From Propionibacteriales bacterium (lineage in GTDB: Bacteria > Actinomycetota > Actinomycetes > Propionibacteriales > Nocardioidaceae), in assembly GCA_038254365.1 (NCBI GenBank), contig JBBSGI010000009.1:1227-65226 (forward strand): 64,000 bases of DNA, in the 5' to 3' direction. Numbering within the stretch: position 1 is the first letter of the stretch; every line of letters begins with the position of its first letter. Made by a program: the position numbers and the translations under genes. Below, one piece after another: positions 1-64,000 of the stretch. The notes under the pieces were generated by a model. That model worked only from the letters and a program-made list of their open reading frames with translations, had not been told where the DNA came from and did not search any database.

Positions 1-1
1 C

Positions 2-379
2 CTCCTCCTTGGTGGTGTGCTGCTTCGTCATGTGCTGCTGCAAGACTGCCTGGCGGACCTCAGCGTGTTCCGGTTCGCGACGTTGCAGCAGGTCCAGCTG
101 GTGGACTGTCGGCTGCAGGGGGCCGATTTCATCTCCGCCGACCTCAGCGGCGCGTTCTTCCGCCGCTGCGATCTGTCCCGAGCCGACCTGTCGCAGGCGA
201 AGGCGCGCGGGGCGGTGTTCGTCGACTGCACCTGGGACGGTGTCCGTGGGGTCTCGAGCCTGGCGGGCGCGACCATCGTGCACGGCTCGCCGCTCGATGC
301 GCATGCGTTCATGGTCGCCACCGCAAGCAGCCTGGGCATCCGGCTGGGGGATCCAGCCGACTTCCCCGAAGAGGGCTGA
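2..379 (+). CDS. pentapeptide-repeat protein (5' end outside window)
   Basis: The frame is open from base 2. It carries consecutive 5-residue repeats (ADLSV FRFAT LQQVQ LVDCR LQGAD FISAD LSGAF FRRCD LSRAD LSQAK) typical of the pentapeptide beta-helix family. Confidence 0.7.
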   Translation, partial: LLLGGVLLRHVLLQDCLADLSVFRFATLQQVQLVDCRLQGADFISADLSGAFFRRCDLSRADLSQAKARGAVFVDCTWDGVRGVSSLAGATIVHGSPLDAHAFMVATASSLGIRLGDPADFPEEG

Positions 380-382
380 GCC

Positions 383-1648
383 TCAGCTGGCCCAGGTGGG
401 GCGCAGCGGGAACGCCGCGTCGCCGCCTGGTCCTACCCGCACCCCGAGCACCTGGTGGAGCTGGATCTCGTTGCGCTCGAAGGCCAGACGTGACCCCGCC
501 ATGTACAGGCCCCAGACCCTGGCTGTCGGCTGGCCGACCTCCGCGACGCAGGCCTCCCAGTTGTCGCGAAGGTTCGCGCACCAGTGCTTGAGGGTGAGGG
601 CATAGTGCTCGCGGAGGTTCTCCTCGTGCCGCACCTCGAACCCGGCATCCTGAGCGGCGGCGATGATCGTGCCGGAGCCGGTGAGCTCGCCGTCAGGGAA
701 GACGTAGCGGTCGATGAACGCCCCGGTCTTCACCTGCCCGTTGTTGGTGGGACGGGTGATGCAGTGGTTGAGCAGGCGGCCACCGTCGTGGAGCCTGTCC
801 CGCAGGTACCCGAAGTACGCGGGGTAGTTGGCCACCCCCACATGCTCGAGCAGCCCGATCGAGCTGACCGCGTCGTAGTGCGAACCCGGTGAGTCCCGGT
901 AGTCGGCGTGCCGGATCGTGATCTGGTCGGTCAGGCCCTCCCGCTCGACCGCTTCCTCCGCCCAGGAGGCCTGCTCCCTCGACAAGGTGACCCCCACCGC
1001 ATGTACCCCGTAGTGCTTGGCCGCGTGCAGCGACATCCCACCCCAGCCGCAGCCCACGTCGAGCAACCGCATCCCGCGGGAGAGGCCGAGCTTGCGGGCC
1101 ACCAGATCGAACTTCTCCTCCTGGGCTTCTTCCAGGCTCGCGTCCGGTTTCGGGAAGACGGCGCAGGTGTACGCCATCGAGGGGCCGAGAACCCGCCGGT
1201 AGAAGGCGTTGGAGACGTCGTAGTGGTGGTGGATCGCCTCGGCGTCGCGCCGCTTCGAATGGCGCAAACCTTCCGCGGTACGGCGCCACCGGGGCAGCGT
1301 CTCCTGGGCCGGCGGGGGCGGCGGCACCAGGTTGCGCCAGCCCATGGCCTTCACCATCACGGCCACCTCGCGCGGTGACGGTCTGCGCAGGCGCCACGAG
1401 CCCAACGCCTTGAACGCCTCGTAGGGATCGCCTGGGTGGGCACCGTCGACGTCGAGGTCGCCGGCCACGTAGGCCCGGCCGAGGCCGAGGTCACCCGGCG
1501 CGGTCGCGACGTACCGGAGCCCGCGCTCCGTCCGCAGCTGCAGGGTGTACTGCGCGTCCGTGGGGCCGAAGCTGCTGCCGTCGTACGCCTCGAAGCGCAT
1601 CGGTGGAGTGTCCTCGACCATCATCTGAAGGATCTCCGCGATCTTCAC
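383..1648 (-). CDS. CFA-synthase-family SAM-dependent methyltransferase (BfaB/UfaA1-like; candidate 10-methyl fatty acid methylase)
   Basis: Part of ORF 383..1927. It has the SAM motif LLDVGCGWGG and CFA-synthase-like blocks HYDVSNAFY, SIGLLEHVG and FIDRYVFPDG. I set the start at GTG 1648 (VKIAEILQMM), which overlaps the upstream stop as GTGA. The 93 codons upstream are an Arg-rich shadow. Confidence 0.85.
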   Translation of the reverse strand: MKIAEILQMMVEDTPPMRFEAYDGSSFGPTDAQYTLQLRTERGLRYVATAPGDLGLGRAYVAGDLDVDGAHPGDPYEAFKALGSWRLRRPSPREVAVMVKAMGWRNLVPPPPPAQETLPRWRRTAEGLRHSKRRDAEAIHHHYDVSNAFYRRVLGPSMAYTCAVFPKPDASLEEAQEEKFDLVARKLGLSRGMRLLDVGCGWGGMSLHAAKHYGVHAVGVTLSREQASWAEEAVEREGLTDQITIRHADYRDSPGSHYDAVSSIGLLEHVGVANYPAYFGYLRDRLHDGGRLLNHCITRPTNNGQVKTGAFIDRYVFPDGELTGSGTIIAAAQDAGFEVRHEENLREHYALTLKHWCANLRDNWEACVAEVGQPTARVWGLYMAGSRLAFERNEIQLHQVLGVRVGPGGDAAFPLRPTWAS

Positions 1649-3042
1649 TGATGTCTCACCACCTTCTGATAGAAGCTCGTCAACCGGTGAGCGGGGTCGT
1701 ACTCGTCCTTGACCGCGGCGTAAGCCTTTCCGCCGTAGGTCTGCGCGAAGGTGTCCTCGTCGTAGTAGACGTCGGAGTAGAGCGACTTGTGGCCGTCGTG
1801 CCCGGCGACGGCGGCTTCGACGATCTTGTTGACGTCGCCGTCGGACCGCCCCGGCTCGATCGTGACGGTTCCCCAGAAGCCCACGTTGACATAGAGCTGG
1901 CCGGCGGCCAAGGGGTAAAGCGGCCACTCCCGGGCGCCGGTGCCAAGGCGAAGCGCGATCGGGCAGAGCCAGACTGGCCGCATGGTGACGTGCTCATCGA
2001 ACCAGCGCAGGAACTCGGCAGTGCGCTCCACCGGAATCTCGACGTCCTGGATGACCCGCTCGACGTCGGGCCTGCCGCGCATCCGTTGCAGCCTGGCGTA
2101 GGCGCCGAAGCGGTTCTCCAGACCGACGAGCCTGTGGTACACGTCGCTGCGTCTCCACCTGCGCGGCCATAACCGCCGTACCAGCCGATGCTGCGCGCCG
2201 AACGTGCCCGAGCACCAGAACCAGTCGGTGTCCCACCGCCACAGGTAGTCGTGCACGGTGAGGACGTCGTACGAGCGTTCCCGGATGGAGCGGTAGTAGA
2301 TCTCCTGGCCGGTGTAGTCGCTGGCCTGGAGCAAACCCGACTCGCTGAGCTTTGACGCCCACCGGCCCAAGGTCAGATAGGCCTCGTCCGGGGCGAATAC
2401 CACTCCGTCGACGAAGTCGACCGTTTCACCCTCCCACGCCGAGTCATGGCACACCGCGCTGATCGCCCCGGCGAGCGCGTCGAAATCGTCGAACGGCACA
2501 TGGCGGAGGGCGACGTACGGCGCCACCGACTCCAGCTCGATCCTGATCCGGACCGCATAGCCGAGACTGCCGAACGAGTTGGGGAACGCGGCGAACAGGT
2601 CTGCATGCGGCCCCTCGGGTCCACAGGTCACGATGGCGCCGGCGCCGGTGAGGATGTCCATCTCGAGGACGGACTCGTGCGGAAGGCCGTTGCGGTACGA
2701 CGACGACTCGATGCCGAGCCCACTGATCGCGCCGCCGAGGGTGATGGTCTTGAGCTGCGGGACCACCAGTGGCATCAGGCCGTGCGGCAACGTCGCGGCC
2801 ACCAGATGCTCGTATGTGCACATCCCCTGCACGTCGGCGGTGCGGGCGACTGGATCGACCGCGATGACGCCGTCCAGGCCAGCCACGTCCAGCCCGACCG
2901 TGGGGGCAGCGGTGCGGCGGCGGAAGAGGTTCGACGTGTGCTTGGCCAGCCGGACCGGCTGGCCTGAGGGGATCGCGGCGTACGACTCGCGAAGCGATGC
3001 CACGGCGGCTTCGTGCTGGCGCGCCTTGTCAGTGCCGGCCAC
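1645..3042 (-). CDS. FAD-binding oxidoreductase (BfaA / DHCR24-like partner of the methyltransferase)
   Basis: Part of ORF 1645..3258. It has an FAD-binding PCMH-type region (GLDVAGLDGVIAVDPVARTADVQGMCTYEHLV, TITLGGAISGLGIESSS). The first canonical start downstream of the hemerythrin stop is GTG 3042. It is coupled to the methyltransferase by a 4-nt overlap. Confidence 0.8.
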   Translation of the reverse strand: MAGTDKARQHEAAVASLRESYAAIPSGQPVRLAKHTSNLFRRRTAAPTVGLDVAGLDGVIAVDPVARTADVQGMCTYEHLVAATLPHGLMPLVVPQLKTITLGGAISGLGIESSSYRNGLPHESVLEMDILTGAGAIVTCGPEGPHADLFAAFPNSFGSLGYAVRIRIELESVAPYVALRHVPFDDFDALAGAISAVCHDSAWEGETVDFVDGVVFAPDEAYLTLGRWASKLSESGLLQASDYTGQEIYYRSIRERSYDVLTVHDYLWRWDTDWFWCSGTFGAQHRLVRRLWPRRWRRSDVYHRLVGLENRFGAYARLQRMRGRPDVERVIQDVEIPVERTAEFLRWFDEHVTMRPVWLCPIALRLGTGAREWPLYPLAAGQLYVNVGFWGTVTIEPGRSDGDVNKIVEAAVAGHDGHKSLYSDVYYDEDTFAQTYGGKAYAAVKDEYDPAHRLTSFYQKVVRHQ

Positions 3043-3113
3043 CCCGACACTGTAGTGCGTCTCGGAGGAGTCAGTTCCGCAGTCTGCCGGGCTGGGGGTG
3101 CGGACCGAGGGTG

Positions 3114-3614
3114 CTACTCGGTGAATGCGTCGAAGGCCTTCGTCAGGGCGCTGGGTTGGGTGGGGCGACGAGGAGCCCTCTCCCGGAGCTCGATCATCTC
3201 TGCCCCGAGGTCCTTCAGCTGGTTGCGCCCGAGAGCCTCGCGCACCTGGGGGAACCACTCGTCCTCCTCTTCCTCCATGTGGTGCCGGACGTTCTCGATG
3301 AGAACCGTGGTCTTGGCGGTGAAGCGCTCGTCGTCGGGCGACATCGTCGACAGCTCCATACAGAGCACGTCCGCGACGTGGTGCTCCTCGTATGACTCCA
3401 ACACATCGTCCTCGAGGTCCGGGACCAGCTCCCGTACCCGGGGGTACATCCCCTCGTTCTCGATGTAGGTGTGCACCGTGAGCAGCTCGAGGATCTTGTC
3501 GACGACCTTGCCGCGGGCGGCGTCTGCGTCGTCACCCAGCTTCTCGAACTCACGGAACAGCCGACGAATCTCGACGTGGTCCTGCTTGAGGATCACGATG
3601 GCGTCTGTGGACAT
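3114..3614 (-). CDS. hemerythrin domain-containing protein
   Basis: The product MSTDAIVILKQDHVEIRRLFREFE...EHHVADVL...HHMEEEEDEWFP shows the His/Glu spacing of hemerythrin-like cation-binding domains. ATG 3614 is preceded by GGAG. Confidence 0.8.
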   Translation of the reverse strand: MSTDAIVILKQDHVEIRRLFREFEKLGDDADAARGKVVDKILELLTVHTYIENEGMYPRVRELVPDLEDDVLESYEEHHVADVLCMELSTMSPDDERFTAKTTVLIENVRHHMEEEEDEWFPQVREALGRNQLKDLGAEMIELRERAPRRPTQPSALTKAFDAFTE

Positions 3615-3706
3615 GCTCACTCCTCGCCGGACTTGGGGTACCCATCCTTCGTACCCAGTTTCCGGTGCCCCAACCGCTCCTTGGTAGGCAGTGAGAGGGT
3701 AGAGGC

Positions 3707-3997
3707 ATGTGCCGAAACATCCGAGTGCTGCACAACTTCGAGCCACCCACGACCCAGGACGAGATCCAGTCCGCCGCGCTGCAGTACGTTCGGAAGGTCA
3801 GCGGGATCGGCAAACCGTCGCTCGCCAACGAAGAGGCCATGGCGCAGGCCGTGGCCGCCGTGGCAGCTGCGACGTCGACTCTGCTGGACGCCCTCGTGAC
3901 GCGTGCGCCTCCCAAGGACCGCGATGTCGAGCGTGCCAAGGCCCGGGAGCGCGGACTCAGACGGGTCGAGCAGACCGTCGCCGCGGCGCGCGCCTGA
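3707..3997 (+). CDS. DUF2277 domain-containing protein
   Basis: The N-terminus MCRNIRVLHNFEPPTTQDEIQSAALQYVRKVSG matches the conserved DUF2277 N-terminus as I remember it. Confidence 0.7.
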   Translation: MCRNIRVLHNFEPPTTQDEIQSAALQYVRKVSGIGKPSLANEEAMAQAVAAVAAATSTLLDALVTRAPPKDRDVERAKARERGLRRVEQTVAAARA

Positions 3998-4036
3998 CCT
4001 TTCGCCCCACTGGGGGTGCGGGCTATCATCGATGCC

Positions 4037-4183
4037 GTGACCTCGACCGCGCGCATCGCCTACCGTCGTGAGTGGTGGCTGCCCTGACGGGCGGACTGCC
4101 GAGTCATCTCTGACCAACCAGCCGTCTCACGTGGGCGGCTGTCTTGATGTCTGGTCACGTGAGGCCCCTTCCCAGGAGCCGAC
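4037..4183 (+). promoter_or_regulatory. candidate trpS leader: 16-codon peptide with tandem Trp codons plus alternative hairpins
   Basis: GTG 4037 opens a peptide TSTARIAYRRE-W-W-LP that ends at TGA 4087, with TGG TGG at 4073-4078. Downstream there is a hairpin CAGCCG/CGGCTG (4119-4141) followed by TCTTGATGTCT. A competing pairing CTCACGTG (4126-4133) / CACGTGAG (4156-4163) lies just before the trpS RBS AGGAG (4174). Confidence 0.45.
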
Positions 4184-5203
4184 ATGAACGACACCTTCCA
4201 TCCGCGAGACGCGTCGAGCCATCCGCGAGTCCTCTCCGGCATCACGCCGAGCGGGCCGCTGACGCTGGGCAACTACCTCGGAGCCCTCAAACGCTTCGTT
4301 GATGGCCAAGGCGGCGAGAACGGCTTCTTCTTCGTGGCGGACCTGCACGCCTTGACGACGCCGTCCCCTCCCGCCCGGGTCCGTGAGCTCACCCTGCAGG
4401 CCGCAGCCCTGTTCCTCGCGTCCGGGCTCGACCCGGATGCGTCGACGGTGTTCGTGCAGTCACACGTCCGGGCGCACGTCGAGCTGTCGTACCTGCTGGA
4501 GTCGACCGCACATGTGGGTGAGATGAGCCGGATGATCCAGTTCAAGGAGAAGGGCGGACGGCCAGGGACCAGGGCCAGCCTCTTCACCTATCCGTGCCTG
4601 ATGGCGGCCGACATCCTGCTGTACGAATCGCATCGGGTGCCCGTTGGGGGCGACCAGAGCCAGCACGTCGAGCTCTGCCGTGATCTGGCCGTCCGCTTCA
4701 ACCGCGAGTACGGCGAGACGTTCGTGGTGCCGGAGCTCGCCCCGGCGGCGCTGGCCACCAGGGTGGCTGACCTGGCGGAGCCGTCGGACAAGATGAACAA
4801 GTCCGCGCCCGACGACGCGGCCGGCGTGATCCGCATGCTGGACGACCCAGACGTCGTGCGCCGCAAGCTCATGCGCGCCGTCACGGACTGCGACGGCGAG
4901 GTCCGGTACGACCCACTGACGAAACCGGGCGTCTCCAACCTGCTGGACATCCTGGCCGCCGCCCAGTGCGGTGACCCTCGCGTACTGGCCGAGGACTTCA
5001 CCTCGTACGGCTCATTGAAGGCGACCGTCGCCGAGGCGGTTGTCGCGCTTCTGCAGCCGGTCCGGGAACGCTACGCCCTCCTGCGCGACGACCCGCGAGC
5101 CCTCGTGTCCACCCTCGCTGTCGGCGCGGAACGGGCCTCCCGGCAAGCCGAGCAGGTGCTGCGACGGGCCAGGGTAGCCATGGGGCTGTTGGCGCCGTCG
5201 TGA
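4184..5203 (+). CDS. trpS: tryptophan--tRNA ligase
   Basis: Class I signature region SGITPSGPLTLGNYLGAL and a KMSKS-type loop (KMNKS). Length (339 aa) and overall layout fit TrpRS. Confidence 0.92.
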   Translation: MNDTFHPRDASSHPRVLSGITPSGPLTLGNYLGALKRFVDGQGGENGFFFVADLHALTTPSPPARVRELTLQAAALFLASGLDPDASTVFVQSHVRAHVELSYLLESTAHVGEMSRMIQFKEKGGRPGTRASLFTYPCLMAADILLYESHRVPVGGDQSQHVELCRDLAVRFNREYGETFVVPELAPAALATRVADLAEPSDKMNKSAPDDAAGVIRMLDDPDVVRRKLMRAVTDCDGEVRYDPLTKPGVSNLLDILAAAQCGDPRVLAEDFTSYGSLKATVAEAVVALLQPVRERYALLRDDPRALVSTLAVGAERASRQAEQVLRRARVAMGLLAPS

Positions 5204-5372
5204 CGACCGTCTTCCGGTGAATCTCGGTCGGTGAAGCGCTGCCGTGGGACAAGCGCTGGGAAGACCTGCTGCCGGCCCATCAAGCCCAGCTCGAGGGCCG
5301 AATCGGGCCACCTCCGGTAGCGTGATGGCGGGCAGGAGCGCCCATGTCGTCGCCACCGTGGAGGGTCACCAC

Positions 5373-6458
5373 ATGTCGCAGATCGTGCAGGGCGTCATCG
5401 CTCGTGAGAAGGGGTCACCTGTCGAGGTGGTGAACGTCGTCGTACCGGATCCGGGGCCGGGGGAGGCGTTGGTGCAGATCCAGGCGTGCGGCGTCTGCCA
5501 TACGGACCTGCACTACCGCGAGGGCGGGATCGGCACGGATTTCCCTTACCTGCTTGGCCATGAGGCCGCCGGCGTCGTGGAGGCGGTAGGTGAGGGCGTA
5601 GTCGGGCTCGACGCAGGGGACTACGTGGTCCTCAACTGGCGAGCGGTCTGTGGGCAGTGTCGCGCCTGCCGCAGGGGCCGGCCCTGGTACTGCTTCAACA
5701 CGTTCAACGCGGCTCAGAAGATGACGCTCGAAGACGACACGGAGCTGTCACCGGCGCTCGGGATAGGCGCGTTCATCGACAAGACTCTGGTCCATGCCGG
5801 GCAGTGCACCAAGGTCGACAGGGCCGCGCCGGCGACCGTGGCCGGGCTGCTCGGGTGCGGGGTCATGGCAGGTATCGGAGCGGCGATCAACACCGGCGGC
5901 GTGACTCGCGGCGACTCGGTGGCCGTGATCGGCTGCGGCGGCGTCGGGGCGGCAGCCGTCGCGGGCTCCGTACTGGCCGGCGCCCGGACCGTCATCGGCA
6001 TCGACATCGACGAGCGCAAGCTCGCCAACGCTTCGAAGCTCGGGGCGACGCACGTCATCGACGCGCGGGACGTCGACGTCGTCGCGGCAGTCCAGGAGCT
6101 GACGTCGGGATTCGGCGCCGACGTAGTCATCGACGCCGTCGGCACGCCGGAGACCTGGAAGCAGGCGTTCTACGCGCGAGACCTGGCCGGCACGGTCGTC
6201 CTCGTCGGTGTCCCGATGCCGGACGCGACTTTGGAGCTTCCGCTCCTCGACGTGTTCGGCCGAGGTGGCGCGCTCAAGTCGTCGTGGTACGGCGACTGCC
6301 TGCCGAGCCGCGACTTTCCGATGCTCATCGACCTCTATCTGCAGGGACGCCTGCCGCTGGACGCCTTCGTCTCCGAGACCATCGACCTGGACGCGGTGGA
6401 GGCGGCGTTCGACCGGATGCACACCGGCGACATCCTCCGATCTGTGGTGGTGCTGTGA
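5373..6458 (+). CDS. S-(hydroxymethyl)mycothiol dehydrogenase (class III Zn alcohol dehydrogenase)
   Basis: Zn-ADH motifs GVCHTDLHY and [12 protein letters not shown], and the Rossmann motif [11 protein letters not shown] 5373 follows GGAGGG. It is followed by an MBL hydrolase, as in the mycobacterial mscR locus. Confidence 0.85.
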
Positions 6459-7054
6459 CCGACGTTCGTGTCGATCACGGGGTGACCAGCGGGACGTTCT
6501 CGCTCGACGGGGAGACGTTCGATGTCGACAACAACATCTGGGTGGTGGGCGACGGCCATGAGTGCGTGGTCATCGACGCGCCCCACTCGGCGACCGCCGT
6601 CGCGCAGGTGATCGGAGAACGGCGGGTCCTCGCGATCATCTGCACCCATGCACACGACGACCACGTGCGGGTGGCTCCAGAGCTCGCGGAGCAAGTCGAC
6701 GCGCCGATCCTGCTGCATCCCCACGATGCCGAGGTCTGGGCGCTGACCCATCCCGAGGTCGATCCGGACGGCCCGCTCATTGACGGCAAGCGGATCGTCG
6801 TTGCTGACATCGTGCTGGAGGTGCTGCACACCCCCGGGCACTCCCCCGGCTCGGTGTGTCTCTACTCGTCCGAGCTCGGGGTCGTCTTCACCGGCGACAC
6901 GCTCTTCGAGGGTGGACCCGGGGCGACCGGTCGCAGCTTCTCCGATCATGACACGATGATGACCAGCATCGTGCAACGGCTGTTCACCCTGCCGCCCGAG
7001 ACGACGGTGCACCCCGGGCACGGCGACTCCACGACCATCGGCACCGAGCGGTGA
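6455..7054 (+). CDS. MBL-fold metallo-hydrolase
   Basis: HAHDDH motif (THAHDDHV) and [12 protein letters not shown] 6455 overlaps the upstream stop as GTGA. Confidence 0.85.
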
Positions 7055-7283
7055 ACGTCGTCCAGTCATCCTTGACCGCTGCCGGCGACTCGTCCCGCAA
7101 GCTGTGCAGGGTGCCCCGGAGCCGCTCGAACGTGCCCTGGCTGATCTGGTTGTCCAACAACCCGACGAAGGAGTCCCTCGCCGACCGTAGGTCGTCGCAG
7201 TAGGCTCCTGAGCCGCTCGTAGAGCCGTCCTCGCCACATCCGGACGCCACCAGCGTGACCGTCAGAACAACGGCCGCAACCAC
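6984..7283 (-). CDS. small lipoprotein, truncated paralogue of the next gene
   Basis: Lipobox LVASGC. It shares the AYCDD...DE(S/A)P..(V/I)K..W block with ORF 7332..7907. Similarity stops where the ORF runs antisense into the MBL gene 3' end (about 7052). Confidence 0.4.
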   Translation of the reverse strand: MVAAVVLTVTLVASGCGEDGSTSGSGAYCDDLRSARDSFVGLLDNQISQGTFERLRGTLHSLRDESPAAVKDDWTTFTARCRWSWSRRARGAPSSRAAG

Positions 7284-7331
7284 GGTCGGCGAGCCTCGTA
7301 TGCCCGTCCTCTGCCGGGCTGGGCCGCCGCG

Positions 7332-7907
7332 TCAGTTGGTCGTGCTGAGGTCGATGCCGCACTCGGACTTCACCTGGGCCTGGATCTTGTTGGTGGCGGT
7401 GGACAAGCCCTTGGTGTCGAAGCCCTGGAGCGCGGTCTGCAGCTTGGCCAGCTTGGCGGGGTCGATGCTCGGAGGAGCCCCGCCCTGCGTGAGCTTGCTG
7501 AAGTCGTCCATGGACAGCCCGGCGTCGGCGAGCGCCTGCGTGAGCGAGTCGAACTCGTTGGCGACCAGCGTCCAGGAGCCCTTGATGTCGCTGGGTGCCT
7601 CGTCGGCGATGTGGTGCACGGCGAGATTGACCGCGGCGAACTTGTCGCCGGTAAAGGCGCCGCTGAGACCGGACAGCTGGGTCGTCGCGGTCTTGATGTC
7701 GTCGCAGTAGGCACTCGTGTCCCCGAGGCCTCCACTCGGGGTGTCTCCACCACTCGTGGTGGTGTCCCCGGCACTTGGCGTGGTGTCGCCGGTACTCGTA
7801 GTGGTGCCGAGCCCGGATGGGGCACTGTTGTCACCCCCGCCGCCGCAACCCGCGAGAACGGTCACGGTCAACAGGGCGGCCGCGCCGGCCCCCAGGAGCT
7901 TGTTCAT
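7332..7907 (-). CDS. secreted lipoprotein with Thr/Gly-rich linker
   Basis: Signal peptide plus lipobox MNKLLGAGAAALLTVTVLAGC, GDTT-type low-complexity linker, and a C-terminal globular part containing AYCDD. Confidence 0.75.
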   Translation of the reverse strand: MNKLLGAGAAALLTVTVLAGCGGGGDNSAPSGLGTTTSTGDTTPSAGDTTTSGGDTPSGGLGDTSAYCDDIKTATTQLSGLSGAFTGDKFAAVNLAVHHIADEAPSDIKGSWTLVANEFDSLTQALADAGLSMDDFSKLTQGGAPPSIDPAKLAKLQTALQGFDTKGLSTATNKIQAQVKSECGIDLSTTN

Positions 7908-8042
7908 TCGTCCCTCGATCAGTCGGCAGCCGGCCGAGTGCCCACTGCTGAGGGACAAATGTCTCACGCGGCGAGGCCACATGTCCGGGAAGGCCGTTGG
8001 CTACCGGTGAGTAACGTGAAGGCCGCCCGGTGAGATCAGTTC

Positions 8043-9495
<1,453 letters not shown>

Positions 9496-9518
9496 CCGCC
9501 CGGCCATCCCCCGTTCGG

Positions 9519-10934
9519 TCAGGCGGGAACACGCTCCGTGACCGTCGGTAGATCCGCGTTGCGGATCAGCGCATAGGAGACCAGTCCCCCCAGCATCAGC
9601 AGGACGACGCAGATCCACATCGCCCGGCCGTATCCCACCGAAAGCACGTCGGGTTTGTCGTAGTCGTCACCGCTGAGGCCGACGGTGAACGGCAGAGCGG
9701 CGACCGCGAGGAGGGACCCACCGCGCGCGACTGCGTTGTTGACCCCGCTGGCGATACCGGCGTACCGGTCCGGTGCCGCCGCCAGCACCGTGGACGTCAG
9801 CGGAGCGACCAGCAGCGCGAGACCGAACGAGAAGACGGTCACGCCAGGGAAGATGTCGAACCAGTAGCGTGCGTCGCGGTCCACGCCGGCGAGCAGCGCG
9901 ATGCCGGCCGCACAGACGATCGGTCCGAGCGTCATGGGGAGCCGCGGACCGATGCGCGCGGCCAACGCCCCGCCTCGGGCGGCGAACATCAGCATCACGA
10001 TCGTGATGGGCAGCATCGCCAGACCGGCGCGCAGCGGGCCGTACCCCGCAACGGTCTGGAGCTGCAGGACGAGGAAGAACGTCATGGCCCCGAGGGCGGC
10101 GTAGACCAACAAGGTCATGCCGTTGGCGGCGCTGAACTGACGGGATCGAAACAGCCCGACCGGCAGCATCGGCGTCTTCTCCGCACGCTCGGCGAACACG
10201 AATGCCACCATCGCGACGATGCCGATCGCGGCGGCGGCCAGCACCATCGCCTGGCCTGCGGCGCCAGCCTCGATCAGCGCGAACGTGATGCCACCAAGAC
10301 CGACCACTCCGAGCGTGGCACCCAGCACATCGAAGTGGTGGGCGCTCTCCGCATCACGGGTCTCCGGAACCCATCGGAGCGTGATCAGCACGGTCGCGGC
10401 CGCGATGGGCAGGTTGAGTAGGAAGACCAAACGCCAGCTCGCGTACTCGACCAGCAGCCCGCCGACCAGCGGCCCGACCGCGGCGGCGATCGCGCCGAGC
10501 CCCGACCAGGCGCCGATCGCCCGACCGCGATCCTCGCGCCGGAACGACGCCTCGATCATCGCCAGGCTGCCCGGCGTGAGCAGCGCGGCTCCCACGCCCT
10601 GCAGCACCCGCGCCCCGATCAGCTGGCCCGGGTTGAGCGCGAACGCGCAGAGCAACGAGCTGGCCGTGAACCACAACACCCCGATGACGAAGATGCGCCG
10701 GCGACCGTACCGATCGCCGAGCGAACCGCCGAGCAGGATCAGCGAGGCGAGGGCGAGCAGATAGCCGTTGGTGATCCACTGCAGCTCGGCCAGGCTGGCA
10801 CCCAGGTCGGTGCCGATCCGCCGAAGCGCGACGTTGACCACGGTGCCGTCGAGGAGCGCCATCCCGGATCCGAGGACCGCCGCAGCGAGCAGCGCTCGGC
10901 CAGGTCCGGAGCTGTAATGCACGCCGGGATCCAT
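9519..10934 (-). CDS. MFS transporter, DHA2 (14-TMS EmrB/QacA) type
   Basis: 471 aa, highly hydrophobic. It has the motif-A-like GSLGDRYGRRRIF and the LDGTVVNVAL motif typical of DHA2. Confidence 0.85.
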   Translation of the reverse strand: MDPGVHYSSGPGRALLAAAVLGSGMALLDGTVVNVALRRIGTDLGASLAELQWITNGYLLALASLILLGGSLGDRYGRRRIFVIGVLWFTASSLLCAFALNPGQLIGARVLQGVGAALLTPGSLAMIEASFRREDRGRAIGAWSGLGAIAAAVGPLVGGLLVEYASWRLVFLLNLPIAAATVLITLRWVPETRDAESAHHFDVLGATLGVVGLGGITFALIEAGAAGQAMVLAAAAIGIVAMVAFVFAERAEKTPMLPVGLFRSRQFSAANGMTLLVYAALGAMTFFLVLQLQTVAGYGPLRAGLAMLPITIVMLMFAARGGALAARIGPRLPMTLGPIVCAAGIALLAGVDRDARYWFDIFPGVTVFSFGLALLVAPLTSTVLAAAPDRYAGIASGVNNAVARGGSLLAVAALPFTVGLSGDDYDKPDVLSVGYGRAMWICVVLLMLGGLVSYALIRNADLPTVTERVPA

Positions 10935-11006
10935 TCGAGAAACCTACGCGGCGGTCCCCACGCAACGGCCTCGACGGCTGTCAGCGGCCCGCGTTACGCT
11001 CCTCTG

Positions 11007-11954
11007 GTGCGACAGGACCAAAATGCCAAGACACTCCTCACGCCGTCGGCCGCTAAAAGGGCTCCCGCGCCTTCACCGGCGCTGGTGGCGCTCGCCCTGG
11101 CGATCGTGTATGTCGTGTGGGGCTCGACGTACCTCGCCATCCGGATCGTCGTCCGGGACCTGCCCACGTTGGCATCGGCCAGTTGGCGGTTCCTGCTCGG
11201 CGCAGTAGTTCTGGGGGTGATCCTGATTGCCCGTGGAGGCTGGCGGCGGGTGTTGGCGACTCGGCGTGAGCTGGCCGGCTGCGCCGTCCTCGGCTTGCTG
11301 CTGCCGGCCCTCGGTAATGGGCTTGTCTCCGTCGGCGAGAACAACGGAGCGCCGTCTGGAATCGCCGCCCTGATCGTCGCCGCCGTCCCCTTGTGGATCA
11401 TCGTCTACCGGGTGGTGATCGGCGACCTGCCCGGGCGCCGGACGGTGCTTGGTGTCCTGCTGGGCTTCACTGGCCTGCTGGGTCTGGTCACCGCGAGCGG
11501 CATCGGCGGCAACCTGACCGTGCTCCCATGCCTGGTCATCGGCGTGGCCAGCGTCTGCTGGTCGTTCGGCTCCTGGTTGATGGCCCGCCTCACCCTGCCC
11601 GCCGACCCGTTCGTGACGGCCGTCTACGAGATGCTGTTCGGTGCGCTCTTCCTGGCGCTCATCGCGCTGTTGTCCGGCGAGAGTCTGGTGCCGCGCGGCG
11701 GCTCGGCCGAGTCGTGGCTCGCATGGGGTTACCTGGTCGGCTTCGGCTCGGTGGTCGCATTCACGGCCTACGTCTGGGTGCTGAACGCCGCGCCGATTTC
11801 GCTGGTGGCGACCTATGCGTATGTGAACCCCGTGGTGGCGGTCTTCCTCGGTTGGCTGGTGTTGTCGGAACCGGTCACGCTGACGATTCTGCTGGGTGGC
11901 GCAGTGGCGATCGCTGGGGTCGCGATCGTGGTGGCCTCCGAGCGGAGGGGCTAG
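11007..11954 (+). CDS. EamA/DMT-family transporter
   Basis: 10-TMS-like profile with duplicated EamA halves (VWGSTYLAIR; AYVWVLN...). The start is uncertain: ORF 10917 would overlap the divergent MFS start, and GTG 11007 is the next candidate. Confidence 0.75.
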   Translation: MRQDQNAKTLLTPSAAKRAPAPSPALVALALAIVYVVWGSTYLAIRIVVRDLPTLASASWRFLLGAVVLGVILIARGGWRRVLATRRELAGCAVLGLLLPALGNGLVSVGENNGAPSGIAALIVAAVPLWIIVYRVVIGDLPGRRTVLGVLLGFTGLLGLVTASGIGGNLTVLPCLVIGVASVCWSFGSWLMARLTLPADPFVTAVYEMLFGALFLALIALLSGESLVPRGGSAESWLAWGYLVGFGSVVAFTAYVWVLNAAPISLVATYAYVNPVVAVFLGWLVLSEPVTLTILLGGAVAIAGVAIVVASERRG

Positions 11955-13825
11955 GCCAAGGACGCCAGCCAGGCGTCGTGCAGGTCGGAGAAGCGGCCGG
12001 CGTGGGCGTCGATGAGCTGTTGCGGAGCACCGTCCTCGACGATCTCCCCATGCTCCATCACCAGCACCCGGTCGGCGATCTCCACCGTGGACAGCCGGTG
12101 GGCGATGATGATCGCCGTCCGCCGGGCCAAGATCGTCCGGAGTGCCCGCTGGACCAGCCGCTCCGACGGTACGTCGAGGCTCGAGGTGGCCTCGTCCAGG
12201 ATCAGCACCGCGGGGTCGGCCAGGAATGCCCGGGCGAAGGCAACCAGCTGGCGCTGACCGGCGGACAGCCGTCCACCGCGGTTGGCGACGTCGGTGTCGT
12301 AGCCGTCCGGCAGCGCGATGATGAAGTCGTGGGCCCCGATGGCCTTGGCCGCCTCGACGATCTCGTCGCGGCTGGCCTCCGGCCTCCCGAACAAGATGTT
12401 GTCCGCGACCGACCCGTTGAAGAGATAGTTCTCCTGGGTCACCATCACGACGGCCCGGCGGAGGTCGTCCTCCGACAACCGCCGGAGGTCGACCCCGTCC
12501 AGCCTCAGCTCGCCCTCGTCGGGGTCGTAGAAGCGGGCGACCATCTTGGCCAGCGTGGTCTTGCCGGCCCCGGTGGTGCCGACCACGGCGATCGTCTGGC
12601 CGGCGGGGATGTCGAGCGTCAGCCCCGGCAGGACTGGCCGGCCCTCCACGTAGGAGAACCGGACGCCCTGCAGGCTCAAGTCGCCACGCGGATCCGGCAG
12701 GGAAACGGGCTGAGCCGGCTCGGGGACCGAAGGCTCCTCCTCGAGCACCCCGGACAGTTTCTCGAGGGCGGCCGAGGCGGACTGGAACGTGTTGTAGAAC
12801 TGCGAGACGTCCTGCATAGGCTCGAAGAACTGCCGAAGGTAGAGCAGGAACGCGGCCAGCACGCCCACCGTGATGTCGCCGTTGAAGGCCCGGTGCGCGC
12901 CATAGATCAAGACGATTCCCAGGGTCAGGTTGCCGATGATCTTGATTCCCGGCATGAATACGCCGACCAACCGGAACGCCCGCTCGTTCGCCGCCCGGTA
13001 GTCGTCGTTGACGCTGGCGAAGATCTCCTGGTTGCGGTCCTGTCGGCGGAACGCCTGCACTGCCCGCATGCCGTTGACGGTTTCGACGAAGTGCACGATG
13101 ACCACCGCGACGGTCTCGCGGGTACGGCGATAGGCCAGCGCCGACTGCCTGCGGAACCACGTGGTGAGCCACCACAGGAACGGGAAGCACAGCAGCGCGA
13201 CCAGGCCAAGCTTCAGGTCGAGCAACAGCAGGATGACGGCGGTGCCGACCAGGGTCAGCACAGCGGTGATCAAGCCGTCGAATCCGGTCTCGAGCAGCTC
13301 GTAGATCGCATCGACGTCCGACGTCTGGCGGGAGATCACCCGACCTGAGGTGTACTCGTCGTGGAATGCGGGTGACAGCTGCTGGAAGTGCCTGAAGATG
13401 CGGCGCCGTAGGTCCAGCAGAACGTCCTGGCCGATCCGGCCGGACATGAAGAGGAACAGCTGCCGGGTGATCGCCTGTGCCACCACCATCAGCAGCAGAA
13501 TGGCCACGATCACGACAAGCTCTCGGCTGCCGTCGCCGGCGAGGAGCGGCGGGATGCCGAGGTCGATGCCCTCCTTGACCAGGTAGGGGACCGACAACCG
13601 GGCGGCGTTCTCTATGAGGACGACGACCATCAACCAGATCAGGGCCTTCTTATGCGGCCGCAGCAGGGAGCCGAGCAACCGGCGCGAGCGCGCCTTCAAC
13701 AGGAGCGACAGCCGATCCGGGATCTCCTCCTCCCGCTCGGCGGCGATACCGCGCCACTCGGCCTCGTCGAGCCGGCGCTGTTCCGCCTGGTGCTGCTCGC
13801 CGGCCGTCTGTGGGGTGGTCGTCAT
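11951..13825 (-). CDS. ABC exporter, fused permease/ATPase half-transporter
   Basis: N-terminal 6-TMS domain, Walker A GTTGAGKTT, signature LSAGQRQ and Walker B ILDEATS. Confidence 0.9.
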   Translation of the reverse strand: MTTTPQTAGEQHQAEQRRLDEAEWRGIAAEREEEIPDRLSLLLKARSRRLLGSLLRPHKKALIWLMVVVLIENAARLSVPYLVKEGIDLGIPPLLAGDGSRELVVIVAILLLMVVAQAITRQLFLFMSGRIGQDVLLDLRRRIFRHFQQLSPAFHDEYTSGRVISRQTSDVDAIYELLETGFDGLITAVLTLVGTAVILLLLDLKLGLVALLCFPFLWWLTTWFRRQSALAYRRTRETVAVVIVHFVETVNGMRAVQAFRRQDRNQEIFASVNDDYRAANERAFRLVGVFMPGIKIIGNLTLGIVLIYGAHRAFNGDITVGVLAAFLLYLRQFFEPMQDVSQFYNTFQSASAALEKLSGVLEEEPSVPEPAQPVSLPDPRGDLSLQGVRFSYVEGRPVLPGLTLDIPAGQTIAVVGTTGAGKTTLAKMVARFYDPDEGELRLDGVDLRRLSEDDLRRAVVMVTQENYLFNGSVADNILFGRPEASRDEIVEAAKAIGAHDFIIALPDGYDTDVANRGGRLSAGQRQLVAFARAFLADPAVLILDEATSSLDVPSERLVQRALRTILARRTAIIIAHRLSTVEIADRVLVMEHGEIVEDGAPQQLIDAHAGRFSDLHDAWLASLA

Positions 13826-15648
13826 CGCTGCATCGCCCCTTCGCGATGGGTCTCCAGGTCGGCTTCGGTGTCGGCATCTGCGGCGAGCAGCTCGCGGTAC
13901 TGCGGAACGGTCGCCAACAGATCATGGTGTTTGCCGACATGGGTGATGGTGCGCCCGGACAGCAGGGCCACCCGGTCGGCGAGCATCACGGTGGACGCTC
14001 GGTGGGCCACCACGATCGACGTGGTGTCGGCGAGGACCCTGCGGAGGGCCCGCTCGACGAGGGCCTCGGTGTGCACGTCGAGCGCGGACAGGGTGTCGTC
14101 CAGAACCAGGATGTTGGGTCGGGCTAGGACGGCCCGCGCCAACGCCAACCGCTGACGTTGGCCGCCCGACAAGGACATCCCCTGCTCGCCGATCCGGGTG
14201 TCCAGCCCCCAGGGCAGCTCGTAGACGAAACCGGCCTGGGCCGTCTCGATGGCATCGCGGATGTCCTCGTCGCTCGCGTCGGGCCGCCCGAGCGCGACGT
14301 TTTCCCGGACGCTCATCGAGAACAACGTCGCGTCCTCGAAAGCGGTGGCCACGATGCGTCGCAGGTTGGCCAGCGTGAGCTCCCTGGTGTCGACGCCGTC
14401 GATGGTCACCCGCCCGGCGGTGGCGTCGTACAGGCGGGGCACCAGCGCGGTGATCGACGTCTTCCCGGAACCGGTGGCACCGACGATCGCGACCGTCTCG
14501 CCCGGCGCCACGTCGAGGTTCACGTCCTCAAGCACGAGCTCGTCGGAGTCGGGATAGCTGAAGTCGACGTGCTCGAACCGCAGGTGCCCCGACACCTGGT
14601 CCAGCTCGACGTCCCCCCCGACGATCGTCGACTTCGTGTCGAAGATCTCCAGTACGCGCTCGGATGCGGTCATCGCCTCCTGGGCCATCGCGAGGATGAC
14701 GCCGAGCGACTCGATGGGCCAGACCAGCTGCAGCATCAGCGAGATGAACGCGACGAGCGTGCCGAGCGTGAGACGGTGGTCACCGACCCCGAGCGCACCC
14801 AAGAGAAGCACGATGACCAGCGAGATATTGGGGATGACCTCGAGAAACGTCCAGAAGCGGGCGGAGAGCCGGACCTTCTCCATCGAATCCTCGTAGAGGC
14901 TCTGCGTCTTGTCATGGAAGTTCGCCTGGCTGTAACGACGCCGGCCAAACGACTTGACTACCCGGTACCCGACGGCCGCCTCTTCGACCGAGGTGGCTAC
15001 GTCCCCCTGCTGGTCCTGGACCCGACGGGACACGAGGACGTAGCGTGACTCGAAGCGCATGCTCAGGTAGATGATGGGCAGGGCGGACAACGCGACCACC
15101 AGACCCAGCGGCCAGAACAGCTTGAGCAGGACGAGTGTGACCACAGTGAGCTGGATGATGTTGATCACCAGGAACAGCAGGCCAAAGCCCATGAAGCGCC
15201 GGAGGGAGCTGAGGTCTATGGTGATGCGGGAGAGCAGCTGACCGCTCTGATAGCGACTGTGGAACTCCATCGGGAGTTCCTGCATGTGCTCGTAAAGGTC
15301 GTTTCGGACCGCCGTCTCGAACCCCAGGACGGCCCGGGCCTGCACCCAGCGCCGGATCAGGATCAAGCCGGCCTCGGCGAGCCCCAGCGCAAGGGCGAGC
15401 AGTCCCAGCGGGAGGATCGGGCCGACCTCGTGGTCGCTGATCGGCCCGTCGATCATCGCCTTCGTCACCAGCGGGATGGAGAGGCCGACGAAGACACCGA
15501 GGAGGGCCGTCCCGCCCATGATGGCGAGGGAGCGGTAGTAGGGACGCAAGTAGCTGCGAAGCCGCCACAGCGAGTGGATTCCGGCTGGGCGGCGGGTCGA
15601 ATTGGGGTCTTGGACGGTTCCGGGAACGGCATCGGTCGTCAAGGACAT
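13822..15648 (-). CDS. ABC exporter, fused permease/ATPase half-transporter (partner of previous)
   Basis: Walker A GATGSGKTS, signature LSGGQRQ and Walker B VLDDTLS. A 4-nt overlap with the downstream half-transporter suggests a heterodimer. Confidence 0.9.
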   Translation of the reverse strand: MSLTTDAVPGTVQDPNSTRRPAGIHSLWRLRSYLRPYYRSLAIMGGTALLGVFVGLSIPLVTKAMIDGPISDHEVGPILPLGLLALALGLAEAGLILIRRWVQARAVLGFETAVRNDLYEHMQELPMEFHSRYQSGQLLSRITIDLSSLRRFMGFGLLFLVINIIQLTVVTLVLLKLFWPLGLVVALSALPIIYLSMRFESRYVLVSRRVQDQQGDVATSVEEAAVGYRVVKSFGRRRYSQANFHDKTQSLYEDSMEKVRLSARFWTFLEVIPNISLVIVLLLGALGVGDHRLTLGTLVAFISLMLQLVWPIESLGVILAMAQEAMTASERVLEIFDTKSTIVGGDVELDQVSGHLRFEHVDFSYPDSDELVLEDVNLDVAPGETVAIVGATGSGKTSITALVPRLYDATAGRVTIDGVDTRELTLANLRRIVATAFEDATLFSMSVRENVALGRPDASDEDIRDAIETAQAGFVYELPWGLDTRIGEQGMSLSGGQRQRLALARAVLARPNILVLDDTLSALDVHTEALVERALRRVLADTTSIVVAHRASTVMLADRVALLSGRTITHVGKHHDLLATVPQYRELLAADADTEADLETHREGAMQR

Positions 15649-15859
15649 CGTCGGGCGTTGGCCTCCTTGGCTGCGGCGACGGGTAGGGCGGGGTGTTGTG
15701 TAAGCATCACTCTACTTGATGCCTCTGACAGTCGCGACGGGGTTTTTCGATTGTTACCGGGGCTCACGATGTGGTACCACAGGAGATAGGGGTCTTCGAG
15801 CCCGGGCGCCTGGCGCCGGGGCCGGGGTATCGGGTCGGACGGCGGATGACGGAGGCGAG

Positions 15860-16084
15860 ATGGCAGACCAGAAGGACGTCGAGGCGACGACGGGCGACGA
15901 CGCTGCGCACGCCGGTTCTGCCACCGATGCGGAGGAGACCCGGCGCAAGTTCCGCGAAGCACTGGAGCGCAAGCAGCAACGACACCACGCCACCGCAGAG
16001 GCGGCCGCGCGGGACGGCTCCGAGAAGTCACACGGCGCACCAGGCCCGACGAAGGGCCGCACGTTCCGCCGCAAGAGCGTATGA
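15860..16084 (+). CDS. DUF5302-like small protein
   Basis: MADQKDVE...ETRRKFREALERKQ...HGAPG...RTFRRKS. ATG 15860 is preceded by GGAGG. Confidence 0.6.
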   Translation: MADQKDVEATTGDDAAHAGSATDAEETRRKFREALERKQQRHHATAEAAARDGSEKSHGAPGPTKGRTFRRKSV

Positions 16085-16094
16085 CGTCGCGCGC

Positions 16095-17177
16095 CTAGTG
16101 CTCGGCGCGCCAGGCCTTCGCTGCGCCCAGGAAGAGATCGTTCGCCTCGGGCTCTCCGACGGTGACCCGGACGCCGTCGCCGGCGAACGGCCGGACACTG
16201 ACCCCGACCTCCTCGCAGGTGGCGGCGAACGCCGTGCTGTGTTCTCCCAGGGCCAGCCAGACGAAGTTGCCCTGGGCGTCGGGTACTGCCCAGCCCTGGT
16301 CGGTGAGCCCGGCGTGCACCCGGCTGCGTTCGACGACCAGCGACCTCACCCGCTCGAAGAGGGCTGCCTCCACATCGAGTGAGGCGACGGCGGCCGCCTG
16401 GGCAATGGTGGAGACCCCGAACGGCAACGCGCACTTGCGGATGGCCTCGGCCACCGGCGCGGGGCCGAGTGCGTACCCGACGCGCAAACCGGCAAGCCCG
16501 TAGGCCTTGGAGAAGGTCCTGAGCACGACGACATTGTCCCGACCGGCCGCCACCTCGAGCGCGTCAGGCGTATCCGGGTCGGTCACGAACTCGCCGTATG
16601 CCTCGTCGATCGCGACCAGCACGTGACCAGGCACCGCGTCCAGGAACGCCTCGAGCTCCGCGCGGTGGACCGAAGGTCCGGTCGGGTTGTTCGGACTGCA
16701 GACCACTGCGACCTTGGTGCGATCCGTGACGGCGGCGAGCATCCCGGGGAGGTCGTGGCGGGCATCGGGCCGGAGCGGAACCTGGACGTCCGCGGCGCCG
16801 GTCAGGCCAACCGCGATCGGGTAAGCCTCGAAGGAACGCCAAGCGTAGATGACCTCGTCGCCCCCCGCACAGCTCGCCTGCAACAGGTGGTAGAGCACGG
16901 CGACCGACCCTGCCCCGGAGGCCACCCGCTCGACCTCGATGTCGTAGCGCTTCGCGATCGCCGCGTGCAGCGCCGAGACACCCATGTCGGGGTAGCGGTT
17001 CATGGTGCGGACCGCTTCGGTTGCGCGCTCGATGACACCGGGCAGGGGCGGATATGGGTTCTCGTTGCTCGAGAGCTTGTAGGACTGGGCCAGTCCGCCG
17101 CTCGGCGGCCGGCCGGCCCGGTACGCCGGAATCGTCTCGAGCGCCTTCCGGAACCGCGGTGTCGTCATGGCCTTCAC
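16095..17177 (-). CDS. histidinol-phosphate/aromatic aminotransferase family (class II PLP aminotransferase)
   Basis: KLSSNENPYPP motif, TFSKAYGLAGLRVGY PLP-lysine motif. 360 aa. Confidence 0.85.
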   Translation of the reverse strand: MKAMTTPRFRKALETIPAYRAGRPPSGGLAQSYKLSSNENPYPPLPGVIERATEAVRTMNRYPDMGVSALHAAIAKRYDIEVERVASGAGSVAVLYHLLQASCAGGDEVIYAWRSFEAYPIAVGLTGAADVQVPLRPDARHDLPGMLAAVTDRTKVAVVCSPNNPTGPSVHRAELEAFLDAVPGHVLVAIDEAYGEFVTDPDTPDALEVAAGRDNVVVLRTFSKAYGLAGLRVGYALGPAPVAEAIRKCALPFGVSTIAQAAAVASLDVEAALFERVRSLVVERSRVHAGLTDQGWAVPDAQGNFVWLALGEHSTAFAATCEEVGVSVRPFAGDGVRVTVGEPEANDLFLGAAKAWRAEH

Positions 17178-17255
17178 TGTAGACAGCGGCTGGCTGGCCG
17201 GGTGACGGTCTCAGCCGAAACCGCTCACCGGCTCGGGGCATCGTAGGGTCAACCA

Positions 17256-18212
17256 ATGGCAGCCGGTCGCGACGTCCGCCGCGGCTCTCTGCTCGTGGTG
17301 GTCGGGGCGGTGCTGTTCTCGATCAACGCCGGGGTCTCTCGCGTCATCCAGACCGCGGGCGTCGCCTCGACGACGCTCACGACGGTACGCTGCACCGGCA
17401 CGGCGCTCGTCCTGTCGACCGTCGTCCTGGCCCGGGGTGAGCGGCTGCGGTTGCCCCGCGGCGGTCGGGAGGTCGCCCGCGTCATCGGCTTCGGCATCAC
17501 CGGAGTGGCGCTGGTCCAATGGTTCTACTTCGTGGCGATCGACCGACTGCCCGTCGGGATCGCGCTGTTGCTGCAGTTCACCGCGCCGGTGCTGGTCGCG
17601 CTCTTCGTGTGGATCGGCTACCGCGAACCGGTCCGCAGCCGGATCTGGCTGGGGCTCGCTCTCTCACTCGGTGGCTTGGCGCTGGTGGCCGAGGTGTGGT
17701 CCGGACTCGTGCTCGACGGGCTTGGTGTGCTCGCCGGATTCGGTGCGGCGGCTGCGCTGGCGACCTACTTCCTCATCGGCGAACGGAGCGTCAGCGGGGC
17801 GTCGCCACTCCACGTGATCACGGAGGCGTTCATCGTGGCTGCGGCGTTCTGGAACCTGGTGTCGCCGCTCCCGCGCTTGTTCCACACCGACCTCACCACA
17901 CCGACCACCCTGGTCGGCAGCCTGGGTGGGGTGCAGCTGCCGATCTGGTTGCTGTTGTGCTGGCTGGTGCTGCTCGGGACCGTCGTACCCTTCATCGCCG
18001 AGCTGACCGCATTGCAGCTCCTCACGGCGACCGAGGTCGGCCTCGTCGGGATGTTGGAGCCGGTCGGCGCCACCGTCGTCGGATGGGCCTGGTTCCGGGA
18101 GACGCTTTCGGTCGTCCAGCTGCTGGGGATGGTCGCCATCCTGGCCGGCATCGCGGTGGCGCAGACCGCGCGGGTCACCCGCCGGTCTCCGGACGTCGTA
18201 CCCGGCGTCTGA
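17256..18212 (+). CDS. EamA/DMT-family transporter
   Basis: 318 aa with 10 predicted hydrophobic spans and duplicated EamA architecture. Confidence 0.75.
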   Translation: MAAGRDVRRGSLLVVVGAVLFSINAGVSRVIQTAGVASTTLTTVRCTGTALVLSTVVLARGERLRLPRGGREVARVIGFGITGVALVQWFYFVAIDRLPVGIALLLQFTAPVLVALFVWIGYREPVRSRIWLGLALSLGGLALVAEVWSGLVLDGLGVLAGFGAAAALATYFLIGERSVSGASPLHVITEAFIVAAAFWNLVSPLPRLFHTDLTTPTTLVGSLGGVQLPIWLLLCWLVLLGTVVPFIAELTALQLLTATEVGLVGMLEPVGATVVGWAWFRETLSVVQLLGMVAILAGIAVAQTARVTRRSPDVVPGV

Positions 18213-18260
18213 CCAGAGCTGCTGCTGGACGCGGCGTCCCGGCGGCTCCAGGGCGGGTGT

Positions 18261-18965
18261 TCAGGCGAGCTGCATCCGGCCACCAGGCACGTGGCGGAGG
18301 TCGCGTCCGACCAGGATGTCCAGGGGGTTCGTCAGGCACCGGACGGACCCGCCGCCCTTGTGGAACTCGGACACGTCGACGATCTCGACCTCGAGGCCGC
18401 GGCTCTCCAGCTGGGCGGCCACCCGGTCCGGACAGGCCGGCATCACCACGGTGTGTCCCACCACGACCGAGTTGGCACAGAAGGTGAGCGCCTCGGACTC
18501 GGTAAGCACGACGGGGTCCGGCACCAGTGCCAACAGCGCCTCGGCGCTTACCTCGTCGAACGCGTCAGGACAGACCAGGGCCGACGTAGTGTCGAGCGGG
18601 CAGAAGGCCAGGTCGAGGTGGTACATGCGCGGATGGGTCATCCGGAGGCCGCGGACTGCGATGCCGAAGTCGGCGGCCAGGTGCTTGAGGGCGAGCTCCT
18701 CCGTGCGGGGCCCGTAGCCCACCACGAGCTCGCCGGCGAACGGGAAGGCGTCTCCGGCTTCCAGATGCGCCCCGACGCCACCATGGCCGACGACCACCGG
18801 CGTAAAGCCGGCAGCGGCGAACCAGACCCGAGCGGTCTCCGTCTCCATGCGGCGCTCCGGGAACCGCATGTGGGACAACGCCACGCGCCCACCACTGGCG
18901 TCGGTGAGCGCCAGCCCGCGGTTCGAGTGCCGAACCGCGGAGTCGCGGTCAAGGAGCTGTCCCCC
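18261..18965 (-). pseudogene. amidinotransferase/DDAH-family gene lacking its 5' part
   Basis: The C-terminal two thirds are clear: MRFPERRMETE (compare PGAESRRGETE of DDAH), LEAGDAF, MYHLDLAF, and the catalytic GGGSVRCLT. The expected roughly 50-75 N-terminal residues are absent. Upstream codons are antisense to a clearly coding FCD domain. Confidence 0.5.
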
Positions 18966-19403
18966 CAGGACGTCTCCGACATCAGTCTGGCCCGAGTGTC
19001 GCTCGAGCTTTCCGGGGTGCGCCGATGGCCCGATGCCTCGCAGCTCGAGCGGGCGACGGTGCGATCCGCGGTCGACCGCTATGCCGCGCTGGCTCGTCGT
19101 ACCAAGGATTCGGGGGTTCTCACACAGGCCCACCTGCAGATCCACCGGGCGCTCGTCGCGCTGACCGGCAGTGCACGCCTGGTCGCAGCCGCGGACGCCT
19201 ACAGCGCCGAGCTGAGGCTGGGGCTAGCCCACCTGGATCGCATTCGAGCCAATATCGCCGAGCAGGTCGAGAGTCACCGCCGACTTCTCGACCTGCTGGA
19301 GGCCGACGACATCGAGGCGACGGTCGCCGAGCTGGCGCGACACCTCGCCGTCGCCGAAGGGTCGCTCCGCAGCGCCATCAGGCATGGGACGATCGAGCCA
19401 TGA
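18927..19403 (+). CDS. FCD domain protein (GntR/FadR-type C-terminal domain without the winged-helix DNA-binding domain)
   Basis: (R)VPNRGVAVKELSPQDVSDISLARVSLE is the last strand of a GntR wHTH plus linker, and a full FCD domain follows (HLQIHRALVALTG...HRRLLDLLE). No frame upstream encodes the roughly 60-aa HTH, because that DNA encodes the amidinotransferase on the other strand. Confidence 0.55.
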   Translation: MPNRGVAVKELSPQDVSDISLARVSLELSGVRRWPDASQLERATVRSAVDRYAALARRTKDSGVLTQAHLQIHRALVALTGSARLVAAADAYSAELRLGLAHLDRIRANIAEQVESHRRLLDLLEADDIEATVAELARHLAVAEGSLRSAIRHGTIEP

Positions 19404-19810
19404 AGGCCTGGGTCGTCCGCGTCGTCATCAACGCCTGCGCTCTCGCGATCGCCGCCTGGTTGTTCACGGGCATCATGGTCAACGGCGCGTCCAGCCAGGA
19501 CCGGCTGCTGACTCTGCTGCTGGTGGCGCTTCTCTTCGGTGTGGTCAACGAGTTCGTCCGCCCAGTCGTGGCGCTACTGTCGCTCCCCCTCTATCTGCTG
19601 ACGCTGGGCCTGTTCTACTTCGTCGTCAACGCGTTGATGCTCTGGCTGACCAGCTGGCTCGCGGACGTCGTCGGCCTCGGGTTCCGGGTACGAGGCTTCT
19701 GGACCGCGATCTTCGGGGCCATCGTCATCTCGCTCGTGTGTTGGATCATGGGGATGATCCTGCCGGCTCAGAGGACCCCAGCCTGGCGTAGAGCCATCAG
19801 TTGGCGCTGA
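19400..19810 (+). CDS. phage holin family protein (superfamily IV, 4-TMS membrane protein)
   Basis: MKAWVVRVVINACALAIAAWL...VVNEFVRPVV...YFVVNALMLWLTSWL. ATG 19400 overlaps the upstream stop as ATGA. Confidence 0.7.
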   Translation: MKAWVVRVVINACALAIAAWLFTGIMVNGASSQDRLLTLLLVALLFGVVNEFVRPVVALLSLPLYLLTLGLFYFVVNALMLWLTSWLADVVGLGFRVRGFWTAIFGAIVISLVCWIMGMILPAQRTPAWRRAISWR

Positions 19811-20331
19811 CCACGGTGAGAACCCGGCTTCCGCCGCCGCGGGTATCCGACGGCTCGACGTACTCGATCGCCCTCGTCTGCCTCGGGAACATCTGCCGCT
19901 CACCCATCGCGCACATCGTGCTCGAGCGGAAGCTGGTGGGCGCCGCGACGGGTCGGCGGGTCGTCGTGGAGAGCTCGGGCACCGGAGACTGGCACGTCGG
20001 CGAACCGATGGACCGCAGGGCGGCGTCGACCCTGACGACGGCCGGGTACGACCCGTCGATGCACCGCGCCCGCCAGGTTGACGACGCCATCTTCGCGCGC
20101 AACGACGCGATCCTGGTGATGGACGATACGAACCTCAGCGACCTGCGGGCGCTCGCCCCGAACGCGGCCGACCACGACCGGGTGCTCCTGTTCCGTGCGT
20201 TCGACCCGACCGCCGGCGAGGATCTGAACGTCCCCGACCCTTGGTACGGCGGGCAGGGAGGTTTCGACGAGGTGCTGAAGATCGTGGAGCGAGCCACTAC
20301 CGCGCTGGTCGACGCCCTCGAACAGGGTTAG
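19801..20331 (+). CDS. ptpA: low-molecular-weight protein-tyrosine phosphatase
   Basis: P-loop VCLGNICRSP (CX5R-S) and the DP motif (NVPDPWYG). Confidence 0.85.
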   Translation: MALTTVRTRLPPPRVSDGSTYSIALVCLGNICRSPIAHIVLERKLVGAATGRRVVVESSGTGDWHVGEPMDRRAASTLTTAGYDPSMHRARQVDDAIFARNDAILVMDDTNLSDLRALAPNAADHDRVLLFRAFDPTAGEDLNVPDPWYGGQGGFDEVLKIVERATTALVDALEQG

Positions 20332-21252
20332 GTGGATTCACCCGCGGATGCGCCGTACCTTCGACACATGGCACGCATGGGCGGCATCGCCGGCCTGGTG
20401 GAGGCACTGCTCGGCACCGCCGTGGTCGCGACCACACCCGTCGCCGGTGGCGATGTGTGCAACGCCGCCCGGGTTCGGTTGAGCGACGGACGCAACGCCT
20501 TCGTGAAGACCAGACCTCACGCCCCTGCCGACTTTTTCGCGGTCGAAGCCGCGGGGCTGCGCTGGCTCGCCGAGGCCGAGGGTGGGGCCCGAGTGCCCGA
20601 CGTTCTCGCCGAGTCGGAGGACTGCTTGGTGCTCTCCTGGGTCGAGTCCGGCCGTCCGAGTGCCGACATCGTCGAGGGGTTCGCGCGCCGATTGGCGGTC
20701 ACGCACGCACACGGGCCTGCCGCCTTCGGTGCCGACCGCGCGGGTTACCTCGGGGTCGCTCCGTTGGCGAACACCGCTGCGGATACTTGGCCCGAGTTCT
20801 TCGCGACCCGGCGGGTGCTCCCCTACCTCCGGGTGGCCCGAGACCGCGGCGCGATCGGCACCGACGACGCGGCGACCGTGGATGAGGTGATCGCGAGGAT
20901 CGACGAGCTCGCGGGACCGGCGGAACCGCCGAGCCGAATCCACGGAGACCTCTGGAGTGCCAACGTGGTGTGGAGCGCGGACGGTCAAGGCGTGCTGGTC
21001 GACCCCGCCGCTCACGGAGGTCATCGCGAGACCGACCTGGCGATGCTGACGCTCTTCGGGGCACCGCACCTCGCACGGTTGGTGGATGCGTACCACGAGG
21101 CCCATCCGCTGAGCGAAGGCTGGCGCGACCGCGTGCCGCTGCACCAGCTGCATCCGCTGCTGGTGCACGCCGCCGTGTTCGGCGGCTCGTACGGAGCCCG
21201 CGCTGGCGACGCGGCTCGGACGCTGCTCTCGGCCGGCGAGGGAACCGCATGA
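20332..21252 (+). CDS. fructosamine kinase family protein
   Basis: Aminoglycoside-phosphotransferase-like motifs [12 protein letters not shown] and [15 protein letters not shown]. The start is uncertain (GTG 20332 or ATG 20368). Confidence 0.8.
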
Positions 21253-21277
21253 CCACCGGGCCGGGGCCGACGTCAGC

Positions 21278-21294
21278 TCTCAGGCGTGTCTCAG
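21278..21294 (+). promoter_or_regulatory. direct repeat TCTCAG-N5-TCTCAG upstream of mprA (MprA-box-like)
   Basis: TCTCAGgcgtgTCTCAG lies 24 nt upstream of ATG 21318, with 11-nt periodicity. A related pair is found in front of pepD. Confidence 0.45.
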
Positions 21295-21317
21295 ATCTGC
21301 GTGGCAGCCTTTCTCCC

Positions 21318-22010
21318 ATGCGCATTCTTGTCGTGGACGACGACCGCGCCGTCCGCGACTCCCTCCGTCGTTCCCTCGAGTACAACGGATATGAGGTGGC
21401 CGTCGCCAACGACGGAGTGGAGGCGCTGGCCCGCATCAACGGGCTGGCGCCCGACGCCCTGATCGTCGACGTGATGATGCCCCGACTCGACGGCATCGAG
21501 ACGACGAAGGCACTGCGCGCGGCGGGCAACGACCTGCCGATCCTGGTACTCACCGCGCGGGACTCCGTCGACGACCGGGTGGACGGGCTGGACGCCGGCG
21601 CCGACGACTACCTGGCCAAACCGTTCGCGCTGGACGAGCTCCTCGCGCGGGTCCGTGCGATGTTACGGCGGCGCAACCTCGGCGCCCCCGCCGGCCTGGA
21701 CGAGGCGCCGCTGACGTTCGCCGACCTGACCATGAACACGGTCACCCGAGAGGTCGACCGGGCCGGGCGATCCATCACGTTCACCCGTACCGAGTGGGAC
21801 CTGCTTGAGCTGTTCATGCGCCGGCCCAAGCGGGTCCTCGAGCGCTCCTTCATCCTCGAGGAGGTCTGGGGCTATGACTTCCCCACGACGGCCAACTCGC
21901 TTGAGGTGTATGTCGGCTACGTCCGCCGCAAAACAGAGGCGGAGGGGGAGACCAGGCTGCTGCACACCGTGCGCGGGGTCGGATACGTCCTGCGGGAGAC
22001 GCCCCCGTGA
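21318..22010 (+). CDS. mprA: OmpR-family response regulator MprA
   Basis: Receiver domain MRILVVDDD...DVMMPRLDG...LTAR, and a winged-helix output domain ending VRGVGYVL. Synteny with the kinase and the HtrA protease. Confidence 0.9.
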
Positions 22011-23431
22011 AACGGATGTCGCTGGCCGCCAGGATCTCGCTCCTGGCAGCCTGCGCCGTCGGTATCGCGGTCGCGGTAGCGAGTCTTGCTGCCTACCTGA
22101 CCCTGCGGTCCCAGCTGCACGACCGGCTCGACAACTCGCTCCTCGACCGGGCCAACCTGGCCAGCCGCTCGGACCTGATCGCCCGGGCGCTGCCGGCGGG
22201 GATCACCGAGGAGGTCCTGCATGCAGCGGACGTGCAGTTCTACGTCATCTCGGCGGACGGCGACGTGGGAGCGTTCGCCGGAGAGGGTGACGTCCGACCG
22301 GTCTCCCAGGCCGAGAAGCTGGTCGCCGCCGGCCGGCTCAGCCACACGTTCCGGACGATCAACGAGAACGGTGTCGACTACCGCGCGGTGACGGTGACCA
22401 CCCAGCGGCCCAACCACGCCCTGATGTTCACCCAGTCGACGGAGTCCATCGAGAACACGATCGACCGGGTGGGCCTGGTTCTGCTCCTGGTCGGCGGCGG
22501 CGGGATCATCGCAGCGGGTGTGATAGGGCTTGCCGTGGCGAGGTCGGCGCTGCGCCCGGTTCGCCAGCTCAGCGAGGCCGCCGAGCACATCGCCCGGACC
22601 GAGGAGCTGAACCCGATCCCGGTCACCGGCGACGACGAGCTGGCCAGCCTTGCCGCGTCGTTCAACGACATGCTCGGCGCGTTGCAGGGCTCGCGGGACC
22701 GTCAGCGCCGGCTGGTCGCCGACGCCGGACACGAGCTGCGCACCCCGTTGACCAGCCTGCGGACGAACCTCGAGCTGCTCGCCCAGGCCGACAAGCGGGG
22801 CGGCATGGCGCTCAGCTCTCGGCAGGAGATCTTCGCGGACGTCACGGCGCAGGTCGAGGAGCTCTCGACGCTGGTCGGGGACCTCGTGGAGCTGGCCCGC
22901 GACGAGCCGCTGTCGCGCACGCCCGAGCCGCTCGACCTCGCCGACATCGTGGCGCGGGCCGCCGACCGGGTGCGCCGGCGCGCCCCGTCGGTAGCCTTCG
23001 ACATCCGGGTGTCCACCTGGTGGGCCGTCGGGGAGGCCCAGATCCTCGAGCGGGCAGTCACGAACCTGCTCGACAACGCAGCCAAGTGGAGCCCGGCGGG
23101 CGGCACGGTCGGCATCACTCTCGCGGGCGGTGAGCTCACCGTGACCGATGAGGGCCCCGGCGTCGCGGAGGCCGACATGCCGCTGATCTTCGAGCGCTTC
23201 TACCGGGCCTCCGACGCCCGTATGATGCCCGGCTCGGGGCTCGGCCTCTCCATCGTTCGGCAGGCCGCCGAACGGCACGGCGGGTCGGTGAGGGCAGTCA
23301 ACCGTCATCCCCGGGGCGCTGCCTTCACGATGGTGATCCCGGGCTCCCCGGGTTGGCCACCGCCAGCCGAGAGGCCGCTCCCAACCCGCCCTGTGCAGCA
23401 GCAGCCGGGCGCGATTCACATGAAGCTCTGA
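22007..23431 (+). CDS. mprB: HAMP-domain sensor histidine kinase MprB
   Basis: Two TMS plus HAMP, H-box [14 protein letters not shown] box LLDNAAKW, G boxes DEGPGV and [10 protein letters not shown] 4-nt overlap with mprA. Confidence 0.9.
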
Positions 23432-23437
23432 GGTACG

Positions 23438-23456
23438 TCTCAGGGCTTCCTCAGCC
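23438..23456 (+). promoter_or_regulatory. direct repeat TCTCAGGG-CTT-CCTCAGCC upstream of pepD (MprA-box-like)
   Basis: Two 8-bp units separated by 3 nt, 13 nt upstream of the pepD start. This architecture matches what is reported for mycobacterial MprA boxes. Confidence 0.45.
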
Positions 23457-23468
23457 AGTCTCGCAAGG

Positions 23469-24665
23469 ATGGTGAACGTGAACAACGGCGACACGACTCC
23501 ATCGACGTACCCGCAGGGGTACCCGCTGAGTCCTCCACCAGCCCGCCCCCGCCGCGGTGGGCGTGTCGTCGGTGCGGCTCTGCTCGTCGGCGCACTCGCC
23601 GGAGGAGCCGCCGGGTTCAGCGGGGCGGCGTTGTTGCATGAGACAACCTCGCACAACGCCGCAACGCTGAGCCGTCAGACCAGCTCGGGGCTCAACGTCG
23701 CACCCGACTCCAGCGCAACCGGGGCGCCGAATGCCTTCGACGCCAGCGCTGAGACGGCAGCCGCCAACGTGCTGCCCTCCGTGGTCAAGATCTACGGCAC
23801 GTCGTCGACCCAGAGCGGGTCGGGTTCAGGCATCGTGCTCACCGCCAGTGGGCAGATCCTCACGAACAACCACGTTGCGGAGCTGGGGGTCAACGGCAAG
23901 CTCGCGGTGAGCTTCCCCAGCGGGGAGACGACCTCGGCCTACATCCTCGGTCGGGACCCGCTCACCGATCTTGCCGTAATCCAGGCCCGGGACGTCAGCG
24001 ACGCCAGGCCGGCGACCCTCGGCAAGTCGGCCAGCCTCCAGGTCGGCCAGCCGGTCGTCGCCGTGGGTGCCCCGTTCGGCCTCGAGAGCACCGTCACCTC
24101 CGGCATCGTGAGTGCGCTCAACCGTCCGGTGACCACGCAAGGTGAGCTGAGCAACGACCCTGCGACCATCTTCCCCGCAATCCAGACCGACGCGGCGATC
24201 AACCCGGGCAACTCCGGTGGACCGCTGGTCAACTCCGCCGGGGAGGTGGTCGGCATCAACTCCGCCATCCGCACCGCGTCGTCCAGCGGTTCCGGCGGCC
24301 AGGCCGGCTCTATCGGGCTCGGGTTCGCCATCCCGATCGACGAGGCGCTCCCGATCGTCCAGCAGTTGCGAAAAGGACAGCAGCCCACGCACGCTCGGAT
24401 CGGCGTCGAGGTCACGGACGCCACCGACCGGTTCGGGCTACCCGACGGGGCGCTGGTCCACAACGTCACCCAGGGCACTGCAGCCGCGCAGATCGGCCTT
24501 CGGCCCGGCGACGTGATCACCAAACTGGACAGCACCGACGTCACCGACTCCGACTCGCTCGTCGCCGACGTCCGGTCCTACCGCCCCGGTGACCGCGTCA
24601 CGCTCACCGTCCGATCGAAGTCCGGGTCGATCAGAACGGTCGAGATCACCTTGGGATCCGACTGA
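23469..24665 (+). CDS. pepD: HtrA/PepD-type trypsin-like serine protease with PDZ domain
   Basis: N-terminal TMS, catalytic TNNHV, GNSGGPLV, and a C-terminal PDZ (GLRPGDVITKLD). Confidence 0.88.
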   Translation: MVNVNNGDTTPSTYPQGYPLSPPPARPRRGGRVVGAALLVGALAGGAAGFSGAALLHETTSHNAATLSRQTSSGLNVAPDSSATGAPNAFDASAETAAANVLPSVVKIYGTSSTQSGSGSGIVLTASGQILTNNHVAELGVNGKLAVSFPSGETTSAYILGRDPLTDLAVIQARDVSDARPATLGKSASLQVGQPVVAVGAPFGLESTVTSGIVSALNRPVTTQGELSNDPATIFPAIQTDAAINPGNSGGPLVNSAGEVVGINSAIRTASSSGSGGQAGSIGLGFAIPIDEALPIVQQLRKGQQPTHARIGVEVTDATDRFGLPDGALVHNVTQGTAAAQIGLRPGDVITKLDSTDVTDSDSLVADVRSYRPGDRVTLTVRSKSGSIRTVEITLGSD

Positions 24666-24694
24666 CACCACCCCCACGATCACGCCCCAGCAGC

Positions 24695-26683
24695 TCACCC
24701 GTCCCCGGCTGCTGGGGCGTTCCCTTTCCCGCGGCGCGCCCGCGATCGCGGGGAAGTGGCTGACCCGCTCGGTGCGTCGCGAGCCGCTTTCCCGCAATCG
24801 CTCACGAGCAGGCTCCGGACGATCTCGCGGAGGAGGTCAAAGCCGTTCTCGGTGAGGATGGACTCGGCGTGGAACTGGACGCCGACGAAGTGCGGTCCCC
24901 GCAGGAGATGTACGTCCCCCGTCTGCCGGTCGGCGTCGACACTGACGCCGGACGGCAGCTCACGGTCGGGGCTGGTGCGAGCCACGAACGTGTTATAGAA
25001 GCCGACGTTCTCCTGCCGGCCCAGAATGTCGACCATCGTTCGCGTCCCTTGGAACACGATGTCCTTGAAGACGAGGTCCAAGCCAAGTGCGCCACACAAC
25101 ACTTGGTGGCCCAGGCACACCGCCAGGAAAGGCTGCCGGGTCTCCAGCAAAGTGTTGACGGCGGCTCGGAAGGTAGCGATCTTCGGGTCGGTGAGGTCGC
25201 GCGGATCCCCTGGCCCCGGTCCGACGATGACCAGGTCGGCCTCCTCGAAGTCGCCTTGGTGGTAGTCGCGGTGGCTGATCGAGACGCTCGCCATGCCCAA
25301 CACGCGCAACATGTGGCGCAGCATCGCCACGAAGTCGTCCTCGCCGTCGAGCACGACAACCCGCCGTCCCGCGAGCTCAGGCGTGGGGGCGGTGGCGGAC
25401 TGGTCCGCGAGCCAGAACCTGCTGAGCTGCTCGTTGCGGCTGGCCAGGGCGGTCACGACGGCGGAGTCCTCGACGAGGGTCGTCACCGCGGCTGGCTCGG
25501 AAGGCGCGGCCGGGACCAGCCCGAACGCGGAGAGTATTCCGGCCGCCTTCGCGTGCGTCTCCGCCACCTCGGATCGGGGTTGTGAGTCCCGGACCAGGGT
25601 CGCGCCGGCGGTGACCCGCAACCGTCCGTCGACGCTCACGTCCGCCGTGCGCAAGACGATCGGCGCGTCGACCGTCGGGCCGCCGTGGGGGTCACGACCG
25701 ACGAGCGCGAGCACGGCCCCGTAGTAGCCCCGGCCTCCGGCCTCATACCTGGTGATCAACCGGCAGGCATTCTCGACCGGGCTTCCGGTGACCGTCGCGG
25801 CGAACATCGAGTCCCGGAGCACGGCCCGCACGTCGAGCGACGAGCGGCCGCTCAGCAGGTACTCGGTATGGACGAGGTGGCTCATGGGCTTGAGGAAGGG
25901 ACCGGTGATCGCCCCCCCGTCTGCGCACATGCCGCACATCATCTTGAGCTCCTCGTCGACGACCATGAACAGCTCGAAGATCTCCTTCTCGTCGCCCAGA
26001 AACCCAAGCAAGCGCTCGGTGAGGTCGCCGGCGCGCTCGGCATCCCCAAGCCGGAAGGTGCCGCTGATCGGGTTCATCGTCACTTCACCGGACTGCACTC
26101 GGACATGCCGCTCGGGGCTGGCGCCGATCAGGTACCGGTCGCCGGTGAACACCAGGAACGTCCAGTAGGCGCCGCGCTCCTGGCGGAGCAGGCGAAGGAA
26201 GACGGCGATCGCCGCAGCCGCGTCCCAGCTGACGATCTGGGTTCGGTAGTCGCGGGCCACCACGACGTTGGCGCCCTCGCCGCGACCGATCTCATCGCGG
26301 ATGATCGTTGCGACGAGCTCCGCGTAGGCGTCGTCTCCGACCGTGAACCCGGCCGGGCCCGTGGTGCGCAGCGGTTGGTCCGATGAGAGTGCCTCGAGGT
26401 CGGCGCACGAGACAGTCGTCTCGACGTCGATGTCGATGCTGGAAAGCGGCGCGTCGTCGGCGTGCACCTCGAAGCCCCGTTCACGGATCTGCGCGAAGGG
26501 CACGCACAACAACCGGTCGAAGCGCCTCCCGGCTTCGGGCGGCCCGCTATCCAGCGGTACGTCGGACAGCAAGTCGTGGTGGGTACGGGTGCCACCGACC
26601 AGGGTGACCGATTGCGCACCCGGGAGCCGGACCAGCGCCCACGCGGGCCTCAGCAGCACCGCCGCCAGCGGACCGGAGCTCAT
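24695..26683 (-). CDS. anthranilate synthase family protein, fused chorismate-utilising domain + glutamine amidotransferase (PhzE-like order)
   Basis: Chorismate-binding blocks GASPERHVRV, MNPISGTF, DEKEIFELFMVVDEE, GSPVENA and GRGYYGAVL, followed by a class I GATase (LAVCLGHQ, VQFHAES). ATG 26683 overlaps the HelD stop as ATGA. Confidence 0.85.
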   Translation of the reverse strand: MSSGPLAAVLLRPAWALVRLPGAQSVTLVGGTRTHHDLLSDVPLDSGPPEAGRRFDRLLCVPFAQIRERGFEVHADDAPLSSIDIDVETTVSCADLEALSSDQPLRTTGPAGFTVGDDAYAELVATIIRDEIGRGEGANVVVARDYRTQIVSWDAAAAIAVFLRLLRQERGAYWTFLVFTGDRYLIGASPERHVRVQSGEVTMNPISGTFRLGDAERAGDLTERLLGFLGDEKEIFELFMVVDEELKMMCGMCADGGAITGPFLKPMSHLVHTEYLLSGRSSLDVRAVLRDSMFAATVTGSPVENACRLITRYEAGGRGYYGAVLALVGRDPHGGPTVDAPIVLRTADVSVDGRLRVTAGATLVRDSQPRSEVAETHAKAAGILSAFGLVPAAPSEPAAVTTLVEDSAVVTALASRNEQLSRFWLADQSATAPTPELAGRRVVVLDGEDDFVAMLRHMLRVLGMASVSISHRDYHQGDFEEADLVIVGPGPGDPRDLTDPKIATFRAAVNTLLETRQPFLAVCLGHQVLCGALGLDLVFKDIVFQGTRTMVDILGRQENVGFYNTFVARTSPDRELPSGVSVDADRQTGDVHLLRGPHFVGVQFHAESILTENGFDLLREIVRSLLVSDCGKAARDAPSGSATSPRSRARRGKGNAPAAGDG

Positions 26684-28869
26684 CGGGGCACTGCTGCGGG
26701 CGACCGCCAGTGGCCCGTGGTGCCGACGATGTGCAGCCGTTGGGTGGCCCGGGTGAGCACGACGTACAGCGTGCGAATGCCGGCCGGTGCCTCGGCCACG
26801 ATGCGGTCGGGCTCCACGACGACGATGCCGTCGAACTCCAGGCCCTTGGTGTCCAGGGCCGCGAGGACCGGCACCCGCGCCTCGTCCCGGGGCGCCAGCC
26901 AACCCTCGACCTCCGGCTCCCAGCCCGCCGGGACCACGACCGCAACCGTCCCTTCGAGCTGGTCGGCGAGCCTCGCCGTCGCCTCGCGGACTCCAGCGGC
27001 TCGTGAGCTCTCGTCGACGGCCGAGATCACCGGCTCCGCCCCGGTCTCTCGAACGGCGTGCGGGAGGTCCGCGTCCGGGATGTTGGCTCGCGCGTAGTCG
27101 GCGGCGAGCTCGAAGATCTCGCGGGAGTTGCGATAGTTGGTCGAGAGTCGGAAATGGCTCTGCTCCCGGCCGCGCAACGCGGCCTTGCGTGCCGCGGTCG
27201 CCTCTGCCGGAAGCGGCCAGGAACTCTGTGCCGGATCGCCGACGATGGTCCAGCTGGCGTGCCGCCCCCGACGTCCGATCATCCGCCACTGCATGGGCGA
27301 CAGATCCTGTGCCTCGTCGACGAGCAGGTGCGCGTAGGCATCGTCCTCGATCGACCCGACGGCGCGCGCGGAACCCCCTATCGGGCCGCCCACGCGCCGT
27401 TGGTCGTGCGTAGTCAGCTCCGCGACCGTCTCATCCTCCAGTCCCTCCTGCATGGCGAGCGGGTCGTCCTCGTCGTCTGGCGCCTCCGGAGGCTCTCCGA
27501 GGAGATAGCGGAGCTCGTCGATGAGGGGGACGTCCTCGACGGTCAGGTCACCGCCCGGCGGGTCGAACGCGAGCGAGTCGGCGAGCATGTCGAGCTCGTG
27601 GCGGCTGAACAACCCGTCCGCCTCGGCGCTGAGTCGCTGCCGGTCCGCCAGCCAGGAACAGGCATCGACCGGGTCGACGACCGGCCACCAGGCCCGCACG
27701 AACTCCACGAAGTCCCGGTTGTCGCGCATCGCGCGGGCGAACTCGTGACGGCCGTGCTCTCGGGCCCGGTCGCCCGCCACCTGCTCCCACAGTGAGTCGA
27801 TCAGCTCGCCGGAGACCCTGCCCGCCACCGGGTTGCGGCGCTGCCCGCCACTGAGCAGCCGTCGCCGTACGGCGCTCAGCTCGCGATGGTCGAGTCGTAG
27901 CACGTCGTCGCGGTAGAAGATCCGGAAAGCGGTGGGCGCGCCGGGCACGTCACCGCGCACGGTCCGGGCCAGCAGCTGCGCCATGCGAGAGGACCCCTTC
28001 AGCAGCGCAACGGAGGCACGGTCATGCCTGCTGGCGTGGACTCCCTCGACCACCTCGCCCAGCGCACGCAGTGAGACGGTGGTCTCCCCGAGTGAGGGCA
28101 GCACCCGCTCGATATAGGAGATGAACACCGCGTTCGGCCCGACCACCAGTACGCCACCGGACTCGTAGCGTCGTCGATCGGTGTAGAGCAGGTAGGCGGC
28201 GCGGTGAAGTGCCACCACGGTCTTTCCGGTGCCGGGACCGCCACCGATCGTGGTGACTCCGCGCTGGGGGGACCGGATTGCCTCGTCCTGTTCCTTCTGG
28301 ATGGTGGCCACCACCGACTGCATCGTGCGGTCGCGGGTCCGCGAGAGCGCCGCCATCAGGACGCCTTCACCAACCACCACCATGTCGTCCGGTGCGTGCT
28401 CGGGATCGAGCAGGTCGTCCTCGACGCCAATCACCCGGTCGCTGAAGGACTGCAGTACCCGTCGCCGTACGACGCCTGCCGGATCTTGGGCGGTCGCCTG
28501 GTAGAAAATCGCCGCCGCCGGCGCGCGCCAGTCGACCAGCAGGACATCGCGGTCGGCGTCGCGCAGCCCGAGCCGGCCGACGTAGCGGGTCTCGCCGTCT
28601 CGCAGGTCGAGGCGTCCGAAGACCAGGCCGTCATGGGCGGCGTCGAGGTTCGCCAGCCGACGGCTGGCCTGGAAGACGATCGCGTCGCGCTCGACAAGCC
28701 CCCCGTAGTTGCCGAGCCTGGCCCGAGCATGGCCGTCGGAGGCCAGCTGCCGGGCCGACGCCGCCGCGGCCTCGAGGCGGGCGTAGATCCGGTCGACGAC
28801 CACCTGCTCGTTCTTGATCTCCTGCTCGACCGCAGGGGTGGTGGCGCGCTGCCGACCCGTCTCTGACAC
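26680..28869 (-). CDS. helD: HelD-type UvrD-like helicase (RNA polymerase recycling ATPase)
   Basis: N-terminal coiled region EQEIKNEQVVVDRIYARLE, then GLVFGRLDLRDGETRYVGRLGL...LLVDWRAPAA..FYQAT, Walker A GGPGTGKT, and a C-terminal UvrD domain. Confidence 0.8.
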   Translation of the reverse strand: MSETGRQRATTPAVEQEIKNEQVVVDRIYARLEAAAASARQLASDGHARARLGNYGGLVERDAIVFQASRRLANLDAAHDGLVFGRLDLRDGETRYVGRLGLRDADRDVLLVDWRAPAAAIFYQATAQDPAGVVRRRVLQSFSDRVIGVEDDLLDPEHAPDDMVVVGEGVLMAALSRTRDRTMQSVVATIQKEQDEAIRSPQRGVTTIGGGPGTGKTVVALHRAAYLLYTDRRRYESGGVLVVGPNAVFISYIERVLPSLGETTVSLRALGEVVEGVHASRHDRASVALLKGSSRMAQLLARTVRGDVPGAPTAFRIFYRDDVLRLDHRELSAVRRRLLSGGQRRNPVAGRVSGELIDSLWEQVAGDRAREHGRHEFARAMRDNRDFVEFVRAWWPVVDPVDACSWLADRQRLSAEADGLFSRHELDMLADSLAFDPPGGDLTVEDVPLIDELRYLLGEPPEAPDDEDDPLAMQEGLEDETVAELTTHDQRRVGGPIGGSARAVGSIEDDAYAHLLVDEAQDLSPMQWRMIGRRGRHASWTIVGDPAQSSWPLPAEATAARKAALRGREQSHFRLSTNYRNSREIFELAADYARANIPDADLPHAVRETGAEPVISAVDESSRAAGVREATARLADQLEGTVAVVVPAGWEPEVEGWLAPRDEARVPVLAALDTKGLEFDGIVVVEPDRIVAEAPAGIRTLYVVLTRATQRLHIVGTTGHWRSPAAVPR

Positions 28870-29092
28870 CTGACCCCGTTCCTGCCGCTCGTGCAGCCGG
28901 ATCCGCGAAAAAAATGGGACTCACCATTGTGCCGCATCCCTTCGCCCGGACCGAAATGGCGACGCTCGGTCGCAGGTATCCCGGCATCCCACGTTCGGGT
29001 CGATGCGGTCCTTCGGGCCTGCGATGGGTACCGTTGAGGGCGCGACCGAGGGATGCCAGCGATCTTGTGCATCGTCACCACGAGGAGAACCT

Positions 29093-30244
29093 GTGAGCAG
29101 TTCCGGCTCGGACCCCGACCTTGGCGAGGTATTCGGCCCCAGCCCCCAAGCCGCCTCGCCAGACCTGGTGCAGCTGCTGACTCCCGAGGGTGAGCGCGTC
29201 GAGCACCCGGATTTCTCCTTCTCGCTCGACGACGAGGCGATCAAGGGCTTTTACCGCGACATGGTCTTGACCCGGCGCATCGACATCGAGGCGACCGCCT
29301 TGCAGCGCCACGGGGAGCTCGGCATCTGGGCGCAGCTGCTGGGCCAGGAGGCCGCCCAGATCGGATCCGGTCGGGCGCTGCGCAAGCAGGACTTCGTCTT
29401 CCCCACCTACCGCGAGCACGGCGTCGCCTGGTGCCGCGACCTTGACCCGCTGCACCTGCTGGGGCTGTTCCGTGGGGTGGACCAGGGTGGTTGGGACCCG
29501 CGCGAGAACAACTTCGGCCTCTACACGATCGTCATCGGCGCCCAGACCCTGCACGCCACCGGATACGCGATGGGCATCCAGCGTGACGGCGCGGTCGGCA
29601 CCGGCGACCCGGACCGGGATGCGGCGGTAGTCGCCTACTTCGGCGACGGAGCGAGCAGCCAGGGCGATGTCAACGAGGCCTTTGTCTACGCGTCGGTGTT
29701 CAATGCGCCGGTCGTGTTCTTCTGCCAGAACAATCAGTGGGCGATCTCGGAGCCGATCGAGCGGCAGAGCCGGATCCCGCTCTACCAGCGTTCGCTCGGC
29801 TTCGGCTTCCCCGGCCTACGCGTCGACGGGAACGACGTCCTCGCCGTACACGCCGTCACCCAGGCCGCGCTGCAGCGGGCCCGTGAGGGCAGTGGACCCA
29901 CGCTCGTCGAGGCGTACACCTACCGGATGGGCGCGCACACGACCACCGACGACCCCACCCGCTACCGGCTGTCCGAAGAGCTGGAGAGCTGGAAGCTCAA
30001 GGACCCGATCGCCAGGGTGAAGGCCTATCTGACCAGGAACGGCCTGATCGACAACGACTACCTCGACGCGGTCGAGGACGAGGCGGAGAAGCTGGGCGAG
30101 CATCTGCGCGAGGGATGTCGAGCCCTCCCCGAACCCAACATCTCGGCCATCTTCGACCAGGTCTACGTCGAGAAGACTCCAGAGCTGGCCGCGCAGCAGG
30201 ACGAGCTGGCCGCCTATCACGCGTCGTTCGAGGGAGCCCACTGA
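29093..30244 (+). CDS. 2-oxoacid (pyruvate/branched-chain) dehydrogenase E1 alpha subunit
   Basis: TPP-binding region YFGDGASSQGDVNEAF...VVFFCQNNQWAIS. GTG 29093 is preceded by GAGGAG. Confidence 0.88.
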   Translation: MSSSGSDPDLGEVFGPSPQAASPDLVQLLTPEGERVEHPDFSFSLDDEAIKGFYRDMVLTRRIDIEATALQRHGELGIWAQLLGQEAAQIGSGRALRKQDFVFPTYREHGVAWCRDLDPLHLLGLFRGVDQGGWDPRENNFGLYTIVIGAQTLHATGYAMGIQRDGAVGTGDPDRDAAVVAYFGDGASSQGDVNEAFVYASVFNAPVVFFCQNNQWAISEPIERQSRIPLYQRSLGFGFPGLRVDGNDVLAVHAVTQAALQRAREGSGPTLVEAYTYRMGAHTTTDDPTRYRLSEELESWKLKDPIARVKAYLTRNGLIDNDYLDAVEDEAEKLGEHLREGCRALPEPNISAIFDQVYVEKTPELAAQQDELAAYHASFEGAH

Positions 30245-31221
30245 TGACCACGATCACGCTGGCCAAGGGGCTGAACGCGGGACTGCGCGCCGCGATGGAG
30301 GCCGATCCCAAGGTCCTCATCATGGGCGAGGACATCGGCAAGCTCGGCGGTGTCTTCCGGATCACCGACGGGCTGCAAAAGGACTTCGGCGAGGACCGGG
30401 TCATCGACACGCCGCTCGCGGAGTCGGGGATCCTCGGTACGGCGGTCGGGCTCGCCATGCGGGGTTACCGGCCGGTTTGTGAGATCCAGTTCGACGGCTT
30501 CGTCTACCCGGCGTACGACCAGATCGTCAGTCAGGTCGCCAAGATTCACTTCCGCAGTCAGGGCAAGCTGCGCATGCCTATCGTCATCCGCATTCCCTTC
30601 GGGGGTGGCATCGGTGCCGTCGAGCACCACAGTGAGAGCCCGGAGGCCCAGTTCGCGCACACCGCGGGTCTCAAGGTCGTGGCCTGCTCCAACCCGGTCG
30701 ATGGCTACTGGATGATCCAGCAGGCCATCAGGAGCGACGACCCCGTCGTGTTCTTCGAGCCGAAGCGCCAGTACCACGGCGAGAAGGCCGAGCTCGACGA
30801 GTCCGCGACGCCCGACCCGTTGTTCAGCTCGCGGGTCGTGCGTGAGGGCACAGACGTGACACTGATCACCTACGGTCCAAGGGTCCACGTCTGCCTGCAG
30901 AGCGCCGAGGCCGCGGCGGCCGAGGGCAAGAGCGTCGAGGTCATCGACCTCCGCACCCTCTCCCCGCTCGACCTGGAGCCGGTTTTCGCCTCCGTGCGCA
31001 AGACCGGCCGGGTCGTCGTGGTGCACGAGGCCGCGATCAGCCTGGGCATGGGCGCCGAGGTGGCCGCCCGCATCACTGAGGAGTGCTTCTACTCGCTGGA
31101 GTCGCCGGTGCTGCGGGTCGGTGGCTTCGATACGCCCTACCCGCCTGCGCGCATCGAGGAGGAGTACCTGCCCGACCTGGACCGGGTGCTCGATGCCGTC
31201 GACCGCGCACTGAGCTTCTGA
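30244..31221 (+). CDS. 2-oxoacid dehydrogenase E1 beta subunit
   Basis: VLIMGEDIGKLGGVFRIT, DTPLAESGI. ATGA overlap with E1 alpha. Confidence 0.9.
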   Translation: MTTITLAKGLNAGLRAAMEADPKVLIMGEDIGKLGGVFRITDGLQKDFGEDRVIDTPLAESGILGTAVGLAMRGYRPVCEIQFDGFVYPAYDQIVSQVAKIHFRSQGKLRMPIVIRIPFGGGIGAVEHHSESPEAQFAHTAGLKVVACSNPVDGYWMIQQAIRSDDPVVFFEPKRQYHGEKAELDESATPDPLFSSRVVREGTDVTLITYGPRVHVCLQSAEAAAAEGKSVEVIDLRTLSPLDLEPVFASVRKTGRVVVVHEAAISLGMGAEVAARITEECFYSLESPVLRVGGFDTPYPPARIEEEYLPDLDRVLDAVDRALSF

Positions 31222-31237
31222 GCGGGGTCGGGGAACC

Positions 31238-32686
31238 ATGGCTGTTTACGAGTTCAAGCTGCCTGATGTCGGAGAAGGTCTCACCGAGGCCGAGCTCGTC
31301 ACCTGGCTGGTCGAGGTCGGCGACACCATCAAGGTCAACACCGTCGTGTGCGAGATCGAGACCGCGAAGTCCCTGGTCGAGCTGCCGTCGCCGTACGCCG
31401 GGACCGTCTCCCGGCTGATGGTGTCGCCGGGAGAGATGGTCGCGGTCGGCACGCCGATCATCGCGGTCTCCTCGGGGGCGGACGCGGACCTCGTCGGGGC
31501 GGCTGGCGTCGACCCCGAGAGCGCTCCCGACGGGGAGTCCGAGATCGACCATCCCGCTGCCGACCGGGCGGTGGAGCCTGGCATGGTCGGCAGCCCGGCA
31601 CCGCGTGCAGACGGCGCGACCCCGACATTGGTCGGGTACGGACCGCGTACGGCGGTTACCAGCCGCCGTGCCCGCAGGGCAGCCACGGCGGCCCCGATCG
31701 AGGTGACGTCGCCGACTGCGGAGGCGCCCCCCCCTGCGCCGGTACCGGCGCCCACTGCGGTAACCGCTCCTGCCTCGCCACCGGTCGGCGCGAATGGTGC
31801 AAAGGCCCTCGCCAAACCACCGGTCCGCAAGCTGGCCAAGGACCTGGGCGTCGACCTGGCCCTCGTCACGGCAACCGGGCCGGGCGGCACCATTTCACGC
31901 GACGACGTCGAACAGCACGCTGCCGGTTCCGGTCCCGCCGGGGAGACGGCCCAGACCACGGCAACCGGCTCCGGGCCTGCGCCCGGCCAGCGCGAGACCC
32001 GGATACCCGTCAAGGGCGTGCGCAAGATGACCGCCCAGGCGATGGTGTCCTCGGCGTTCACCGCGCCGCACGTCACGGAGTGGGTGACCTTCGACGCGAC
32101 CAAGACGATGCGGCTCGTCCGGCGGTTGCGCGAGGACCGGGCGTTCGCGGACGTCCGGGTGTCGCCGCTTCTGGTGGTAGCCCGCGCCGTCTGCCTGGCA
32201 GCGCGGCGTACTCCGGAGATCAACGCGACCTGGGACGAGGCCGCTCAGGAGATCGTGCTGAAGCACTACGTCAACCTGGGCATCGCCGCGGCGACTCCCC
32301 GCGGGCTGGTGGTGCCCAATGTCAAGGGCGCTGACGCCCTGTCCGCGGTCGACCTGGCCGCGGCTTTGGGTGAGCTGACCGCGGTGGCGCGGTCGGGCCG
32401 GACCCAGCCGGCCGACATGGCCGGCGGCACGTTCACGATCACCAATGTGGGCGTGTTTGGCGTCGACGCCGGCACCCCGATCCTCAATCCGGGTGAGTCG
32501 GCGATCCTCGCGATGGGTGCGATCCGCAAACAGCCCTGGGTCGTCGGAAACAAGGTCCGTCCTCGCTGGGTCACGACGTTGGCGTTGTCCTTCGATCATC
32601 GCGTCGTCGACGGCCAGCAGGGTTCGCAGTTCTTGGCCGATGTCGCCAGCATCCTGGAGAGCCCAGGTCGGGCTCTCCTCTTCTGA
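31238..32686 (+). CDS. dihydrolipoamide acyltransferase E2
   Basis: Lipoyl domain (CEIETAKSLVELPSPYAG), Ala/Pro linkers, subunit-binding domain (PPVRKLAKDLGVDL), and a catalytic domain ending SFDHRVVDG. Confidence 0.9.
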   Translation: MAVYEFKLPDVGEGLTEAELVTWLVEVGDTIKVNTVVCEIETAKSLVELPSPYAGTVSRLMVSPGEMVAVGTPIIAVSSGADADLVGAAGVDPESAPDGESEIDHPAADRAVEPGMVGSPAPRADGATPTLVGYGPRTAVTSRRARRAATAAPIEVTSPTAEAPPPAPVPAPTAVTAPASPPVGANGAKALAKPPVRKLAKDLGVDLALVTATGPGGTISRDDVEQHAAGSGPAGETAQTTATGSGPAPGQRETRIPVKGVRKMTAQAMVSSAFTAPHVTEWVTFDATKTMRLVRRLREDRAFADVRVSPLLVVARAVCLAARRTPEINATWDEAAQEIVLKHYVNLGIAAATPRGLVVPNVKGADALSAVDLAAALGELTAVARSGRTQPADMAGGTFTITNVGVFGVDAGTPILNPGESAILAMGAIRKQPWVVGNKVRPRWVTTLALSFDHRVVDGQQGSQFLADVASILESPGRALLF

Positions 32687-32768
32687 CCCCGGCCAGCACG
32701 GAGGGCCGAGCGCCAGATGAAGCAGGTCACCGTCTGCCGAGAACCCTACGACCGGGCGTCCTGAGGGG

Positions 32769-33230
32769 TCAGCGTGCCGGCTCGACCTCGACCGCGGCCT
32801 TGAGGTTCACCAAGGTGGCCTCGATGCCCTTGCGGTTGCGCTCGGGGAAGCCGGCGACGTCGAGCCACTTCCCCGTGGGGCCGGGGTAGTAGCTGGCGTC
32901 CCAGGTCTCGGTGACCTTCGTGCCGCCCTCGGGAGTCAGCTCGAGCTCGTAACGCCAGCGGTGGGGCCCGAGGTGGCGCCACGCGATGCGCGTCCCCTCC
33001 TCGAACTCCACCACCGTGTTCCGGATCCTGTACGGCGCCCCGAACAGCTTCATGCTCGCGCCGAACTGCGATCCGAGGCGCAGACGTGACGGTCCGTCGG
33101 TCATGCGTTCGACACTTCCCGAGCCGTCGATCTCGGGATGGCGGCGCGGGTCGGCCAGGACCGAGAACACCCGGCTCGGCGGGGCGTCGATGGTGATGGT
33201 CGAGGAGACGATGCGGTCGCCCATGGGCAC
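32769..33230 (-). CDS. SRPBCC (START/polyketide-cyclase-like) family protein
   Basis: 153 aa. ITIDAPPSRVFSVLADPRRHPEIDG is typical of SRPBCC N-termini. Confidence 0.75.
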   Translation of the reverse strand: MPMGDRIVSSTITIDAPPSRVFSVLADPRRHPEIDGSGSVERMTDGPSRLRLGSQFGASMKLFGAPYRIRNTVVEFEEGTRIAWRHLGPHRWRYELELTPEGGTKVTETWDASYYPGPTGKWLDVAGFPERNRKGIEATLVNLKAAVEVEPAR

Positions 33231-33246
33231 AACGTAGCCGGGCCCG

Positions 33247-34902
33247 TCAGGTCAATTGGCCACCGGCCGCATGGACTCCGCCGAGATCCTCGCCAGTCTC
33301 GACCTCCGGCGAAGCCTGCTCGGAGACGCCGCCCCTCGCCACGAAGTCCTTCTGCCGGATCAAGATGAGTGACAGCACTCCGGAGGCGAACGCCAGCGCT
33401 GCCGCGATCAGGGTGATGTCGTTGAGGGCGTCCACCACGGCCGACGTGCCGACCTGCTGGACGAGGTCAAAGGCCTGCTGTCCGACGCTCGGGCCCTGGG
33501 CTGCGGTGGCGGCCTGTTGCGCACCGGTCGCGGCGGCATGCACCTGTCCGCCGGACAGTGCCGCGGTGAGACCGTCCAGGGCCTGCGCGGGGACCCTGCC
33601 GGCCAGCTGTGGTCGGGCGGCCGCGGCCACCTGGTGGCTGAAGATCGACCCGAGCGCCGCGATCCCTGTGGCGACGCCGACCTGGCGGAGCGTGGAGTTG
33701 GCGCCGCTCGCCATACCCGACCGCGCGACCGGGACGACGCCGACCGCGGTCGAGGCCAGCGGCGGGTTGATCATGCCGATCCCGACGCCAGAGACCAGCA
33801 GCCCGGGGATCAGGTGGGTCCAGGACGAGTCGTCCTGGATCCCGGTCAGGAGCAGCAGCCCCAAGCCGAGGATCAGGAAGCCGGGTCCGATCAGCCACTT
33901 GACCGGCACGTGCTCGGTCAGCCGCCCGGCGATGGCGGCGGCGAAAAACGACGCCCCGGACAGGAACAGGAACCGGACGCCGGTCCCGACCGCGGAGTAG
34001 TCGAGCACGTTCTGGACGTAGATCACCAGGAAGGCCAGGAGCGAGAAGATCGAGGCCGAGACCCCGAAGGCCGCGATCAGGCCGCCGGTGAAGGTCGGCT
34101 TGCGGAGCAGGCCGAGATCGAGCATCGGATGTCGCTGTACTGCCTGGCTGACCACGAAGACCACGAGCAGGAGACCGGAGGCGACCAGCGAGGCTACGAC
34201 GAGGTGGTCGCCCCAGGTGGTCTGGCCGGCCTCGATCAGACCGTAGACGAGCGCGCCGAGGGCCAGCGAGAAGCTGACGAAGCCGAACCAGTCCGGCCGG
34301 CCGGCGTCGGGATCCTTCGACTCCAGCACCTTGGTCAGCGAGACCGCGAGCGCGACCAGGCAGATGGGGATGTTCACGAAGAAAATCCAGCGCCAGGAAA
34401 GGCCGCTGGTGAGCGCGCCACCGAGCACGGGGCCGATCGCTACCGCGAACCCCGTGGTCGCACCGAAGACGCCGAAGGCCGTACCCCGGTCCTTGCCGCG
34501 GAAGGCGCCGGCCAGCAGGGCAAGCGCCGCCGCGAACATCGCGGCCCCGCCGATGCCCTGGAAGGCGCGTGCCAGCTGGAGGAACAAGATGTCCTGGGCG
34601 GACCCGCAGGCGATGGACCCGAGGGTGAAGATCAGCAGGCCGATTACGAACACCCGGCGACGACCGAACAAGTCGGCCAGCGACCCAGCGGTGAGCAGCA
34701 GTGCGGCAAGGCTGAGCGCGTAGGCGTCGATCACCCACTGGAGGTCCGACAGCGAGGCGTTGAGCTGCGTCTGGATGTCGGGCAACGCGACGTTGACGAT
34801 GGTGATGTCGAGCAGCAGCATGAAGACGCCGGTGCAGACCGCGACCAGGGTCCACCACTTGGGGTCCCGGGCTGGGGTGGGGGCGATGGTCTCCTGGGTC
34901 AT
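33247..34902 (-). CDS. MFS transporter, DHA2 (14-TMS) type
   Basis: LLDITIVNVALP and GSLADLFGRRRVF motifs with 14 hydrophobic spans. The start is taken at MTQETIAP (34902). Confidence 0.85.
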   Translation of the reverse strand: MTQETIAPTPARDPKWWTLVAVCTGVFMLLLDITIVNVALPDIQTQLNASLSDLQWVIDAYALSLAALLLTAGSLADLFGRRRVFVIGLLIFTLGSIACGSAQDILFLQLARAFQGIGGAAMFAAALALLAGAFRGKDRGTAFGVFGATTGFAVAIGPVLGGALTSGLSWRWIFFVNIPICLVALAVSLTKVLESKDPDAGRPDWFGFVSFSLALGALVYGLIEAGQTTWGDHLVVASLVASGLLLVVFVVSQAVQRHPMLDLGLLRKPTFTGGLIAAFGVSASIFSLLAFLVIYVQNVLDYSAVGTGVRFLFLSGASFFAAAIAGRLTEHVPVKWLIGPGFLILGLGLLLLTGIQDDSSWTHLIPGLLVSGVGIGMINPPLASTAVGVVPVARSGMASGANSTLRQVGVATGIAALGSIFSHQVAAAARPQLAGRVPAQALDGLTAALSGGQVHAAATGAQQAATAAQGPSVGQQAFDLVQQVGTSAVVDALNDITLIAAALAFASGVLSLILIRQKDFVARGGVSEQASPEVETGEDLGGVHAAGGQLT

Positions 34903-35111
34903 AGCTCCTGCCTGGCGGTCGAGGGCGAGCGAAATCATCAAGTGGTGAACGATTACCTGGTGTACGATGCTCCTGGACCGCAGTTCGTCAAGTGGCTAAC
35001 GATTGAGCAGGTGATGAAATCGGCACCGCGCCCGGGTCTGTCCTGCTGCCGGAGCTGGCCGACCTGCCGGGATACCTCGTCTGGCGAGCGCATGCCAGGG
35101 TCGTCGCCGCG

Positions 35112-35894
35112 GTGGAGAATGTGCTACCCGACACCGTCGACATCCACGGGTACGCCGTGCTGCTCGCGCTGGCGGGGGGCATCACCCGGAGCCAGCAGGC
35201 CCTGTCGCTCACCGTGTGTGTCAGCCGGACCACGATGGTCCGGGTGGCCGCCGACCTCGCGGCGCGCGGCCTGGTCGAGCGGGTGCGCAACCCGGAGGAC
35301 CGCCGGTCCAACGCCCTGACCCGTACCCCGGAAGGCGCTGCGGCCGCGCGCACCTGGCGGCGCCACGCCGAGGACCTGGAGGACGCGATCAGCGCCGGCT
35401 TCACGCCGCGCGAGCGTGCGGAACTGCGCACGCTCCTCCTGCGACTCGTGGAGGGCGACCTGGCACCGGACACGCCGGAGCCCTTGCGGGAGAGCATCGG
35501 GTTCCTGATCACCCGCCTCCATTACCGCATGCACCGTGCCTTCCTGAGCACGCTGGCACCCCTGCGTATCGAGCCCCGACACTTCGGGATGCTGACGTCG
35601 CTTCGTGCGACCGGACCGGTCTCCCAGTCAGACCTGGCGAGCAGCCTCGGGCTGAGCGGCGCGAGCATGGTCCAGATGATCGACGACCTCGAGCGACGTG
35701 GCCTGGTGGCTCGCCGCAGGCAAGAGAGCGACCGGCGGGCGCACGTCGTCGACGTGCTCCCGGAGGCGACCGAGGTCATGCGGCAGGCGGCGCTGCTTGC
35801 GCGTCGGACCTCCGACGTGCACCTGGCGCCGCTCTCCAAGGCGCAGACGCAGCGACTGCTCGTGCTCCTGCGGCGGTTGGTCACCGCACCCTGA
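35112..35894 (+). CDS. MarR-family regulator with two complete MarR wHTH domains in one chain
   Basis: Domain 1 runs ...SQQALSLTVCVSRTTMVRVAADLAARGLVERVRNPEDRRSNALTRT. Domain 2 runs SQSDLASSLGLSGASMVQMIDDLERRGLVARRRQESDRRAHVVDV. It is divergent from the MFS gene. The first canonical start is GTG 35112, but the MarR-like sequence LLPELADLPGYLVWRAH continues upstream in frame to a TGA at 35004. Confidence 0.75.
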   Translation: MENVLPDTVDIHGYAVLLALAGGITRSQQALSLTVCVSRTTMVRVAADLAARGLVERVRNPEDRRSNALTRTPEGAAAARTWRRHAEDLEDAISAGFTPRERAELRTLLLRLVEGDLAPDTPEPLRESIGFLITRLHYRMHRAFLSTLAPLRIEPRHFGMLTSLRATGPVSQSDLASSLGLSGASMVQMIDDLERRGLVARRRQESDRRAHVVDVLPEATEVMRQAALLARRTSDVHLAPLSKAQTQRLLVLLRRLVTAP

Positions 35895-36130
35895 GACTCA
35901 CCTGACTGGTGGCCTGCGCCCCGGCCGATACCTGTGTGCCCACGAATGTGGTCCCGGTCACACGCGCGCCGCACCACCCTCGCGGGGCTGGCCGCGCGCC
36001 TCGCCCTCAGGACTACCTCTTCCCGACCGACCGCGAGCATGGGGCTCGAAGGATCTTGAGCGTTCGGGGTTACCGGATCGACCTTCATCATCACCATCCG
36101 GCGCCACGGGAGCGGAGGAGCCCAGAGTCC

Positions 36131-37318
36131 TCAAGACCCGGGGCCCTCCCGCTCAGCGAGCCAGGCGAGCACCGACCCGGTGTGCTCACCAAGTCGTGGT
36201 GGCGGGTCGTGATGGTCCCGTCCCCCGGCGAATGTCGAGTCGTCGAACCGGATCGGGGGCCCGGGGAGCTCGACCTCCCCCAGACCGGGCGCGTCGACGG
36301 ACACCACGAGGCCCTGGGACCTGGTCTGCTCCCAGGTGTAGACCTCGTCGAGGGATCGGACCCGGCCGGCCGGGACTCCGGCCGCGGCCAAGCGTTCTAC
36401 CCACTGTTGCGCGGTGGCTGCCGAGAGGGCGTCCTCGATCAGGGTGGCGAGCTCCTCCCGCCGCCCCACCCGATCCACGTTGGTAGCGAACCTGGGATCG
36501 TCGGGACTCAGCCCGACCAACGGAGCGAAGGCGCGCCAGAGACCCTCGCTGCCGCAGGCCACCTGGACAGGGGCGTCGGCTGCCTGGAAGAGCCCGTACG
36601 GCGCGATCGACGGGTGCTGGTTGCCGATGGCAACCGGCACCTCGTGGGCGACCGTCCACTGGGTGCCCTGGTAGGCGTGCACGCCGACGATCGCCGCCAG
36701 CAGGCTGGTGCGCACTACCCGGCCCCTGCCGGTCTGCTCGCGCTCGTACAGCGCCGAGAGCACTCCGGTGACGCCGTACATGCCGGCGAGCAGATCGCCG
36801 ATGGGCAGGCCGACCTTGGTCGGTTCGCCCGGCGGGCCGGTGACGCTCATCAGCCCTGCCTCACCCTGAGCAATCTGGTCGTAGCCTGCCCGACGACCTT
36901 CGGGGCCGTCATGGCCGAACCCGGTGATCGACAGCACGACAAGTCTCGGGTTGAGCTCATGTAGCTGCTCGACCGAGAGCCCGAGGCGGTCCAGCACGCC
37001 GGGGCGGAAGTTCTCACACAGCACGTCGCTGTGCCGCACCAACCGGCGCACCAGGTCGAGGCCGGCCGGCGACTTCAGGTCGGCGGTCACAGACTCCTTG
37101 TTGCGGTTGCAGCTCATGAAGTACGTCGAAAGCCGGTCGGGTCCCGAACCGGCGAACGGTGGGCCCCAGCCGCGGCTGTCGTCGCCGCCTTCCGGGTGCT
37201 CGATCTTGATCACCCGCGCGCCCAGGTCGCCCAGCATCATCGCGGCATGCGGACCGGCCAGGGCGCGCGTCAGGTCGAGCACGACGAGATCGCTGAGCGG
37301 GCCGATCGGGGCGCTCAT
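36131..37318 (-). CDS. CaiB/BaiF-family CoA transferase
   Basis: LSDLVVLDLTRALAGPHAAMMLGDLGARVIKIEHPEGGDDSRGWGPP is the family III CoA-transferase N-terminus. Confidence 0.88.
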   Translation of the reverse strand: MSAPIGPLSDLVVLDLTRALAGPHAAMMLGDLGARVIKIEHPEGGDDSRGWGPPFAGSGPDRLSTYFMSCNRNKESVTADLKSPAGLDLVRRLVRHSDVLCENFRPGVLDRLGLSVEQLHELNPRLVVLSITGFGHDGPEGRRAGYDQIAQGEAGLMSVTGPPGEPTKVGLPIGDLLAGMYGVTGVLSALYEREQTGRGRVVRTSLLAAIVGVHAYQGTQWTVAHEVPVAIGNQHPSIAPYGLFQAADAPVQVACGSEGLWRAFAPLVGLSPDDPRFATNVDRVGRREELATLIEDALSAATAQQWVERLAAAGVPAGRVRSLDEVYTWEQTRSQGLVVSVDAPGLGEVELPGPPIRFDDSTFAGGRDHHDPPPRLGEHTGSVLAWLAEREGPGS

Positions 37319-37359
37319 CGGGCCGGCGGTGGCGTGGTCATCGCCTCAGTCTGTCGCCT

Positions 37360-37508
37360 GCTCGCTCTGCTATCGTGAGGGGGCCGCCAGCCGTGGCGGT
37401 GTCAACTTCACAAGCTCGACGTAGGGGAAGCTGGTGAGACTCCAGCGCTGTCCCGCAACCGTGACCGGTGTCCGACACCGGCAGCCGGAATACCTGCGCC
37501 GAGCGAGC
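37360..37508 (+). promoter_or_regulatory. cobalamin (B12) riboswitch
   Basis: The conserved core AGGGGAAGCTGGTGAGACTCCAGCGCTGTCCCGCAACCGTGA is at 37421-37464 and the B12 box GCAGCCGGAATACCTGCGCC at 37481-37500. The closing helix is GCTCGCTC (37360) / GAGCGAGC (37501). Confidence 0.8.
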
Positions 37509-37615
37509 GGCTCCCCATCTGTCGAGGTCTGCAGGGTCGGAGTCATGGACAGCGCCGGCCCTGCTGCCGCCGCCCATCCGTTCCTGGGACCGCTCACCGA
37601 AAGGCCCCAGTCGTC

Positions 37616-38725
37616 ATGCTCTCCACCCGTGTGCGCGGCCTGTCCGCCGCCACCTTGTCCCTGACCCTCTCCCTCGGCCTCGCCTTCGCGACGATGTCGT
37701 CCCAGGCCGCTTCAGCTACCGCCGACCCGGCGACCGACTACGGAGCGAGGGGGCACCTCGCCGCCGAGTGGCAGGCCAGCCAGCTCGAGCACGGACACAT
37801 GCCCGGGTTTGCGCCTGGTTATCCCGACTGGGGTCTGACCATCGACACCGCCTACATGCTCGCGGCGGACGGCTCGCAGCCCGTCGTCTTGGCCCGGGTC
37901 AAGAAGGCCATCGCCCATCACATTCTCGACTATGCCGTCTACAACGGCGACACCGCTTCGGGGGCCATGGCGAAGGCGCTTCTGGTGAGCAAGGTCCTCA
38001 AGGCCGACCCGACCCACTTCGGTGGCATCAATGTTCGCAAGCGGGTGCTGAAGCTCATCGCGCCCGCCAGCGCGGGCTTCGAGCACGGCCGGCTCCGCGA
38101 CACGGGCGCGACCGACTACAGCAATGTCTTCGGCCAGTCCTACGGGACGATCGGCCTGGCCAGGTCCGGCGTGGTCCGGCAGTCGGTTGTCGACTACCTG
38201 GTCAAGCAGCGTTGCTCGGCCGGATACTTCCGCCTGTTCGAGACCGTGGGCGAGACCTGCGACCAGAGCGGGAGTGGCCCTGACGTGGACGCGACCGCGC
38301 TCGCTCTGCAGGCGCTGATCGCCGCCAAGGCGGATGGTGCGACGGTGCGCCACCAGATGATCGTGGACACGACGAGCTGGCTGATATCGGTGCAGAAGGC
38401 AGACGGGTCATACTCCGAGGACGCGACCGGTGGCTCTCCCAGCTCGAACTCCACCGGCCTGGCCGCCAACGCCTTGGTCGCGGCCGGCCACACCTCACCG
38501 CGGCTGAAGGCGGCCACCTGGGTAGCGAGCATGCAGCTCACCAAGGCGAACGCGGGCAGTGGACCGGCACGGACCGACATCGGGGCGATCGCGCTCAATC
38601 CCGCGGCGCTCTCTGACGCTATCGCCAACGGCCTGGGCGACAACCGCTCGCAGTGGTGGCGGGTGGCGCCTCAGGCGTCCTTCGCATTGCATCCCTCGCC
38701 GCTCGGAACGCTGACCGCGCCGTGA
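37616..38725 (+). CDS. secreted prenyltransferase/squalene-oxidase-repeat (alpha/alpha toroid) protein
   Basis: Signal peptide MLSTRVRGLSAATLSLTLSLGLAFATMSSQAASA. It has repeated Q-x-x-DG type motifs (VKQRCSAGYF, SVQKADGSYS, LQALIAA, NALVAAG). Confidence 0.7.
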   Translation: MLSTRVRGLSAATLSLTLSLGLAFATMSSQAASATADPATDYGARGHLAAEWQASQLEHGHMPGFAPGYPDWGLTIDTAYMLAADGSQPVVLARVKKAIAHHILDYAVYNGDTASGAMAKALLVSKVLKADPTHFGGINVRKRVLKLIAPASAGFEHGRLRDTGATDYSNVFGQSYGTIGLARSGVVRQSVVDYLVKQRCSAGYFRLFETVGETCDQSGSGPDVDATALALQALIAAKADGATVRHQMIVDTTSWLISVQKADGSYSEDATGGSPSSNSTGLAANALVAAGHTSPRLKAATWVASMQLTKANAGSGPARTDIGAIALNPAALSDAIANGLGDNRSQWWRVAPQASFALHPSPLGTLTAP

Positions 38726-39834
38726 CCGGCGGAGGTCGCTGGGGAACCCTCGCGGCCGGACTGCTGGTCGTCGGTGCCCTATCCGCGGGGACGGTGTCTA
38801 GTGCCGATGCGGTCGCAGGCGGAACACCGGGCTACTGCCCGACAAGAACCGGCGTCACCGTCGTCGTCGACTTCCAGGAGTTGGGGGGCGGCATCGTCGT
38901 CAGGTGCGCACCGGGTCCCGTCGTACCCGGCTACAGCGGGCTGGACGCCCTGCAGGACGCCGGCTTCACCCCCACGGGCGTTCGTCAGTACGGGCTTGCC
39001 TTCATCTGCCGAATAGCCGGCAAACCCGCTGCCGACCAGACACTCCCGATCGAGGGAGACCCGAACTACCGGGAGGACTGCAACCAGACGCCGCCGCAGC
39101 AGGCCTTCTGGGGTTACTGGTACGCCCCGGACGGAGGCAGCTGGACCTACAGCCAGCTTGCGGCGCTGAGCCGCGATGCGATCCCGGGTGGCTTCGAGGG
39201 CTGGTCATTCTCGCTCAACCATGTATCCGGGGACGCTCCAGCGCCCGGCATCGCGCCGAAGCGGCCACCGCGCACCCCTCCGACGACGCCTCCGACGACG
39301 CCTCCGACGACGACTCGGACCCCCCCGCCGCCGACGCCCCCGACGACGCCTCCGACGACGACTCGGACCCCCCCGCCGCCGACGCCCCCGACGACGTCAC
39401 CGACCACCCTGCCGCCGACGGCACCCACCCACTCGATACCGTCCCAACAGTCTCCGACCCATCAACCGAGAGGCCCCGGCTCAGGTTGGTCGGCTTCAGC
39501 GGGAAGCGGGCACCCCACGGCAAAGCCCACCCAGACGGCTCAACCCTCCTCTACCCACAAGCCGGAGCGCGGCAAGGGGGTATCGGGTGGCCCGGGGTCG
39601 GCGATCCACACCTCCGCGGGCGGGGCCAGGTCTCCAACCACGGAGAGTCCGGTCGACAACCCGGTCGCAGCGGGGCACAACGCGGCGGGCGAGCAGGTCA
39701 GCGGTGAGCTTCCGGACGCCGCGTCCTCCGACAGCGGGTCGGCCGCCACCGCAGTGCTGGGTATCGTCCTCGTCACCCTGCTGGCCGCGGGTGGCGGGAT
39801 GGCTGCCTGGCGGAGGAGAGCCGGCCGAGGATGA
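38722..39834 (+). CDS. DUF4430 (transcobalamin C-terminal-like) surface protein with Pro/Thr linker and C-terminal membrane anchor
   Basis: GTGA overlap with the upstream gene. Signal peptide, then a DUF4430-like core (GVTVVVDF...SGLDALQDAGF...FICRIAG...FWGYWYAPDGGSWTYS...GGFEGWSF), then PTTPPTT repeats. The terminal hydrophobic helix is followed by RRRAGRG. Confidence 0.65.
   Translation: MTGGGRWGTLAAGLLVVGALSAGTVSSADAVAGGTPGYCPTRTGVTVVVDFQELGGGIVVRCAPGPVVPGYSGLDALQDAGFTPTGVRQYGLAFICRIAGKPAADQTLPIEGDPNYREDCNQTPPQQAFWGYWYAPDGGSWTYSQLAALSRDAIPGGFEGWSFSLNHVSGDAPAPGIAPKRPPRTPPTTPPTTPPTTTRTPPPPTPPTTPPTTTRTPPPPTPPTTSPTTLPPTAPTHSIPSQQSPTHQPRGPGSGWSASAGSGHPTAKPTQTAQPSSTHKPERGKGVSGGPGSAIHTSAGGARSPTTESPVDNPVAAGHNAAGEQVSGELPDAASSDSGSAATAVLGIVLVTLLAAGGGMAAWRRRAGRG
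39277..39396 (+). repeat. tandem repeats in the Pro/Thr linker (2 x 12 bp then 2 x 48 bp perfect)
   Basis: CCTCCGACGACG is repeated twice. The 48-bp unit CCTCCGACGACGACTCGGACCCCCCCGCCGCCGACGCCCCCGACGACG is then repeated exactly at 39301-39348 and 39349-39396. Confidence 0.95.
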
Positions 39835-40940
39835 CCAGGCGTGGCGGCACGTACTGGCTGCCTCGGTCCCTGCACCCCCTCGCCTGGTGGCTGTGGGCGC
39901 TCGGCCTGACAGTGGCCGCCAGTCGGACCACGAACCCGGTACTGCTGGCGACCATTCTCGGCGTCGTCTGCTGGGTCGTGATGGCCCGGCGACCCGACGC
40001 GCCCTGGGCGCATGCCTTCCGGCTGTACGTCGTCGGAGGGCTGCTCGTCGTCGCGATCAGGGTGGTCTTCCGGGTCGTGTTCGCCGGGGATCAGGGTCAC
40101 GTCGTGCTGCTGTCTCTGCCGACGGTTCCGCTGCCGAGCGGGACCGGCATCCACCTGCTCGGCGACATCACGGCGGAGTCGATCCTGGAGGGGATCTATG
40201 ACGGCCTCCGCCTCGCGACGATGCTGATCTGCCTCGGCGCGGCGAACGCGCTGGCCAACCCCCGAAGGTTGCTCCGCTCGATGCCACCGGCGCTGCACGA
40301 GGTGAGTACCGCGGTGGTCGTCGCCCTGTCGGTCTTTCCCCAGCTGGCGGAGAGCGTGGTCCGGGTCCGGCGCGCCAGGCGGCTCCGGCCGGGCGGCGAC
40401 CAACGTGGCATCGCGGGGTTGCGCACGGTGGTGGTCCCGGTGCTGGAGGACGCCTTGGACCGCTCTCTGCTGCTGGCGGCCTCGATGGACTCGCGCGGCT
40501 ACGGCCGGGTGGCGGGACGCAGCAGGGCGATGACGCGCCTCACCGGCGGGCTGCTGGTCACCGGGCTCGGCGGGATCTGCGTTGGCGCGTACGCGTTGCT
40601 AGATGCGACCACCCCCCGGGTGCTGGCCACGCCGATGCTCATGGCAGGGGTGGTCGTGGGGGTGCTCGGCGTGTCATTGTCCGGGCGGGGAGTCACCAGG
40701 TCGTCCTACCGCCCGGACACCTGGCAGCTGGCCGAATGCCTCATCGTCGCCTCGGGACTCATTGCGGGCGTCACCGTCTACCTGACCTCGCGGGTCGACC
40801 CCGCCGAGCTCAACCCGTCGCTCAGCCCGCTGACCTGGCCGAAGGTCGCGCTGCTGCCGTTGATCGGTGTCCTGGTCGCGCTGGCGCCCGCGATGGGCAC
40901 CCCGGTCCCGGTTGACGACACGGTCACGGTACCTGCGTGA
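39831..40940 (+). CDS. ECF transporter transmembrane (T) component, CbiQ/EcfT family
   Basis: Multi-TMS protein with the conserved coupling region VRRARRLR...LEDALDRSLLLAASMDSRGYG. 4-nt overlap upstream. Confidence 0.8.
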   Translation: MTRRGGTYWLPRSLHPLAWWLWALGLTVAASRTTNPVLLATILGVVCWVVMARRPDAPWAHAFRLYVVGGLLVVAIRVVFRVVFAGDQGHVVLLSLPTVPLPSGTGIHLLGDITAESILEGIYDGLRLATMLICLGAANALANPRRLLRSMPPALHEVSTAVVVALSVFPQLAESVVRVRRARRLRPGGDQRGIAGLRTVVVPVLEDALDRSLLLAASMDSRGYGRVAGRSRAMTRLTGGLLVTGLGGICVGAYALLDATTPRVLATPMLMAGVVVGVLGVSLSGRGVTRSSYRPDTWQLAECLIVASGLIAGVTVYLTSRVDPAELNPSLSPLTWPKVALLPLIGVLVALAPAMGTPVPVDDTVTVPA

Positions 40941-42562
40941 TCTCCTTCTCCGACTTCTCGTTCTGGTATCCCGGCGCCGAAGACCCGGTGCTCGAGAACG
41001 TTCACCTCGAGGTGCAGGAGGGTGACTTCGCGCTGGTTGTCGGGCACACCGGGTCGGGCAAGTCGACGCTGCTGCGAGCGGTGAACGGTCTGGTCCCGCA
41101 CTTCACCGGCGGCCACGTCGAGGGCTCGGTCCGAGTCAGTGGGCTGGATCCTCGGCTGAAGCCGCCGCGGGAGCTCGCCGAGACCGTCGGCGTTGTCGGG
41201 CAGGACCCCTTGGCCGGGTTCGTCACCGACACGGTCGAGGAGGAGCTGGCCTATGGGATGGAGCAGCTCGCGGTCCGCCCTCAGGCCATGCGGCGACGGG
41301 TGGAGGAGGTCCTGGACCTGATGGGCATCGCCGCTCTGCGACGACGGCCGCTGCGGACGCTGTCCGGAGGGGAGCAGCAGCGGGTGGCGCTCGGATCGGT
41401 GCTGACCCAGAACCCGAAGGTGCTGGTTCTCGACGAACCGACGTCTGCGCTGGACCCGGCGGCGGCGGAGGACGCACTGGCGGCCGTGCTGCGCCTCGTG
41501 CACGACGTGGGGGTCACCGTGCTGGCGGCGGAGCACCGGCTGGAGCGGGTCGTGGAGTATGCCGACTCGCTGGTGGTGGTGGAAGGCCGGCGCGTCCGCT
41601 CCGGCCGACCCGCGGACTTGCTGCTGAGCTCACCGCTCGCGCCGCCGGTCGTCGAGCTCGCCCGGCTATGTGGTTGGCGACCGCTTCCGCTCTCCGTGCG
41701 AGACGCGCGCCGGCTGTCGGGCCCCCTGCGCGACCGGCTGTCGGGGTTGCGGCCGGCCGCCGTGGTCGAGGCCGTCGGCGACGCCGCGGACGGACTGGTC
41801 GCCCGGTCCGTGTCTGTCAGCTACGGCGCAACCGCCGCCCTGCGCCGCGCGGACCTGGAGGCTGCGCCGGGCGAGATCGTGGCCCTGATGGGACGTAACG
41901 GGTCGGGGAAGTCCTCGCTGCTGTGGGCCGTCCAGGGCAGCGTCCGGCGCTCGGGTGGATCGGTCCGCGTGGCGGGCCAGGACGTCACCAAGCTGCCTCG
42001 GGACGGCGCCTCGGGTCTGGTGGCCCTGGTCCCACAGCAGGCCACGGACCTGCTGTACCACGACAGCGTCCGGGCTGAGTGCGCGGCAGCCGATCGGGCA
42101 GCGGGGGCCCCGTCGGGGACGGCGCGGGCGATCTTCGACGAGCTCTGCCTCGGTGCGGCCGTTTCCGAGGCGGCCCACCCGCGTGACCTGTCTGACGGAC
42201 AGCGGCTGGCGCTGGCCCTGGCCGTCCAGCTCGCGCCGCGTCCAAGCGTCATCCTGCTCGACGAGCCGACCCGTGGGCTTGACTACCGGGCCAAGGCTCG
42301 GCTCCGTGGGATGCTGCGGGGCTTGGCCGCCGTGGGCAAGGCCGTCGTGGTGGCCACTCACGACGTCGAGTTCGTCGCCCAGACCGCCCAGCGGGTCGTC
42401 GTACTGGCCGAGGGGGAGGTCATCACGTCTGCTCCAACTGCGGAGGCGCTGGCCGCCTCGCCGGTGTTCGCACCGCAGGTTGCGAAAGTGCTGGCCCCGA
42501 TGGAGTGGCTGACCACGGACCAGGTAGTCGAGGCGCTCGAAGCGGAGGTCGCCCGTGGTTGA
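40937..42562 (+). CDS. ECF transporter ATPase, duplicated (A-A' fused) ABC protein
   Basis: Two ABC cassettes: GHTGSGKST / LSGGEQQR / VLDEPTS, and GRNGSGKSS / LSDGQRL / LLDEPTRGLD. Confidence 0.88.
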   Translation: MISFSDFSFWYPGAEDPVLENVHLEVQEGDFALVVGHTGSGKSTLLRAVNGLVPHFTGGHVEGSVRVSGLDPRLKPPRELAETVGVVGQDPLAGFVTDTVEEELAYGMEQLAVRPQAMRRRVEEVLDLMGIAALRRRPLRTLSGGEQQRVALGSVLTQNPKVLVLDEPTSALDPAAAEDALAAVLRLVHDVGVTVLAAEHRLERVVEYADSLVVVEGRRVRSGRPADLLLSSPLAPPVVELARLCGWRPLPLSVRDARRLSGPLRDRLSGLRPAAVVEAVGDAADGLVARSVSVSYGATAALRRADLEAAPGEIVALMGRNGSGKSSLLWAVQGSVRRSGGSVRVAGQDVTKLPRDGASGLVALVPQQATDLLYHDSVRAECAAADRAAGAPSGTARAIFDELCLGAAVSEAAHPRDLSDGQRLALALAVQLAPRPSVILLDEPTRGLDYRAKARLRGMLRGLAAVGKAVVVATHDVEFVAQTAQRVVVLAEGEVITSAPTAEALAASPVFAPQVAKVLAPMEWLTTDQVVEALEAEVARG

Positions 42563-43445
42563 GGTTGCCCACCGTTCGGCCCCCCAGCGGGTGCATCGTC
42601 TCGAGAACGACGTCTCAGTACTGCGGATCGGGACCAAGACCGGGACCCTGCTGTTGCTCGCGACGGTCGGTGGCCTGGTCATGTTCTGCTGGCCGCTGTT
42701 CGTGCACGCGTCGAACCACTCTTGGGGTCACACGACGGCTGCGCCGTTCGTCTTCGTCCTGGTGCTCCCGGTCCTGGTCGCTATCGTGCTGGCGTCGTTC
42801 AGCGAGGGAGGGATGGACTCGAAGGCGCTGGCGATGCTCGGCGTGCTGTCGGCGGTCAACGCAGCGCTGCGACCCCTCGGGGCGGGGATCGCCGGCGTCG
42901 AGACGGTGTTCTTCATGCTGGTGCTCGCCGGCCGGGTGTTCGGGCCGGGCTTCGGGTTCGTGCTCGGCTGTACGTCGATCTTCGCGTCCGCCTTGCTGAC
43001 CGCAGGGGTGGGTCCCTGGCTGCCGTTCCAGATGCTGGCGTCGGCGTGGATCGGGCTGGGCGCAGGCCTCCTGCCGAGGCGCCCTCGGGGCCGAGCGGAG
43101 GTTGTCATGCTGGTCGGCTACGGGGTGGTGGCGGCCTACGTCTTCGGCTTCCTGATGAACCTGTCCTTCTGGCCGTACGCGGTTGGGACCGGAACCCAGA
43201 TTTCGTTCGTGCCGGGGGCCGGTGTGTGGGAGAACTTGCACCGTTTCGTCTTCTACACCTTGACGACTTCGACCCTCGGATGGGACACCGGACGGGCAGT
43301 CACCAACTCGGTGGCGATTCTCACCTTCGGACCGGCGGTGCTCGCCACCCTACGTCGCGCGTCACGCCGCGCCTCCTTCGCGACACCGGCCCGTTCACCC
43401 GCCACCTGGGGATGGAAGACGACTAGCGCGGCCGCTCGTCGTTGA
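42555..43445 (+). CDS. ECF transporter substrate-specific (S) component
   Basis: Six hydrophobic spans. It is the last gene of the riboswitch-controlled operon and overlaps the ATPase gene by 8 nt. Confidence 0.65.
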   Translation: MVEVAHRSAPQRVHRLENDVSVLRIGTKTGTLLLLATVGGLVMFCWPLFVHASNHSWGHTTAAPFVFVLVLPVLVAIVLASFSEGGMDSKALAMLGVLSAVNAALRPLGAGIAGVETVFFMLVLAGRVFGPGFGFVLGCTSIFASALLTAGVGPWLPFQMLASAWIGLGAGLLPRRPRGRAEVVMLVGYGVVAAYVFGFLMNLSFWPYAVGTGTQISFVPGAGVWENLHRFVFYTLTTSTLGWDTGRAVTNSVAILTFGPAVLATLRRASRRASFATPARSPATWGWKTTSAAARR

Positions 43446-44739
43446 TGCGTTTGGCCTTGCCCAGTGAGCGTTCGAGTTCGTGCGGCTCGCAGATCTCGAC
43501 GGTCACCGTGACGCCGACGTGGTCCTTGATCAGCCGCGCCGCACTCTCGGCGAGTGCCTGTTTGGCGACCGGGCCGATCCCGTCCCGGCGGCTCTCCACC
43601 CGGACCGTCATCTCGTCGAGCCGCCCGGGACGGGCGAGCACGCATACGTAGTGCGGGGTCAGCCCTTCGACCTTGAGCAGCTGCTCCTCCACCTGGGTGG
43701 GGAAGACGTTGACGCCCCGCACGATCATCATGTCGTCGCTGCGCCCGGTGACCTTCTGCATGCGCCGGTACGACGGCCGGGCGGTCCCCGGCAGCAGCCG
43801 GGTCAGATCCCTCGTGCGGTAGCGGATCACCGGCATCGCCTGCTTGGTGAGCGAGGTGAAGACAAGTTCGCCTTCCTCGCCGTCGGGCAGCACCGCGCCG
43901 CTGACCGGGTCGACGATCTCGGGGTAGAACATGTCCTCCCAGACGTGCAGGCCGTCCTTGGTCTCCACGCACTCCTGAGCCACGCCGGGACCCATTACCT
44001 CGCTGAGGCCGTAGATGTCGACGGCGTGCATCGAGCAGCGTTCCTCGATCTCGTGCCGCATCTCGTCGGTCCATGGTTCCGCGCCGAAGATCCCGATCTC
44101 GAGCGACGAGCGTGCGGGGTCGAGTCCTTGGCGCTCCATCTCGTCGACGATCGCGAGAAAGTACGAAGGGGTCACCATGATCACCCGGGGGCGGAAGTCG
44201 TCGATCAGCTGGACCTGCCGCTCGGTCATCCCGCCGCTGACCGGGACCACGGTGCAGCCCAGCCGCTCCGCGCCGTAGTGCGCCCCGAGGCCGCCGGTGA
44301 ACAGCCCGTAGCCATAGGCCACGTGCAGCAGGTCGCCGCGTCGCGCTCCTGCCGCCCGGATCGAACGCGCCATCACGTCCGCCCAGTCGTCCAGGTCCGC
44401 CACGGTGTACCCGACCACGGTGGGCCGGCCCGTCGTACCACTCGACGCGTGCACGCGAGCTACCTCCTCGCGCGGCACCGAGAACATCCCGAACGGGTAG
44501 TTGTCACGCAGGTCGGCCTTGCTGGTCAAGGGGAAGCGGGCCAGGTCCTCGAGATGGTGGAGGTCGTCGGGCCGCATCCCGGCCGCGTCAAAGGCACGGG
44601 TGTAGTGCGGTACGTGGTCGTAGACGCGATGCAGCGTCTCCCGCATTCGGTTGAGCTGGTGGGTGCGCAACGCGTCGACAGACATGCGCTCGCGGTGGTC
44701 CCACAGTTCCTGCGGGGTGGACAGTGGCGGCGAGCTCAT
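43423..44739 (-). CDS. paaK: phenylacetate--CoA ligase
   Basis: LTSKADLRDNYPFGMF, HASSGTTGRPT and the PaaK C-terminal domain. 438 aa. Confidence 0.9.
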   Translation of the reverse strand: MSSPPLSTPQELWDHRERMSVDALRTHQLNRMRETLHRVYDHVPHYTRAFDAAGMRPDDLHHLEDLARFPLTSKADLRDNYPFGMFSVPREEVARVHASSGTTGRPTVVGYTVADLDDWADVMARSIRAAGARRGDLLHVAYGYGLFTGGLGAHYGAERLGCTVVPVSGGMTERQVQLIDDFRPRVIMVTPSYFLAIVDEMERQGLDPARSSLEIGIFGAEPWTDEMRHEIEERCSMHAVDIYGLSEVMGPGVAQECVETKDGLHVWEDMFYPEIVDPVSGAVLPDGEEGELVFTSLTKQAMPVIRYRTRDLTRLLPGTARPSYRRMQKVTGRSDDMMIVRGVNVFPTQVEEQLLKVEGLTPHYVCVLARPGRLDEMTVRVESRRDGIGPVAKQALAESAARLIKDHVGVTVTVEICEPHELERSLGKAKRINDERPR

Positions 44740-45194
44740 GACTGTCCGGGTAACCGTCCGGGCTCGCCGGCAGCCGGGTCCAGGTGCGCGCCGCCGATCG
44801 TTCTGCTGCGGCCGCGAAACTCCGCTAACACCTCGTCGCCCCTCCTCACCTGGATGTCATAGATGCCGGAACGCCCCGAGCGATGGCGTTCGACGGCCGT
44901 TGCGACGAGGAGGTCATCTCGCTGTGCGGGCAGCACGAACGTTATGTCGCAGGCTTGGGCGACCGTGCGCACGTTGTAGGTGTTGCATGCAAAGGCGAAC
45001 GCGGAGTCGGCCAGGGCAAAGATGAAACCGCCGTGAGCCATGCCGTGACCGTTGGTCATGTCGTCGCGGACCCGCATCGACACGGTGGCGTGCCCGCTGG
45101 CGACCGACTCGATGCGCATGCCCAGGCGCTGCGAGGCGACGTCATCGGCCCACATGACGTCCGCGCACGCCTGCGCCAGCTCGTCCGGGTTCAC
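44736..45194 (-). CDS. paaI: hydroxyphenylacetyl-CoA thioesterase PaaI (hotdog fold)
   Basis: NGHGMAHGGFIFALADSAFAFA motif. 4-nt overlap with paaK. Confidence 0.85.
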   Translation of the reverse strand: MNPDELAQACADVMWADDVASQRLGMRIESVASGHATVSMRVRDDMTNGHGMAHGGFIFALADSAFAFACNTYNVRTVAQACDITFVLPAQRDDLLVATAVERHRSGRSGIYDIQVRRGDEVLAEFRGRSRTIGGAHLDPAAGEPGRLPGQS

Positions 45195-45670
45195 AATGGC
45201 CTCTCGAGCAGCACGACCCGGTGGCCGTCGGACTGAACGAGCTGGCCGACTTCGCGGTAGCCCCGCGCCTGGTGAAACGCGAGTGATTCGAAATTCGGCG
45301 GGTCGGAGTTGACCTCGCAGACCATCCGTCCGTGCGCCTTGGCCTCCGCCTCGATGACGTCGTAGATCGCGCCGGCGATCCCGCGCCGACGGAAGGCCCG
45401 GTCCACCGCGATGCGGTCGAGGTAGACGAAGTCGTCAAAGCGCCCCGAGTGCCAGGCATAGTTGACGGAACCGTAGGAGGCACCGGGAGCGTACGCCACC
45501 GCGAACGCCGCGACCTCCCCCTCCACCTCGCAGACCAAGATGACGGCGGCCTCGGCCCGGTGCGCCGCCAGGCTTTCGGCGTCCAGTGGGCTGAGCGCCC
45601 ACACCGACTCCGCGTTGAGCCGCAACACCGCCTCGGCGTCCTCATCGGTCATGGGACGGATCTCCACCAC
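45191..45670 (-). CDS. GNAT-family N-acetyltransferase
   Basis: Acetyl-CoA motif IAVDRAFRRRGIAGAIY. 4-nt overlap with paaI. Confidence 0.85.
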   Translation of the reverse strand: MVEIRPMTDEDAEAVLRLNAESVWALSPLDAESLAAHRAEAAVILVCEVEGEVAAFAVAYAPGASYGSVNYAWHSGRFDDFVYLDRIAVDRAFRRRGIAGAIYDVIEAEAKAHGRMVCEVNSDPPNFESLAFHQARGYREVGQLVQSDGHRVVLLERPL

Positions 45671-45799
45671 GGCACTCTCTCATGCCATAGCCTTGGGACA
45701 GCGCCGTGACCGGATCGTCACGTCAAGGTGCGAGCGTGCTCGGGTATCCATCCGGGGTCCTGAGAGGGACCCGTGAGGCTTGTCCGGCTGGTGCGACAC

Positions 45800-46528
45800 T
45801 CAAACCCAGCGTTGGGCAAAGAAGACGAGCTCTCGGCCGGGTCGGTCCGGGGCGTCGCGCACATCCCTCACGCGATAGCGGTGCGCGAGCAGGCTGGCTT
45901 CGACCTCATCTCGCTGGCGGAAGCGCAGGGTCGAGTCTGAGGTCACCTTCTGCCCATCCGAGCCAAACACCCAGGTGCCGCGGAAGGTCACCAGCGGCCC
46001 GCTCACATCGGTGACGTCAACCCAGCTCGTTACCCGGCCCACTCCGGGGATCTCGGTGACGGAGTACGTCGCCGAGCGGTTCCACTCAAGCCACGCCAGA
46101 AACGCCGGATCACGCGTCTCGAACACAAGGTGACCATCGGGACGCAAGGCCTCGTATACGCCGTCCAGGGTCCTCTCCCACTCGAACTGGTCGTGGATCG
46201 CCTGGGCGACATTCCCGGTCATGGTCGCGAGGTCGACCTGTATCGGCGGCATGCTTGTGGCGTCACTATGGACCCATGCCACCCGGTCGGCGCCGGGCTT
46301 GGCCCGAGCAACCTCGAGCGACCCGGCCGCGGGATCGACGCCGACAACGGTGTGACCGCGATCGGCGAGGAGCAACGCGAAAGTCCCAGTGCCACATCCG
46401 AGATCCAGCACACTGTGCGCACCCAGTTCCTGGGCTATCGCGAGGTATGTCTCAAGGTCACTACGGTCGGGGTCAAGTGCGTCGTAGATGGCGACCAGCC
46501 GCGGATGCTCGAAGATCTCGTCCACCAT
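45800..46528 (-). CDS. class I SAM-dependent methyltransferase
   Basis: VLDLGCGTGTFALLLADRGHTVVGVD. The start is taken at MVDEIFEHP (46528), because the longer ORF would overlap the divergent paaN start. Confidence 0.8.
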   Translation of the reverse strand: MVDEIFEHPRLVAIYDALDPDRSDLETYLAIAQELGAHSVLDLGCGTGTFALLLADRGHTVVGVDPAAGSLEVARAKPGADRVAWVHSDATSMPPIQVDLATMTGNVAQAIHDQFEWERTLDGVYEALRPDGHLVFETRDPAFLAWLEWNRSATYSVTEIPGVGRVTSWVDVTDVSGPLVTFRGTWVFGSDGQKVTSDSTLRFRQRDEVEASLLAHRYRVRDVRDAPDRPGRELVFFAQRWV

Positions 46529-46705
46529 GCGGCCGAAGCTAGCCCCCTCGGTGACCACGGGGGATACCGGGCGAGTCTTCGAAGTCCTCCAGGTCGCAGC
46601 TTTGGCCAGCACGGCGGTCGCCGCGGTCTCGCGCCGCCAACTAGACTTCGAGTCATCGGGCCGGCTGGCAGTCGGCACGGAATCCGATTGGTCGTGGAGG
46701 CCGGT

Positions 46706-48385
46706 ATGTCGTTCGCCGCCGAGGCGTTTGTCCGTCATCGCGAGACCCTGGAGCAGGCGGTCGAGGCGACGCGGACCCGCGGGTACTTCAGCGCCTATCC
46801 GGAGTCTCCCAGCCCCCGGATCTATGGCGAGACGGCGGCAGCCGAAGGCCTCGCCGCGTTCGAAGCCCTGCTAGGCAACGACTTTCCGTTGGCCACACCG
46901 GGCGCGGAGGGCACGGTGGCAACGGAGAAGTCACCCTTCGGCCCCGTCCTGGACATCTCCTACCCGCGGATCACCCCCGAGGATGTCGACGCGCTCATCG
47001 ACGCGGCCTCCGCGGGTCTGGTCGGCTGGCGCGACGCTGGTGTCGAAGCCAGGGTCGGCGTCGGCCTGGAGATTCTGGCCAGGCTGCACGCCCGGGTGTT
47101 CGAGCTGGCGAATGCGGTCATGCATACCTCCGGTCAGGCGTTCGTCATGGCGTTCCAGGCGGGCGGTGCCCACGCGCTGGACCGGGCGCTCGAGGCGATC
47201 GCCTACGCGTACGTCGAGATGACCCGGGTTCCGCCGAGCGCGGTGTGGGAGAAGCCTGGACGGGACGCGCCGATCCGGATGGAGAAGACTTTCACCGTGG
47301 CCCCCCGAGGACTGGCGCTGGTCGTGGGCTGCAACACCTTCCCCACGTGGAACTCCTGGCCGGGTCTGTTCGCATCCTTGGTCACCGGCAACCCGACGAT
47401 CGTCAAACCGCATCCCGGCGCCGTGCTGCCCCTTGCGATCACGGTCCAGACCTGTCAGGAGGTGCTGCTTGAGGCCGGCCACGACCCCAATCTCGTCACG
47501 CTCGCGGCCGAGGACCCCGCGGACGGCATCGCTGCCGTACTGGCCGTGCGACGAGAGGTTCGGCTGGTGGACTTCACCGGATCCAACGCGTTCGGGACCT
47601 GGCTCGAGGACAACGCCCGCCAGGCGGTGGTGTTCACCGAGAAGGCCGGGGTCAACACCGTAGTCATCGACTCGACCAACTCGTTCAAGGGAATGTGCTT
47701 CAACCTGGCGTTCTCGCTCGCGCTGTACAGCGGGCAGATGTGTACGGCGCCACAGAACCTCTACGTCCCCACCCACGGCATTCAGACCGACGAGGGGCAC
47801 AAGTCCGTGGACGATGTTGTCGCCGGGCTCTCCGGCGCCCTGTCCAAGCTGATCGGCGACGACGCCAGGGCCGTCGAGGTCCTGGGCGGTGTGGTCAACG
47901 CGGCCGTCCTCGAACGCGTCTCCCAGGTGGATGGGTCGGGCGGCGACGTCGTGATCGAGTCCCGCGAGGTGAAGCATCCGTTGTATGGCGACGCTGTCGT
48001 CCGTACGCCGACGGTGCTCCGCGTCGCCGTCGCGAACCGTGCCGTCTACGAGCAGGAGTGCTTCGGCCCGGTGGCGTTCCTGGTCACGACCAGATCGAGC
48101 GAGGAGTCGGTCTCGGTGTTCCGCGAGACCGCGCTGCAGCACGGTGCGATGACCGCCGCCGTCTACAGCACCGACGCTGAGGTGCTCGCGGCCGTCCGCT
48201 CGGCCGCCCTCGACGCCGGAGTGGCGCTGAGCGAGAACCTGACCGGCCAGGTCTTCGTCAACCAGTCGGCCGCCTTCAGCGACTTTCACGGAACGGGCGC
48301 CAACCCGGCCGCCAACGCGACGTACACCGACGGCGCCTACGTCGCCAGCAGGTTCCGCATCATCCAGTCCCGCCGCCACATTTGA
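46706..48385 (+). CDS. paaN: phenylacetic acid degradation protein PaaN (ring-opening aldehyde dehydrogenase)
   Basis: ALDH-superfamily protein of 559 aa. The N-terminus MSFAAEAFVRHRETLEQAVEATRTRGYFSAYPESPSPRIYGE is typical of PaaN, and the catalytic region is YSGQMCTAPQN. ATG follows GGAGG. Confidence 0.8.
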   Translation: MSFAAEAFVRHRETLEQAVEATRTRGYFSAYPESPSPRIYGETAAAEGLAAFEALLGNDFPLATPGAEGTVATEKSPFGPVLDISYPRITPEDVDALIDAASAGLVGWRDAGVEARVGVGLEILARLHARVFELANAVMHTSGQAFVMAFQAGGAHALDRALEAIAYAYVEMTRVPPSAVWEKPGRDAPIRMEKTFTVAPRGLALVVGCNTFPTWNSWPGLFASLVTGNPTIVKPHPGAVLPLAITVQTCQEVLLEAGHDPNLVTLAAEDPADGIAAVLAVRREVRLVDFTGSNAFGTWLEDNARQAVVFTEKAGVNTVVIDSTNSFKGMCFNLAFSLALYSGQMCTAPQNLYVPTHGIQTDEGHKSVDDVVAGLSGALSKLIGDDARAVEVLGGVVNAAVLERVSQVDGSGGDVVIESREVKHPLYGDAVVRTPTVLRVAVANRAVYEQECFGPVAFLVTTRSSEESVSVFRETALQHGAMTAAVYSTDAEVLAAVRSAALDAGVALSENLTGQVFVNQSAAFSDFHGTGANPAANATYTDGAYVASRFRIIQSRRHI

Positions 48386-48440
48386 GGGCGTGCTTGGGGT
48401 GTGCGCAGGCTCGACGACTCGGCTCGCCGCCGAACGGTCG

Positions 48441-49520
48441 TCAAGCCCGGTAGAGCGACACCAGGGGACACGCGAAGGTGTCCTGGCCCCGTAGTCCGAC
48501 CTGGTTGAGATAGCGGACCACGACACCGTACGACTCGAAGAGCCCCATCTCCGTGTAGTCCACCTGATGCTGCCTGCAGTACTCGCGAACGATCGGCTGG
48601 GCGGATGCCAGGTTCGGTCGCGGCATGCTCGGGAACAGGTGATGCTCGATCTGGTAGTTGAGCCCGCCCATGGCGAAGTCCGTCAGGATGCCGCCTCGGA
48701 TGTTGCGCGACATCAGGACCTGGCGCCGAAGGAAGTCGACCCGCATGTCGGCGGGCACGATCGGCATGCCCTTGTGATTGGGTGCGAACGATCCGCCCAG
48801 GGCGAGCCCAAAGATCGCCATCTGGATGCCGAAGAATGCCGAGGCTTTCCCCGGGGAAAGCAGGAGGAACAACACGATGATGTATGCGAGCAGCCGGGTG
48901 ATGACGAGCAGCGCCTCCACCCGCTGGTACGGCATGGTCCGCCGGGTCAGCAAGCTTCGGATGCTGGCCATGTGCAGGTTGAGACCCTCCAGGGTCAGCA
49001 ACGGGAAGAAGAGCCATCCTTGGCGCTGGACCATCCACCCGGCGATCCCACGGCGCCGCGTCGCGGCTATCTCGGGGGTGAAGGCGAGAACTCCGGACTC
49101 GATGTCGGGGTCCTTGCCGACCTGGTTCGGCGCACCGTGGTGTCTGTTGTGCTTGGTCTTCCACCAGCCGTAGCTGAGCCCCACGAAGACGCCGGACAGG
49201 AGTCGCGAGCACCAGTCGTTCCACGCCGCTGACTTGAAGATCTGTCGGTGGGCGCCGTCATGACCGAGGAAGCCGAACTGGGCGATGACCACCCCCAGCA
49301 CGGCGGCACAGATCAGCACTAGCCACGAGTGGCGCAGGGTGACGGCCACCACCCAGACCAAGCCGAACGCGGCAACTGCCGCGGTGATTCGCGTCCAGTA
49401 GTAGAGGTACCGTCGACGCAGCAGTCCGCTGTCGCGGATCGTCGAGGCCAGCTCCGTGTAGAGGCTAACGTGACGGTCGGCGCGCCGCAGGACGGCTGTT
49501 TCGCTGGCAGGTGCTGGCAT
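48441..49520 (-). CDS. membrane fatty acid desaturase (DesA3-like)
   Basis: Three His boxes: HDGAHR, HNRHH, QIEHHLFP. ATG 49520 is preceded by AGGAG. The ORF also allows ATG 49577. Confidence 0.85.
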   Translation of the reverse strand: MPAPASETAVLRRADRHVSLYTELASTIRDSGLLRRRYLYYWTRITAAVAAFGLVWVVAVTLRHSWLVLICAAVLGVVIAQFGFLGHDGAHRQIFKSAAWNDWCSRLLSGVFVGLSYGWWKTKHNRHHGAPNQVGKDPDIESGVLAFTPEIAATRRRGIAGWMVQRQGWLFFPLLTLEGLNLHMASIRSLLTRRTMPYQRVEALLVITRLLAYIIVLFLLLSPGKASAFFGIQMAIFGLALGGSFAPNHKGMPIVPADMRVDFLRRQVLMSRNIRGGILTDFAMGGLNYQIEHHLFPSMPRPNLASAQPIVREYCRQHQVDYTEMGLFESYGVVVRYLNQVGLRGQDTFACPLVSLYRA

Positions 49521-49637
49521 GGACGTCGCTCTCCTGTGACTGAACCTCTGAGTGAGAGTCACCAGGGTCTGGGGCAACCCGCCAAATGGAGGTGGTGGTC
49601 CGAATGTAGATCCTGACGAACACGCTACACGCCGAGC

Positions 49638-50347
49638 TCAGGTGGCGCCCGTGATGCACCGGCCAGTCAGCGCCCGCGGGCGTCGGACGCTGCCGACAGG
49701 AGTGCGGACGCCTCGAGCCGCCTTCGACCAGGTCGCGACCAGCGCGACGACGACGATTCCGGCCGATCACCACGGCGGAGCCGGTGCCGACCTTCGCGGC
49801 TACCTGCTTGTACGAGGCTCCCGCGAAGTACCCGACCAGACAGAAGCCGATGCCCCAGGTCATCCCGCCGAGCGTGTTCCACAGCAGGAACTTCGGGTAG
49901 CGCATCTCGCTGAGCCCGGCCAGTCCCGGCATGACGGCTCGGAAGAACGCGGTGAAACGACCCAGAAACACCGCAGGCCCACCCCGGTCCCGCAGCATGG
50001 CGCGGACGCTCGCCAACCTGGCCTCGTGGCGCTCGAGCAGATGCCACCGGACCACCCTTGGTCCGAACAGCCTTCCCACCTCGTACCCGACGCTGTCCCC
50101 GAGGATGGCCGCTAGAGCTACCAAGGCGCAGAAGCGCCCAGATGTTCAAGTGATCACTGCTGGCCAGGAACCCTCCGAGGAGCACGGCAGTCTCGCCGGG
50201 AAGGACGAACCCGATGAAGACCGCTGCCTCGCCGAAAACGAGGGCGGCGACGATCGCGTACGCCGCGAGGGGAGGCAGCGACTCGATCGCGGAGGTCACG
50301 GCGTCCACCCAGGTCACGGTATCGCGGTGGCCGATCCGCTCGCGCAT
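49638..50347 (-). pseudogene. DedA-family membrane protein gene interrupted by two frameshifts
   Basis: The N-terminal part (VFGEAAVFIGFVLPGETAVLLGGFLASSDHLNIW) is in one frame. The middle (LVALAAILGDSVGYEVGRLFG...FLGRFTAFFRAVMPGLAG...) is in a second frame from about 50125. The last TMS (GIVVVALVATW...) is in the third frame from about 49750, ending at TGA 49638. Confidence 0.65.
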
Positions 50348-50387
50348 GCGTGCACGACGGTCGCGAGGATCTGACAAACTTGACCGC

Positions 50388-50846
50388 ATGCGAGTGTCCG
50401 CCAAGTCCGACTACGCCCTGCGCGCGCTGATCGAGATCGCGACGCGTGCGGACGGCGCGCGGGTATCGGCGGAGGAGCTTGGCCAGCTCCAGGGCATCCC
50501 CAGGGGCTTCCTCCAGGCGATCCTCGCCGACCTGCGTCGGGCCAGCATCGTCATCAGCGTGCGGGGCCAGAACGGCGGATGGCGGCTGGCCGCGGACGCG
50601 TCGACGATCACCGTCGCGGACATCATCCGGGCGGTTGACGGTCCGCTGGTCAGCGTCTACGGGCTGCGCCCGGAGGCCGTCAAGTACCACGACTCGGCGA
50701 CCGTGCTCCAGCTGGTGTGGATCGCCGCTCGAGCGAACCTGCGCGACGTTCTCGAGCAGGTCACCGTCGAGATGCTGGCCGAGGCCAGGCTGCCGCCGCG
50801 GGTCATGGCCCTCACCAACGATCGCGATGCCTGGCAGCCCCACTAG
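50388..50846 (+). CDS. Rrf2-family transcriptional regulator
   Basis: MRVSAKSDYALRALIEIA...VSAEELGQLQGIPRGFLQAILADLRRASIV.S.RGQNGGWRLA. No Cys triad is evident. Confidence 0.88.
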   Translation: MRVSAKSDYALRALIEIATRADGARVSAEELGQLQGIPRGFLQAILADLRRASIVISVRGQNGGWRLAADASTITVADIIRAVDGPLVSVYGLRPEAVKYHDSATVLQLVWIAARANLRDVLEQVTVEMLAEARLPPRVMALTNDRDAWQPH

Positions 50847-51072
50847 CTGTTGCCTCTGCGCCACCTGCTGCCGCTGTGACCAGGACACCAGGCCGCGCGA
50901 GCGAGACGGCCACGGGCGGCGGCTCGATGCACCTGCCGCAACATGTAGCCCACCTCCCGGGCCTTGCGGGCCGAGACGCGAGCCACCCCGAAGCCCGCAT
51001 CCTCCATCTGCTCTCAGCCTGTGGATGCGGACATCACAATGCCCACCTGGGGACCCCACTACCCTCAAGAAG

Positions 51073-51396
51073 ATGAACGCGGACGAGGGGGCCGGCCAAC
51101 CGGTACCCGATGAGGTGTGGACCGAGCTTCGACGACTGAGGGCGAGCATCGACAACCTGGATGCCGCGCTGGTGCACCTGCTCGCGGAGCGCTTCGCGTG
51201 TACGCAGCAGGTCGGGCAGCTCAAGGCCCGGCACGGCATGCCGCCGGCGGATCCGGAGCGGGAGGCCCAGCAGATCGCCCGGCTTCGACAGCTCGCGGCG
51301 GAGGCACGCCTGGACCCGGAGTTCGCCGAGAAGTTCCTCGGGTTCGTCGTTGCCGAGGTGCTCAGGCACCACGAGGCGATCGCGCGCGACCCCTAG
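51073..51396 (+). CDS. chorismate mutase (AroQ class)
   Basis: LRASIDNLDAALVHLLAERFACTQQVGQLKARHGMPPADPEREAQ. 107 aa. Confidence 0.82.
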   Translation: MNADEGAGQPVPDEVWTELRRLRASIDNLDAALVHLLAERFACTQQVGQLKARHGMPPADPEREAQQIARLRQLAAEARLDPEFAEKFLGFVVAEVLRHHEAIARDP

Positions 51397-51445
51397 CGCC
51401 ACATCGGCGCGGGTCGGCGACGCATCCCGCACTACGCTCGACGAC

Positions 51446-52270
51446 GTGCACGTCTCGTCGTTGCGGATCTACCCGGTCAAGTCGACCACGGGCATCGACG
51501 TGTGTGAGGCCGTGGTCCACCCGTGGGGCCTCAACAACGACCGGCGCTGGATGGTCGTCGATCCGGCCGGTACGACGATGACCGCCCGCGTCCACCGTGA
51601 ACTGCTGCACGTCACCGCCACGCCTCGGCGCGGAGGCTCGATAGAGCTAACGGCACCGCGGATGGAGCCGCTGCACGTGGAGGTCCCCTGCCGGGACGTG
51701 TCGGTACCGCTCACGATGTCGCGCATCGAGTCGGGGATAGGCGCCGGTGTAGCGGCGGACCGATGGTTGTCCCGGCTCCTTGCCACGCCGGTTCGCCTGG
51801 TCTGGCTCGACGACCCGCGGCGCCGTACGGTCGGGACGTCCCACGGTGGACGGCCGGGCGACGCGCTGAACCTCGCGGACGCGGGACCCGTTCTGCTCAC
51901 GTCGACGACATCACTCGACAGGCTCAACGACTGGCTTCGGGAGACGGCCGCCGAACGCGTCGAGCGGGTCCCCAACCCCCTGCCGATGGTGCGGTTCCGA
52001 CCGAACATCGTCGTGACCGGGGTGGACGAGCCGTTCGCGGAGGACGAGTGGAAGCTGATCCGCGTCGGTGACGTCGAGCTGCGTTTCGCTGAGCACTGTG
52101 ACCGGTGCGTACTCACCACGATCGACCCGCAGACCCTCGCCTCCGGCAAGGAACCGACGCGCAGCCTCGCACTGCACCGCCAGTGGGACCACGAGGTCTT
52201 CTTCGGGGTGAGGCTCATCCCGGTGACGACCGGCGTGATCCGGGTCGGCGACCCGCTCGTGCTGCGTTGA
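51446..52270 (+). CDS. MOSC domain-containing protein
   Basis: MOSC N-terminal beta-barrel (SLRIYPVKS...GLNNDRRWMVVD) and the MOSC domain (FRPNIVV, CDRCVLTTIDP). GTG 51446. Confidence 0.82.
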   Translation: MHVSSLRIYPVKSTTGIDVCEAVVHPWGLNNDRRWMVVDPAGTTMTARVHRELLHVTATPRRGGSIELTAPRMEPLHVEVPCRDVSVPLTMSRIESGIGAGVAADRWLSRLLATPVRLVWLDDPRRRTVGTSHGGRPGDALNLADAGPVLLTSTTSLDRLNDWLRETAAERVERVPNPLPMVRFRPNIVVTGVDEPFAEDEWKLIRVGDVELRFAEHCDRCVLTTIDPQTLASGKEPTRSLALHRQWDHEVFFGVRLIPVTTGVIRVGDPLVLR

Positions 52271-52345
52271 CCGGATCCGCTGCCCGTCGTGGGCGGAAAA
52301 CGTAGGCTGGTCCGGCGGGGCCGACAGAGAGTGAGAGCTGGCGAG

Positions 52346-53728
52346 ATGACGGAGATCAAGCGGCACCGGGTCATGTTGTCCGAAGACGAGATGCCGACCC
52401 GGTGGTACAACATCGTGCCCGATCTGCCGGCGCCTCCTCCCCCCGTGCTGCACCCGGGAACCGGGCAGCCGGTCGGGCCCGACGACTTGGCGCCGCTGTT
52501 TCCGCTCGACCTCATCATGCAGGAGGTCACGAACGACAGGTACGTGGAGATCCCGGGCGAGATCCTCGACGTCTACCGGCTCTGGCGGCCTAGCCCGCTC
52601 TTCCGCGCGCACCGGCTGGAGAAGGCCCTCGGCACCCCGGCCCGGATCTACTACAAGTACGAGGGTGTCTCGCCGGCTGGCTCGCACAAGCCGAACACCG
52701 CTGTGCCTCAGGCGTTCTACAACGCCAAGGCAGGCATCAAGAGGCTGACCACCGAGACCGGTGCGGGACAGTGGGGCACCGCCCTCGCGTTCGCCTGCGC
52801 CCAGTTCGACGTCGAGTGTGAGGTCTGGCAAGTACGTGCCTCGTACGACCAGAAGCCGTACCGACGCATGATGATCGAGACGTTCGGCGGCATCGTGCAC
52901 CCTAGCCCCTCAGACCTGACGAACGCTGGGCGAGCCATCCTGGCCAAGGACCCCGACTCGACGGGCTCCCTCGGCATCGCGATCAGTGAGGCCGTCGAGA
53001 TGGCTGCCCAGGATCCGACGACCAACTATGCGCTGGGGAGCGTCCTCAACCACGTGCTGATGCACCAGACGATCATCGGCGAGGAGGCTTTGCTGCAGCT
53101 CGCGTCGATCGGAGAGACGCCCGACCTCCTCGTCGGATGCACTGGCGGCGGCTCCAACTTCGGCGGCCTCGCCTTCCCGTTCCTGCGCGAGAAGCTCGAG
53201 GGTCGCATGTCGCCGGTCATCCGCGCGGTGGAGCCTGCCGCCTGCCCATCCCTGACTCAAGGCGTCTACGCGTACGACTTCGGCGACACAGCAGGCATGA
53301 CGCCGCTGCTCAAGATGCACACCCTTGGCCATGACTTCATCCCCGACCCCATTCACTCCGGCGGGCTCCGCTACCACGGGATGAGCCCGCTGATCAGTCA
53401 TCTGTACGACCAGGGCATGCTCGAGGCGACGGCCAAGCCGCAGTCGGAGTGCTTCGCGGCCGGCGTGCTGTTCGCTCGCACCGAGGGGATCGTGCCGGCG
53501 CCGGAGCCGACTCATGCGCTCGCAGCGGCAGTCGAGGAGGCTCGACGATGCACGGAGACCGGCGAGGAGAAGGTCATACTGACGGCGCTCTGCGGGCACG
53601 GACATCTCGACCTGCCTGCCTACGACGCCTACCTCCACGGCCGAATTGTCGACCACGCCTGGGAGGACGCCGATGTCCAGGCCAGGGTCAACCGGGCGCT
53701 GGAGAACCTCCCTGCCCTGGCGCACTGA
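52346..53728 (+). CDS. TrpB-like PLP-dependent enzyme (TrpB2 type)
   Basis: [13 protein letters not shown]..., [18 protein letters not shown] (PLP lysine), [11 protein letters not shown]. Confidence 0.85.
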
Positions 53729-53760
53729 GCGCGACAGCCGCACGACGCGCTCGCACCGCG

Positions 53761-54231
53761 TCAGGCTCGCACGCTACGTGGTGGCGGGCTCCAGGACCCG
53801 GATCGGGATCTGCCGCTCCGTCTTCTTCTGGTACTCCTCATAGTCCGGCCAGACTCATAGTCCGGCCAGACCTCGACGGCCCGCTGCCACCACAGCACCT
53901 TCTCCTCCCCCACGACCTCACGGGCGACCATGTCGTGGCGCGCGGGGCCGTCTTGGAGCTCGACGTGCGGGTGGTTGCGGACGTTGTGGTACCAGACCGG
54001 GTTCTTCGGCGCGCCGCCGAGCGAGGCAACGATGGCGTAGGTCCCGTCGTGCTCAACCCGCATCAGCGGTGTCTTGCGCAGCTTGCCGGACTTCGCGCCG
54101 ACGGTCGTCAAGATCACCACCGGCTTCCCGCTCATCGTGGTGCCCTTGGTGCCGCCGGAGCTCTCGTACTCCTCGACCTGGTCCCGAGCCCACTGGCTGG
54201 GTCCCGGCTCGTACTTTCCTTGCAATGGCAT
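53761..54231 (-). CDS. F420-dependent nitroreductase (Ddn/deazaflavin-dependent family) with C-terminus altered by a 17-bp duplication
   Basis: [18 protein letters not shown]...[15 protein letters not shown] is the Ddn family core. After WPDYE the frame is shifted by the duplication at 53838-53871. Confidence 0.75.
53838..53871. repeat. perfect 17-bp tandem duplication (TCATAGTCCGGCCAGAC x2)
   Basis: Read directly: 53838-53854 is identical to 53855-53871. Confidence 0.97.
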
Positions 54232-54259
54232 AGCTCCAGTCAACACCGCCGAGCGCAGT

Positions 54260-55306
54260 TCAGCGACCGGTGGGGGGCTCATCATCTGTTGGCGCGCGCC
54301 GCGCGGAGCCTTCGTTGAGGCGTCCGAGCATCCGGTTGTAGGCGGCGAGGGCAGCTTCGTCCTCGTCGAGATCGGCGCCGTCTAGCCGAGTGCGCTCGCC
54401 GGTGGCGTCGAGGTGGTCGGCCAGTGTGCTCCGCCGTACCCCCTCGAGCCAGCCGCCGGCCGTTGCGTTCGTCGAGGAGTGTGTGATGTAAGCGAGCACG
54501 ACTCCGACGATGAACAGCATCATCAGCCCGTCACCGAAGGCCCACATGATGCCACCGCCGCGGTTCAGGTCGTGGAGGGGCGTGGGTCCCCAGCTGCGGC
54601 GGATCTCGGCGTACGCGGGGAAGAGCTCATGATCCGCCTGCAAGAGGACGATGCCGACAATGGTCTCGGGTGCCATCGCGATGAACAGCGCGACGAGGCG
54701 CACCAGGTACGGCGGCTGCCAGCGGATTGGTTCGTTGCCGAGCAGCGGCAGCAGGAAGAGATAGCCGCCAACGAGGTAGAGCACGGCCTCGACCTGGTGC
54801 AGCCACGGGTGCAGCATCATCTGCTGCATGAACGACGTCAGATGTGTGCCGACGATGATGCCGGCGTAGAGCAGGAAGCCAATCACCGGGTGCGTCAGGA
54901 TCGTGATCGGGGCCGAACGGAGGCTGGCTTCGACGCGAGCCCGCATGGTGCCGCGGGTGACCTGGAGCAACAGAGTCAGGGGGCTGCCCAGCACCAGCAG
55001 GGCCGGCGCCACCATGATCAGCAGCAGGTGCTGCACCATGTGCACCCAGAAGAGCACGTGGCCGTACGTCTCGATGGCCGTGTTCAGGCTGACCCCCAGC
55101 GTGACGAGTCCGAGCAAGAAGCACGCAACCCGGTACCACGGCAGGGGCGGGTCCCCGGTGCGGCGGGCACGGCGCAGGCCGAGGGCGTACGAAACGAGTG
55201 CGGCGAGGATGAGCACGTCCCACACCAGGTTCAGCTGCCAGGCGGTGAAGAGCAGGTGCCAGGTGAGGGGGTCGTAGCCGCCCATGTCCATGTCAGGCAC
55301 GGTCAC
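54260..55306 (-). CDS. cytochrome c oxidase assembly protein (Caa3_CtaG family membrane protein)
   Basis: Polytopic membrane protein. [21 protein letters not shown] and the later HP/W-rich helices are typical of the actinobacterial CtaG-like family. Confidence 0.7.
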
Positions 55307-55433
55307 CCACCTCGGTCCTCACTCCCCCATTGTCGTGCTCGGCCAGCGGCCCGAGTGGGAGGGTCGGTACGGCAGCCCGGTCGTGGAGCGCCCCCACACC
55401 GCCCCGGCGCGCCCGTGCCTCGACGGGCTCGGT

Positions 55434-55750
55434 TCACCGGTGCTCGGGGTTCTCGTAGTCGTAGCGACACCCCGCGTCCCAACCTGCCCGGACGTTGCCC
55501 CATACCGGGAACCCACCGGCGTCCTTGAGCAGCTTGGCCAGATGCATCACGTTCCAGGTCATGAACGTGGTGTTGCGGTTCGTGAAGTCGTTCTCCGGCC
55601 CTCCCGAACCCGGGTCGAGATAGGAGGGTCCCGGGCCCGCCTCACCGATCCAGCCCGCGTCGGCCTGCGGCGGAATGCTGTAGCCGCTGTGCTGCAGGGT
55701 ATCGCGTCGGCCGCGGGCGGGGCTGTTGCGGGAGAGGCGACGGCAGTCAT
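55434..55750 (-). pseudogene. small conserved-looking ORF whose coding frame has no canonical start (possible frameshift)
   Basis: A high-GC3 frame (LQHSGYSIPPQADAGWIGEAGPGPSYLDPGSGGPENDFTNRNTTFMTWNVMHLAKLLKDAGGFPVWGNVRAGWDAGCRYDYENPEHR) ends at TGA 55434. The only good start, AAGGAG-N6-ATG at 55750, is in another frame. Confidence 0.35.
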
Positions 55751-55963
55751 GGCAGGCTCCTTGCGTGTCACGGGCATCGGTAGAGACAAGAGTGGCAGGC
55801 CATAGGGTGGGTAACCTGCCAGACCGTCGAAAGGGCAGGCCCGTACCCGGTGTTGAGCTCTCGGCGGCGATGGGCCGGGTCGAAGTCCGTCGCCCCTAGG
55901 CGGTCCCGGGGCGTAAGGTCAGAGTCCTGCGGAGCCATCCAGGCTTCCGACCAGGGAGCCACC

Positions 55964-56095
55964 ATGGCTGACAAGTCCCCCCGACAACACCTCTCCAAGA
56001 AGGCCGGCAAGTCGCTCAAGGAAAAGCGCGCCGAGAAGCACGCGAAAGCCGATGCGAAGGGCAACACCCCGATCATCCCCCCGAAGAAGAGCTGA
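55964..56095 (+). CDS. 43-aa Lys-rich small protein
   Basis: MADKSPRQHLSKKAGKSLKEKRAEKHAKADAKGNTPIIPPKKS. ATG is preceded by AGGGAG. A hairpin GGTGAGCACC...GGTGCTTCACC lies downstream. Confidence 0.5.
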   Translation: MADKSPRQHLSKKAGKSLKEKRAEKHAKADAKGNTPIIPPKKS

Positions 56096-56300
56096 CCGGT
56101 CAGACCCCGCGGCGAGGCGGGCTAGCCCGATAGGTGAGCACCCAGCGTCAAGGTGCTTCACCATGCTGGTGCACCTCTCCGACCTCCGCAGTACTTCCTG
56201 GCCCCGGCCGGACGGCCCTCGTCAGCCTTCCGGCTGAATCGTTACCTCCCCAAGACATTCGTCGGCAGGTCCTCCGCTTGCGAAGGAGCAAACTGGGCGG

Positions 56301-56954
56301 GTGAGCATCGGACGCCCGAGCCGCTACACCGGCGGCGCGCGCCTGTATGACGTGTTGTCCGGGGAGCGGCCGGTGTATCGCGCCGGGCGGGTCCTCGGCG
56401 TCACCGATCTTGAGCTGCGTCCGGGGGATCGGGTGCTTGATATCGGCTGCGGGACGGGGCTGAACTTCCCGCTGCTGCACGACGCGGTCGGGCCGAGCGG
56501 CGCGATCGTCGGGGTCGACGCGAGCAGCGCGATGCTGGCCCGCGCGCGGGCGCGGCGCAAGAACCGAGGATGGCGCAACGTGAACCTAGTCGAGGCCGAC
56601 GCAGGTGACCTGGGTGAGACACTCTCGCAGTCTGCGCTGTCCCATTCGGTTGTTTCGGGGATGTTTGACGCCGCCCTGTTCACCTATTCTCTGTCGATCA
56701 TCGACCGATGGCGTGATGCCTACGCACAGACCGCGGCCGCAGTACGTCCCGGTGGACGGATCGTTGTGGTCGACATGGCCTTGCCGGTCGGGCGGTGGCG
56801 GGTGTTCTCGCCGCTGGCCCGGTTCGCGTGTTTCACCGGCGGCGCCGATATTACCCGAGCACCGTGGACCCTGCTGCTGTCGAGCACGACGAGGACGAGA
56901 CATCGCGTTGTCCGCGGGGGCCATATCCATATCGCCGCCGGAAGCCGGCCGTGA
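56301..56954 (+). CDS. class I SAM-dependent methyltransferase
   Basis: VLDIGCGTGLNFPLL...GVDASSAML. Convergent with the end of the radical SAM operon. Confidence 0.8.
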   Translation: MSIGRPSRYTGGARLYDVLSGERPVYRAGRVLGVTDLELRPGDRVLDIGCGTGLNFPLLHDAVGPSGAIVGVDASSAMLARARARRKNRGWRNVNLVEADAGDLGETLSQSALSHSVVSGMFDAALFTYSLSIIDRWRDAYAQTAAAVRPGGRIVVVDMALPVGRWRVFSPLARFACFTGGADITRAPWTLLLSSTTRTRHRVVRGGHIHIAAGSRP

Positions 56955-56965
56955 CCTGGCGGTGC

Positions 56966-57643
56966 TCACCGAGCATCTTGCTGGCCCGACGGTCCCGCCC
57001 TCGCCGCCTGGGAGCGTCGGTGCCGTGAGACGGCCACACCGACGGCGCTCAGCAGGATCAGGGCGCTTATCGCTGTGAGGAACGGCAGCGATCCCGGCCG
57101 GTCGCCGTAGGCGCCGACAGCCACGTAGGCAGTCGTGCCGGGCAGGATGCCGAGAAGTGTCCCTGCGAGGTATCTCGATGGCCGAACAGCGGTGAGCCCA
57201 CTGAGGTAGTTGAGAGCGGTGAACGGCACGATCGGCACGAGACGCGCCGCGAGCACTGCCCAGAACCCCCGACGGGCCAGGTAGCGGTCCAGCGTCTGCA
57301 GCCGCGCTCCGGTGAAGTGCTGCACGGCGTCGCGGCCCAGCACCCGACCGAGATGGAACGCGGCGAGGGCGCCGAGCGTCGCGCCGAGCACGACGATCGG
57401 CAGGCCCCGGGCCAGCCCAAAGACCGCGCCGGCGGCTATGGTGAAGACCGTCGCAGGCAGCGGCAGCAGGCTGAGCAGGGCGTACACGACGGCAAATCCG
57501 AGCGCGCCGACCAGGCCGGTGCCGGCGTACTGGGCCTTCAGACCGGCGACGTCTGGAACGTCGACGAACACGGCCAAAAAGACGGCGGTGACCACCAGAA
57601 CTGCCAGGCCGGCGAGGCGGTAACGCACATCCGGACGCATCAT
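56966..57643 (-). CDS. TVP38/TMEM64 (DedA-related) family membrane protein
   Basis: LLPLPATVFTIAAGAVFG...RLVPIVPFTALNYLSGLT. The start is taken at MRPDVRYRLAG. The ORF extends to 57673. Confidence 0.8.
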   Translation of the reverse strand: MMRPDVRYRLAGLAVLVVTAVFLAVFVDVPDVAGLKAQYAGTGLVGALGFAVVYALLSLLPLPATVFTIAAGAVFGLARGLPIVVLGATLGALAAFHLGRVLGRDAVQHFTGARLQTLDRYLARRGFWAVLAARLVPIVPFTALNYLSGLTAVRPSRYLAGTLLGILPGTTAYVAVGAYGDRPGSLPFLTAISALILLSAVGVAVSRHRRSQAARAGPSGQQDAR

Positions 57644-57697
57644 ACGACTTCCGTGTAGTCCGCACTGACGCATGTGCGGGCCGGGACGGCGGCGTGG

Positions 57698-59380
57698 TCA
57701 GATCGCACAGCGGTAGGGCTGGGGCATGCTTCCGTCAGCCAATCGGGCGGCGAAGAACCGCTCAGTCACCAGCTGCTTGCCGACACGCAACGACGCGGCT
57801 CCGGTGGTCAGCAGCATGTCCGGGCTGGTCTCGGCGTCCGCGCCGGCAGGATGCCAATGCAGCCCGTCGGCAGTGACCGTCAGCTCGGGGGTCGTGTCGT
57901 CTTCACCGATGTCCATCCCGTGGTCGGAGAAGCCCCGACGCAGCATGGGCCGTACCGCGAAGGCGTCGCCTTTCACCCCGAGGCCGGCGAGCATGTCCGC
58001 CACCTCCCCGATCTCGGCGGTGTTCTCCGGTGTCTCGGTGAGCGCAACCCGCACCACAAGCCCGAGGTCCAGCGCGGTCGCGATGCCGTCCATCGTGCGC
58101 TGCCACGAGCCTCGTCCGCGGTGGATGTCGTGCGTCGCGGCCGTTGCCCCGTCCAGCGAGGTTTGCACTACCAGATTCGGATGGTCGGCGAGGTCGCGCA
58201 GGGGATCGAGGCGGGCGCCCCGTAGCAGCATCGCGTTGGTGAGCAAGACCGTCGGCAACCGGTCGACGGCGTAGTGGAGCATGCCCGCGAGGTCGGGGTG
58301 CAGCATCGGCTCACCGCCGGTCAAATAGAGCTCGGCGAACTCTTCGTCGACGGCCTCGTCGACGCGGGCACGGAGCTGCTCGAGCGACAGGCTGCGAGCC
58401 CGGGCCTTTGGTGAGGATGCGACTGCGCAGTAGTCACACGCGAGGTTGCAGTGGAAGTTGGTATAGATCCACAACCGGGCAGGAAAGAACGGCGAGCCGA
58501 ACAGCGGAATCACCGGCAGCTCGCCATCGGTCGTGATGCCCGGGGGGCCACCCCACCCGTCGTCAGCGGCGGCGAAGCCGTCGGGCAGCGAGGAGCGGTA
58601 GAGGTGATACCGGCCGGTCGAGCGTTCTCGCGGCGGCAGAATCTCCAGACACGTGGCCCACCAGCCGGACTCGATCGTCTCGACGAAGGGCTGCGGCAAC
58701 CCGGCCCGGGTCATCGACGCGGCCTGGGCCTGCCAGTCGTAGTCCAGCGCGACGAGCTCGGCCCTGGCTTCCCCGTTTTCGATGTCAAGGACGGCGTACC
58801 AGACGCTGCGGGTGCCGTCGTTGGCCGGCTTGCCTAGCACGCCGACGTTGACGGCGAGGGTGTTGCCGATCCGCCGCTGCCACGGCAGCCCGCTGTGGGT
58901 GCAGAGGATGACGTCCGCGCCGCTGAGGGCCGCCCGAGCCTGGTGTTCCTCCTCGGGCAGAGACTCCCACCAGAAATCGTTCAACGCCACGGTAGAGCCG
59001 TGCACCAGGTGCAGATCACAGCCCTCGATCGTTACCCGCTGCTCGGTGGGCAGGGCTCCCATCCAGGCGGCGAACTGCGGGCTGGTGTGTGCCCGAGTGT
59101 GGTCGTAGATCAGCTGGGCGAACTCGTTGTCGCGAGGGTCGAGGTAGCCGCAGCCGCAATCGGGGTCGCCGCCGGCGAGGGCGACGTCGTAGTTGCCGGC
59201 GATGCACTCCATACCGGCGTCGGTCAGCAGCGGCCACAGGGTGTCCATCTCGGCGCCGAACCCACCAAGATCGCCGAGACAAAATAGCCGTTCGCAGCCG
59301 CGGGCCTTCGCGTCGATGATGAATGCCCGCAGCGCGTAGGGATTGGCGTAGGGGCCACCGCACACCGCTATGCGCGTCAT
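57698..59380 (-). CDS. fusion protein: calcineurin-like metallophosphoesterase (N) + radical SAM domain (C)
   Basis: Residues 1 to about 250 carry MPE motifs (IAVCGGPY, CLGDLGG, AGNYD, LVHGS, CTHSG). Residues from about 300 carry the radical SAM motif CNLACDYC (58427-58450) and LTGGEPMLHP. No SPASM or Cys-rich C-terminal domain is seen. Confidence 0.8.
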   Translation of the reverse strand: MTRIAVCGGPYANPYALRAFIIDAKARGCERLFCLGDLGGFGAEMDTLWPLLTDAGMECIAGNYDVALAGGDPDCGCGYLDPRDNEFAQLIYDHTRAHTSPQFAAWMGALPTEQRVTIEGCDLHLVHGSTVALNDFWWESLPEEEHQARAALSGADVILCTHSGLPWQRRIGNTLAVNVGVLGKPANDGTRSVWYAVLDIENGEARAELVALDYDWQAQAASMTRAGLPQPFVETIESGWWATCLEILPPRERSTGRYHLYRSSLPDGFAAADDGWGGPPGITTDGELPVIPLFGSPFFPARLWIYTNFHCNLACDYCAVASSPKARARSLSLEQLRARVDEAVDEEFAELYLTGGEPMLHPDLAGMLHYAVDRLPTVLLTNAMLLRGARLDPLRDLADHPNLVVQTSLDGATAATHDIHRGRGSWQRTMDGIATALDLGLVVRVALTETPENTAEIGEVADMLAGLGVKGDAFAVRPMLRRGFSDHGMDIGEDDTTPELTVTADGLHWHPAGADAETSPDMLLTTGAASLRVGKQLVTERFFAARLADGSMPQPYRCAI

Positions 59381-59438
59381 CTTCCCCCCAGTCTCGGCGT
59401 TCCCGCAGTTGCCGTCGTCGCTCGCGTCGTCGGTGAGT

Positions 59439-60839
59439 TCACAGCAGTACCGGTTCGGCGTGAAGCGGCGCCACGTCTTCGAGGGAGCGCCGCGACGGGT
59501 CGCGTCCGCCGTTGACCGCGGCGACGCCGACGGCGACCGCGCCGATCAACCAGAATCCCGCCACGAGCAGGTAGGACACGGTGGCGCCGAGGTCAGCGGC
59601 GATGCTGGGCAGGGCCAGGGTGCCGATGATCGCCCCGATGCGGCCGACCGCGACCGACGCCCCGACGCCGACCCCGCGCAGGTGCGTCGGGAAGAGCTCG
59701 GTGAACGTCGGGTAGGCCGACGTCCAGGCCGCGGTGCCCATGCCGTTGGCGACGACGAAGGCCAGCGTCACCCACACGGCACTGCCGCTCTGGGTGGCCA
59801 CGGAGAGCACGGCCACGGCGATCGCCGACAGGAGGTAACAAGCGCCGACCGTGCGCCTGTGGCCGACCCGATCAAACAAGCTGGCCATGATCAGGCCCCC
59901 AGCGAGCGCGCCCACGTTGCCGACGATGTAGAAGACCGGAATTCCGGATTGAGAGATGTCGATCTGCGGGAGCACGACCACCGACATCAGCGCGAACAGC
60001 CCGTAATAGCCGAACGCTTCGGCAAGATCGAGCATGGACCCCAATGCGAGCCGGCCCGGGTAGTGGCGCACCAGTTCGGCCAGCGCCGACCTCGTCGAAG
60101 CGACGACCGCAGGCCCGGACGCCGGGCTGGTCAGGGTCACCACCGGCGTCCGATCGCCTTCCAGCACCCGGATTGTCTGCTCGGCCTCAGTCATCCGCCC
60201 CTGGGAGGCCAGCCACCGTGGTGACTCTGGGATGCGGCGTCGGAAGAACAGCACGACAAGGGCGACCAGGCCGCCGAGGATGAACATGTAGCGCCAGGAC
60301 ACCGCGCTGGACAGGGCCAGGGTGTCGAGTGCGAAGTAGGCCAGCAGCCCAGCCAGGATGGCGCCAATCGGCCAGAAATTCATGACCAGCGCGTTCGCCT
60401 TCCCACGCACGCGCGCTGGCATGAACTCGGCGATGGCGGCGTTCACGATCGAGTATTCGGCCCCGACCCCGAGCGCGGCCAGGAAACGGAAGCCATAGAC
60501 GAAACTCAGATTCGGGCTCAAGCCCGTGAGCACAGTGAAGCCCGCGTACCAGAGCAGGGTGGCCACGAACAAGCGCCGCCGCCCGAAGCGGTCGGCTAGA
60601 CGACCGCCGACGACCGCCCCGAACAGGATGCCGACGAGCCAGATGGCAAGTACCGCGTCCCGCTCGAACATGCTCGCACCGAAGTGGTCGCCGAGCGGCC
60701 CGACAGCGCTGCTAAATATTTGTACTTCGAAGGAGTCGAACAGCCAGCCCGCGCCGAGCGCAATCAAGATCGTGGTGTGCAGACGTCGCCACGCCGCGTC
60801 GTCGAGGCGCCTACCGAGGTCGGTCTCAGTCGCCATCAA
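59439..60839 (-). CDS. MFS transporter (12-TMS, sugar-porter/metabolite:H+ symporter-like)
   Basis: GRLADRFGRRRLF, PESPRWL. Overlaps the upstream GT2 gene by 14 nt. Confidence 0.85.
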   Translation of the reverse strand: MMATETDLGRRLDDAAWRRLHTTILIALGAGWLFDSFEVQIFSSAVGPLGDHFGASMFERDAVLAIWLVGILFGAVVGGRLADRFGRRRLFVATLLWYAGFTVLTGLSPNLSFVYGFRFLAALGVGAEYSIVNAAIAEFMPARVRGKANALVMNFWPIGAILAGLLAYFALDTLALSSAVSWRYMFILGGLVALVVLFFRRRIPESPRWLASQGRMTEAEQTIRVLEGDRTPVVTLTSPASGPAVVASTRSALAELVRHYPGRLALGSMLDLAEAFGYYGLFALMSVVVLPQIDISQSGIPVFYIVGNVGALAGGLIMASLFDRVGHRRTVGACYLLSAIAVAVLSVATQSGSAVWVTLAFVVANGMGTAAWTSAYPTFTELFPTHLRGVGVGASVAVGRIGAIIGTLALPSIAADLGATVSYLLVAGFWLIGAVAVGVAAVNGGRDPSRRSLEDVAPLHAEPVLL

Positions 60840-61650
60840 GCTTCTCCTTCGTCATGCTGGGCCGGTGCAACGTCTGGGACCGTCCCCGCAGGCGTGGCAC
60901 GGTGATCCCCGGTCCGGCCTCGTAGCGGAGCCGGATCTGCTCAGGGGACACGCCGGTGAGGAACAGCAGCTTCAGGTACTGCATGAACGCGATCATCCGC
61001 AGCGTCCCGTGCTCAGTGAGGCGACGCGATGCGGCGGTGCTGGTCGCGGTGAGCACGACCATCCGCCCTGCCCGGTGCAGGCGTCGGGAGAACTCGAAGT
61101 CCTCCATCAGCGGCAGGGGGGCGAATCCGCCGAGTCGGTCGAAGGTGTCGCGGCGCACGAACATGGCCTGGTCGCCGAAGACGTGGTGCAGGCGGCGCGC
61201 CCGCAGCGTGGACACGCGGGCGAGGTAGTCCAAAGTCGGGGTGCGGCTATCAAAATGGAGAGTGAGCCCGCCGCCGACGGTGCCCGGGTCGCTCAGGGCC
61301 TCACGGATCTGCTCCAGCGCGTCCGGTGCGACGGCGGTGTCGGCGTGCACGAACCACAGGACGTCCCCGTGGGTGTGGCCTGCCCCTTCGTTCATCTGTC
61401 TAGCCCGTCCGGGGGCAGTCGTGACCACGCACGCCTGAGCGGCGGCCAGGTCGGGTGTGGCATCGCTGCTGCCGCCGTCGACCACGATGAGCTCGCAGTC
61501 GGGGAAGTCTTGGCGTAGCCGCCGCAGCGCGTCGCTGATGATCGGCGCCTCGTTGAGCACTGGTACGACGATGGACACGGCCAGGTTGTTGCACGCGGGC
61601 TCGCGCGATCGCCCGGACTTCGCCCCACCGGTCCTCGTTGACGCGCTCAT
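60826..61650 (-). CDS. family 2 glycosyltransferase resembling the rSAM/selenodomain-associated transferase 2 (TIGR04283-like)
   Basis: SIVVPVLNE, LIVVDGGSSD, GRARQMNEGA, FVHADT, GDQAMFVRR, LMEDFEFSRRL, STAASRR. This is the pattern I remember for TIGR04283. ATGA overlap upstream. Confidence 0.75.
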   Translation of the reverse strand: MSASTRTGGAKSGRSREPACNNLAVSIVVPVLNEAPIISDALRRLRQDFPDCELIVVDGGSSDATPDLAAAQACVVTTAPGRARQMNEGAGHTHGDVLWFVHADTAVAPDALEQIREALSDPGTVGGGLTLHFDSRTPTLDYLARVSTLRARRLHHVFGDQAMFVRRDTFDRLGGFAPLPLMEDFEFSRRLHRAGRMVVLTATSTAASRRLTEHGTLRMIAFMQYLKLLFLTGVSPEQIRLRYEAGPGITVPRLRGRSQTLHRPSMTKEKLDGD

Positions 61651-62327
61651 CCCGGCTCCAACGACTGCTCGATCGCCGAGGTGACGATGGCGTGGATCGA
61701 CGGCGGCAGCGCCCCGTCGGCAGCAAGTGCGCGCGCGTCGGCAGGGAGGTCAAGGTCCCTCAGTTCGGGTAGGAATGCGACAGTCAACCCGGCCGCGCGT
61801 GCCGCGGCGACGCTCCTTTCCAGCACGCACGGACCGCCCCATGAGGCCGGGTCGATCTCGAACACCTCGCCTACCGGCCGGCGCACTGCGATGAGGTAGT
61901 AGCCGCCGTCTAGAGCGGGGCCGAACACCACGTCGTGCCCCGCCTCGAGCAACCGGACCGCTGCGACGATAAGGCCCGACGTCAGGCTGGGCACATCAGT
62001 GCCGATCAGCACGACCGGGCCGGGTCGGGTCGCTGCGGCGTGCGCTACCGCAGCGGACATCCGTGAACCGAGATGGCTGCCTTGCTGGGCGACGACGGCC
62101 ACGGCAGGTCCTACCGTGGCCGCTACCTCGGTCACAGCGTCGGGAGGGTCGACCGCGACGATCAGGCGCGTCGGAGCTGCCCGCAGCGCGGTAGCTGCGG
62201 TGTGCACGATCAGGGCGTGTTGCAGTCGGGCGCATCCGGTAGCCCCGAGCAGCGGCTGCAGCCGCGTCTTCGTCCGGCCCGGGCGTGCGGCTCGCGCCAT
62301 CACCACAACCGTCGGGAGCAGGTTCAC
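61647..62327 (-). CDS. DUF2064 / CofC-like nucleotidyl- or glycosyl-transferase (TIGR04282-like, transferase 1)
   Basis: VVMARAARPGRTKTRLQPLLG, QQGSHLGSRM, LIGTDVPSL, FGPALDGGYYLI. GTG 62327 overlaps the radical SAM stop as GTGA. Confidence 0.75.
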   Translation of the reverse strand: MNLLPTVVVMARAARPGRTKTRLQPLLGATGCARLQHALIVHTAATALRAAPTRLIVAVDPPDAVTEVAATVGPAVAVVAQQGSHLGSRMSAAVAHAAATRPGPVVLIGTDVPSLTSGLIVAAVRLLEAGHDVVFGPALDGGYYLIAVRRPVGEVFEIDPASWGGPCVLERSVAAARAAGLTVAFLPELRDLDLPADARALAADGALPPSIHAIVTSAIEQSLEPG

Positions 62328-63739
62328 GTGTCGAACCGGTAGTTGGTGCCGATGGTGGGCAGCAGCGGCAGCGTCCGACGCAGTGCGACGTTCTCGATGG
62401 GGTCGAGCACGCTGTGCTGGACGCAGGCCGGGACGAGTTCCCCGGTCTCGGGGTGCGCCATCGCATATGAGCACGCCTGAAGCCGCTGCTGGACGGCCAG
62501 CACGCAGGGCTCTGTGCTGGTCTCGCCGCGCTGCAGCGCCTCCCACGCGGGCGCGACATCGCTGGCGTCCATGAACGAGTGCATCACGAACGTCACCGGC
62601 CGGATCCGGCGCTGGCGCATGAGGTTCCGGACACCGACCTTGGCGAGCATGCGTACCGCCCAGCCGGTGAAGACTATGGCGGCCGAAGGATGGCGAGCGA
62701 TGACCCGCAGCAGCTTTATGATCAGCGTCGGCAACGGTGTGCCGGCGAAGTCGACCCCGCCGAGATGTCGGAAGAACACGTCGCGGGTGTGCAGGTCGGC
62801 GAGGTCCTCGTCGTCCAGGATCGGGAAGTAGCGGTTGCCGACGTAGAAGCCGTACGTGGTGCGGTTGCAGCGTTCGTCGCCGATCTGCAGCGCCCGGAAC
62901 GGAAGGCGGGTGCCAGCGCCCGCCTCGATCTGCGCCCACACGTCATCGGCCGTGGACTCGTGGAAGCTCTCGTGCCAGCGGCGGTCGTCGCCGACGAAGG
63001 CGGCCGGCTGGAAGGAGAACAGCCCGAAGCCGTAGTCGTGGCAGTCGCGGATGACGCCGGCGATCTGGTCGAGGTTGCGGGGAGTGACCGTCATGTTGTG
63101 CGCGATGAAGTAGGGGATGCCGTGGTCTCTGCGCAGCGCGGCGAACATGTCGGCGAACCGACGTCGGTATGGGTTCAGGGAGCGCTCGTCGGGTGGACGT
63201 TCGACGCCACGGCGACCGAACATGAGCATGTCGAAATGCCCGGCGAACGAGATGCGGGGCAGTCGCGGCGCTCCGTCGGCGTCGAGGGCGAGAGCAGTGA
63301 GGTAGTCGAGGTCGAAGTCGCCGTGACTCATGCTCATCGGCTCGCGGCCCTGCTCGCGCATGGCCAGCAGAGCCGCGGCATGGTCGTCGGGGGGAAGCAG
63401 GCTGACCTCGCCGCCGATCAGCTGTGCATGCGCTCGCGGTCCACGCAGGCGGCGCAGCAGCCGCATCTGCGCGCGAACCTGGTCGACAGTGTGCCGGCCG
63501 TCGACCCGGACGCGGTTGGCGTCGCGGGAGTGGTAGCACGGGGTGCACGCCAGATTGCATCGCGGGAACACCCCGTGGGTTCCCTCGCAACCCACCGCAT
63601 GCTGGCCGAGCGCCTGTGCCCGGGTCCGGACATGCTCGGGCAGCGACTGCCACCGCTGCCTTAGCACCGTCGCAGTCTCTGGGTCGACCGGGCGGGTGGC
63701 TCGCGCGAGGCTCCGAAGTCGCCCGAGAAGTCGGCCCAT
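62324..63739 (-). CDS. radical SAM protein, 471 aa, family unresolved
   Basis: CX3CX2C motif CNLACTPC (63536-63559), preceded by GCEGTHG. A long C-terminal extension carries Cys at CVLAVQQRLQAC and PAC. It is neither ArsS-like nor SPASM-like by eye. Confidence 0.8.
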   Translation of the reverse strand: MGRLLGRLRSLARATRPVDPETATVLRQRWQSLPEHVRTRAQALGQHAVGCEGTHGVFPRCNLACTPCYHSRDANRVRVDGRHTVDQVRAQMRLLRRLRGPRAHAQLIGGEVSLLPPDDHAAALLAMREQGREPMSMSHGDFDLDYLTALALDADGAPRLPRISFAGHFDMLMFGRRGVERPPDERSLNPYRRRFADMFAALRRDHGIPYFIAHNMTVTPRNLDQIAGVIRDCHDYGFGLFSFQPAAFVGDDRRWHESFHESTADDVWAQIEAGAGTRLPFRALQIGDERCNRTTYGFYVGNRYFPILDDEDLADLHTRDVFFRHLGGVDFAGTPLPTLIIKLLRVIARHPSAAIVFTGWAVRMLAKVGVRNLMRQRRIRPVTFVMHSFMDASDVAPAWEALQRGETSTEPCVLAVQQRLQACSYAMAHPETGELVPACVQHSVLDPIENVALRRTLPLLPTIGTNYRFDT

Positions 63740-63846
63740 CAGGCCTCGGTGACCGAGATCGAATCCGAGAACGACACGTGGTTCAGGATCGTCTGGTCAC
63801 CGCGGGCGATGGCCGTATCGTTGAGTGTGGCGACGTAGGTGGTCAT
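63739..63846 (-). CDS. 35-codon ORF translationally coupled to the radical SAM gene
   Basis: MTTYVATLNDTAIARGDQTILNHVSFSDSISVTEA. GC3 is about 31/35. AAGGAC-N4-ATG is the likely RBS and start, and the TGA shares one base with the radical SAM ATG (TGATG). Confidence 0.5.
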   Translation of the reverse strand: MTTYVATLNDTAIARGDQTILNHVSFSDSISVTEA

Positions 63847-64000
63847 ACCTGTCCTTCGTTGTCGGAAGGGGTTCGGTTCGCGCGTGGTACCCGGCCAAGA
63901 CTGTCGAAGGGGCCGTGACCGACAAGCCCTCTGCGGTCCATCAGGACGGCGCTACGGAGGTAAGCCGCAGAACTCTCCTCGTATCGATGGCGGGGGCGAA

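Follow-up and report, generated by a model that had tools for sequence, protein, structure and literature searches.

Predicted CbrTUV/CbrUVT systems were reportedly described by Rodionov et al. in 2009. The transporter name CbrUVT was given by Rodionov's group, as stated in the section of the source that deals with it (PMC6593275). Operons of this type had been predicted by Burroughs, Balaji, Iyer and Aravind in 2007 and, in the part of their survey that covers them, were given a role in B12 scavenging (PMC1796856). Transport of cobalamin and cobinamide by ECF-CbrT of Lactobacillus delbrueckii was shown in 2018 (Santos et al., PMC5997447). No biochemical B12 test of such a system in actinobacteria was found in the literature searched. 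The locus described here was analysed within a window of 64,000 nucleotides (the whole stretch of DNA) from a Propionibacteriales bacterium. It consists of a cobalamin riboswitch and five genes, g1 to g5 (Table 1), and most probably serves for B12-repressed scavenging and import of cobamides, as a system of the CbrTUV / transcobalamin-like type. As such it adds a good new example to a common design predicted in 2007–2009 but does not constitute a new system. The novelty implied in the original prediction was overstated, since ECF B12 uptake with transcobalamin-like surface proteins had been predicted in those years (PMC1796856; PMC6593275).

Table 1. Features of the riboswitch-led operon, numbered from the first nucleotide of the window
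Feature	Position	Strand	Basis or remark
Cobalamin riboswitch aptamer (RF00174)	37382..37515	+	cmscan match; B12 box 37483-37498
Leader / expression platform	37516..37615	+	Alignment of six leaders
g1, secreted 369-aa alpha/alpha-toroid protein	37616..38725	+	AF2 model, fold searches
g2, 370-aa membrane-anchored surface protein	38722..39834	+	GTG start inside ORF 38653-39834
g3, EcfT (CbiQ family) T component	39831..40940	+	PF02361
g4, fused EcfA-A' ATPase, 541 aa	40937..42562	+	Two ABC domains
g5, ECF S component, 296 aa	42555..43445	+	Profile match to CbrT

Cobalamin riboswitch and operon layout

The aptamer was detected with cmscan at 40.8 bits (E 7.3e-07) over the full RF00174 model (model positions 1-189). 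The covariance model had been set beforehand as the test of the well-formed B12 riboswitch claimed upstream of the genes, and the score lies above the threshold (gathering score 31.5 bits). It is the single RF00174 match in the 3.47-Mb genome, and matches were found at the equivalent position in relatives. The conserved riboswitch core GGGAAGCUGGUGAGACUCCAGCGCUGUCCCGCAACCGUGA at about 37424-37464 and the B12 box AGCCGGAAUACCUGCG both fall within the limits first proposed for them (37421-37464 and 37481-37500). The riboswitch lies on the coding strand, with 100 nt between the 3' end of the aptamer and the ATG of g1. Two conserved blocks were recognized in the six-leader alignment, CUGUCGAGGUCUGCAGG at about 37519-37535 and CCGUUCCUGGGACCGCUC at about 37575-37592. 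The leader also contains a GC-rich hairpin (about 37532-37566) and the Shine-Dalgarno (SD)-like motif GAAAGG (37599-37604), with the ATG of g1 11 nt downstream. Neither an intrinsic terminator nor a sigma-70 promoter match was found in the leader, and no clear SD-sequestering switch was seen when it was folded. Because the platform has no intrinsic terminator, riboswitch control is probably translational and/or Rho-dependent.

The five genes downstream of the riboswitch are consecutive and overlap by 4, 4, 4 and 8 nt, all as claimed; the 8-nt overlap is that of the g5 start with the g4 stop. In the mechanism proposed below, the five genes would be translationally coupled.

Surface proteins and ECF module

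The first gene had been predicted to encode a secreted alpha/alpha-toroid protein, and this was borne out. The g1 product carries a Sec signal peptide but lacks a membrane anchor, and its AF2 model (pLDDT 92.4) is a confident alpha/alpha toroid. Its nearest structural neighbours are class II terpene cyclases (Z about 25, VIA), other toroids also being near. Transcobalamin (TC:CD320) was found by Foldseek at rank 14 with an E value of 9.6e-05 and does not appear among the 50 best chains by Z, a list headed by terpene cyclases. The likeness of g1 to the transcobalamin alpha domain is one of fold class (alpha6/alpha6 toroid). Pfam Prenyltrans/SQHop matches are weak (16-17 bits, cut-offs about 26) and Pfam Cobalamin_bind (PF01122) was not matched. 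The features of a class II terpene cyclase or squalene-hopene cyclase were looked for and not found. The g1 motif reads DVDATA, without the fourth Asp of DxDD, and this position is Asp in 0/47 homologues; the Sec signal peptide and the Pfam matches under the cut-offs also speak against a cyclase. The g1 protein is a putative corrinoid-capture partner.

The g2 product combines a signal peptide with a transcobalamin-beta/SLBB-like domain of roughly 150 aa, in which four Cys are invariant. A Pro/Thr linker, whose coding sequence contains a tandem repeat of 48 bp, and a TM anchor at the C-terminus (residues 344-362) complete the protein. Its AF2 model (pLDDT 90.3) was compared with 48,161 chains in an exhaustive, VIA-wide structure search. 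Five chains only reached a Z of at least 8, namely the beta domains of transcobalamin, haptocorrin and intrinsic factor and the DUF4430 protein 3u7z; these five transcobalamin-type chains scored 8.1-8.7 and the next chain 5.7. In the model, a helix (49-55) is followed by a beta-hairpin (60-63/67-74). Such a hairpin after the helix is the defining trait of the transcobalamin-like SLBB clade, according to the part of the SLBB survey devoted to it (PMC1796856). On the strength of the model, the globular domain has the fold of a transcobalamin beta domain, DUF4430-type. No Pfam family, DUF4430 (PF14478) included, was matched at E<=1 by g2 and three homologues; precomputed data list PF28005 for g2 homologues. 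Since g2 has no Pfam match, the label 'DUF4430' rests on fold and not on sequence membership. The claim of a DUF4430 surface protein therefore holds for the fold and, given the signal peptide and TM anchor, for the surface location, but not for Pfam sequence membership.

Partial matches to NCBIfam families known from actinobacteria of the Streptomyces type were obtained for both proteins, g1 to the SCO2321 family (NF053823; 78.5 bits, curated cut-off 300) and g2 to the SCO2322 family (NF040672; 21.3 bits, curated cut-off 85). As these scores are far under the curated cut-offs, g1 and g2 are, by sequence comparison, distant relatives of these families and not members. The g1 and g2 domains are fused within one natural protein, that of relative P0209.

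The EcfT, fused EcfA-A' and S component named in the original prediction were all recovered. The g3 product matches CbiQ/EcfT (PF02361) over residues 17-226 with 40.4 bits (cut-off 25). By hydropathy, about four additional TM helices follow at its C-terminus (residues about 239-357), and this extension is kept in relatives (tblastn coverage to residue about 360). In g4, PF00005 (ABC_tran) was found in two stretches of one chain (E 5.1e-51). The best NCBIfam matches of g4 are ECF_ATPase_1/2 (TIGR04520/04521) at ~270 bits, under the equivalog cut-offs of 315/330. The g5 product matches PF07155 with 26.7 bits, exactly at the cut-off; PF12822 was found in 31/39 members of its family and PF07155 in 23/39. 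Two extra N-terminal TM helices (32-50 and 62-80) precede a CbrT-like core. When a profile of the 39-member S family was run against the PDB, CbrT (6FNP_A) was the best match (E 2.6e-08, residues 4-179 of 182), FolT was second at 0.012 and no further S component was found. The comparison of the S component with CbrT, which had been proposed earlier, thus gave CbrT as its best solved relative and no known family with a non-corrinoid substrate. The relation is a distant one, as a search with the single g5 sequence did not detect CbrT. Together g3 to g5 form a dedicated (group I) ECF transporter.

The CbiQ/CbiO family names suggest a cobalt transporter like CbiMNQO. The g3 product matches the Pfam family 'CbiQ, cobalt transport protein' and g4 matches TIGR01166 cbiO, and B12 riboswitches often control cobalt transporters. 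The CbiQ and CbiO models, however, describe generic ECF T and A components. At E<=0.01 no CbiM match was found for g5 in Pfam or NCBIfam, its nearest relative being CbrT, and the operon contains no CbiN-sized gene. Transcobalamin-type surface proteins would have no role in ion uptake, and no corrin synthesis genes were found in the host to use imported cobalt. Cobalt transport is accordingly extremely unlikely.

Conservation among relatives and B12 physiology of the host

Forty-one related genomes were surveyed, 35 of them with an S homologue. An RF00174 match was present 3.5-6.5 kb upstream of the S gene, on the same strand and contig, in 28/35 genomes (21 matches exceed the gathering score and 7 fall slightly short of it). 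Another three S loci among the 35 genomes are interrupted by contig ends, and upstream of the operon no riboswitch was found in one related genus, represented by three complete genomes. In most same-genus and same-family genomes, the operon riboswitch is the sole RF00174 match. In G032 and G039, two of the relatives, a riboswitch leads an operon that joins cobT-cobU and cobS to a paralogous S gene. In 11 of the related loci retrieved, g1 and g2 are replaced by a gene for a true member of the SCO2322 family, directly upstream of EcfT-EcfAA'-S; the four such genes of shorter operons that were scanned scored 126-165 bits. The S gene was present in 22/22 CobQ-negative relatives, and the genomes without it were CobQ-positive (6/6). 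No MetE was found in the family relatives and no CobQ in the genus relatives.

This distribution bears on the possibility that heme or another non-corrin tetrapyrrole is imported, with the transcobalamin-like proteins as heme scavengers. Toroid and SLBB folds alone do not fix the ligand, and the five matching parts of Latilactobacillus sakei Lsa1836-1840 have been linked genetically to cellular heme content, according to the sections of the preprint on this locus (10.1101/864751). Control by a cobalamin riboswitch would nevertheless make no sense for a heme importer, and the link is kept in most of the relatives surveyed. Among solved structures g5 is closest to ECF-CbrT, which hemin did not inhibit (PMC5997447). 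The S paralogue adjoining cobT/U-cobS and the presence of the operon in every CobQ-negative relative also make heme import very unlikely.

The host genome is a MAG (92.8% complete, 6.8% contamination). As cob genes cluster, one missing contig could hide the whole set in such an assembly.

MetH (1404 bits), NrdJ (598 bits), four MCM-family mutases and PduO were found in the host genome. No MetE, class I RNR small subunit, CobQ, CobS, CbiC or CobD was found there. From this gene content the host looks B12-dependent and B12-auxotrophic. One FecCD-type ABC importer with a weak BtuC likeness and no riboswitch nearby is encoded elsewhere in the genome; the operon therefore need not be the sole B12 route.

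The same gene content was used to weigh whether, in place of finished B12, a precursor or a fragment of a corrinoid is imported (cobinamide, cobyrinic acid diamide or lower ligand/alpha-ribazole). This would fit the 'Cbr' prediction as first made, that is, uptake of cobyrinate diamide or a cobalamin precursor, and CbrUVT is entered as 'cobyrinate diamide uptake' in the relevant part of a review of Rodionov's signatures (PMC8123684). Cobinamide is also carried by ECF-CbrT (PMC5997447). The co-transcription in G032 and G039 of the S paralogue with cobT/U-cobS, genes of the nucleotide loop, is consistent with salvage of cobinamide or of the base in these genomes. In the host, on the other hand, a precursor could not be finished, given that CobQ, CobD, CobS and CbiC were not found and that CobQ was not found in the genus relatives either. 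This alternative is considered unlikely. Promiscuous precursor uptake beside B12 may occur and would be a nuance, not a different function. With neither corrin nor nucleotide-loop genes seen in the host, a complete cobamide, rather than a precursor, is the most likely substrate of use to it.

Proposed mechanism and comparison with known systems

The B12-repressed corrinoid uptake first proposed for the locus is supported by four independent lines: the link of riboswitch and operon in 28 of 35 relatives, the B12 transporter CbrT as closest solved relative of the S family, the likeness in fold of g2 to transcobalamin's B12-binding beta domain, and a host in which B12-dependent enzymes are present and biosynthesis genes were not found. 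From these we infer the substrate itself. At high intracellular (adenosyl)cobalamin, the aptamer would be bound and expression of the five genes lowered. When B12 is scarce, soluble g1 would be exported and g2 would be made and tethered to the membrane via its long Pro/Thr stalk. The two proteins, alone or together, would capture extracellular cobamide and hand it to the CbrT-like S component g5, whose uptake would be powered with ATP by g3 and g4. Inside the cell, the cofactor would be adenosylated by PduO for NrdJ and the mutases, and methylcobalamin would be used by MetH.

A more tentative reading, which we regard as possible but would not call probable, is that g1 and g2 form a split, membrane-tethered transcobalamin. 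Cobamide would be held between toroid and beta-grasp and delivered to g5, the extra TM helices of EcfT and the S component serving as docking site. If true, the ECF transporter would depend on extracytoplasmic binding proteins, a feature that ECF transporters are defined as lacking, and the pair would be a model, from bacteria, of how animal B12 carriers arose.

BtuFCD, a type II ABC importer, shares with the system proposed here high-affinity B12 import, often a cobalamin riboswitch, and an extracytoplasmic binding protein. Its architecture is unrelated (FecCD-type permease dimer and class III binding protein). In the animal carriers transcobalamin, intrinsic factor and haptocorrin (2bb6, 2pmv, 4kkj, 5no0), the beta domain matches g2 over 95-101 aligned residues, and their alpha domain shares the alpha6/alpha6 toroid fold class with g1 (Foldseek E about 1e-4). 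The animal carriers are one chain, whereas two polypeptides are encoded here; identity is only 11-17%, and g1 has its closer structural neighbours among the terpene cyclases (Z about 25).

Likened by the descriptions of its parts in the corresponding sections of Verplaetse et al. (10.1101/864751), L. sakei Lsa1836-1840 also comprises an S component, an ATPase, a T component, a transcobalamin beta-like protein and an alpha-like protein (toroid). Its gene order is reversed (S-A-T-beta-alpha), its phenotype is one of heme uptake, and those sections mention no riboswitch (10.1101/864751).

The SLBB systems of Burroughs et al. resemble the operon in having, as far as their description extends, a secreted or anchored SLBB domain with a beta-hairpin insert, joined to or beside an alpha/alpha toroid, and in their association with genes like CbiQ and CbiO in organisms without B12 synthesis (PMC1796856). 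The corresponding part of that 2007 survey deals mainly with Firmicutes and archaea and makes no use of riboswitches (PMC1796856). In contrast to those systems, the operon has separate genes for toroid and SLBB (fused in P0209), anchoring relies on a C-terminal TM helix carried by a Pro/Thr stalk instead of an LPXTG motif, and divergence puts the SLBB domain beyond recognition by Pfam.

CbrT/CbrTUV is likewise an ATP-driven ECF vitamin importer in a B12-related context. L. delbrueckii CbrT differs in being a 182-aa S component that uses a shared general ECF module (group II), whereas the module is dedicated here, and in being encoded in an nrdJ-cbrS-cbrT-pduO cluster. At 296 aa, the S component of the operon is longer and has two additional TM helices at its N-terminus, and the EcfT of the operon has about four extra C-terminal TM helices compared with ECF-CbrT. 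In its layout (a dedicated T component, a fused double ATPase and an S component) the operon corresponds to CbrU/V/T.

Riboswitch, leader and gene arrangement

The whole window was scanned with Rfam and the cobalamin riboswitch (RF00174) was the sole match above threshold. The riboswitch had been predicted originally, and its covariance-model score exceeds the gathering score; the conserved core and the B12 box both lie where they had been placed. Searching the complete host assembly (a 3.47-Mb MAG) recovered this RF00174 match and no other. Five plus-strand ORFs (g1 to g5) begin 100 nt 3' of the riboswitch. Their measured overlaps (4, 4, 4 and 8 nt) are identical to those first described. Downstream, the convergent gene shares 23 nt (43423-43445) with the 3' end of g5, so that no space for a terminator is left between the two.

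Features of the operon and its borders (window numbering)
Feature	Position	Strand	Evidence or remark
Family III CoA-transferase gene	36131-37318	minus	Upstream border of the operon, divergent
Cobalamin riboswitch	37382-37515	+	RF00174, 40.8 bits (gathering score 31.5), E 7.3e-07, full model
B12 box AGCCGGAAUACCUGCG	37483-37498	+	Inside the riboswitch match
g1 (toroid)	37616-38725	+	ORF
g2 (surface protein)	38722-39834	+	ORF
g3 (EcfT)	39831-40940	+	ORF
g4 (fused EcfA-A')	40937-42562	+	ORF
g5 (S component)	42555-43445	+	ORF
Gene with AMP-binding enzyme domains	43423-44739	minus	Downstream border of the operon, convergent

The divergent CoA-transferase gene was rejected as the target of the riboswitch: the aptamer is on the plus strand, and the assignment is also contradicted by the conserved link between riboswitch and ECF operon. 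In the leader upstream of g1, scans for promoters and intrinsic terminators found neither. MFE and partition-function folding placed one small hairpin around the SD whether the aptamer was in or out (z-score near 0), and clear alternative structures were not found by this thermodynamic folding of the leader. The 100-nt expression platform holds two blocks that are kept among six relatives, and an SD-like GAAAGG. We infer that gating is translational and/or Rho-dependent.

Surface proteins and transporter components

g1 carries a Sec-type signal peptide without an anchor and its AlphaFold model is a confident (alpha/alpha)6 toroid (pLDDT 92.4), in agreement with the secreted alpha/alpha toroid that had been proposed. 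By VIA-align, class II terpene cyclases came first (Z about 25), followed by numerous unrelated toroids (Z 22-24); Foldseek placed transcobalamin at rank 14 (E 9.6e-05), and Pfam Cobalamin_bind was not matched. On this model, g1 is assigned to the same fold class as the transcobalamin alpha domain, with no claim of specific kinship. The last Asp of the cyclase motif DxDD, which bears on catalysis as in squalene-hopene cyclase, is absent from the conserved motif DVDATA in 47/47 homologues. Incomplete DxDD and secretion therefore argue against catalysis by g1, and the idea of an active terpene cyclase or prenyltransferase was rejected, given this motif, the export signal and the surrounding operon.

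g2 consists of an N-terminal signal peptide, a head of roughly 150 aa at 38794-39276, in which four cysteines are invariant, a Pro/Thr stalk and a C-terminal TM anchor. The stalk holds a 48-bp tandem repeat (39275-39404, 2.7 copies, 93% matches), which suggests that its length varies. The head model (pLDDT 90.3) was compared exhaustively with 48,161 PDB representatives. Only five chains reached Z>=8, the next being at 5.7. One of the five is 3u7z, a DUF4430 protein; the others, each superposed through the beta domain, are human and bovine transcobalamin, haptocorrin and intrinsic factor. Foldseek independently put the same set on top, with weak E-values. The description of g2 as a DUF4430 surface protein therefore stands for the fold, the signal peptide and the anchor, and fails at the level of sequence, where no Pfam family, DUF4430 included, was matched and the NCBIfam model SCO2322_fam gave 21 bits (cut-off 85). 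[quoted passage not shown] (PMC1796856).

A metagenomic protein of 587 aa (P0209) is a natural fusion of the g1/g2 type, with a toroid at residues 44-362 (45% identical to g1), a g2-like head at residues 374-519 (53% identical) and a C-terminal, anchor-like tail; its domain order is transcobalamin-like. This fusion hints that g1 and g2 act jointly. Complex prediction with g1 (residues 37-369) and the g2 domain, with alignments for both, counts neither way (score 0.02, mark 0.32). In one relative (G022), an additional gene, for a protein whose head resembles that of g2 (48% identical; L005:6777-7214), lies upstream of the g1 homologue, giving this locus two SLBB-type proteins and a toroid; paralogous SLBB pairs also figure in the accessible text of Burroughs et al. 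(PMC1796856).

g3 is an EcfT/CbiQ protein (PF02361, 40.4 bits) with about four additional TM helices beyond the CbiQ domain (residues about 239-369; 40545-40940), which are kept in relatives. g4 carries two ABC domains in a single chain, and its top NCBIfam matches are both ECF ATPase models. The PF07155 score of g5 equals the cut-off of that model, and PF12822 was matched by 31/39 members of the g5 family; two extra TM helices are found at the N-terminus of g5 (about 42648-42794). The extra helices of g3 and g5 may be where the anchored surface protein docks. The g5 family comprises >7,900 close homologues, those with names coming from Nocardioidaceae, and 1,441 representatives at 50% identity (E<=1e-3).

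Single-sequence phmmer searches of the PDB with g1, g2 and g5 gave nothing meaningful, CbrT being reached only by a family profile. This profile, built from 39 diverse g5-family members, matched 6FNP chain A (E 2.6e-08; residues 4-179/182 aligned), with FolT far behind (E 0.012) and other S components without score. 6FNP is ECF-CbrT of Lactobacillus delbrueckii, characterized in 2018, which carries cobalamin and cobinamide, not hemin (PMC5997447). From the profile match, g5 is a distant CbrT relative bearing two added N-terminal TM helices. The S family had been left open originally; its closest solved relative is thus a corrinoid transporter component, and g5 falls in no family with a known non-corrinoid substrate, the condition first named as speaking against corrinoid uptake.

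Occurrence in related genomes and probable B12 need of the host

Forty-one related genomes were searched with g5 and with RF00174. An S homologue was present in 35/41, and in 28/35 an RF00174 match lay 3.5-6.5 kb upstream of the S gene on the same strand and contig (21 above the gathering score, seven at 24-31 bits). For three further S-bearing genomes, a contig end falls between the S gene and the would-be riboswitch. Three complete genomes, all from a single genus, gave no riboswitch match ahead of the operon. The G026 locus gave none at E<=0.1. G026 (L020) and G030 (L010) belong to one genus, have genomes of about 8 Mb, are CobQ-positive and both possess an SCO2322-EcfT-EcfAA'-S operon; the G030 riboswitch is degenerate (24.5 bits). 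B12 producers such as these may have given up or altered riboswitch control. Most genomes of the host genus and family have a single riboswitch match, at the operon, which looks like the lineage's only B12-regulated locus. Heme import is the role that the accessible text of 10.1101/864751 reports for Lsa1836-1840 of L. sakei, a homologous system of five genes; such a role is hard to square with the conserved B12 riboswitch and is very unlikely here.

The five-gene layout of the window was seen in five fetched loci. In a shorter layout, a true member of the SCO2322 family (126-165 bits in the four scanned) stands in for g1 and g2 before EcfT-EcfAA'-S; a literature search on SCO2321-SCO2325 found nothing relevant. 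In G032 (L016:1019-4732) and G039 (L019:1060-4868), a second S paralogue, about 48% identical to g5, ends a riboswitch-led operon (RF00174, 58 bits) containing a CobT-CobU fusion (681 aa) and CobS, without T or A genes. This neighbourhood connects the S family with corrinoid metabolism without recourse to the ECF module. The paralogue presumably shares the ECF module that the full operon encodes at another site, and its cargo may be cobinamide or a lower-ligand precursor. In G040 (L021:6450-6535), a distant S paralogue (28% identical to g5) is downstream of an AdoCbl-II (RF01689) match whose 33.8 bits fall slightly short of the gathering score (36.5); a related transporter may be under another riboswitch class.

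The host MAG (215 contigs, 92.8% complete, 6.8% contamination) encodes MetH (1404 bits, C68:10506-13952), NrdJ (598 bits, C27:6892-8535), four methylmalonyl-CoA-mutase-family proteins and a PduO-type adenosyltransferase. MetE, the class I ribonucleotide reductase small subunit, CobQ, CobS, CbiC and CobD/CbiB were not found in this MAG, which is incomplete and in which cob genes, when present, would cluster. The other six genomes of the genus, with completeness reaching 98%, likewise all lack CobQ and MetE. On the present assembly, both dNTP synthesis (NrdJ only) and methionine synthesis (MetH only) look obligately B12-dependent. The S gene is present in 22/22 CobQ-negative relatives and the six relatives without it are all CobQ-positive, a pattern rather than a statistic since relatives share ancestry. 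One FecCD-type ABC importer, without riboswitch and with a permease BtuC-like at 218 bits (cut-off 461), could be a second B12 route. The operon is probably the main B12 supply line of the lineage. Most bacteria requiring B12 are unable to synthesize it, so that the way of obtaining it shapes soil and gut communities.

Proposed cobamide import and comparison with known systems

Taken as a whole, g1-g5 most likely form a B12-repressed system for cobamide scavenging and import, the best-supported reading. Cobamide would be caught outside by the surface binders, taken over by the CbrT-like S component and imported with power from the dedicated ECF module. The useful substrate would be the complete cofactor, because finishing enzymes were not found in the host. 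Uptake of a corrinoid precursor suits some relatives and is unsuited to a host without nucleotide-loop genes, which makes it improbable. Cobalt uptake conflicts with the kind of S component encoded and with the absence of corrin synthesis in the host, and is hardly credible.

Systems of this kind had been predicted before. The accessible text of Burroughs et al. 2007 (PMC1796856) describes operons, from bacteria without B12 synthesis, in which CbiQ- and CbiO-like genes accompany secreted SLBB proteins of the transcobalamin type, frequently joined to alpha/alpha toroids; B12 scavenging was predicted for them. The transporter name CbrUVT is credited to Rodionov and colleagues in the accessible text of PMC6593275 and PMC8123684. 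In the literature searched, the sole experimental work found on a five-gene system of this type concerns heme, and no test was found of surface proteins binding B12 and feeding an ECF transporter. Such binders feeding an ECF importer are a design predicted for nearly 20 years, and the window operon offers a clean, single-riboswitch background for the question whether an ECF transporter uses external binding proteins. Its design matches that of the Burroughs et al. systems as far as the accessible text describes them (PMC1796856), and the Lsa1836-1840 system of L. sakei comprises the same five kinds of part. The operon adds a well-formed member, set in a clear physiological frame, to a kind already known and predicted; it is solid but ordinary.

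What the first reader, a model, noticed from the sequence alone, without database searches (positions are those of the whole stretch)
56966..63846. Tightly coupled seven-gene radical SAM operon: an expanded, rearranged relative of the rSAM/selenodomain (arsenosugar-type) gene set
Read on the minus strand, the genes run in this order:
- a 35-codon ORF
- a 471-aa radical SAM enzyme
- a DUF2064 transferase
- a GT2 transferase
- an MFS transporter
- a metallophosphoesterase-radical SAM fusion
- a TVP38 membrane protein

The first five are joined by 1-, 4-, 4- and 14-nt overlaps. The last two follow after gaps of 58 nt and about 54 nt.

From memory of the TIGRFAMs definitions, a DUF2064 transferase 1 (TIGR04282), a GT2 transferase 2 (TIGR04283) and a phosphoesterase are the defined partners of the radical SAM/selenodomain enzyme TIGR04167. 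That enzyme is now called ArsS and is linked to arsenosugar biosynthesis.

This locus departs from that set in several ways:
- The two transferases are present, but no canonical ArsS with its Cys/Sec-rich C-terminal domain is visible.
- The phosphoesterase is fused to a radical SAM domain.
- A second, much larger orphan radical SAM enzyme is present.
- A dedicated MFS transporter and a TVP38 protein are added.
- No arsM, ars resistance genes or arsenic sensor are nearby.

The product is therefore probably not a classical arsenosugar, and the pathway chemistry is open.
Basis: partly seen in the sequence, partly recalled or inferred. Interest (0 to 1): 0.85.

Follow-up and report, generated by a model that had tools for sequence, protein, structure and literature searches.

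The report
Tes-like radical SAM operon, trimmed copy
This is a real, tightly packed operon from a widespread but unstudied actinobacterial gene cluster; its central enzyme is a distant relative of the archaeal tetraether-lipid synthase rather than an arsenic enzyme, so it more likely remodels a membrane lipid or glycolipid than makes an arsenosugar.

Summary
The seven ORFs, their order and their overlaps are as described.

**Family assignments**
- The two transferases pass the curated cut-offs of TIGR04282 and TIGR04283.
- Neither radical SAM protein is ArsS.
- The 471-aa enzyme belongs to a large, highly conserved family. It is a full-length remote homologue of the tetraether lipid synthase Tes/GDGT-MAS, by both profile and fold.
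- The fusion joins an Rv1681-type radical SAM domain to a phosphoesterase-like domain in which cysteines replace several metal ligands.

**Two clean deletions in this copy**
- The 35-codon ORF is what is left of a DUF427 gene after an in-frame internal deletion.
- An MTA-phosphorylase-like gene has been deleted between the first two enzymes.

**Conservation**
- The architecture recurs in Jatrophihabitans, Streptomyces and a Dormibacterota-labelled genome.
- In more loci the same Tes-like enzyme is paired instead with a CDP-alcohol phosphatidyltransferase, an ABC importer and a VTT protein.
- In most loci of either kind it sits near a MerA-like flavoprotein, and often near an ECF sigma pair and a methyltransferase.
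- Relatives about 31% identical to the window enzyme sit next to TIGR04282/TIGR04283 genes, or next to VTT/flavoprotein genes.

**Best reading:** a stress-linked membrane lipid or glycolipid modification pathway (moderate confidence). Nothing I tested supports a link to arsenic.

The parts
63739..63846 (-). 35-codon ORF. It is a remnant of a DUF427 (PF04248) gene that keeps the start, RBS and stop (TGATG coupling to the next gene) but has lost about 66 internal codons.
   Evidence: The protein alignment A1 shows that the N-terminal residues and the C-terminal 'NHVxF...VTE' match intact 95-98-aa DUF427 proteins. The DNA alignment A2 shows a clean 198-nt in-frame gap relative to L009. There is no Pfam or NCBIfam hit.
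62324..63739 (-). 471-aa radical SAM enzyme ('rSAM471'), a divergent full-length homologue of Tes/GDGT-MAS. The RS motif is C61-x3-C65-x2-C68. Other invariant residues are C51, C291, C423, C439 and H387.
   Evidence: PF04055 scores 32.8 bits. More than 2,597 homologues were found. The family profile hits 7tol_A at E=1.4e-15 over profile positions 53-432 and chain residues 111-499. The AlphaFold model has pLDDT 82 and pTM 0.85. Foldseek's top hits are 7tol/7tom at E=2e-11 over 480 columns; the next hit is at 8e-5.
62324..62350 (-). Deletion scar. The last 8 codons of rSAM471 (GTNYRFDT) and its stop derive from the 3' end of a lost MTAP-like phosphorylase gene.
   Evidence: In blastn against J. 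lederbergiae L004, about 0.78 kb (L004 10436-11211) has no counterpart in the window. The L004 phosphorylase ends in VGTNYRFDA. That phosphorylase scores 133.6 bits to TIGR01694 MTAP, below the cut-off of 274.85.
61647..62327 (-). DUF2064 nucleotidyltransferase-like protein, a TIGR04282 member
   Evidence: TIGR04282 scores 167.5 bits (cut-off 134). PF09837 scores 100.9 bits. There are weaker hits to CofC and MobA-like families.
60826..61650 (-). GT2 glycosyltransferase, a TIGR04283 member
   Evidence: TIGR04283 scores 216.9 bits (cut-off 182). PF00535 scores 73.4 bits.
59439..60839 (-). MFS transporter of the solute:H+ symporter type (aromatic-acid / sugar-porter-like)
   Evidence: TIGR00895 scores 173.8 bits, PF00083 137.5 bits and PF07690 132.9 bits. 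It is 85% identical to the J. lederbergiae orthologue in the same position.
57698..59380 (-). 560-aa fusion. Residues 1 to about 250 form a metallophosphoesterase-fold domain with Cys-substituted metal motifs. Residues from about 300 to 560 form an Rv1681-type radical SAM domain (C311-x3-C315-x2-C318). An invariant Cys558 sits 3 residues from the C-terminus.
   Evidence: PF12850 scores 42.1 bits and PF04055 73.6 bits. NF049973 (Rv1681 family) scores 268 bits against a cut-off of 380, covering profile positions 72-326 of 326. TIGR04167 (ArsS) scores 45.9 bits against 300. The N-terminal domain alone gets only weak YfcE hits. The model has pLDDT 78. In Foldseek the N-domain matches SapH 3qfm (TM 0.81 normalised to the target) and the C-domain matches SkfB and BlsE.
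56966..57673 (-). VTT / TVP38-type DedA-family membrane protein
   Evidence: PF09335 scores 100.2 bits. It is 54% identical to the VTT protein of the J. lederbergiae CDP-alcohol-type locus. VTT genes occur in 19 of 51 surveyed loci.
56301..56954 (+). Class I SAM-dependent methyltransferase, convergent with the operon and co-conserved with it
   Evidence: Pfam matches Methyltransf_12/25/31/11. It is 72% identical to the methyltransferase of the J. lederbergiae locus. A homologue is present in 24 of 51 surveyed loci. ArsM models score only about 50 bits against cut-offs of 263-510.

Best explanation
The locus is a trimmed copy of a widespread, uncharacterised gene cluster found mainly in Actinomycetota. 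Its constant member is a divergent Tes/GDGT-MAS-type radical SAM enzyme.

Shown:
- The gene content and order.
- The family memberships.
- The full-length sequence and fold relationship of rSAM471 to GDGT-MAS. This includes alignment of three of its extra invariant cysteines, and of an invariant histidine, with the C-terminal auxiliary-cluster region.
- Recurrence of the cluster in two alternative forms, and in lineages only about 31% identical to the window enzyme.
- The two in-frame deletions in this copy.

Inferred mechanism: the cluster makes or remodels a membrane lipid or glycolipid.
1. The Tes-like enzyme uses a 5'-deoxyadenosyl radical, and probably its auxiliary cluster, to functionalise an unactivated carbon of a hydrophobic (lipid) substrate.
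2. The head-group module is interchangeable. Here it is TIGR04282 (nucleotidyltransferase-like), TIGR04283 (GT2) and a second radical SAM enzyme fused to a Cys-rich phosphoesterase-like domain. In most other genomes it is a CDP-alcohol phosphatidyltransferase.
3. A transporter supplies a precursor: an MFS symporter here, a YnjB-type ABC importer elsewhere.
4. The VTT protein, a putative scramblase, moves the lipid between leaflets.
5. In complete versions an ECF sigma/anti-sigma pair, a MerA-like flavoprotein disulfide reductase and a methyltransferase accompany the cluster. This suggests induction under envelope or redox stress.
6. The MTAP-like phosphorylase lost here may only clear the 5'-deoxyadenosine by-product, which would explain why it is dispensable.
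For: 1. rSAM471 is related to GDGT-MAS over its whole length.
- The family profile hits 7tol_A at E=1.4e-15 over about 380 positions.
- Foldseek's best match is 7tol/7tom at E=2e-11. The next match is six orders of magnitude weaker.
- Distant family members hit the Tes model NF045702 at 38-66 bits.
- C291, C423 and C439 align with cysteines of the GDGT-MAS C-terminal cluster domain. Invariant H387 aligns with its labile Met439 (paper PMC9433317).

2. Lipid-handling neighbours.
- A CDP-alcohol phosphatidyltransferase gene overlaps the rSAM471 stop by 8 nt in L001-L003 and L005. One lies in the locus in 31 of 54 well-flanked loci.
- VTT genes occur in the window and in 19 of 51 loci.
- COG0398 DedA proteins are putative phospholipid scramblases. 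Their commonest fusion partner is the same flavoprotein family found in these loci (PMC10127716).

3. The linkage is old.
- One subclade about 31% identical to the window enzyme carries a neighbouring operon with TIGR04283 (206 bits), TIGR04282 (147 bits), an MFS gene, a second rSAM and a YnjB-type binding protein.
- Other loci of that distant set carry VTT plus a MerA-like reductase.

4. In the fusion-type loci, MPE-rSAM (21/21), the MerA-like reductase (21/21) and GT2 (19/21) are near-constant. DUF2064 (6/21), the phosphorylase (5/21) and MFS (4/21) are accessory.

5. In Kribbella L001 the order is methyltransferase, sigma, anti-sigma, reductase, DUF427, rSAM471, CDP-alcohol transferase and the ABC genes, all on one strand.
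Against: - No lipid has been observed, so the lipid reading rests on homology and neighbourhood only.
- Similarity to Tes is remote: about 17% identity, and NF045702 scores 16.7 bits against a cut-off of 450 for the window protein.
- The rubredoxin and N-terminal cluster domains of GDGT-MAS are absent.
- Several partners fit soluble nucleoside or sugar-phosphate chemistry at least as well:
  - the DUF2064 nucleotidyltransferase-like protein;
  - the MTAP-like phosphorylase;
  - an amidohydrolase in the distant clade whose secondary match is 5'-deoxyadenosine deaminase;
  - the SapH (Ap4A hydrolase)-like fold of the fusion's N-domain.
- The MFS is of the symporter type, which suits a soluble substrate.
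- The GT2 has no demonstrated acceptor.
- No reductase or sigma/anti-sigma genes are found in the window. Upstream sequence ends 154 nt beyond the operon. This copy has also suffered two deletions.
Confidence: 0.4

Rival explanations
1. An arsenosugar-like pathway to a 5-deoxy-5-X-ribosyl compound.
1. One of the two radical SAM enzymes adenosylates a heteroatom or carbon nucleophile X. X could be a methylated metalloid or chalcogen prepared by the methyltransferase and the MerA-like reductase.
2. The MTAP-like phosphorylase releases adenine to give 5-X-ribose-1-phosphate.
3. DUF2064 activates it as an NDP-sugar.
4. GT2 transfers it to an acceptor.
5. The phosphoesterase-like domain removes a phosphate.
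6. The Cys-rich N-domain and the C-terminal Cys of the fusion would bind X, as the Cys/Sec-rich domain of ArsS is thought to do.
For: - TIGR04282 and TIGR04283 pass their cut-offs. Their family names in NCBIfam tie them to arsenosugar biosynthesis.
- An MTAP-like phosphorylase sits directly after rSAM471 in ten fetched Type-A loci (nine distinct, since L004 and L006 are the same contig): L004/L006, L007, L009, L031, L054, L069, L081, L086 and L087.
- An amidohydrolase with a secondary match to 5'-deoxyadenosine deaminase takes the equivalent place in the distant clade.
- The fusion has invariant C7, C34, C59, C75, C77, C160 and C558.
- The methyltransferase's best named hits include selenoprotein and ArsM-type methyltransferases at about 50-60 bits.
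- ArsS and ArsL set a precedent for radical SAM C-As bond formation (PMC12159101).
Against: - No ArsS: TIGR04167 scores 45.9 bits against 300.
- The methyltransferase is far below the ArsM cut-offs, and to my eye lacks ArsM's conserved cysteines (from memory of ArsM).
- No ars genes were seen in any annotated neighbourhood.
- The phosphorylase and DUF2064 are present in only 5-6 of 21 fusion-type loci. The phosphorylase has been cleanly deleted here.
- The phosphorylase could simply remove 5'-deoxyadenosine.
- This reading does not explain the Tes-type enzyme or its commoner pairing with a CDP-alcohol phosphatidyltransferase.
Confidence: 0.25
2. A unified variant modelled on bacteriohopanepolyol side-chain synthesis. 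A lipid carbon is adenosylated. Adenine is then removed to leave a C-linked ribosyl group. That group is glycosylated and remodelled by the second radical SAM enzyme. The result is a lipid with a polar group on its tail.
For: - Several of the enzyme families recur: an adenosyl-transferring rSAM (HpnH), a GT2 (HpnI), and from my memory of the pathway a PNP_UDP_1 enzyme (HpnG) and a second rSAM (HpnJ).
- The fusion's rSAM domain hits HpnH at 58 bits.
- The GT2 hits HpnB (E=4.4e-8) and HpnI (E=1.2e-6).
- Background on HpnH is in PMC13459092.
- The Tes-type fold fits a lipid substrate.
Against: - All these hits are weak and generic.
- The phosphorylase is MTAP-like. No HpnG model appeared among its hits.
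- The phosphorylase is dispensable.
- No squalene-hopene cyclase or other hopanoid gene lies in the loci.
Confidence: 0.1
3. The window copy is a decaying, non-functional remnant, so the tight packing says nothing about a working pathway in this organism.
For: - Two deletions, in DUF427 and in the phosphorylase gene.
- No MerA-like reductase or sigma pair in the window.
- The J. lederbergiae orthologous locus has a frameshift in DUF427 and a scrambled reductase C-terminus.
Against: - Both deletions are in frame and preserve the start/stop coupling.
- All six remaining proteins are full length.
- rSAM471 and the fusion keep every residue that is invariant in their families.
- The lost genes are exactly the ones that are optional in other genomes.
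- GC3 is 0.83-0.86 for the four long ORFs listed.
Confidence: 0.1
4. The 35-codon ORF is a RiPP precursor peptide matured by the adjacent radical SAM enzyme.
For: A small ORF with a good RBS is translationally coupled to a radical SAM gene.
Against: - The ORF aligns end to end with the two ends of DUF427 proteins, with a 198-nt internal gap.
- Relatives carry the intact 95-98-aa gene or none at all.
- The rSAM belongs to the Tes family, not to a SPASM peptide maturase family.
Confidence: 0.01

Closest known systems
ArsS-associated 'arsenosugar' gene set (TIGR04167 ArsS, TIGR04168 phosphoesterase, TIGR04282, TIGR04283, ArsM)
   Same: True members of TIGR04282 and TIGR04283 are present. A radical SAM enzyme and a phosphoesterase-fold domain are present, here fused. 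A SAM methyltransferase is co-conserved nearby.
   Different: - The rSAM domain is Rv1681-type, not ArsS, and has no selenodomain.
- The phosphoesterase domain matches no such family and has Cys-substituted motifs.
- The methyltransferase is not ArsM.
- A Tes-type rSAM, an MFS and a VTT protein are added.
- No ars genes are nearby.
Tes / GDGT-MAS (tetraether lipid synthase; PDB 7TOL/7TOM; NF045702)
   Same: - Radical SAM core and C-terminal domain align over about 380 positions.
- It is the best and only full-length structural match.
- Cysteines of the C-terminal auxiliary-cluster region are conserved.
   Different: - About 17% identity, far below the family cut-off.
- It lacks the rubredoxin and N-terminal [4Fe-4S] domains.
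- An invariant His stands at the position of the labile Met439.
- It is bacterial, from apparently aerobic soil lineages.
- The substrate is unknown.
Rv1681 (MoeX) family radical SAM proteins (NF049973)
   Same: The C-terminal 260 residues of the fusion align to profile positions 72-326 of 326 at 268 bits.
   Different: The score is below the cut-off of 380. The first 71 profile positions are replaced by a phosphoesterase-like domain of about 250 residues. The family itself has no known function.
COG0398 (TVP38-type) DedA proteins and their fusions to pyridine-nucleotide disulfide oxidoreductases
   Same: A VTT protein and a MerA/LipDH-type flavoprotein travel together with the Tes-like enzyme, in Actinomycetota and in distant clades. 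This mirrors the commonest domain fusion of that DedA subfamily (PMC10127716).
   Different: Here they are separate genes, and the flavoprotein gene is not found in the window. The link to a radical SAM enzyme is not described in that paper.
E. coli ynjBCD / ynjF (from memory of the E. coli map)
   Same: The commoner form of the cluster pairs a YnjB-type binding protein (PRK11622, 408 bits) and ABC permeases with a CDP-alcohol phosphatidyltransferase. One locus (L005) also carries a CMD-family gene upstream.
   Different: E. coli has no Tes-like rSAM at that locus as far as I recall. The ynj genes are also uncharacterised. The window itself carries the MFS/GT2 form rather than this one.

Membership tests
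ArsS-type arsenosugar gene set | TIGR04282 family member present | tested here: met
   167.5 bits against a cut-off of 134
ArsS-type arsenosugar gene set | TIGR04283 family member present | tested here: met
   216.9 bits against a cut-off of 182
ArsS-type arsenosugar gene set | ArsS (TIGR04167) radical SAM enzyme with a Cys/Sec-rich C-terminal domain | tested here: not met
   The fusion scores 45.9 bits against a cut-off of 300, and only over the generic rSAM core. rSAM471 has no hit.
ArsS-type arsenosugar gene set | Associated metallophosphoesterase family (TIGR04168) | tested here: not met
   The N-terminal 285 residues scanned alone give no NCBIfam hit at E<=0.001. At E<=10 there are only YfcE-type hits of about 15.6 bits. 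I could not confirm that the TIGR04168 model is in the library release.
ArsS-type arsenosugar gene set | ArsM arsenite methyltransferase and/or ars genes in the neighbourhood | tested here: not met
   The adjacent methyltransferase scores 51.6 bits against 263 (PRK11873) and 33.5 bits against 500 (ArsM of arsinothricin). No ars genes appear in the annotated neighbourhoods.
ArsS-type arsenosugar gene set | Arsenic-containing product | not testable with these tools
   Needs metabolite analysis.
Tes / GDGT-MAS (NF045702) | Score at or above the curated family cut-off | tested here: not met
   16.7 bits against 450 for the window protein. Distant clade members reach 38-66 bits.
Tes / GDGT-MAS (NF045702) | Radical SAM CX3CX2C motif | tested here: met
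   C61, C65 and C68 are invariant.
Tes / GDGT-MAS (NF045702) | [quoted passage not shown] | tested here: met
   The profile hits 7tol_A at E=1.4e-15 over profile positions 53-432 and chain residues 111-499. Foldseek gives 7tol at E=2e-11 over 480 columns with TM about 0.5. C291, C423 and C439 align to Cys residues, and H387 to Met439.
Tes / GDGT-MAS (NF045702) | N-terminal rubredoxin and [4Fe-4S]N domains | tested here: not met
   The alignment starts at chain residue 111. The only conserved N-terminal Cys is C51. The domain description comes from PMC9433317.
Tes / GDGT-MAS (NF045702) | Lipid substrate and tail-to-tail C-C coupling | not testable with these tools
   Needs lipidomics or an enzyme assay.
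Rv1681 family radical SAM (NF049973) | Score at or above the cut-off over the full profile | tested here: not met
   268.1 bits against 380. Only profile positions 72-326 are matched.
Metallophosphoesterase (PF12850) | Pfam gathering score | tested here: met
   42.1 bits against 27. The fold is confirmed by SapH 3qfm, TM 0.81 normalised to the target.
Metallophosphoesterase (PF12850) | Canonical metal-ligand motifs (DxH, GD, GNH[D/E], H, GHxH) | tested here: not met
   Motif I is C7-G-G-P-Y, motif III is G-N63-Y64-D, and motif V is C160-T-H162. D37, H124/H127 and H162 are kept. C7, C34, C59, C75 and C77 are invariant, and C160 is at least 90% conserved, across the 31- and 53-sequence alignments. 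The motif definitions are from general knowledge of the superfamily.
DUF427 (PF04248) | Intact domain with the conserved GNHYFP / CPWKG core | tested here: not met
   orf35 has no Pfam hit. The core is deleted.
VTT / DedA (PF09335) | Pfam gathering score | tested here: met
   100.2 bits against 33.9. Assignment to the COG0398 subfamily was not tested.

The most novel reading that the evidence does not exclude
The rSAM471 family is a previously unrecognised branch of the Tes/GDGT-MAS family. It would work in aerobic soil bacteria with iso-branched fatty acids and couple or otherwise functionalise lipid tails. That would make it a candidate for the missing enzyme behind iso-diabolic-acid-type or brGDGT-like membrane-spanning lipids in aerobes, which are reported to lack Mss and mostly lack close Tes homologues (PMC13159169). 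It is too divergent (about 17% identity) to have been caught by the BLAST surveys with E<1e-50 (PMC8941075). The fatty-acid make-up of these taxa is from my own knowledge, not a tool result.
Probability: 0.1. Interest if true: 0.85.

Novelty: new variant of a known kind. Interest (0 to 1): 0.62.

Why it matters
**Annotation.** TIGR04282 and TIGR04283 are named 'arsenosugar biosynthesis' glycosyltransferases in NCBIfam. Here, and in relatives of the Tes-like enzyme only about 31% identical to it, they travel with a Tes-type radical SAM enzyme and no ArsS. The arsenic label is therefore probably over-extended for a large set of actinobacterial genes.

**A new branch of the Tes family.**
- The Tes/GDGT-MAS fold, known for forming C-C bonds between inert lipid termini, has a large and highly conserved bacterial branch (more than 2,500 homologues).
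- In nine full-text searches of the held library I found no paper that describes this family or cluster.
- Its constant company points to an unexplored piece of envelope biology in common soil bacteria, including culturable Streptomyces. That company is a putative scramblase, a flavoprotein disulfide reductase and an ECF sigma pair, plus either a phospholipid synthase or a glycosyltransferase set.

**Geochemistry.** If the enzyme couples lipid tails, it bears on the open question of which aerobic bacteria make membrane-spanning lipids used as palaeoclimate proxies.

**Enzymology.** The phosphoesterase-fold domain with cysteines in place of its metal ligands, fused to a radical SAM domain, is an oddity worth studying in its own right.

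Tried and rejected
- **RiPP precursor reading of orf35.** Rejected. It is a DUF427 remnant.
- **Direct sequence search of rSAM471 against PDB.** No hit. A family profile was needed.
- **Exact-sequence look-ups of the window's own rSAM471.** The closest named relative is Jatrophihabitans lederbergiae, at 84-85% identity.
- **Literature searches.** Searches for DUF427, Rv1681, TIGR04282/3, TrsS, ynjF/B/C, DUF547, and TVP38 with mercuric reductase found nothing that characterises this cluster.
- **Rfam scan of 55000-64000.** No RNA family.
- **Promoter and terminator scan.** No sigma-70-type promoter. The few terminator-like hairpins lie inside genes and are uninformative.
- **Remnants of other cluster genes in the window.** A search for remnants of the reductase, sigma, anti-sigma or CDP-alcohol transferase found nothing significant.
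- **DUF547 and other distant-clade partners in actinobacterial loci.** None found.
- **Context of two distant representatives.** P0192 has only a DUF547 neighbour, and the P0134 contig is too short. Neither was informative.
- **Model coordinates.** They are not available to scripts, so the pocket of rSAM471 and the geometry of the Cys cluster in the fusion could not be examined.

Full report
**1. Observation**

- The first five genes overlap by 1, 4, 4 and 14 nt.
- A 58-nt gap follows the MFS gene.
- The gap before the VTT gene is 24 or 54 nt, depending on which ATG is used.
- Third-position GC is 0.83-0.86 for the four long ORFs the screen listed.
- Six of the seven ORFs have significant family matches.
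- Orthologues lie in the same order in other genomes.

The operon is real. One further gene belongs to it. A class I methyltransferase at 56301-56954 (+) is convergent, 11 nt from the VTT stop. It is 72% identical to the methyltransferase of the orthologous Jatrophihabitans locus.

**2. Family assignments**

- **DUF2064** scores 167.5 bits to TIGR04282 (cut-off 134).
- **GT2** scores 216.9 bits to TIGR04283 (cut-off 182).
- **The fusion** has a PF12850 phosphoesterase domain and a PF04055 radical SAM domain.
  - Its C-terminal 260 residues match the Rv1681 family (NF049973) at 268 bits, below the cut-off of 380. Profile positions 1-71 are unmatched, and the phosphoesterase-like domain occupies the N-terminus instead.
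  - ArsS (TIGR04167) scores only 45.9 bits against 300.
  - The N-domain alone matches nothing in NCBIfam except weak YfcE-type hits.
- **The MFS** is of the solute:H+ symporter type.
- **The last gene** is a VTT/DedA-family protein.

**3. The 471-aa enzyme is a Tes/GDGT-MAS relative**

- It has more than 2,597 database homologues. The 80 best genome loci are 63-85% identical to it, and the 51 aligned database homologues 67-84%. They come from Jatrophihabitans, Nakamurella, Kribbella, Actinoplanes, Streptomyces, Dermatophilaceae, Pseudonocardiaceae and a Gaiellales-labelled MAG. All carry generic names.
- At 50% clustering there are 589 representatives. They include clades about 30-37% identical that hit the Tes (NF045702) and TrsS (NF045646) models at 38-66 bits.
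- A single-sequence PDB search found nothing.
- A 20-sequence family profile hit GDGT-MAS (7tol_A) at E=1.4e-15 over profile positions 53-432 and chain residues 111-499. This goes well beyond the radical SAM core.
- An AlphaFold model (pLDDT 82, pTM 0.85) found 7tol/7tom as the only full-length structural match: E=2e-11 over 480 columns, with the next hit at 8e-5.
- Besides the C61/C65/C68 motif, the family has invariant C51, C291, C423, C439 and H387.
  - In the HMM alignment, C291, C423 and C439 fall on cysteines of the GDGT-MAS C-terminal auxiliary-cluster domain.
  - H387 falls on the position of Met439, the labile ligand of that cluster. I inferred a numbering offset of 20 from the RS motif.
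- The rubredoxin and N-terminal cluster domains are missing.

**4. Two clean deletions in this copy**

- **orf35** aligns with the first ~16 and last ~19 residues of intact 95-98-aa DUF427 proteins. At DNA level there is a 198-nt in-frame gap. The RBS, the start and the TGATG junction are kept.
- DUF427 is intact in L007, L009, L031 and L069. It is frameshifted in J. lederbergiae. No match was found in L036, L065, L081, L086 or L087.
- **An MTAP-like phosphorylase gene** lies between rSAM471 and DUF2064 in ten fetched Type-A loci (nine distinct). It scores 133.6 bits to TIGR01694, below the cut-off.
- In the window about 0.78 kb is missing at that point. The rSAM471 tail GTNYRFDT is the old phosphorylase C-terminus (VGTNYRFDA).
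- Both deletions keep the reading frames and the coupling. rSAM471 and the fusion keep every family-invariant residue.

**5. Neighbourhood survey**

I fetched 80 genome loci around rSAM471 homologues and typed them by tblastn. Of the 54 with at least 3 kb on both sides:

| Type | Loci |
|---|---|
| CDP-alcohol phosphatidyltransferase in the locus | 30 |
| MPE-rSAM fusion set | 20 |
| Both | 1 |
| Neither | 3 |

- In the CDP-alcohol type, the transferase gene overlaps the rSAM471 stop by 8 nt in L001-L003 and L005. It is usually followed by a YnjB-type ABC importer (PRK11622, 408 bits) and a VTT gene.
- In the fusion type, the fusion (21/21), a MerA/LipDH-type flavoprotein (21/21) and GT2 (19/21) are near-constant. 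DUF2064 (6/21), the phosphorylase (5/21) and MFS (4/21) are accessory.
- A MerA-like reductase accompanies most loci of both types. An ECF sigma, a zf-HC2 anti-sigma and the methyltransferase accompany many of them.
- In Kribbella all of these lie on one strand ahead of DUF427 and rSAM471.
- J. lederbergiae has both forms.
- The window-type order also occurs in Streptomyces bacillaris and in a Ca. Nephthysia bennettiae MAG.
- The fusion protein itself is about 70% identical in many cultured Streptomyces.

**6. The linkage is ancient**

In a clade about 31% identical to rSAM471 (P0400; L090-L092), the Tes-like gene sits next to a divergent operon. That operon encodes:

- an amidohydrolase (best hit PRK08204, an unnamed subfamily; secondary hit 5'-deoxyadenosine deaminase);
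- an MFS transporter;
- TIGR04283 (206 bits);
- TIGR04282 (147 bits);
- a 352-aa radical SAM protein;
- a kinase-like protein;
- a YnjB-type binding protein.

Among 80 metagenome loci of distant clades:

- a DUF547 gene is next to the Tes-like gene in most of the 44 loci of at least 7 kb;
- about nine loci carry VTT plus a MerA-like reductase;
- several carry GT2 or fusion-like genes.

**7. The fusion's N-domain**

- Its fold is closest to the Ap4A hydrolase/phosphodiesterase SapH (3qfm, TM 0.81 normalised to the target).
- Several canonical metal ligands are replaced. Motif I is C7-G-G-P-Y, motif III is G-N-Y, and motif V is C160-T-H162.
- There are further conserved cysteines at positions 34 and 59, an invariant D74-C75-G-C77-G-Y loop, and an invariant C558 near the C-terminus.
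- This suggests a different metal or cluster site, or a binding site for a soft ligand. I could not test this.

**8. Interpretation**

The lipid or glycolipid reading (confidence 0.4) is the one that best ties together:

- the only structurally characterised relative of the constant enzyme, which is a lipid-tail-coupling enzyme;
- the commonest neighbour, an integral-membrane phospholipid synthase family;
- the VTT partner, which belongs to a family of putative scramblases whose commonest fusion partner is the same flavoprotein family (PMC10127716);
- the ECF sigma control.

The arsenosugar-like reading (0.25) explains the DUF2064, phosphorylase/deaminase and Cys-rich features. It does not explain the Tes-type enzyme or the phospholipid-synthase form, and no arsenic gene supports it. 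The phosphorylase may only remove 5'-deoxyadenosine. That role for MTAP-type enzymes is from my general knowledge, not a tool result.

**9. Novelty**

The genes are in public genomes under generic names. I found no paper on this family or cluster in nine full-text searches of the held library. Published Tes surveys used E<1e-50 BLAST thresholds (PMC8941075), which would miss this family. Aerobic producers of iso-diabolic acid are reported to lack Mss and mostly lack Tes (PMC13159169). That leaves room for the most novel reading, which I rate at about 10%.

Noticed in passing
window 55965-56095 (+): A small ORF encodes a 43-aa, highly basic, lysine-rich peptide (MADKSPRQHLSKKAGKSLKEKRAEKHAKADAKGNTPIIPPKKS). 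It lies in the otherwise gene-poor 1-kb stretch between ctaG and the methyltransferase. There is no family hit for the overlapping longer ORF.
   Followed up: no
window 55306-56300: In this stretch relatives carry the MerA-like reductase and the ECF sigma/anti-sigma genes next to the methyltransferase. The window has no recognisable remnant of them. An unassigned minus-strand ORF lies around 55430-55750.
   Followed up: partly
window 48441-55306: Downstream neighbours, none of which recurs in the related loci:
- fatty-acid desaturase (48441-49577, -)
- Rrf2 regulator (50214-50846, +)
- MOSC protein (51161-52270, +)
- PLP-dependent enzyme (52289-53728, +)
- F420H2-dependent quinone reductase (53761-54285, -)
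- caa3 CtaG (54260-55306, -)
   Followed up: partly
L004 8740-9040 and 16100-17680 (Jatrophihabitans lederbergiae JAVREH010000055): The orthologous locus of the closest named relative has a frameshift near the start of DUF427 and a scrambled C-terminus in the MerA-like reductase. These could be draft-assembly errors or parallel decay of the accessory genes.
   Followed up: partly
L002 75-5829 (Dermatophilaceae bacterium Soc4.6): The rSAM471 / CDP-alcohol transferase / VTT locus lies a few kb from a TerC/TerD/PRTase 'tellurium-resistance'-type stress cluster. The proximity may be coincidental.
   Followed up: no
L093-L172 (metagenome loci of Tes-like relatives about 30-35% identical to rSAM471): A DUF547 (PF04784) gene is next to the Tes-like gene in most loci of at least 7 kb, often in two copies. 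It is absent from the actinobacterial loci, where DUF427 occupies the upstream position.
   Followed up: partly
L005 8900-16881; L090 971-2185: Both the actinobacterial and the distant clusters carry a YnjB-type binding protein (PRK11622, 408 and 533 bits). L005 also has the ABC permeases, a CDP-alcohol phosphatidyltransferase and an upstream CMD-family gene. Together these recall the uncharacterised E. coli ynjABCD-ynjF region (the resemblance is from memory).
   Followed up: no
L086 11701-12885; L055 6828-8072: A second FAD/NAD-binding protein of about 400 aa (Pyr_redox_3 type) sits directly beside the fusion gene in Streptomyces bacillaris and in Pseudonocardiaceae loci. It is absent from the window.
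   Followed up: no

Follow-up and report, generated by a model that had tools for sequence, protein, structure and literature searches.

Small precursor peptides adjoin radical SAM maturases, as in the pairs PqqA/PqqE and MftA/MftC. The locus described here, on the minus strand of the window (the whole 64,000-nt stretch of DNA that was analysed), resembles these pairs in having a small ORF directly 5' of a radical SAM gene. It differs from them in that no conserved peptide family is found, SPASM and RRE domains are undetected and the sequence of the peptide appears to be drifting.

Co-directional stop-start overlaps are presented by Huber et al. (2019, PMC6728339) as the classic layout of termination-reinitiation. 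The geometry at this locus is the same as in such ATGA/TGATG pairs. The two frames lie on the same strand and overlap by 1 nt, and the overlap is 4 nt in relatives with an intact upstream gene. However, the upstream partner is a 35-codon wreck and not a gene, and coupling is here a prediction.

The upstream gene of those relatives encodes DUF427 (PF04248, NTP_transf_9), which was described in 2015 as a beta-tent domain, its function being given there as not known (PMC4287342). The two ends of the 35-codon ORF are the N- and C-termini of a DUF427 orthologue found at the same locus. In contrast to DUF427, the product is without 62 of the 97 residues, including the EGNxYFP, CPWKG, and AWTYRHP motifs. 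We conclude that the ORF is very probably the relic of a DUF427 gene after an in-frame 186-nt deletion, and neither a substrate peptide nor a piece of an ABC transporter gene.

The 35-codon ORF and its counterpart in relatives

Three features are annotated around the start of the radical SAM gene:

63739-63846, minus strand: 35-codon probable relic ORF with its stop codon, an in-frame deletion derivative of a DUF427 gene, aligned to the intact DUF427 of relatives.
63852-63857, minus strand: Shine-Dalgarno-like GAAGGA of the former DUF427 gene, 5 nt 5' of the ATG.
62324-63739, minus strand: radical SAM gene, 471 aa (PF04055, E 9.8e-08), the ATG of which overlaps the relic stop.

The ORF runs from an ATG (63846) to a TGA (63739) and encodes MTTYVATLNDTAIARGDQTILNHVSFSDSISVTEA. 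The earlier note had drawn attention to its high third-position GC content, a plausible ribosome-binding site, a stop codon sharing a base with the radical SAM ATG, and a peptide free of Cys, Trp, and Lys. These observations all hold. GC3 is 31/35 (0.89), compared to 0.49 in the other two frames of the same strand and 0.87 in the radical SAM gene. The GAAGGA is found in identical form 5' of the ATG in four related loci (L086, L088, L003, and L005). The TGA and the radical SAM ATG have an A in common (TGATG at 63737-63741), and base 63739 is thus used by both.

The 35-mer matches no Pfam family, even at E<=10, and has no match in NCBIfam. Among approximately 15 billion proteins clustered at 90% identity it is a singleton cluster, with no related small-ORF family. 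The codon bias of the ORF reflects recent coding ancestry and is no proof of a present-day peptide function. A gene may be lost while its high GC3 and its start-stop overlap persist, which is a caution for any reading made from sequence only. The frame has already been called as a 35-aa protein in annotation, where it could be mistaken for a RiPP precursor; it should be marked as a gene remnant.

We fetched 80 genome loci and 80 metagenome loci encoding relatives of the radical SAM protein and searched the DNA upstream of each. With the 35-mer as the query, tblastn gave split matches, the halves of which are the start and the end of an ORF of about 97 codons directly 5' of the radical SAM gene. 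This longer ORF is DUF427 (PF04248; E values of 1.9e-30 in L006, 1.2e-29 in L054, 5.5e-29 in L005, and 3e-28 in L086). The cut-off of the model is 22.1 bits; intact orthologues reach 98-105 bits, whereas the 35-mer gives no match to the family. The closest intact DUF427 proteins are those of L086 (identical to L087) and L088, which are 97 aa long and accompany radical SAM proteins 84-86% identical to that of the window. The L086 protein has the N-terminus MTTYVATVNDTVIARSDQTV and the C-terminus KNHVAFWDAGSVTEA, and reads MTTYVATVNDTVIARSDQTVVIEGNRYFPP...ARKIKNHVAFWDAGSVTEA. Aligned to this protein, the window peptide takes up residues 1-21 and 84-97 and leaves one gap between them:

63784-63846, minus strand: N-terminal piece, codons 1-21, matching L086 DUF427 residues 1-21; codons 12, 16, and 20 differ from the state in contigs X2, X3, and X4 (described below).
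63739-63783, minus strand: C-terminal piece, codons 22-35 and the TGA, matching DUF427 residues 84-97; contiguous with the radical SAM gene in X3 and X4.

When the L086 protein was searched with tblastn against the upstream DNA of the window, both pieces were recovered: query residues 1-21 with 76% identity (E 1e-07) and query residues 82-97 with 69% identity (E 0.04). Descent from DUF427 is supported by the shared locus and by the collinear DNA at both ends, together with the 186-nt difference seen in X3 and X4.

In the relatives, the DUF427 stop overlaps the radical SAM start by 4 nt, as GTGA (L086, L088, and L002) or ATGA (L003 and L005). DUF427-derived sequence, either the gene or pieces of it, lies upstream of the radical SAM gene in 39 of the 157 loci that include the N-terminus of the radical SAM protein, the window's own locus among them. 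The other 118 show none, although in some of them the upstream DNA is too short for a judgement (14-79 nt in, for example, L100, L106, L101, L039, L149, and L131). Besides the relic, the genome of the window has one DUF427 gene, which is an ORF with two domains on contig C38. The radical SAM gene is present in this genome as a single copy.

The 186-nt deletion and the remaining peptide

The missing codons are confined to one position:

63783-63784, minus strand: deletion junction, 186 nt (62 codons) missing; base 63784 could belong to either piece.

Logan contigs of four runs (X1-X4) were compared with window positions 63300-64000. The X1 contig (809 nt) is identical to the window across the junction, and X1 may be the source sample. 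The X2 contig (598 nt), from a separate study, continues across the junction without a break and thus has the deletion too; over 488 nt, it shows 14 differences from the window and two gaps of 1 nt. The X3 and X4 contigs, each from a study other than those of X1 and X2, hold the two halves 186 nt apart. In X3, window positions 63528-63784 correspond to record positions 1218-1474 and window positions 63784-63938 to record positions 878-1032; in X4, the halves are at record positions 270-742 and 928-1082. These results at the junction show that the deletion is real, in frame, and 186 nt long at 63783/63784. An alternative gap placement, obtained in one MAFFT run (A3) with the chance likeness GATTCGATC, was rejected; the X3 and X4 contigs decide the matter for the single 186-nt gap of alignment A1.

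The contigs also order the events: the deletion arose after the X3/X4 lineages had branched off and before the window and X2 parted. We infer from the length of the X3 and X4 inserts and from L086 that these 186 nt are intact DUF427 codons for residues 22-83. A comparison within the genus was of no use for dating the deletion, as a match is found in two of six other genomes of the genus, at 58-60% identity.

The sequence of events that we propose is simple. In the ancestor, the operon would have begun with a DUF427 gene of about 97 codons (PF04248, beta-tent), the stop codon of which overlapped the radical SAM start. In the lineage of the window, a single in-frame loss of 186 nt would have taken codons 22-83 and with them nearly the whole fold. 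The stump retains the old ribosome-binding site and ATG, and its TGA, now after 35 codons, shares a base with the radical SAM ATG. The 35-residue product would have no function of its own and would be drifting.

An alignment of 18 intact homologues has 29 invariant columns, 23 of which lie in the deleted residues 22-83. The core of DUF427 that is gone includes (in L086 numbering) E23, N25, Y27-F28-P29, C47-P48-W49-K50-G51, and A69-W70-T71-Y72-R73-H74-P75. An AlphaFold model of the L086 protein (mean pLDDT 84, pTM 0.74) matches the DUF427 structure from Rhodobacter sphaeroides (PDB ID: 3DJM) with a TM score of 0.82. The next structural matches are yippee/Mis18, the RIG-I CTD, cereblon, and MsrB. 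Matches of all these types, 3DJM included, fall in the beta-tent group as it is set out in PMC4287342. In the model, the deleted part comprises the strands 25-28, 38-46, 51-60, and 63-73, part of the strand 20-22, and both helices. The 35-mer cannot form the DUF427 fold or be a DUF427 protein.

The residues that were left behind have also changed. Three of the six surviving invariant positions are altered in the window (V12A, S16G, and A87S), and X2, X3, and X4 keep the old residues. The window and X2, both of which carry the deletion, differ at 7 of 108 ORF bases and in 6 of 35 codons. Codons 12, 16, 20, and 25 differ non-synonymously (codon 20 with two base changes), and the synonymous changes, in codons 34 and 35, are both in the region of the radical SAM translation start. 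The numbers are small, but the changes fit a drifting peptide. With four non-synonymous codons and three of six invariant positions altered, again small numbers, purifying selection on the 35-mer is not indicated.

Coupling and competing explanations

It is about an even call whether the stump is still translated such that ribosomes end on the radical SAM start and aid translation of the radical SAM gene by termination-reinitiation. The proposal derives from the inherited layout; among the runs listed as containing this stretch, none is of RNA. Against a need for coupling, the radical SAM gene has a possible ribosome-binding site of its own:

63744-63747, minus strand: GAGG in relic codons 33-35, 4 nt 5' of the radical SAM ATG.

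With this site, the gene may not require coupling. The hairpin predicted over the radical SAM start is no better than those of shuffled sequences (z -1.28; 21 of 200 shuffles fold equally well).

The GAGG is derived in the lineage of the window, because X2, X3, and X4 read GAAG in its place (63745 C>T), as do L086 and L002. The change is that of codon 34 from GAA to GAG. In codon 35, the change from GCG to GCC removes the ancestral GTG start, which forms the GTGA overlap of L086, L088, and L002. Since the GTG is abolished, the radical SAM gene of the window uses the ATG one codon further. In X2, the corresponding codon is ATC, and the gene must therefore start at the GTG.

The stump could have gained a use of its own as a leader ORF. 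The DUF427 relic would then be under selection as a supplier of ribosomes to the radical SAM gene, with the peptide free to drift. We consider this unlikely. The start, the ribosome-binding site, and a frame open as far as the radical SAM start persist in both the window and the X2 lineage, which differ by approximately 3%. However, a random 35-codon frame at 69% GC would be open about half the time, as estimated from base composition. All four large deletions (the window, L083, L010, and L011) are multiples of three with both ends kept. This count is biased, though, as out-of-frame large deletions are hard to recognize, and frameshifted forms do exist (L002, L082, and L110/L112). Moreover, L085 is without DUF427 sequence, as is the upstream DNA in 118 of the 157 loci. 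The predicted fold pairs the radical SAM start region with the 5' half of the relic, but it is not significant, and the GAGG stands at the radical SAM gene itself. Many relatives also manage with no frame upstream of the gene. A wider version, in which DUF427 would have become dispensable, only its start and overlap would then have been selected, and the truncations in the window, L083, L010, and L011 would be parallel exaptations of a gene to a leader, seems to us quite unlikely.

The explanation that we prefer remains that of a pseudogene stump left by a DUF427 gene. The ORF is an ordinary and recent one of its kind, and a modest lead on the biology of DUF427.

The earlier note had proposed first that the 35-mer is a substrate or precursor peptide of the radical SAM enzyme, which would make the two a RiPP-like pair. 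One would expect such a pair to show a small ORF of high GC3, with a good ribosome-binding site and with a stop codon that overlaps the start of the radical SAM gene, as here, but this interpretation is now very improbable. Beside orthologous radical SAM genes there is a full DUF427 gene, a wreck of one, or no DUF427 sequence, and never such a peptide. The check that the note itself had suggested, for a conserved small ORF next to these genes, found none among the 157 loci; the 39 with anything related hold DUF427 or pieces of it, and the 35-mer is a singleton. In addition, the nearest relative shows non-synonymous differences in 4 of the 35 codons, the peptide lacks Cys, Trp, and Lys, and neither Pfam nor NCBIfam detects a SPASM or RRE domain in the radical SAM protein. 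The TIGR04282 and TIGR04283 transferases and the MFS transporter of the operon also speak for small-molecule chemistry.

According to the second proposal, the operon had been inserted into a gene for an ABC transporter ATPase, of which the ORF would be the stump. That the ORF is the stump of an older gene has been borne out, but the gene is DUF427, and both halves of the ORF are its ends. We attach almost no probability to an ABC origin. The resemblance to the N-terminal strands that precede Walker A in ABC ATPases is reproducible. Searched by tblastn against the window's genome, the 35-mer finds, after itself, the N-termini of two ABC-F-like ORFs as its best matches. One ORF, of 560 aa and with a Walker A motif, is on contig C63 (E 0.074, 41% over 27 aa); the other is on contig C100 (E 1.3). 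However, the pattern is weak, neither E value is significant, and there is no ABC_tran match in Pfam at E up to 10. When N-termini were compared as the note had advised, a profile of 49 ABC-like ORF N-termini from the same genome gave 2.2 bits and a profile of 22 DUF427 homologues 10.1 bits. The likeness also crosses the deletion junction (GDQTI/LNHVSF, the slash marking the junction); because it spans the junction, it was absent before the deletion and is due to chance. Both halves are collinear at the DNA level with DUF427 genes, and the X3 and X4 contigs and the alignment refute the ABC origin. The operon did not come to lie inside another gene; instead, 186 bases were lost from within its own first gene.

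Finally, a mis-join in the metagenome-assembled genome is scarcely credible: the genome is a 215-contig bin with 6.8% contamination, and a contig end is about 1.6 kb away from the site, but the separate assembly of run X1 is identical across the site and the X2 contig, from a different study, has the same junction with substitutions of its own.

Decay of DUF427, the operon, and its upstream region

The state of DUF427 was compared in nine loci with radical SAM proteins at least 84% identical:

L086 (= L087) and L088: DUF427 intact.
L002 (= L084, Jatrophihabitans lederbergiae): reading frame shifted by a 2-nt deletion.
L082: frameshift near the DUF427 start.
L083: 12-codon in-frame C-terminal deletion of DUF427.
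Window: 62-codon in-frame deletion of DUF427.
L085: no DUF427 trace.

The more distant loci L010 and L011 have other internal in-frame deletions of DUF427. Degenerate pieces are found in L007, L012, and L016, and a C-terminal frameshift in L110 and L112. Because frameshift, deletion, and loss recur among relatives, DUF427 is a dispensable first gene of the radical SAM operon. Having been lost repeatedly from the operon, it looks like a dispensable accessory of the pathway. In part of the Actinomycetota, DUF427 is thus placed as the overlapping first gene of an operon headed by an uncharacterized Tes-like radical SAM enzyme.

The only Pfam match in the radical SAM protein is PF04055 at residues 58-231; the C-terminal portion of approximately 240 residues has no family assigned to it and contains cysteines. 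Against NCBIfam, the protein gave only very weak Tes/TrsS-like matches, far under the cut-offs. It has 2597 relatives at E<=0.001 among 8000 scored, and the closest show 84-85% identity. Downstream on the same strand are a TIGR04282/DUF2064 transferase, a TIGR04283 family-2 glycosyltransferase, an MFS transporter, and a metallophosphoesterase fused to an Rv1681-like radical SAM protein. An operon with the two transferases and the transporter points to small-molecule chemistry.

The DNA preceding the stump retains a short stretch of likeness to that of relatives:

63847-64000, minus strand: 5' leader inside the window, the last ~34 nt of which (63847-63880) match the stretch before the L086 DUF427 gene.

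In blastn, the leader and the L086 DNA before DUF427 share 83.7% identity over 43 nt, and the likeness ends about 35 nt above the ATG. In L086, an NrtS-like frame ends in this region. A small gene of the NrtS family (NF038050) is found 5' of the DUF427 or the radical SAM gene in L088 and L018. Rfam returned nothing for the window leader at E<=1, and thus no known riboswitch or leader RNA; in fifteen related loci it returned only a tRNA and a sub-threshold SorX match. A scan of 63400-64000 found no sigma-70-like promoter and no terminator. The suggestion that the stump supplies a promoter and a ribosome-binding site to the operon was half right: the ribosome-binding site of the old gene is present, but the likely promoter is further upstream, outside the stump.

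A two-box motif, GGGAWG-N15-CCGGGTTYC, is located about 170 nt 5' of the stump ATG (L001:2117-2146, minus strand) and falls just beyond the edge of the window. The window covers positions 1227-65226 of contig C9, which continues for another 242 nt. Of 148 upstream regions that are 300 nt or longer, 37 contain the motif, always with a length of 30 nt. The reversed sequences gave 0 matches and the reverse complements 2. No sigma-factor gene was found beside the motif in six loci, where the upstream genes are CMD-family, methyltransferase, flavoprotein, or of no family.

We asked whether the two boxes represent a promoter or the arms of an RNA helix. A consensus of GGAAt-N18-19-GTT is given for actinobacterial SigH/SigE-type promoters in PMC10012870. 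The boxes and their spacing fit this consensus, and the spacer is not conserved. The helix, in which GGGAA would pair with TTCCC, was rejected, as the GGGAT variants keep TTYC with no compensating change. Because of the unconserved spacer and these uncompensated variants, we read the motif as a probable ECF-type promoter rather than an RNA helix. A set of 41 genomes of relatives, which includes that of the window, contains it 8 times, with one copy in the window's genome itself. One of these eight copies lies 51 nt 5' of an intact pair of DUF427 and radical SAM genes.

Decay of the DUF427 gene before the radical SAM gene

The loss that left the 35-codon stump in the window is one of many. A broken DUF427 gene is found upstream of the radical SAM gene in many lineages (loci L002/L084 of Jatrophihabitans lederbergiae, and L082, L083, L010, L011, L007, L012, L016, L110, L112 and L085). 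The damage takes the form of a frameshift, another in-frame deletion, degenerate pieces or total absence of the gene. Four large deletions are recognisable, including that of the window, and the frame and both ends are preserved in all four. The sole other DUF427 gene of the window's genome (G000) is remote from any radical SAM gene:

G000:C38:3194-3853, minus strand: two-domain DUF427 ORF (286 aa as an open frame; 270 aa from a GTG start)

A small gene of the NrtS family (NF038050) is present 5' of the DUF427 or radical SAM gene in two related loci, L088 (900-1196) and L018 (3593-3925). In a third, L086, an NrtS-like frame extends to the DUF427 ATG. The likeness between the window and L086 before DUF427 covers 63847-63880 and ends approximately 35 nt above the stump ATG, which suggests that a second upstream gene may have been lost too.

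Start of the radical SAM gene

window 63737-63747, minus strand: translation start region of the radical SAM gene

Comparison with relatives indicates that the start codon has turned over. The relatives start with GTG, in the overlap GTGA. In the window this ancestral GTG is gone (GCG>GCC), and an ATG one codon downstream is used instead. The public contig X2, which has the same 186-nt deletion, has ATC at the position of this ATG and retains the GTG. Immediately upstream of the start, GAAG has become GAGG in the window.

Operon content and distribution

window 57698-63739, minus strand: operon
window 61647-62939, minus strand: 430-aa ORF as mechanically called, overlapping the radical SAM gene

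Alongside a Tes/TrsS-like radical SAM protein, the operon encodes a transferase of TIGR04282 (DUF2064), a glycosyltransferase of TIGR04283, an MFS transporter and a metallophosphoesterase-Rv1681-like radical SAM fusion. As the DUF2064/TIGR04282 match starts at residue 211 of the 430-aa ORF, the true start of this gene is probably near 62310-62320, at the radical SAM stop. The L005 operon has an extra gene (PNP_UDP_1 phosphorylase). Those of L006 and L004 continue differently: CDP-alcohol transferase and solute-binding protein genes follow in L006, and ABC-uptake genes in L004.

The radical SAM gene is patchily distributed. Two of the six other genomes of the genus have a match (G001:C3 and G002:C3; loci L173 and L174), at just 58–60% identity; identity is 84–86% in Jatrophihabitans lederbergiae and several soil contigs. 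Gene transfer could account for this pattern, as could a problem with binning (contamination of the window's genome bin is 6.8%).

A two-box motif upstream of the operon

L001:2117-2146 (G000:C9:65242-65271), minus strand: two-box motif GGGAWG-N15-CCGGGTTYC, 16-45 nt past the window end

This motif, upstream of the radical SAM operon and present as a single copy in the window's genome, is carried by 37 of 148 related upstream regions, with identical spacing every time. The reversed controls gave 0 matches. Helix-type covariation between the boxes is absent. The motif fits a SigH/SigE-type ECF promoter (GGAAt-N18-19-GTT).
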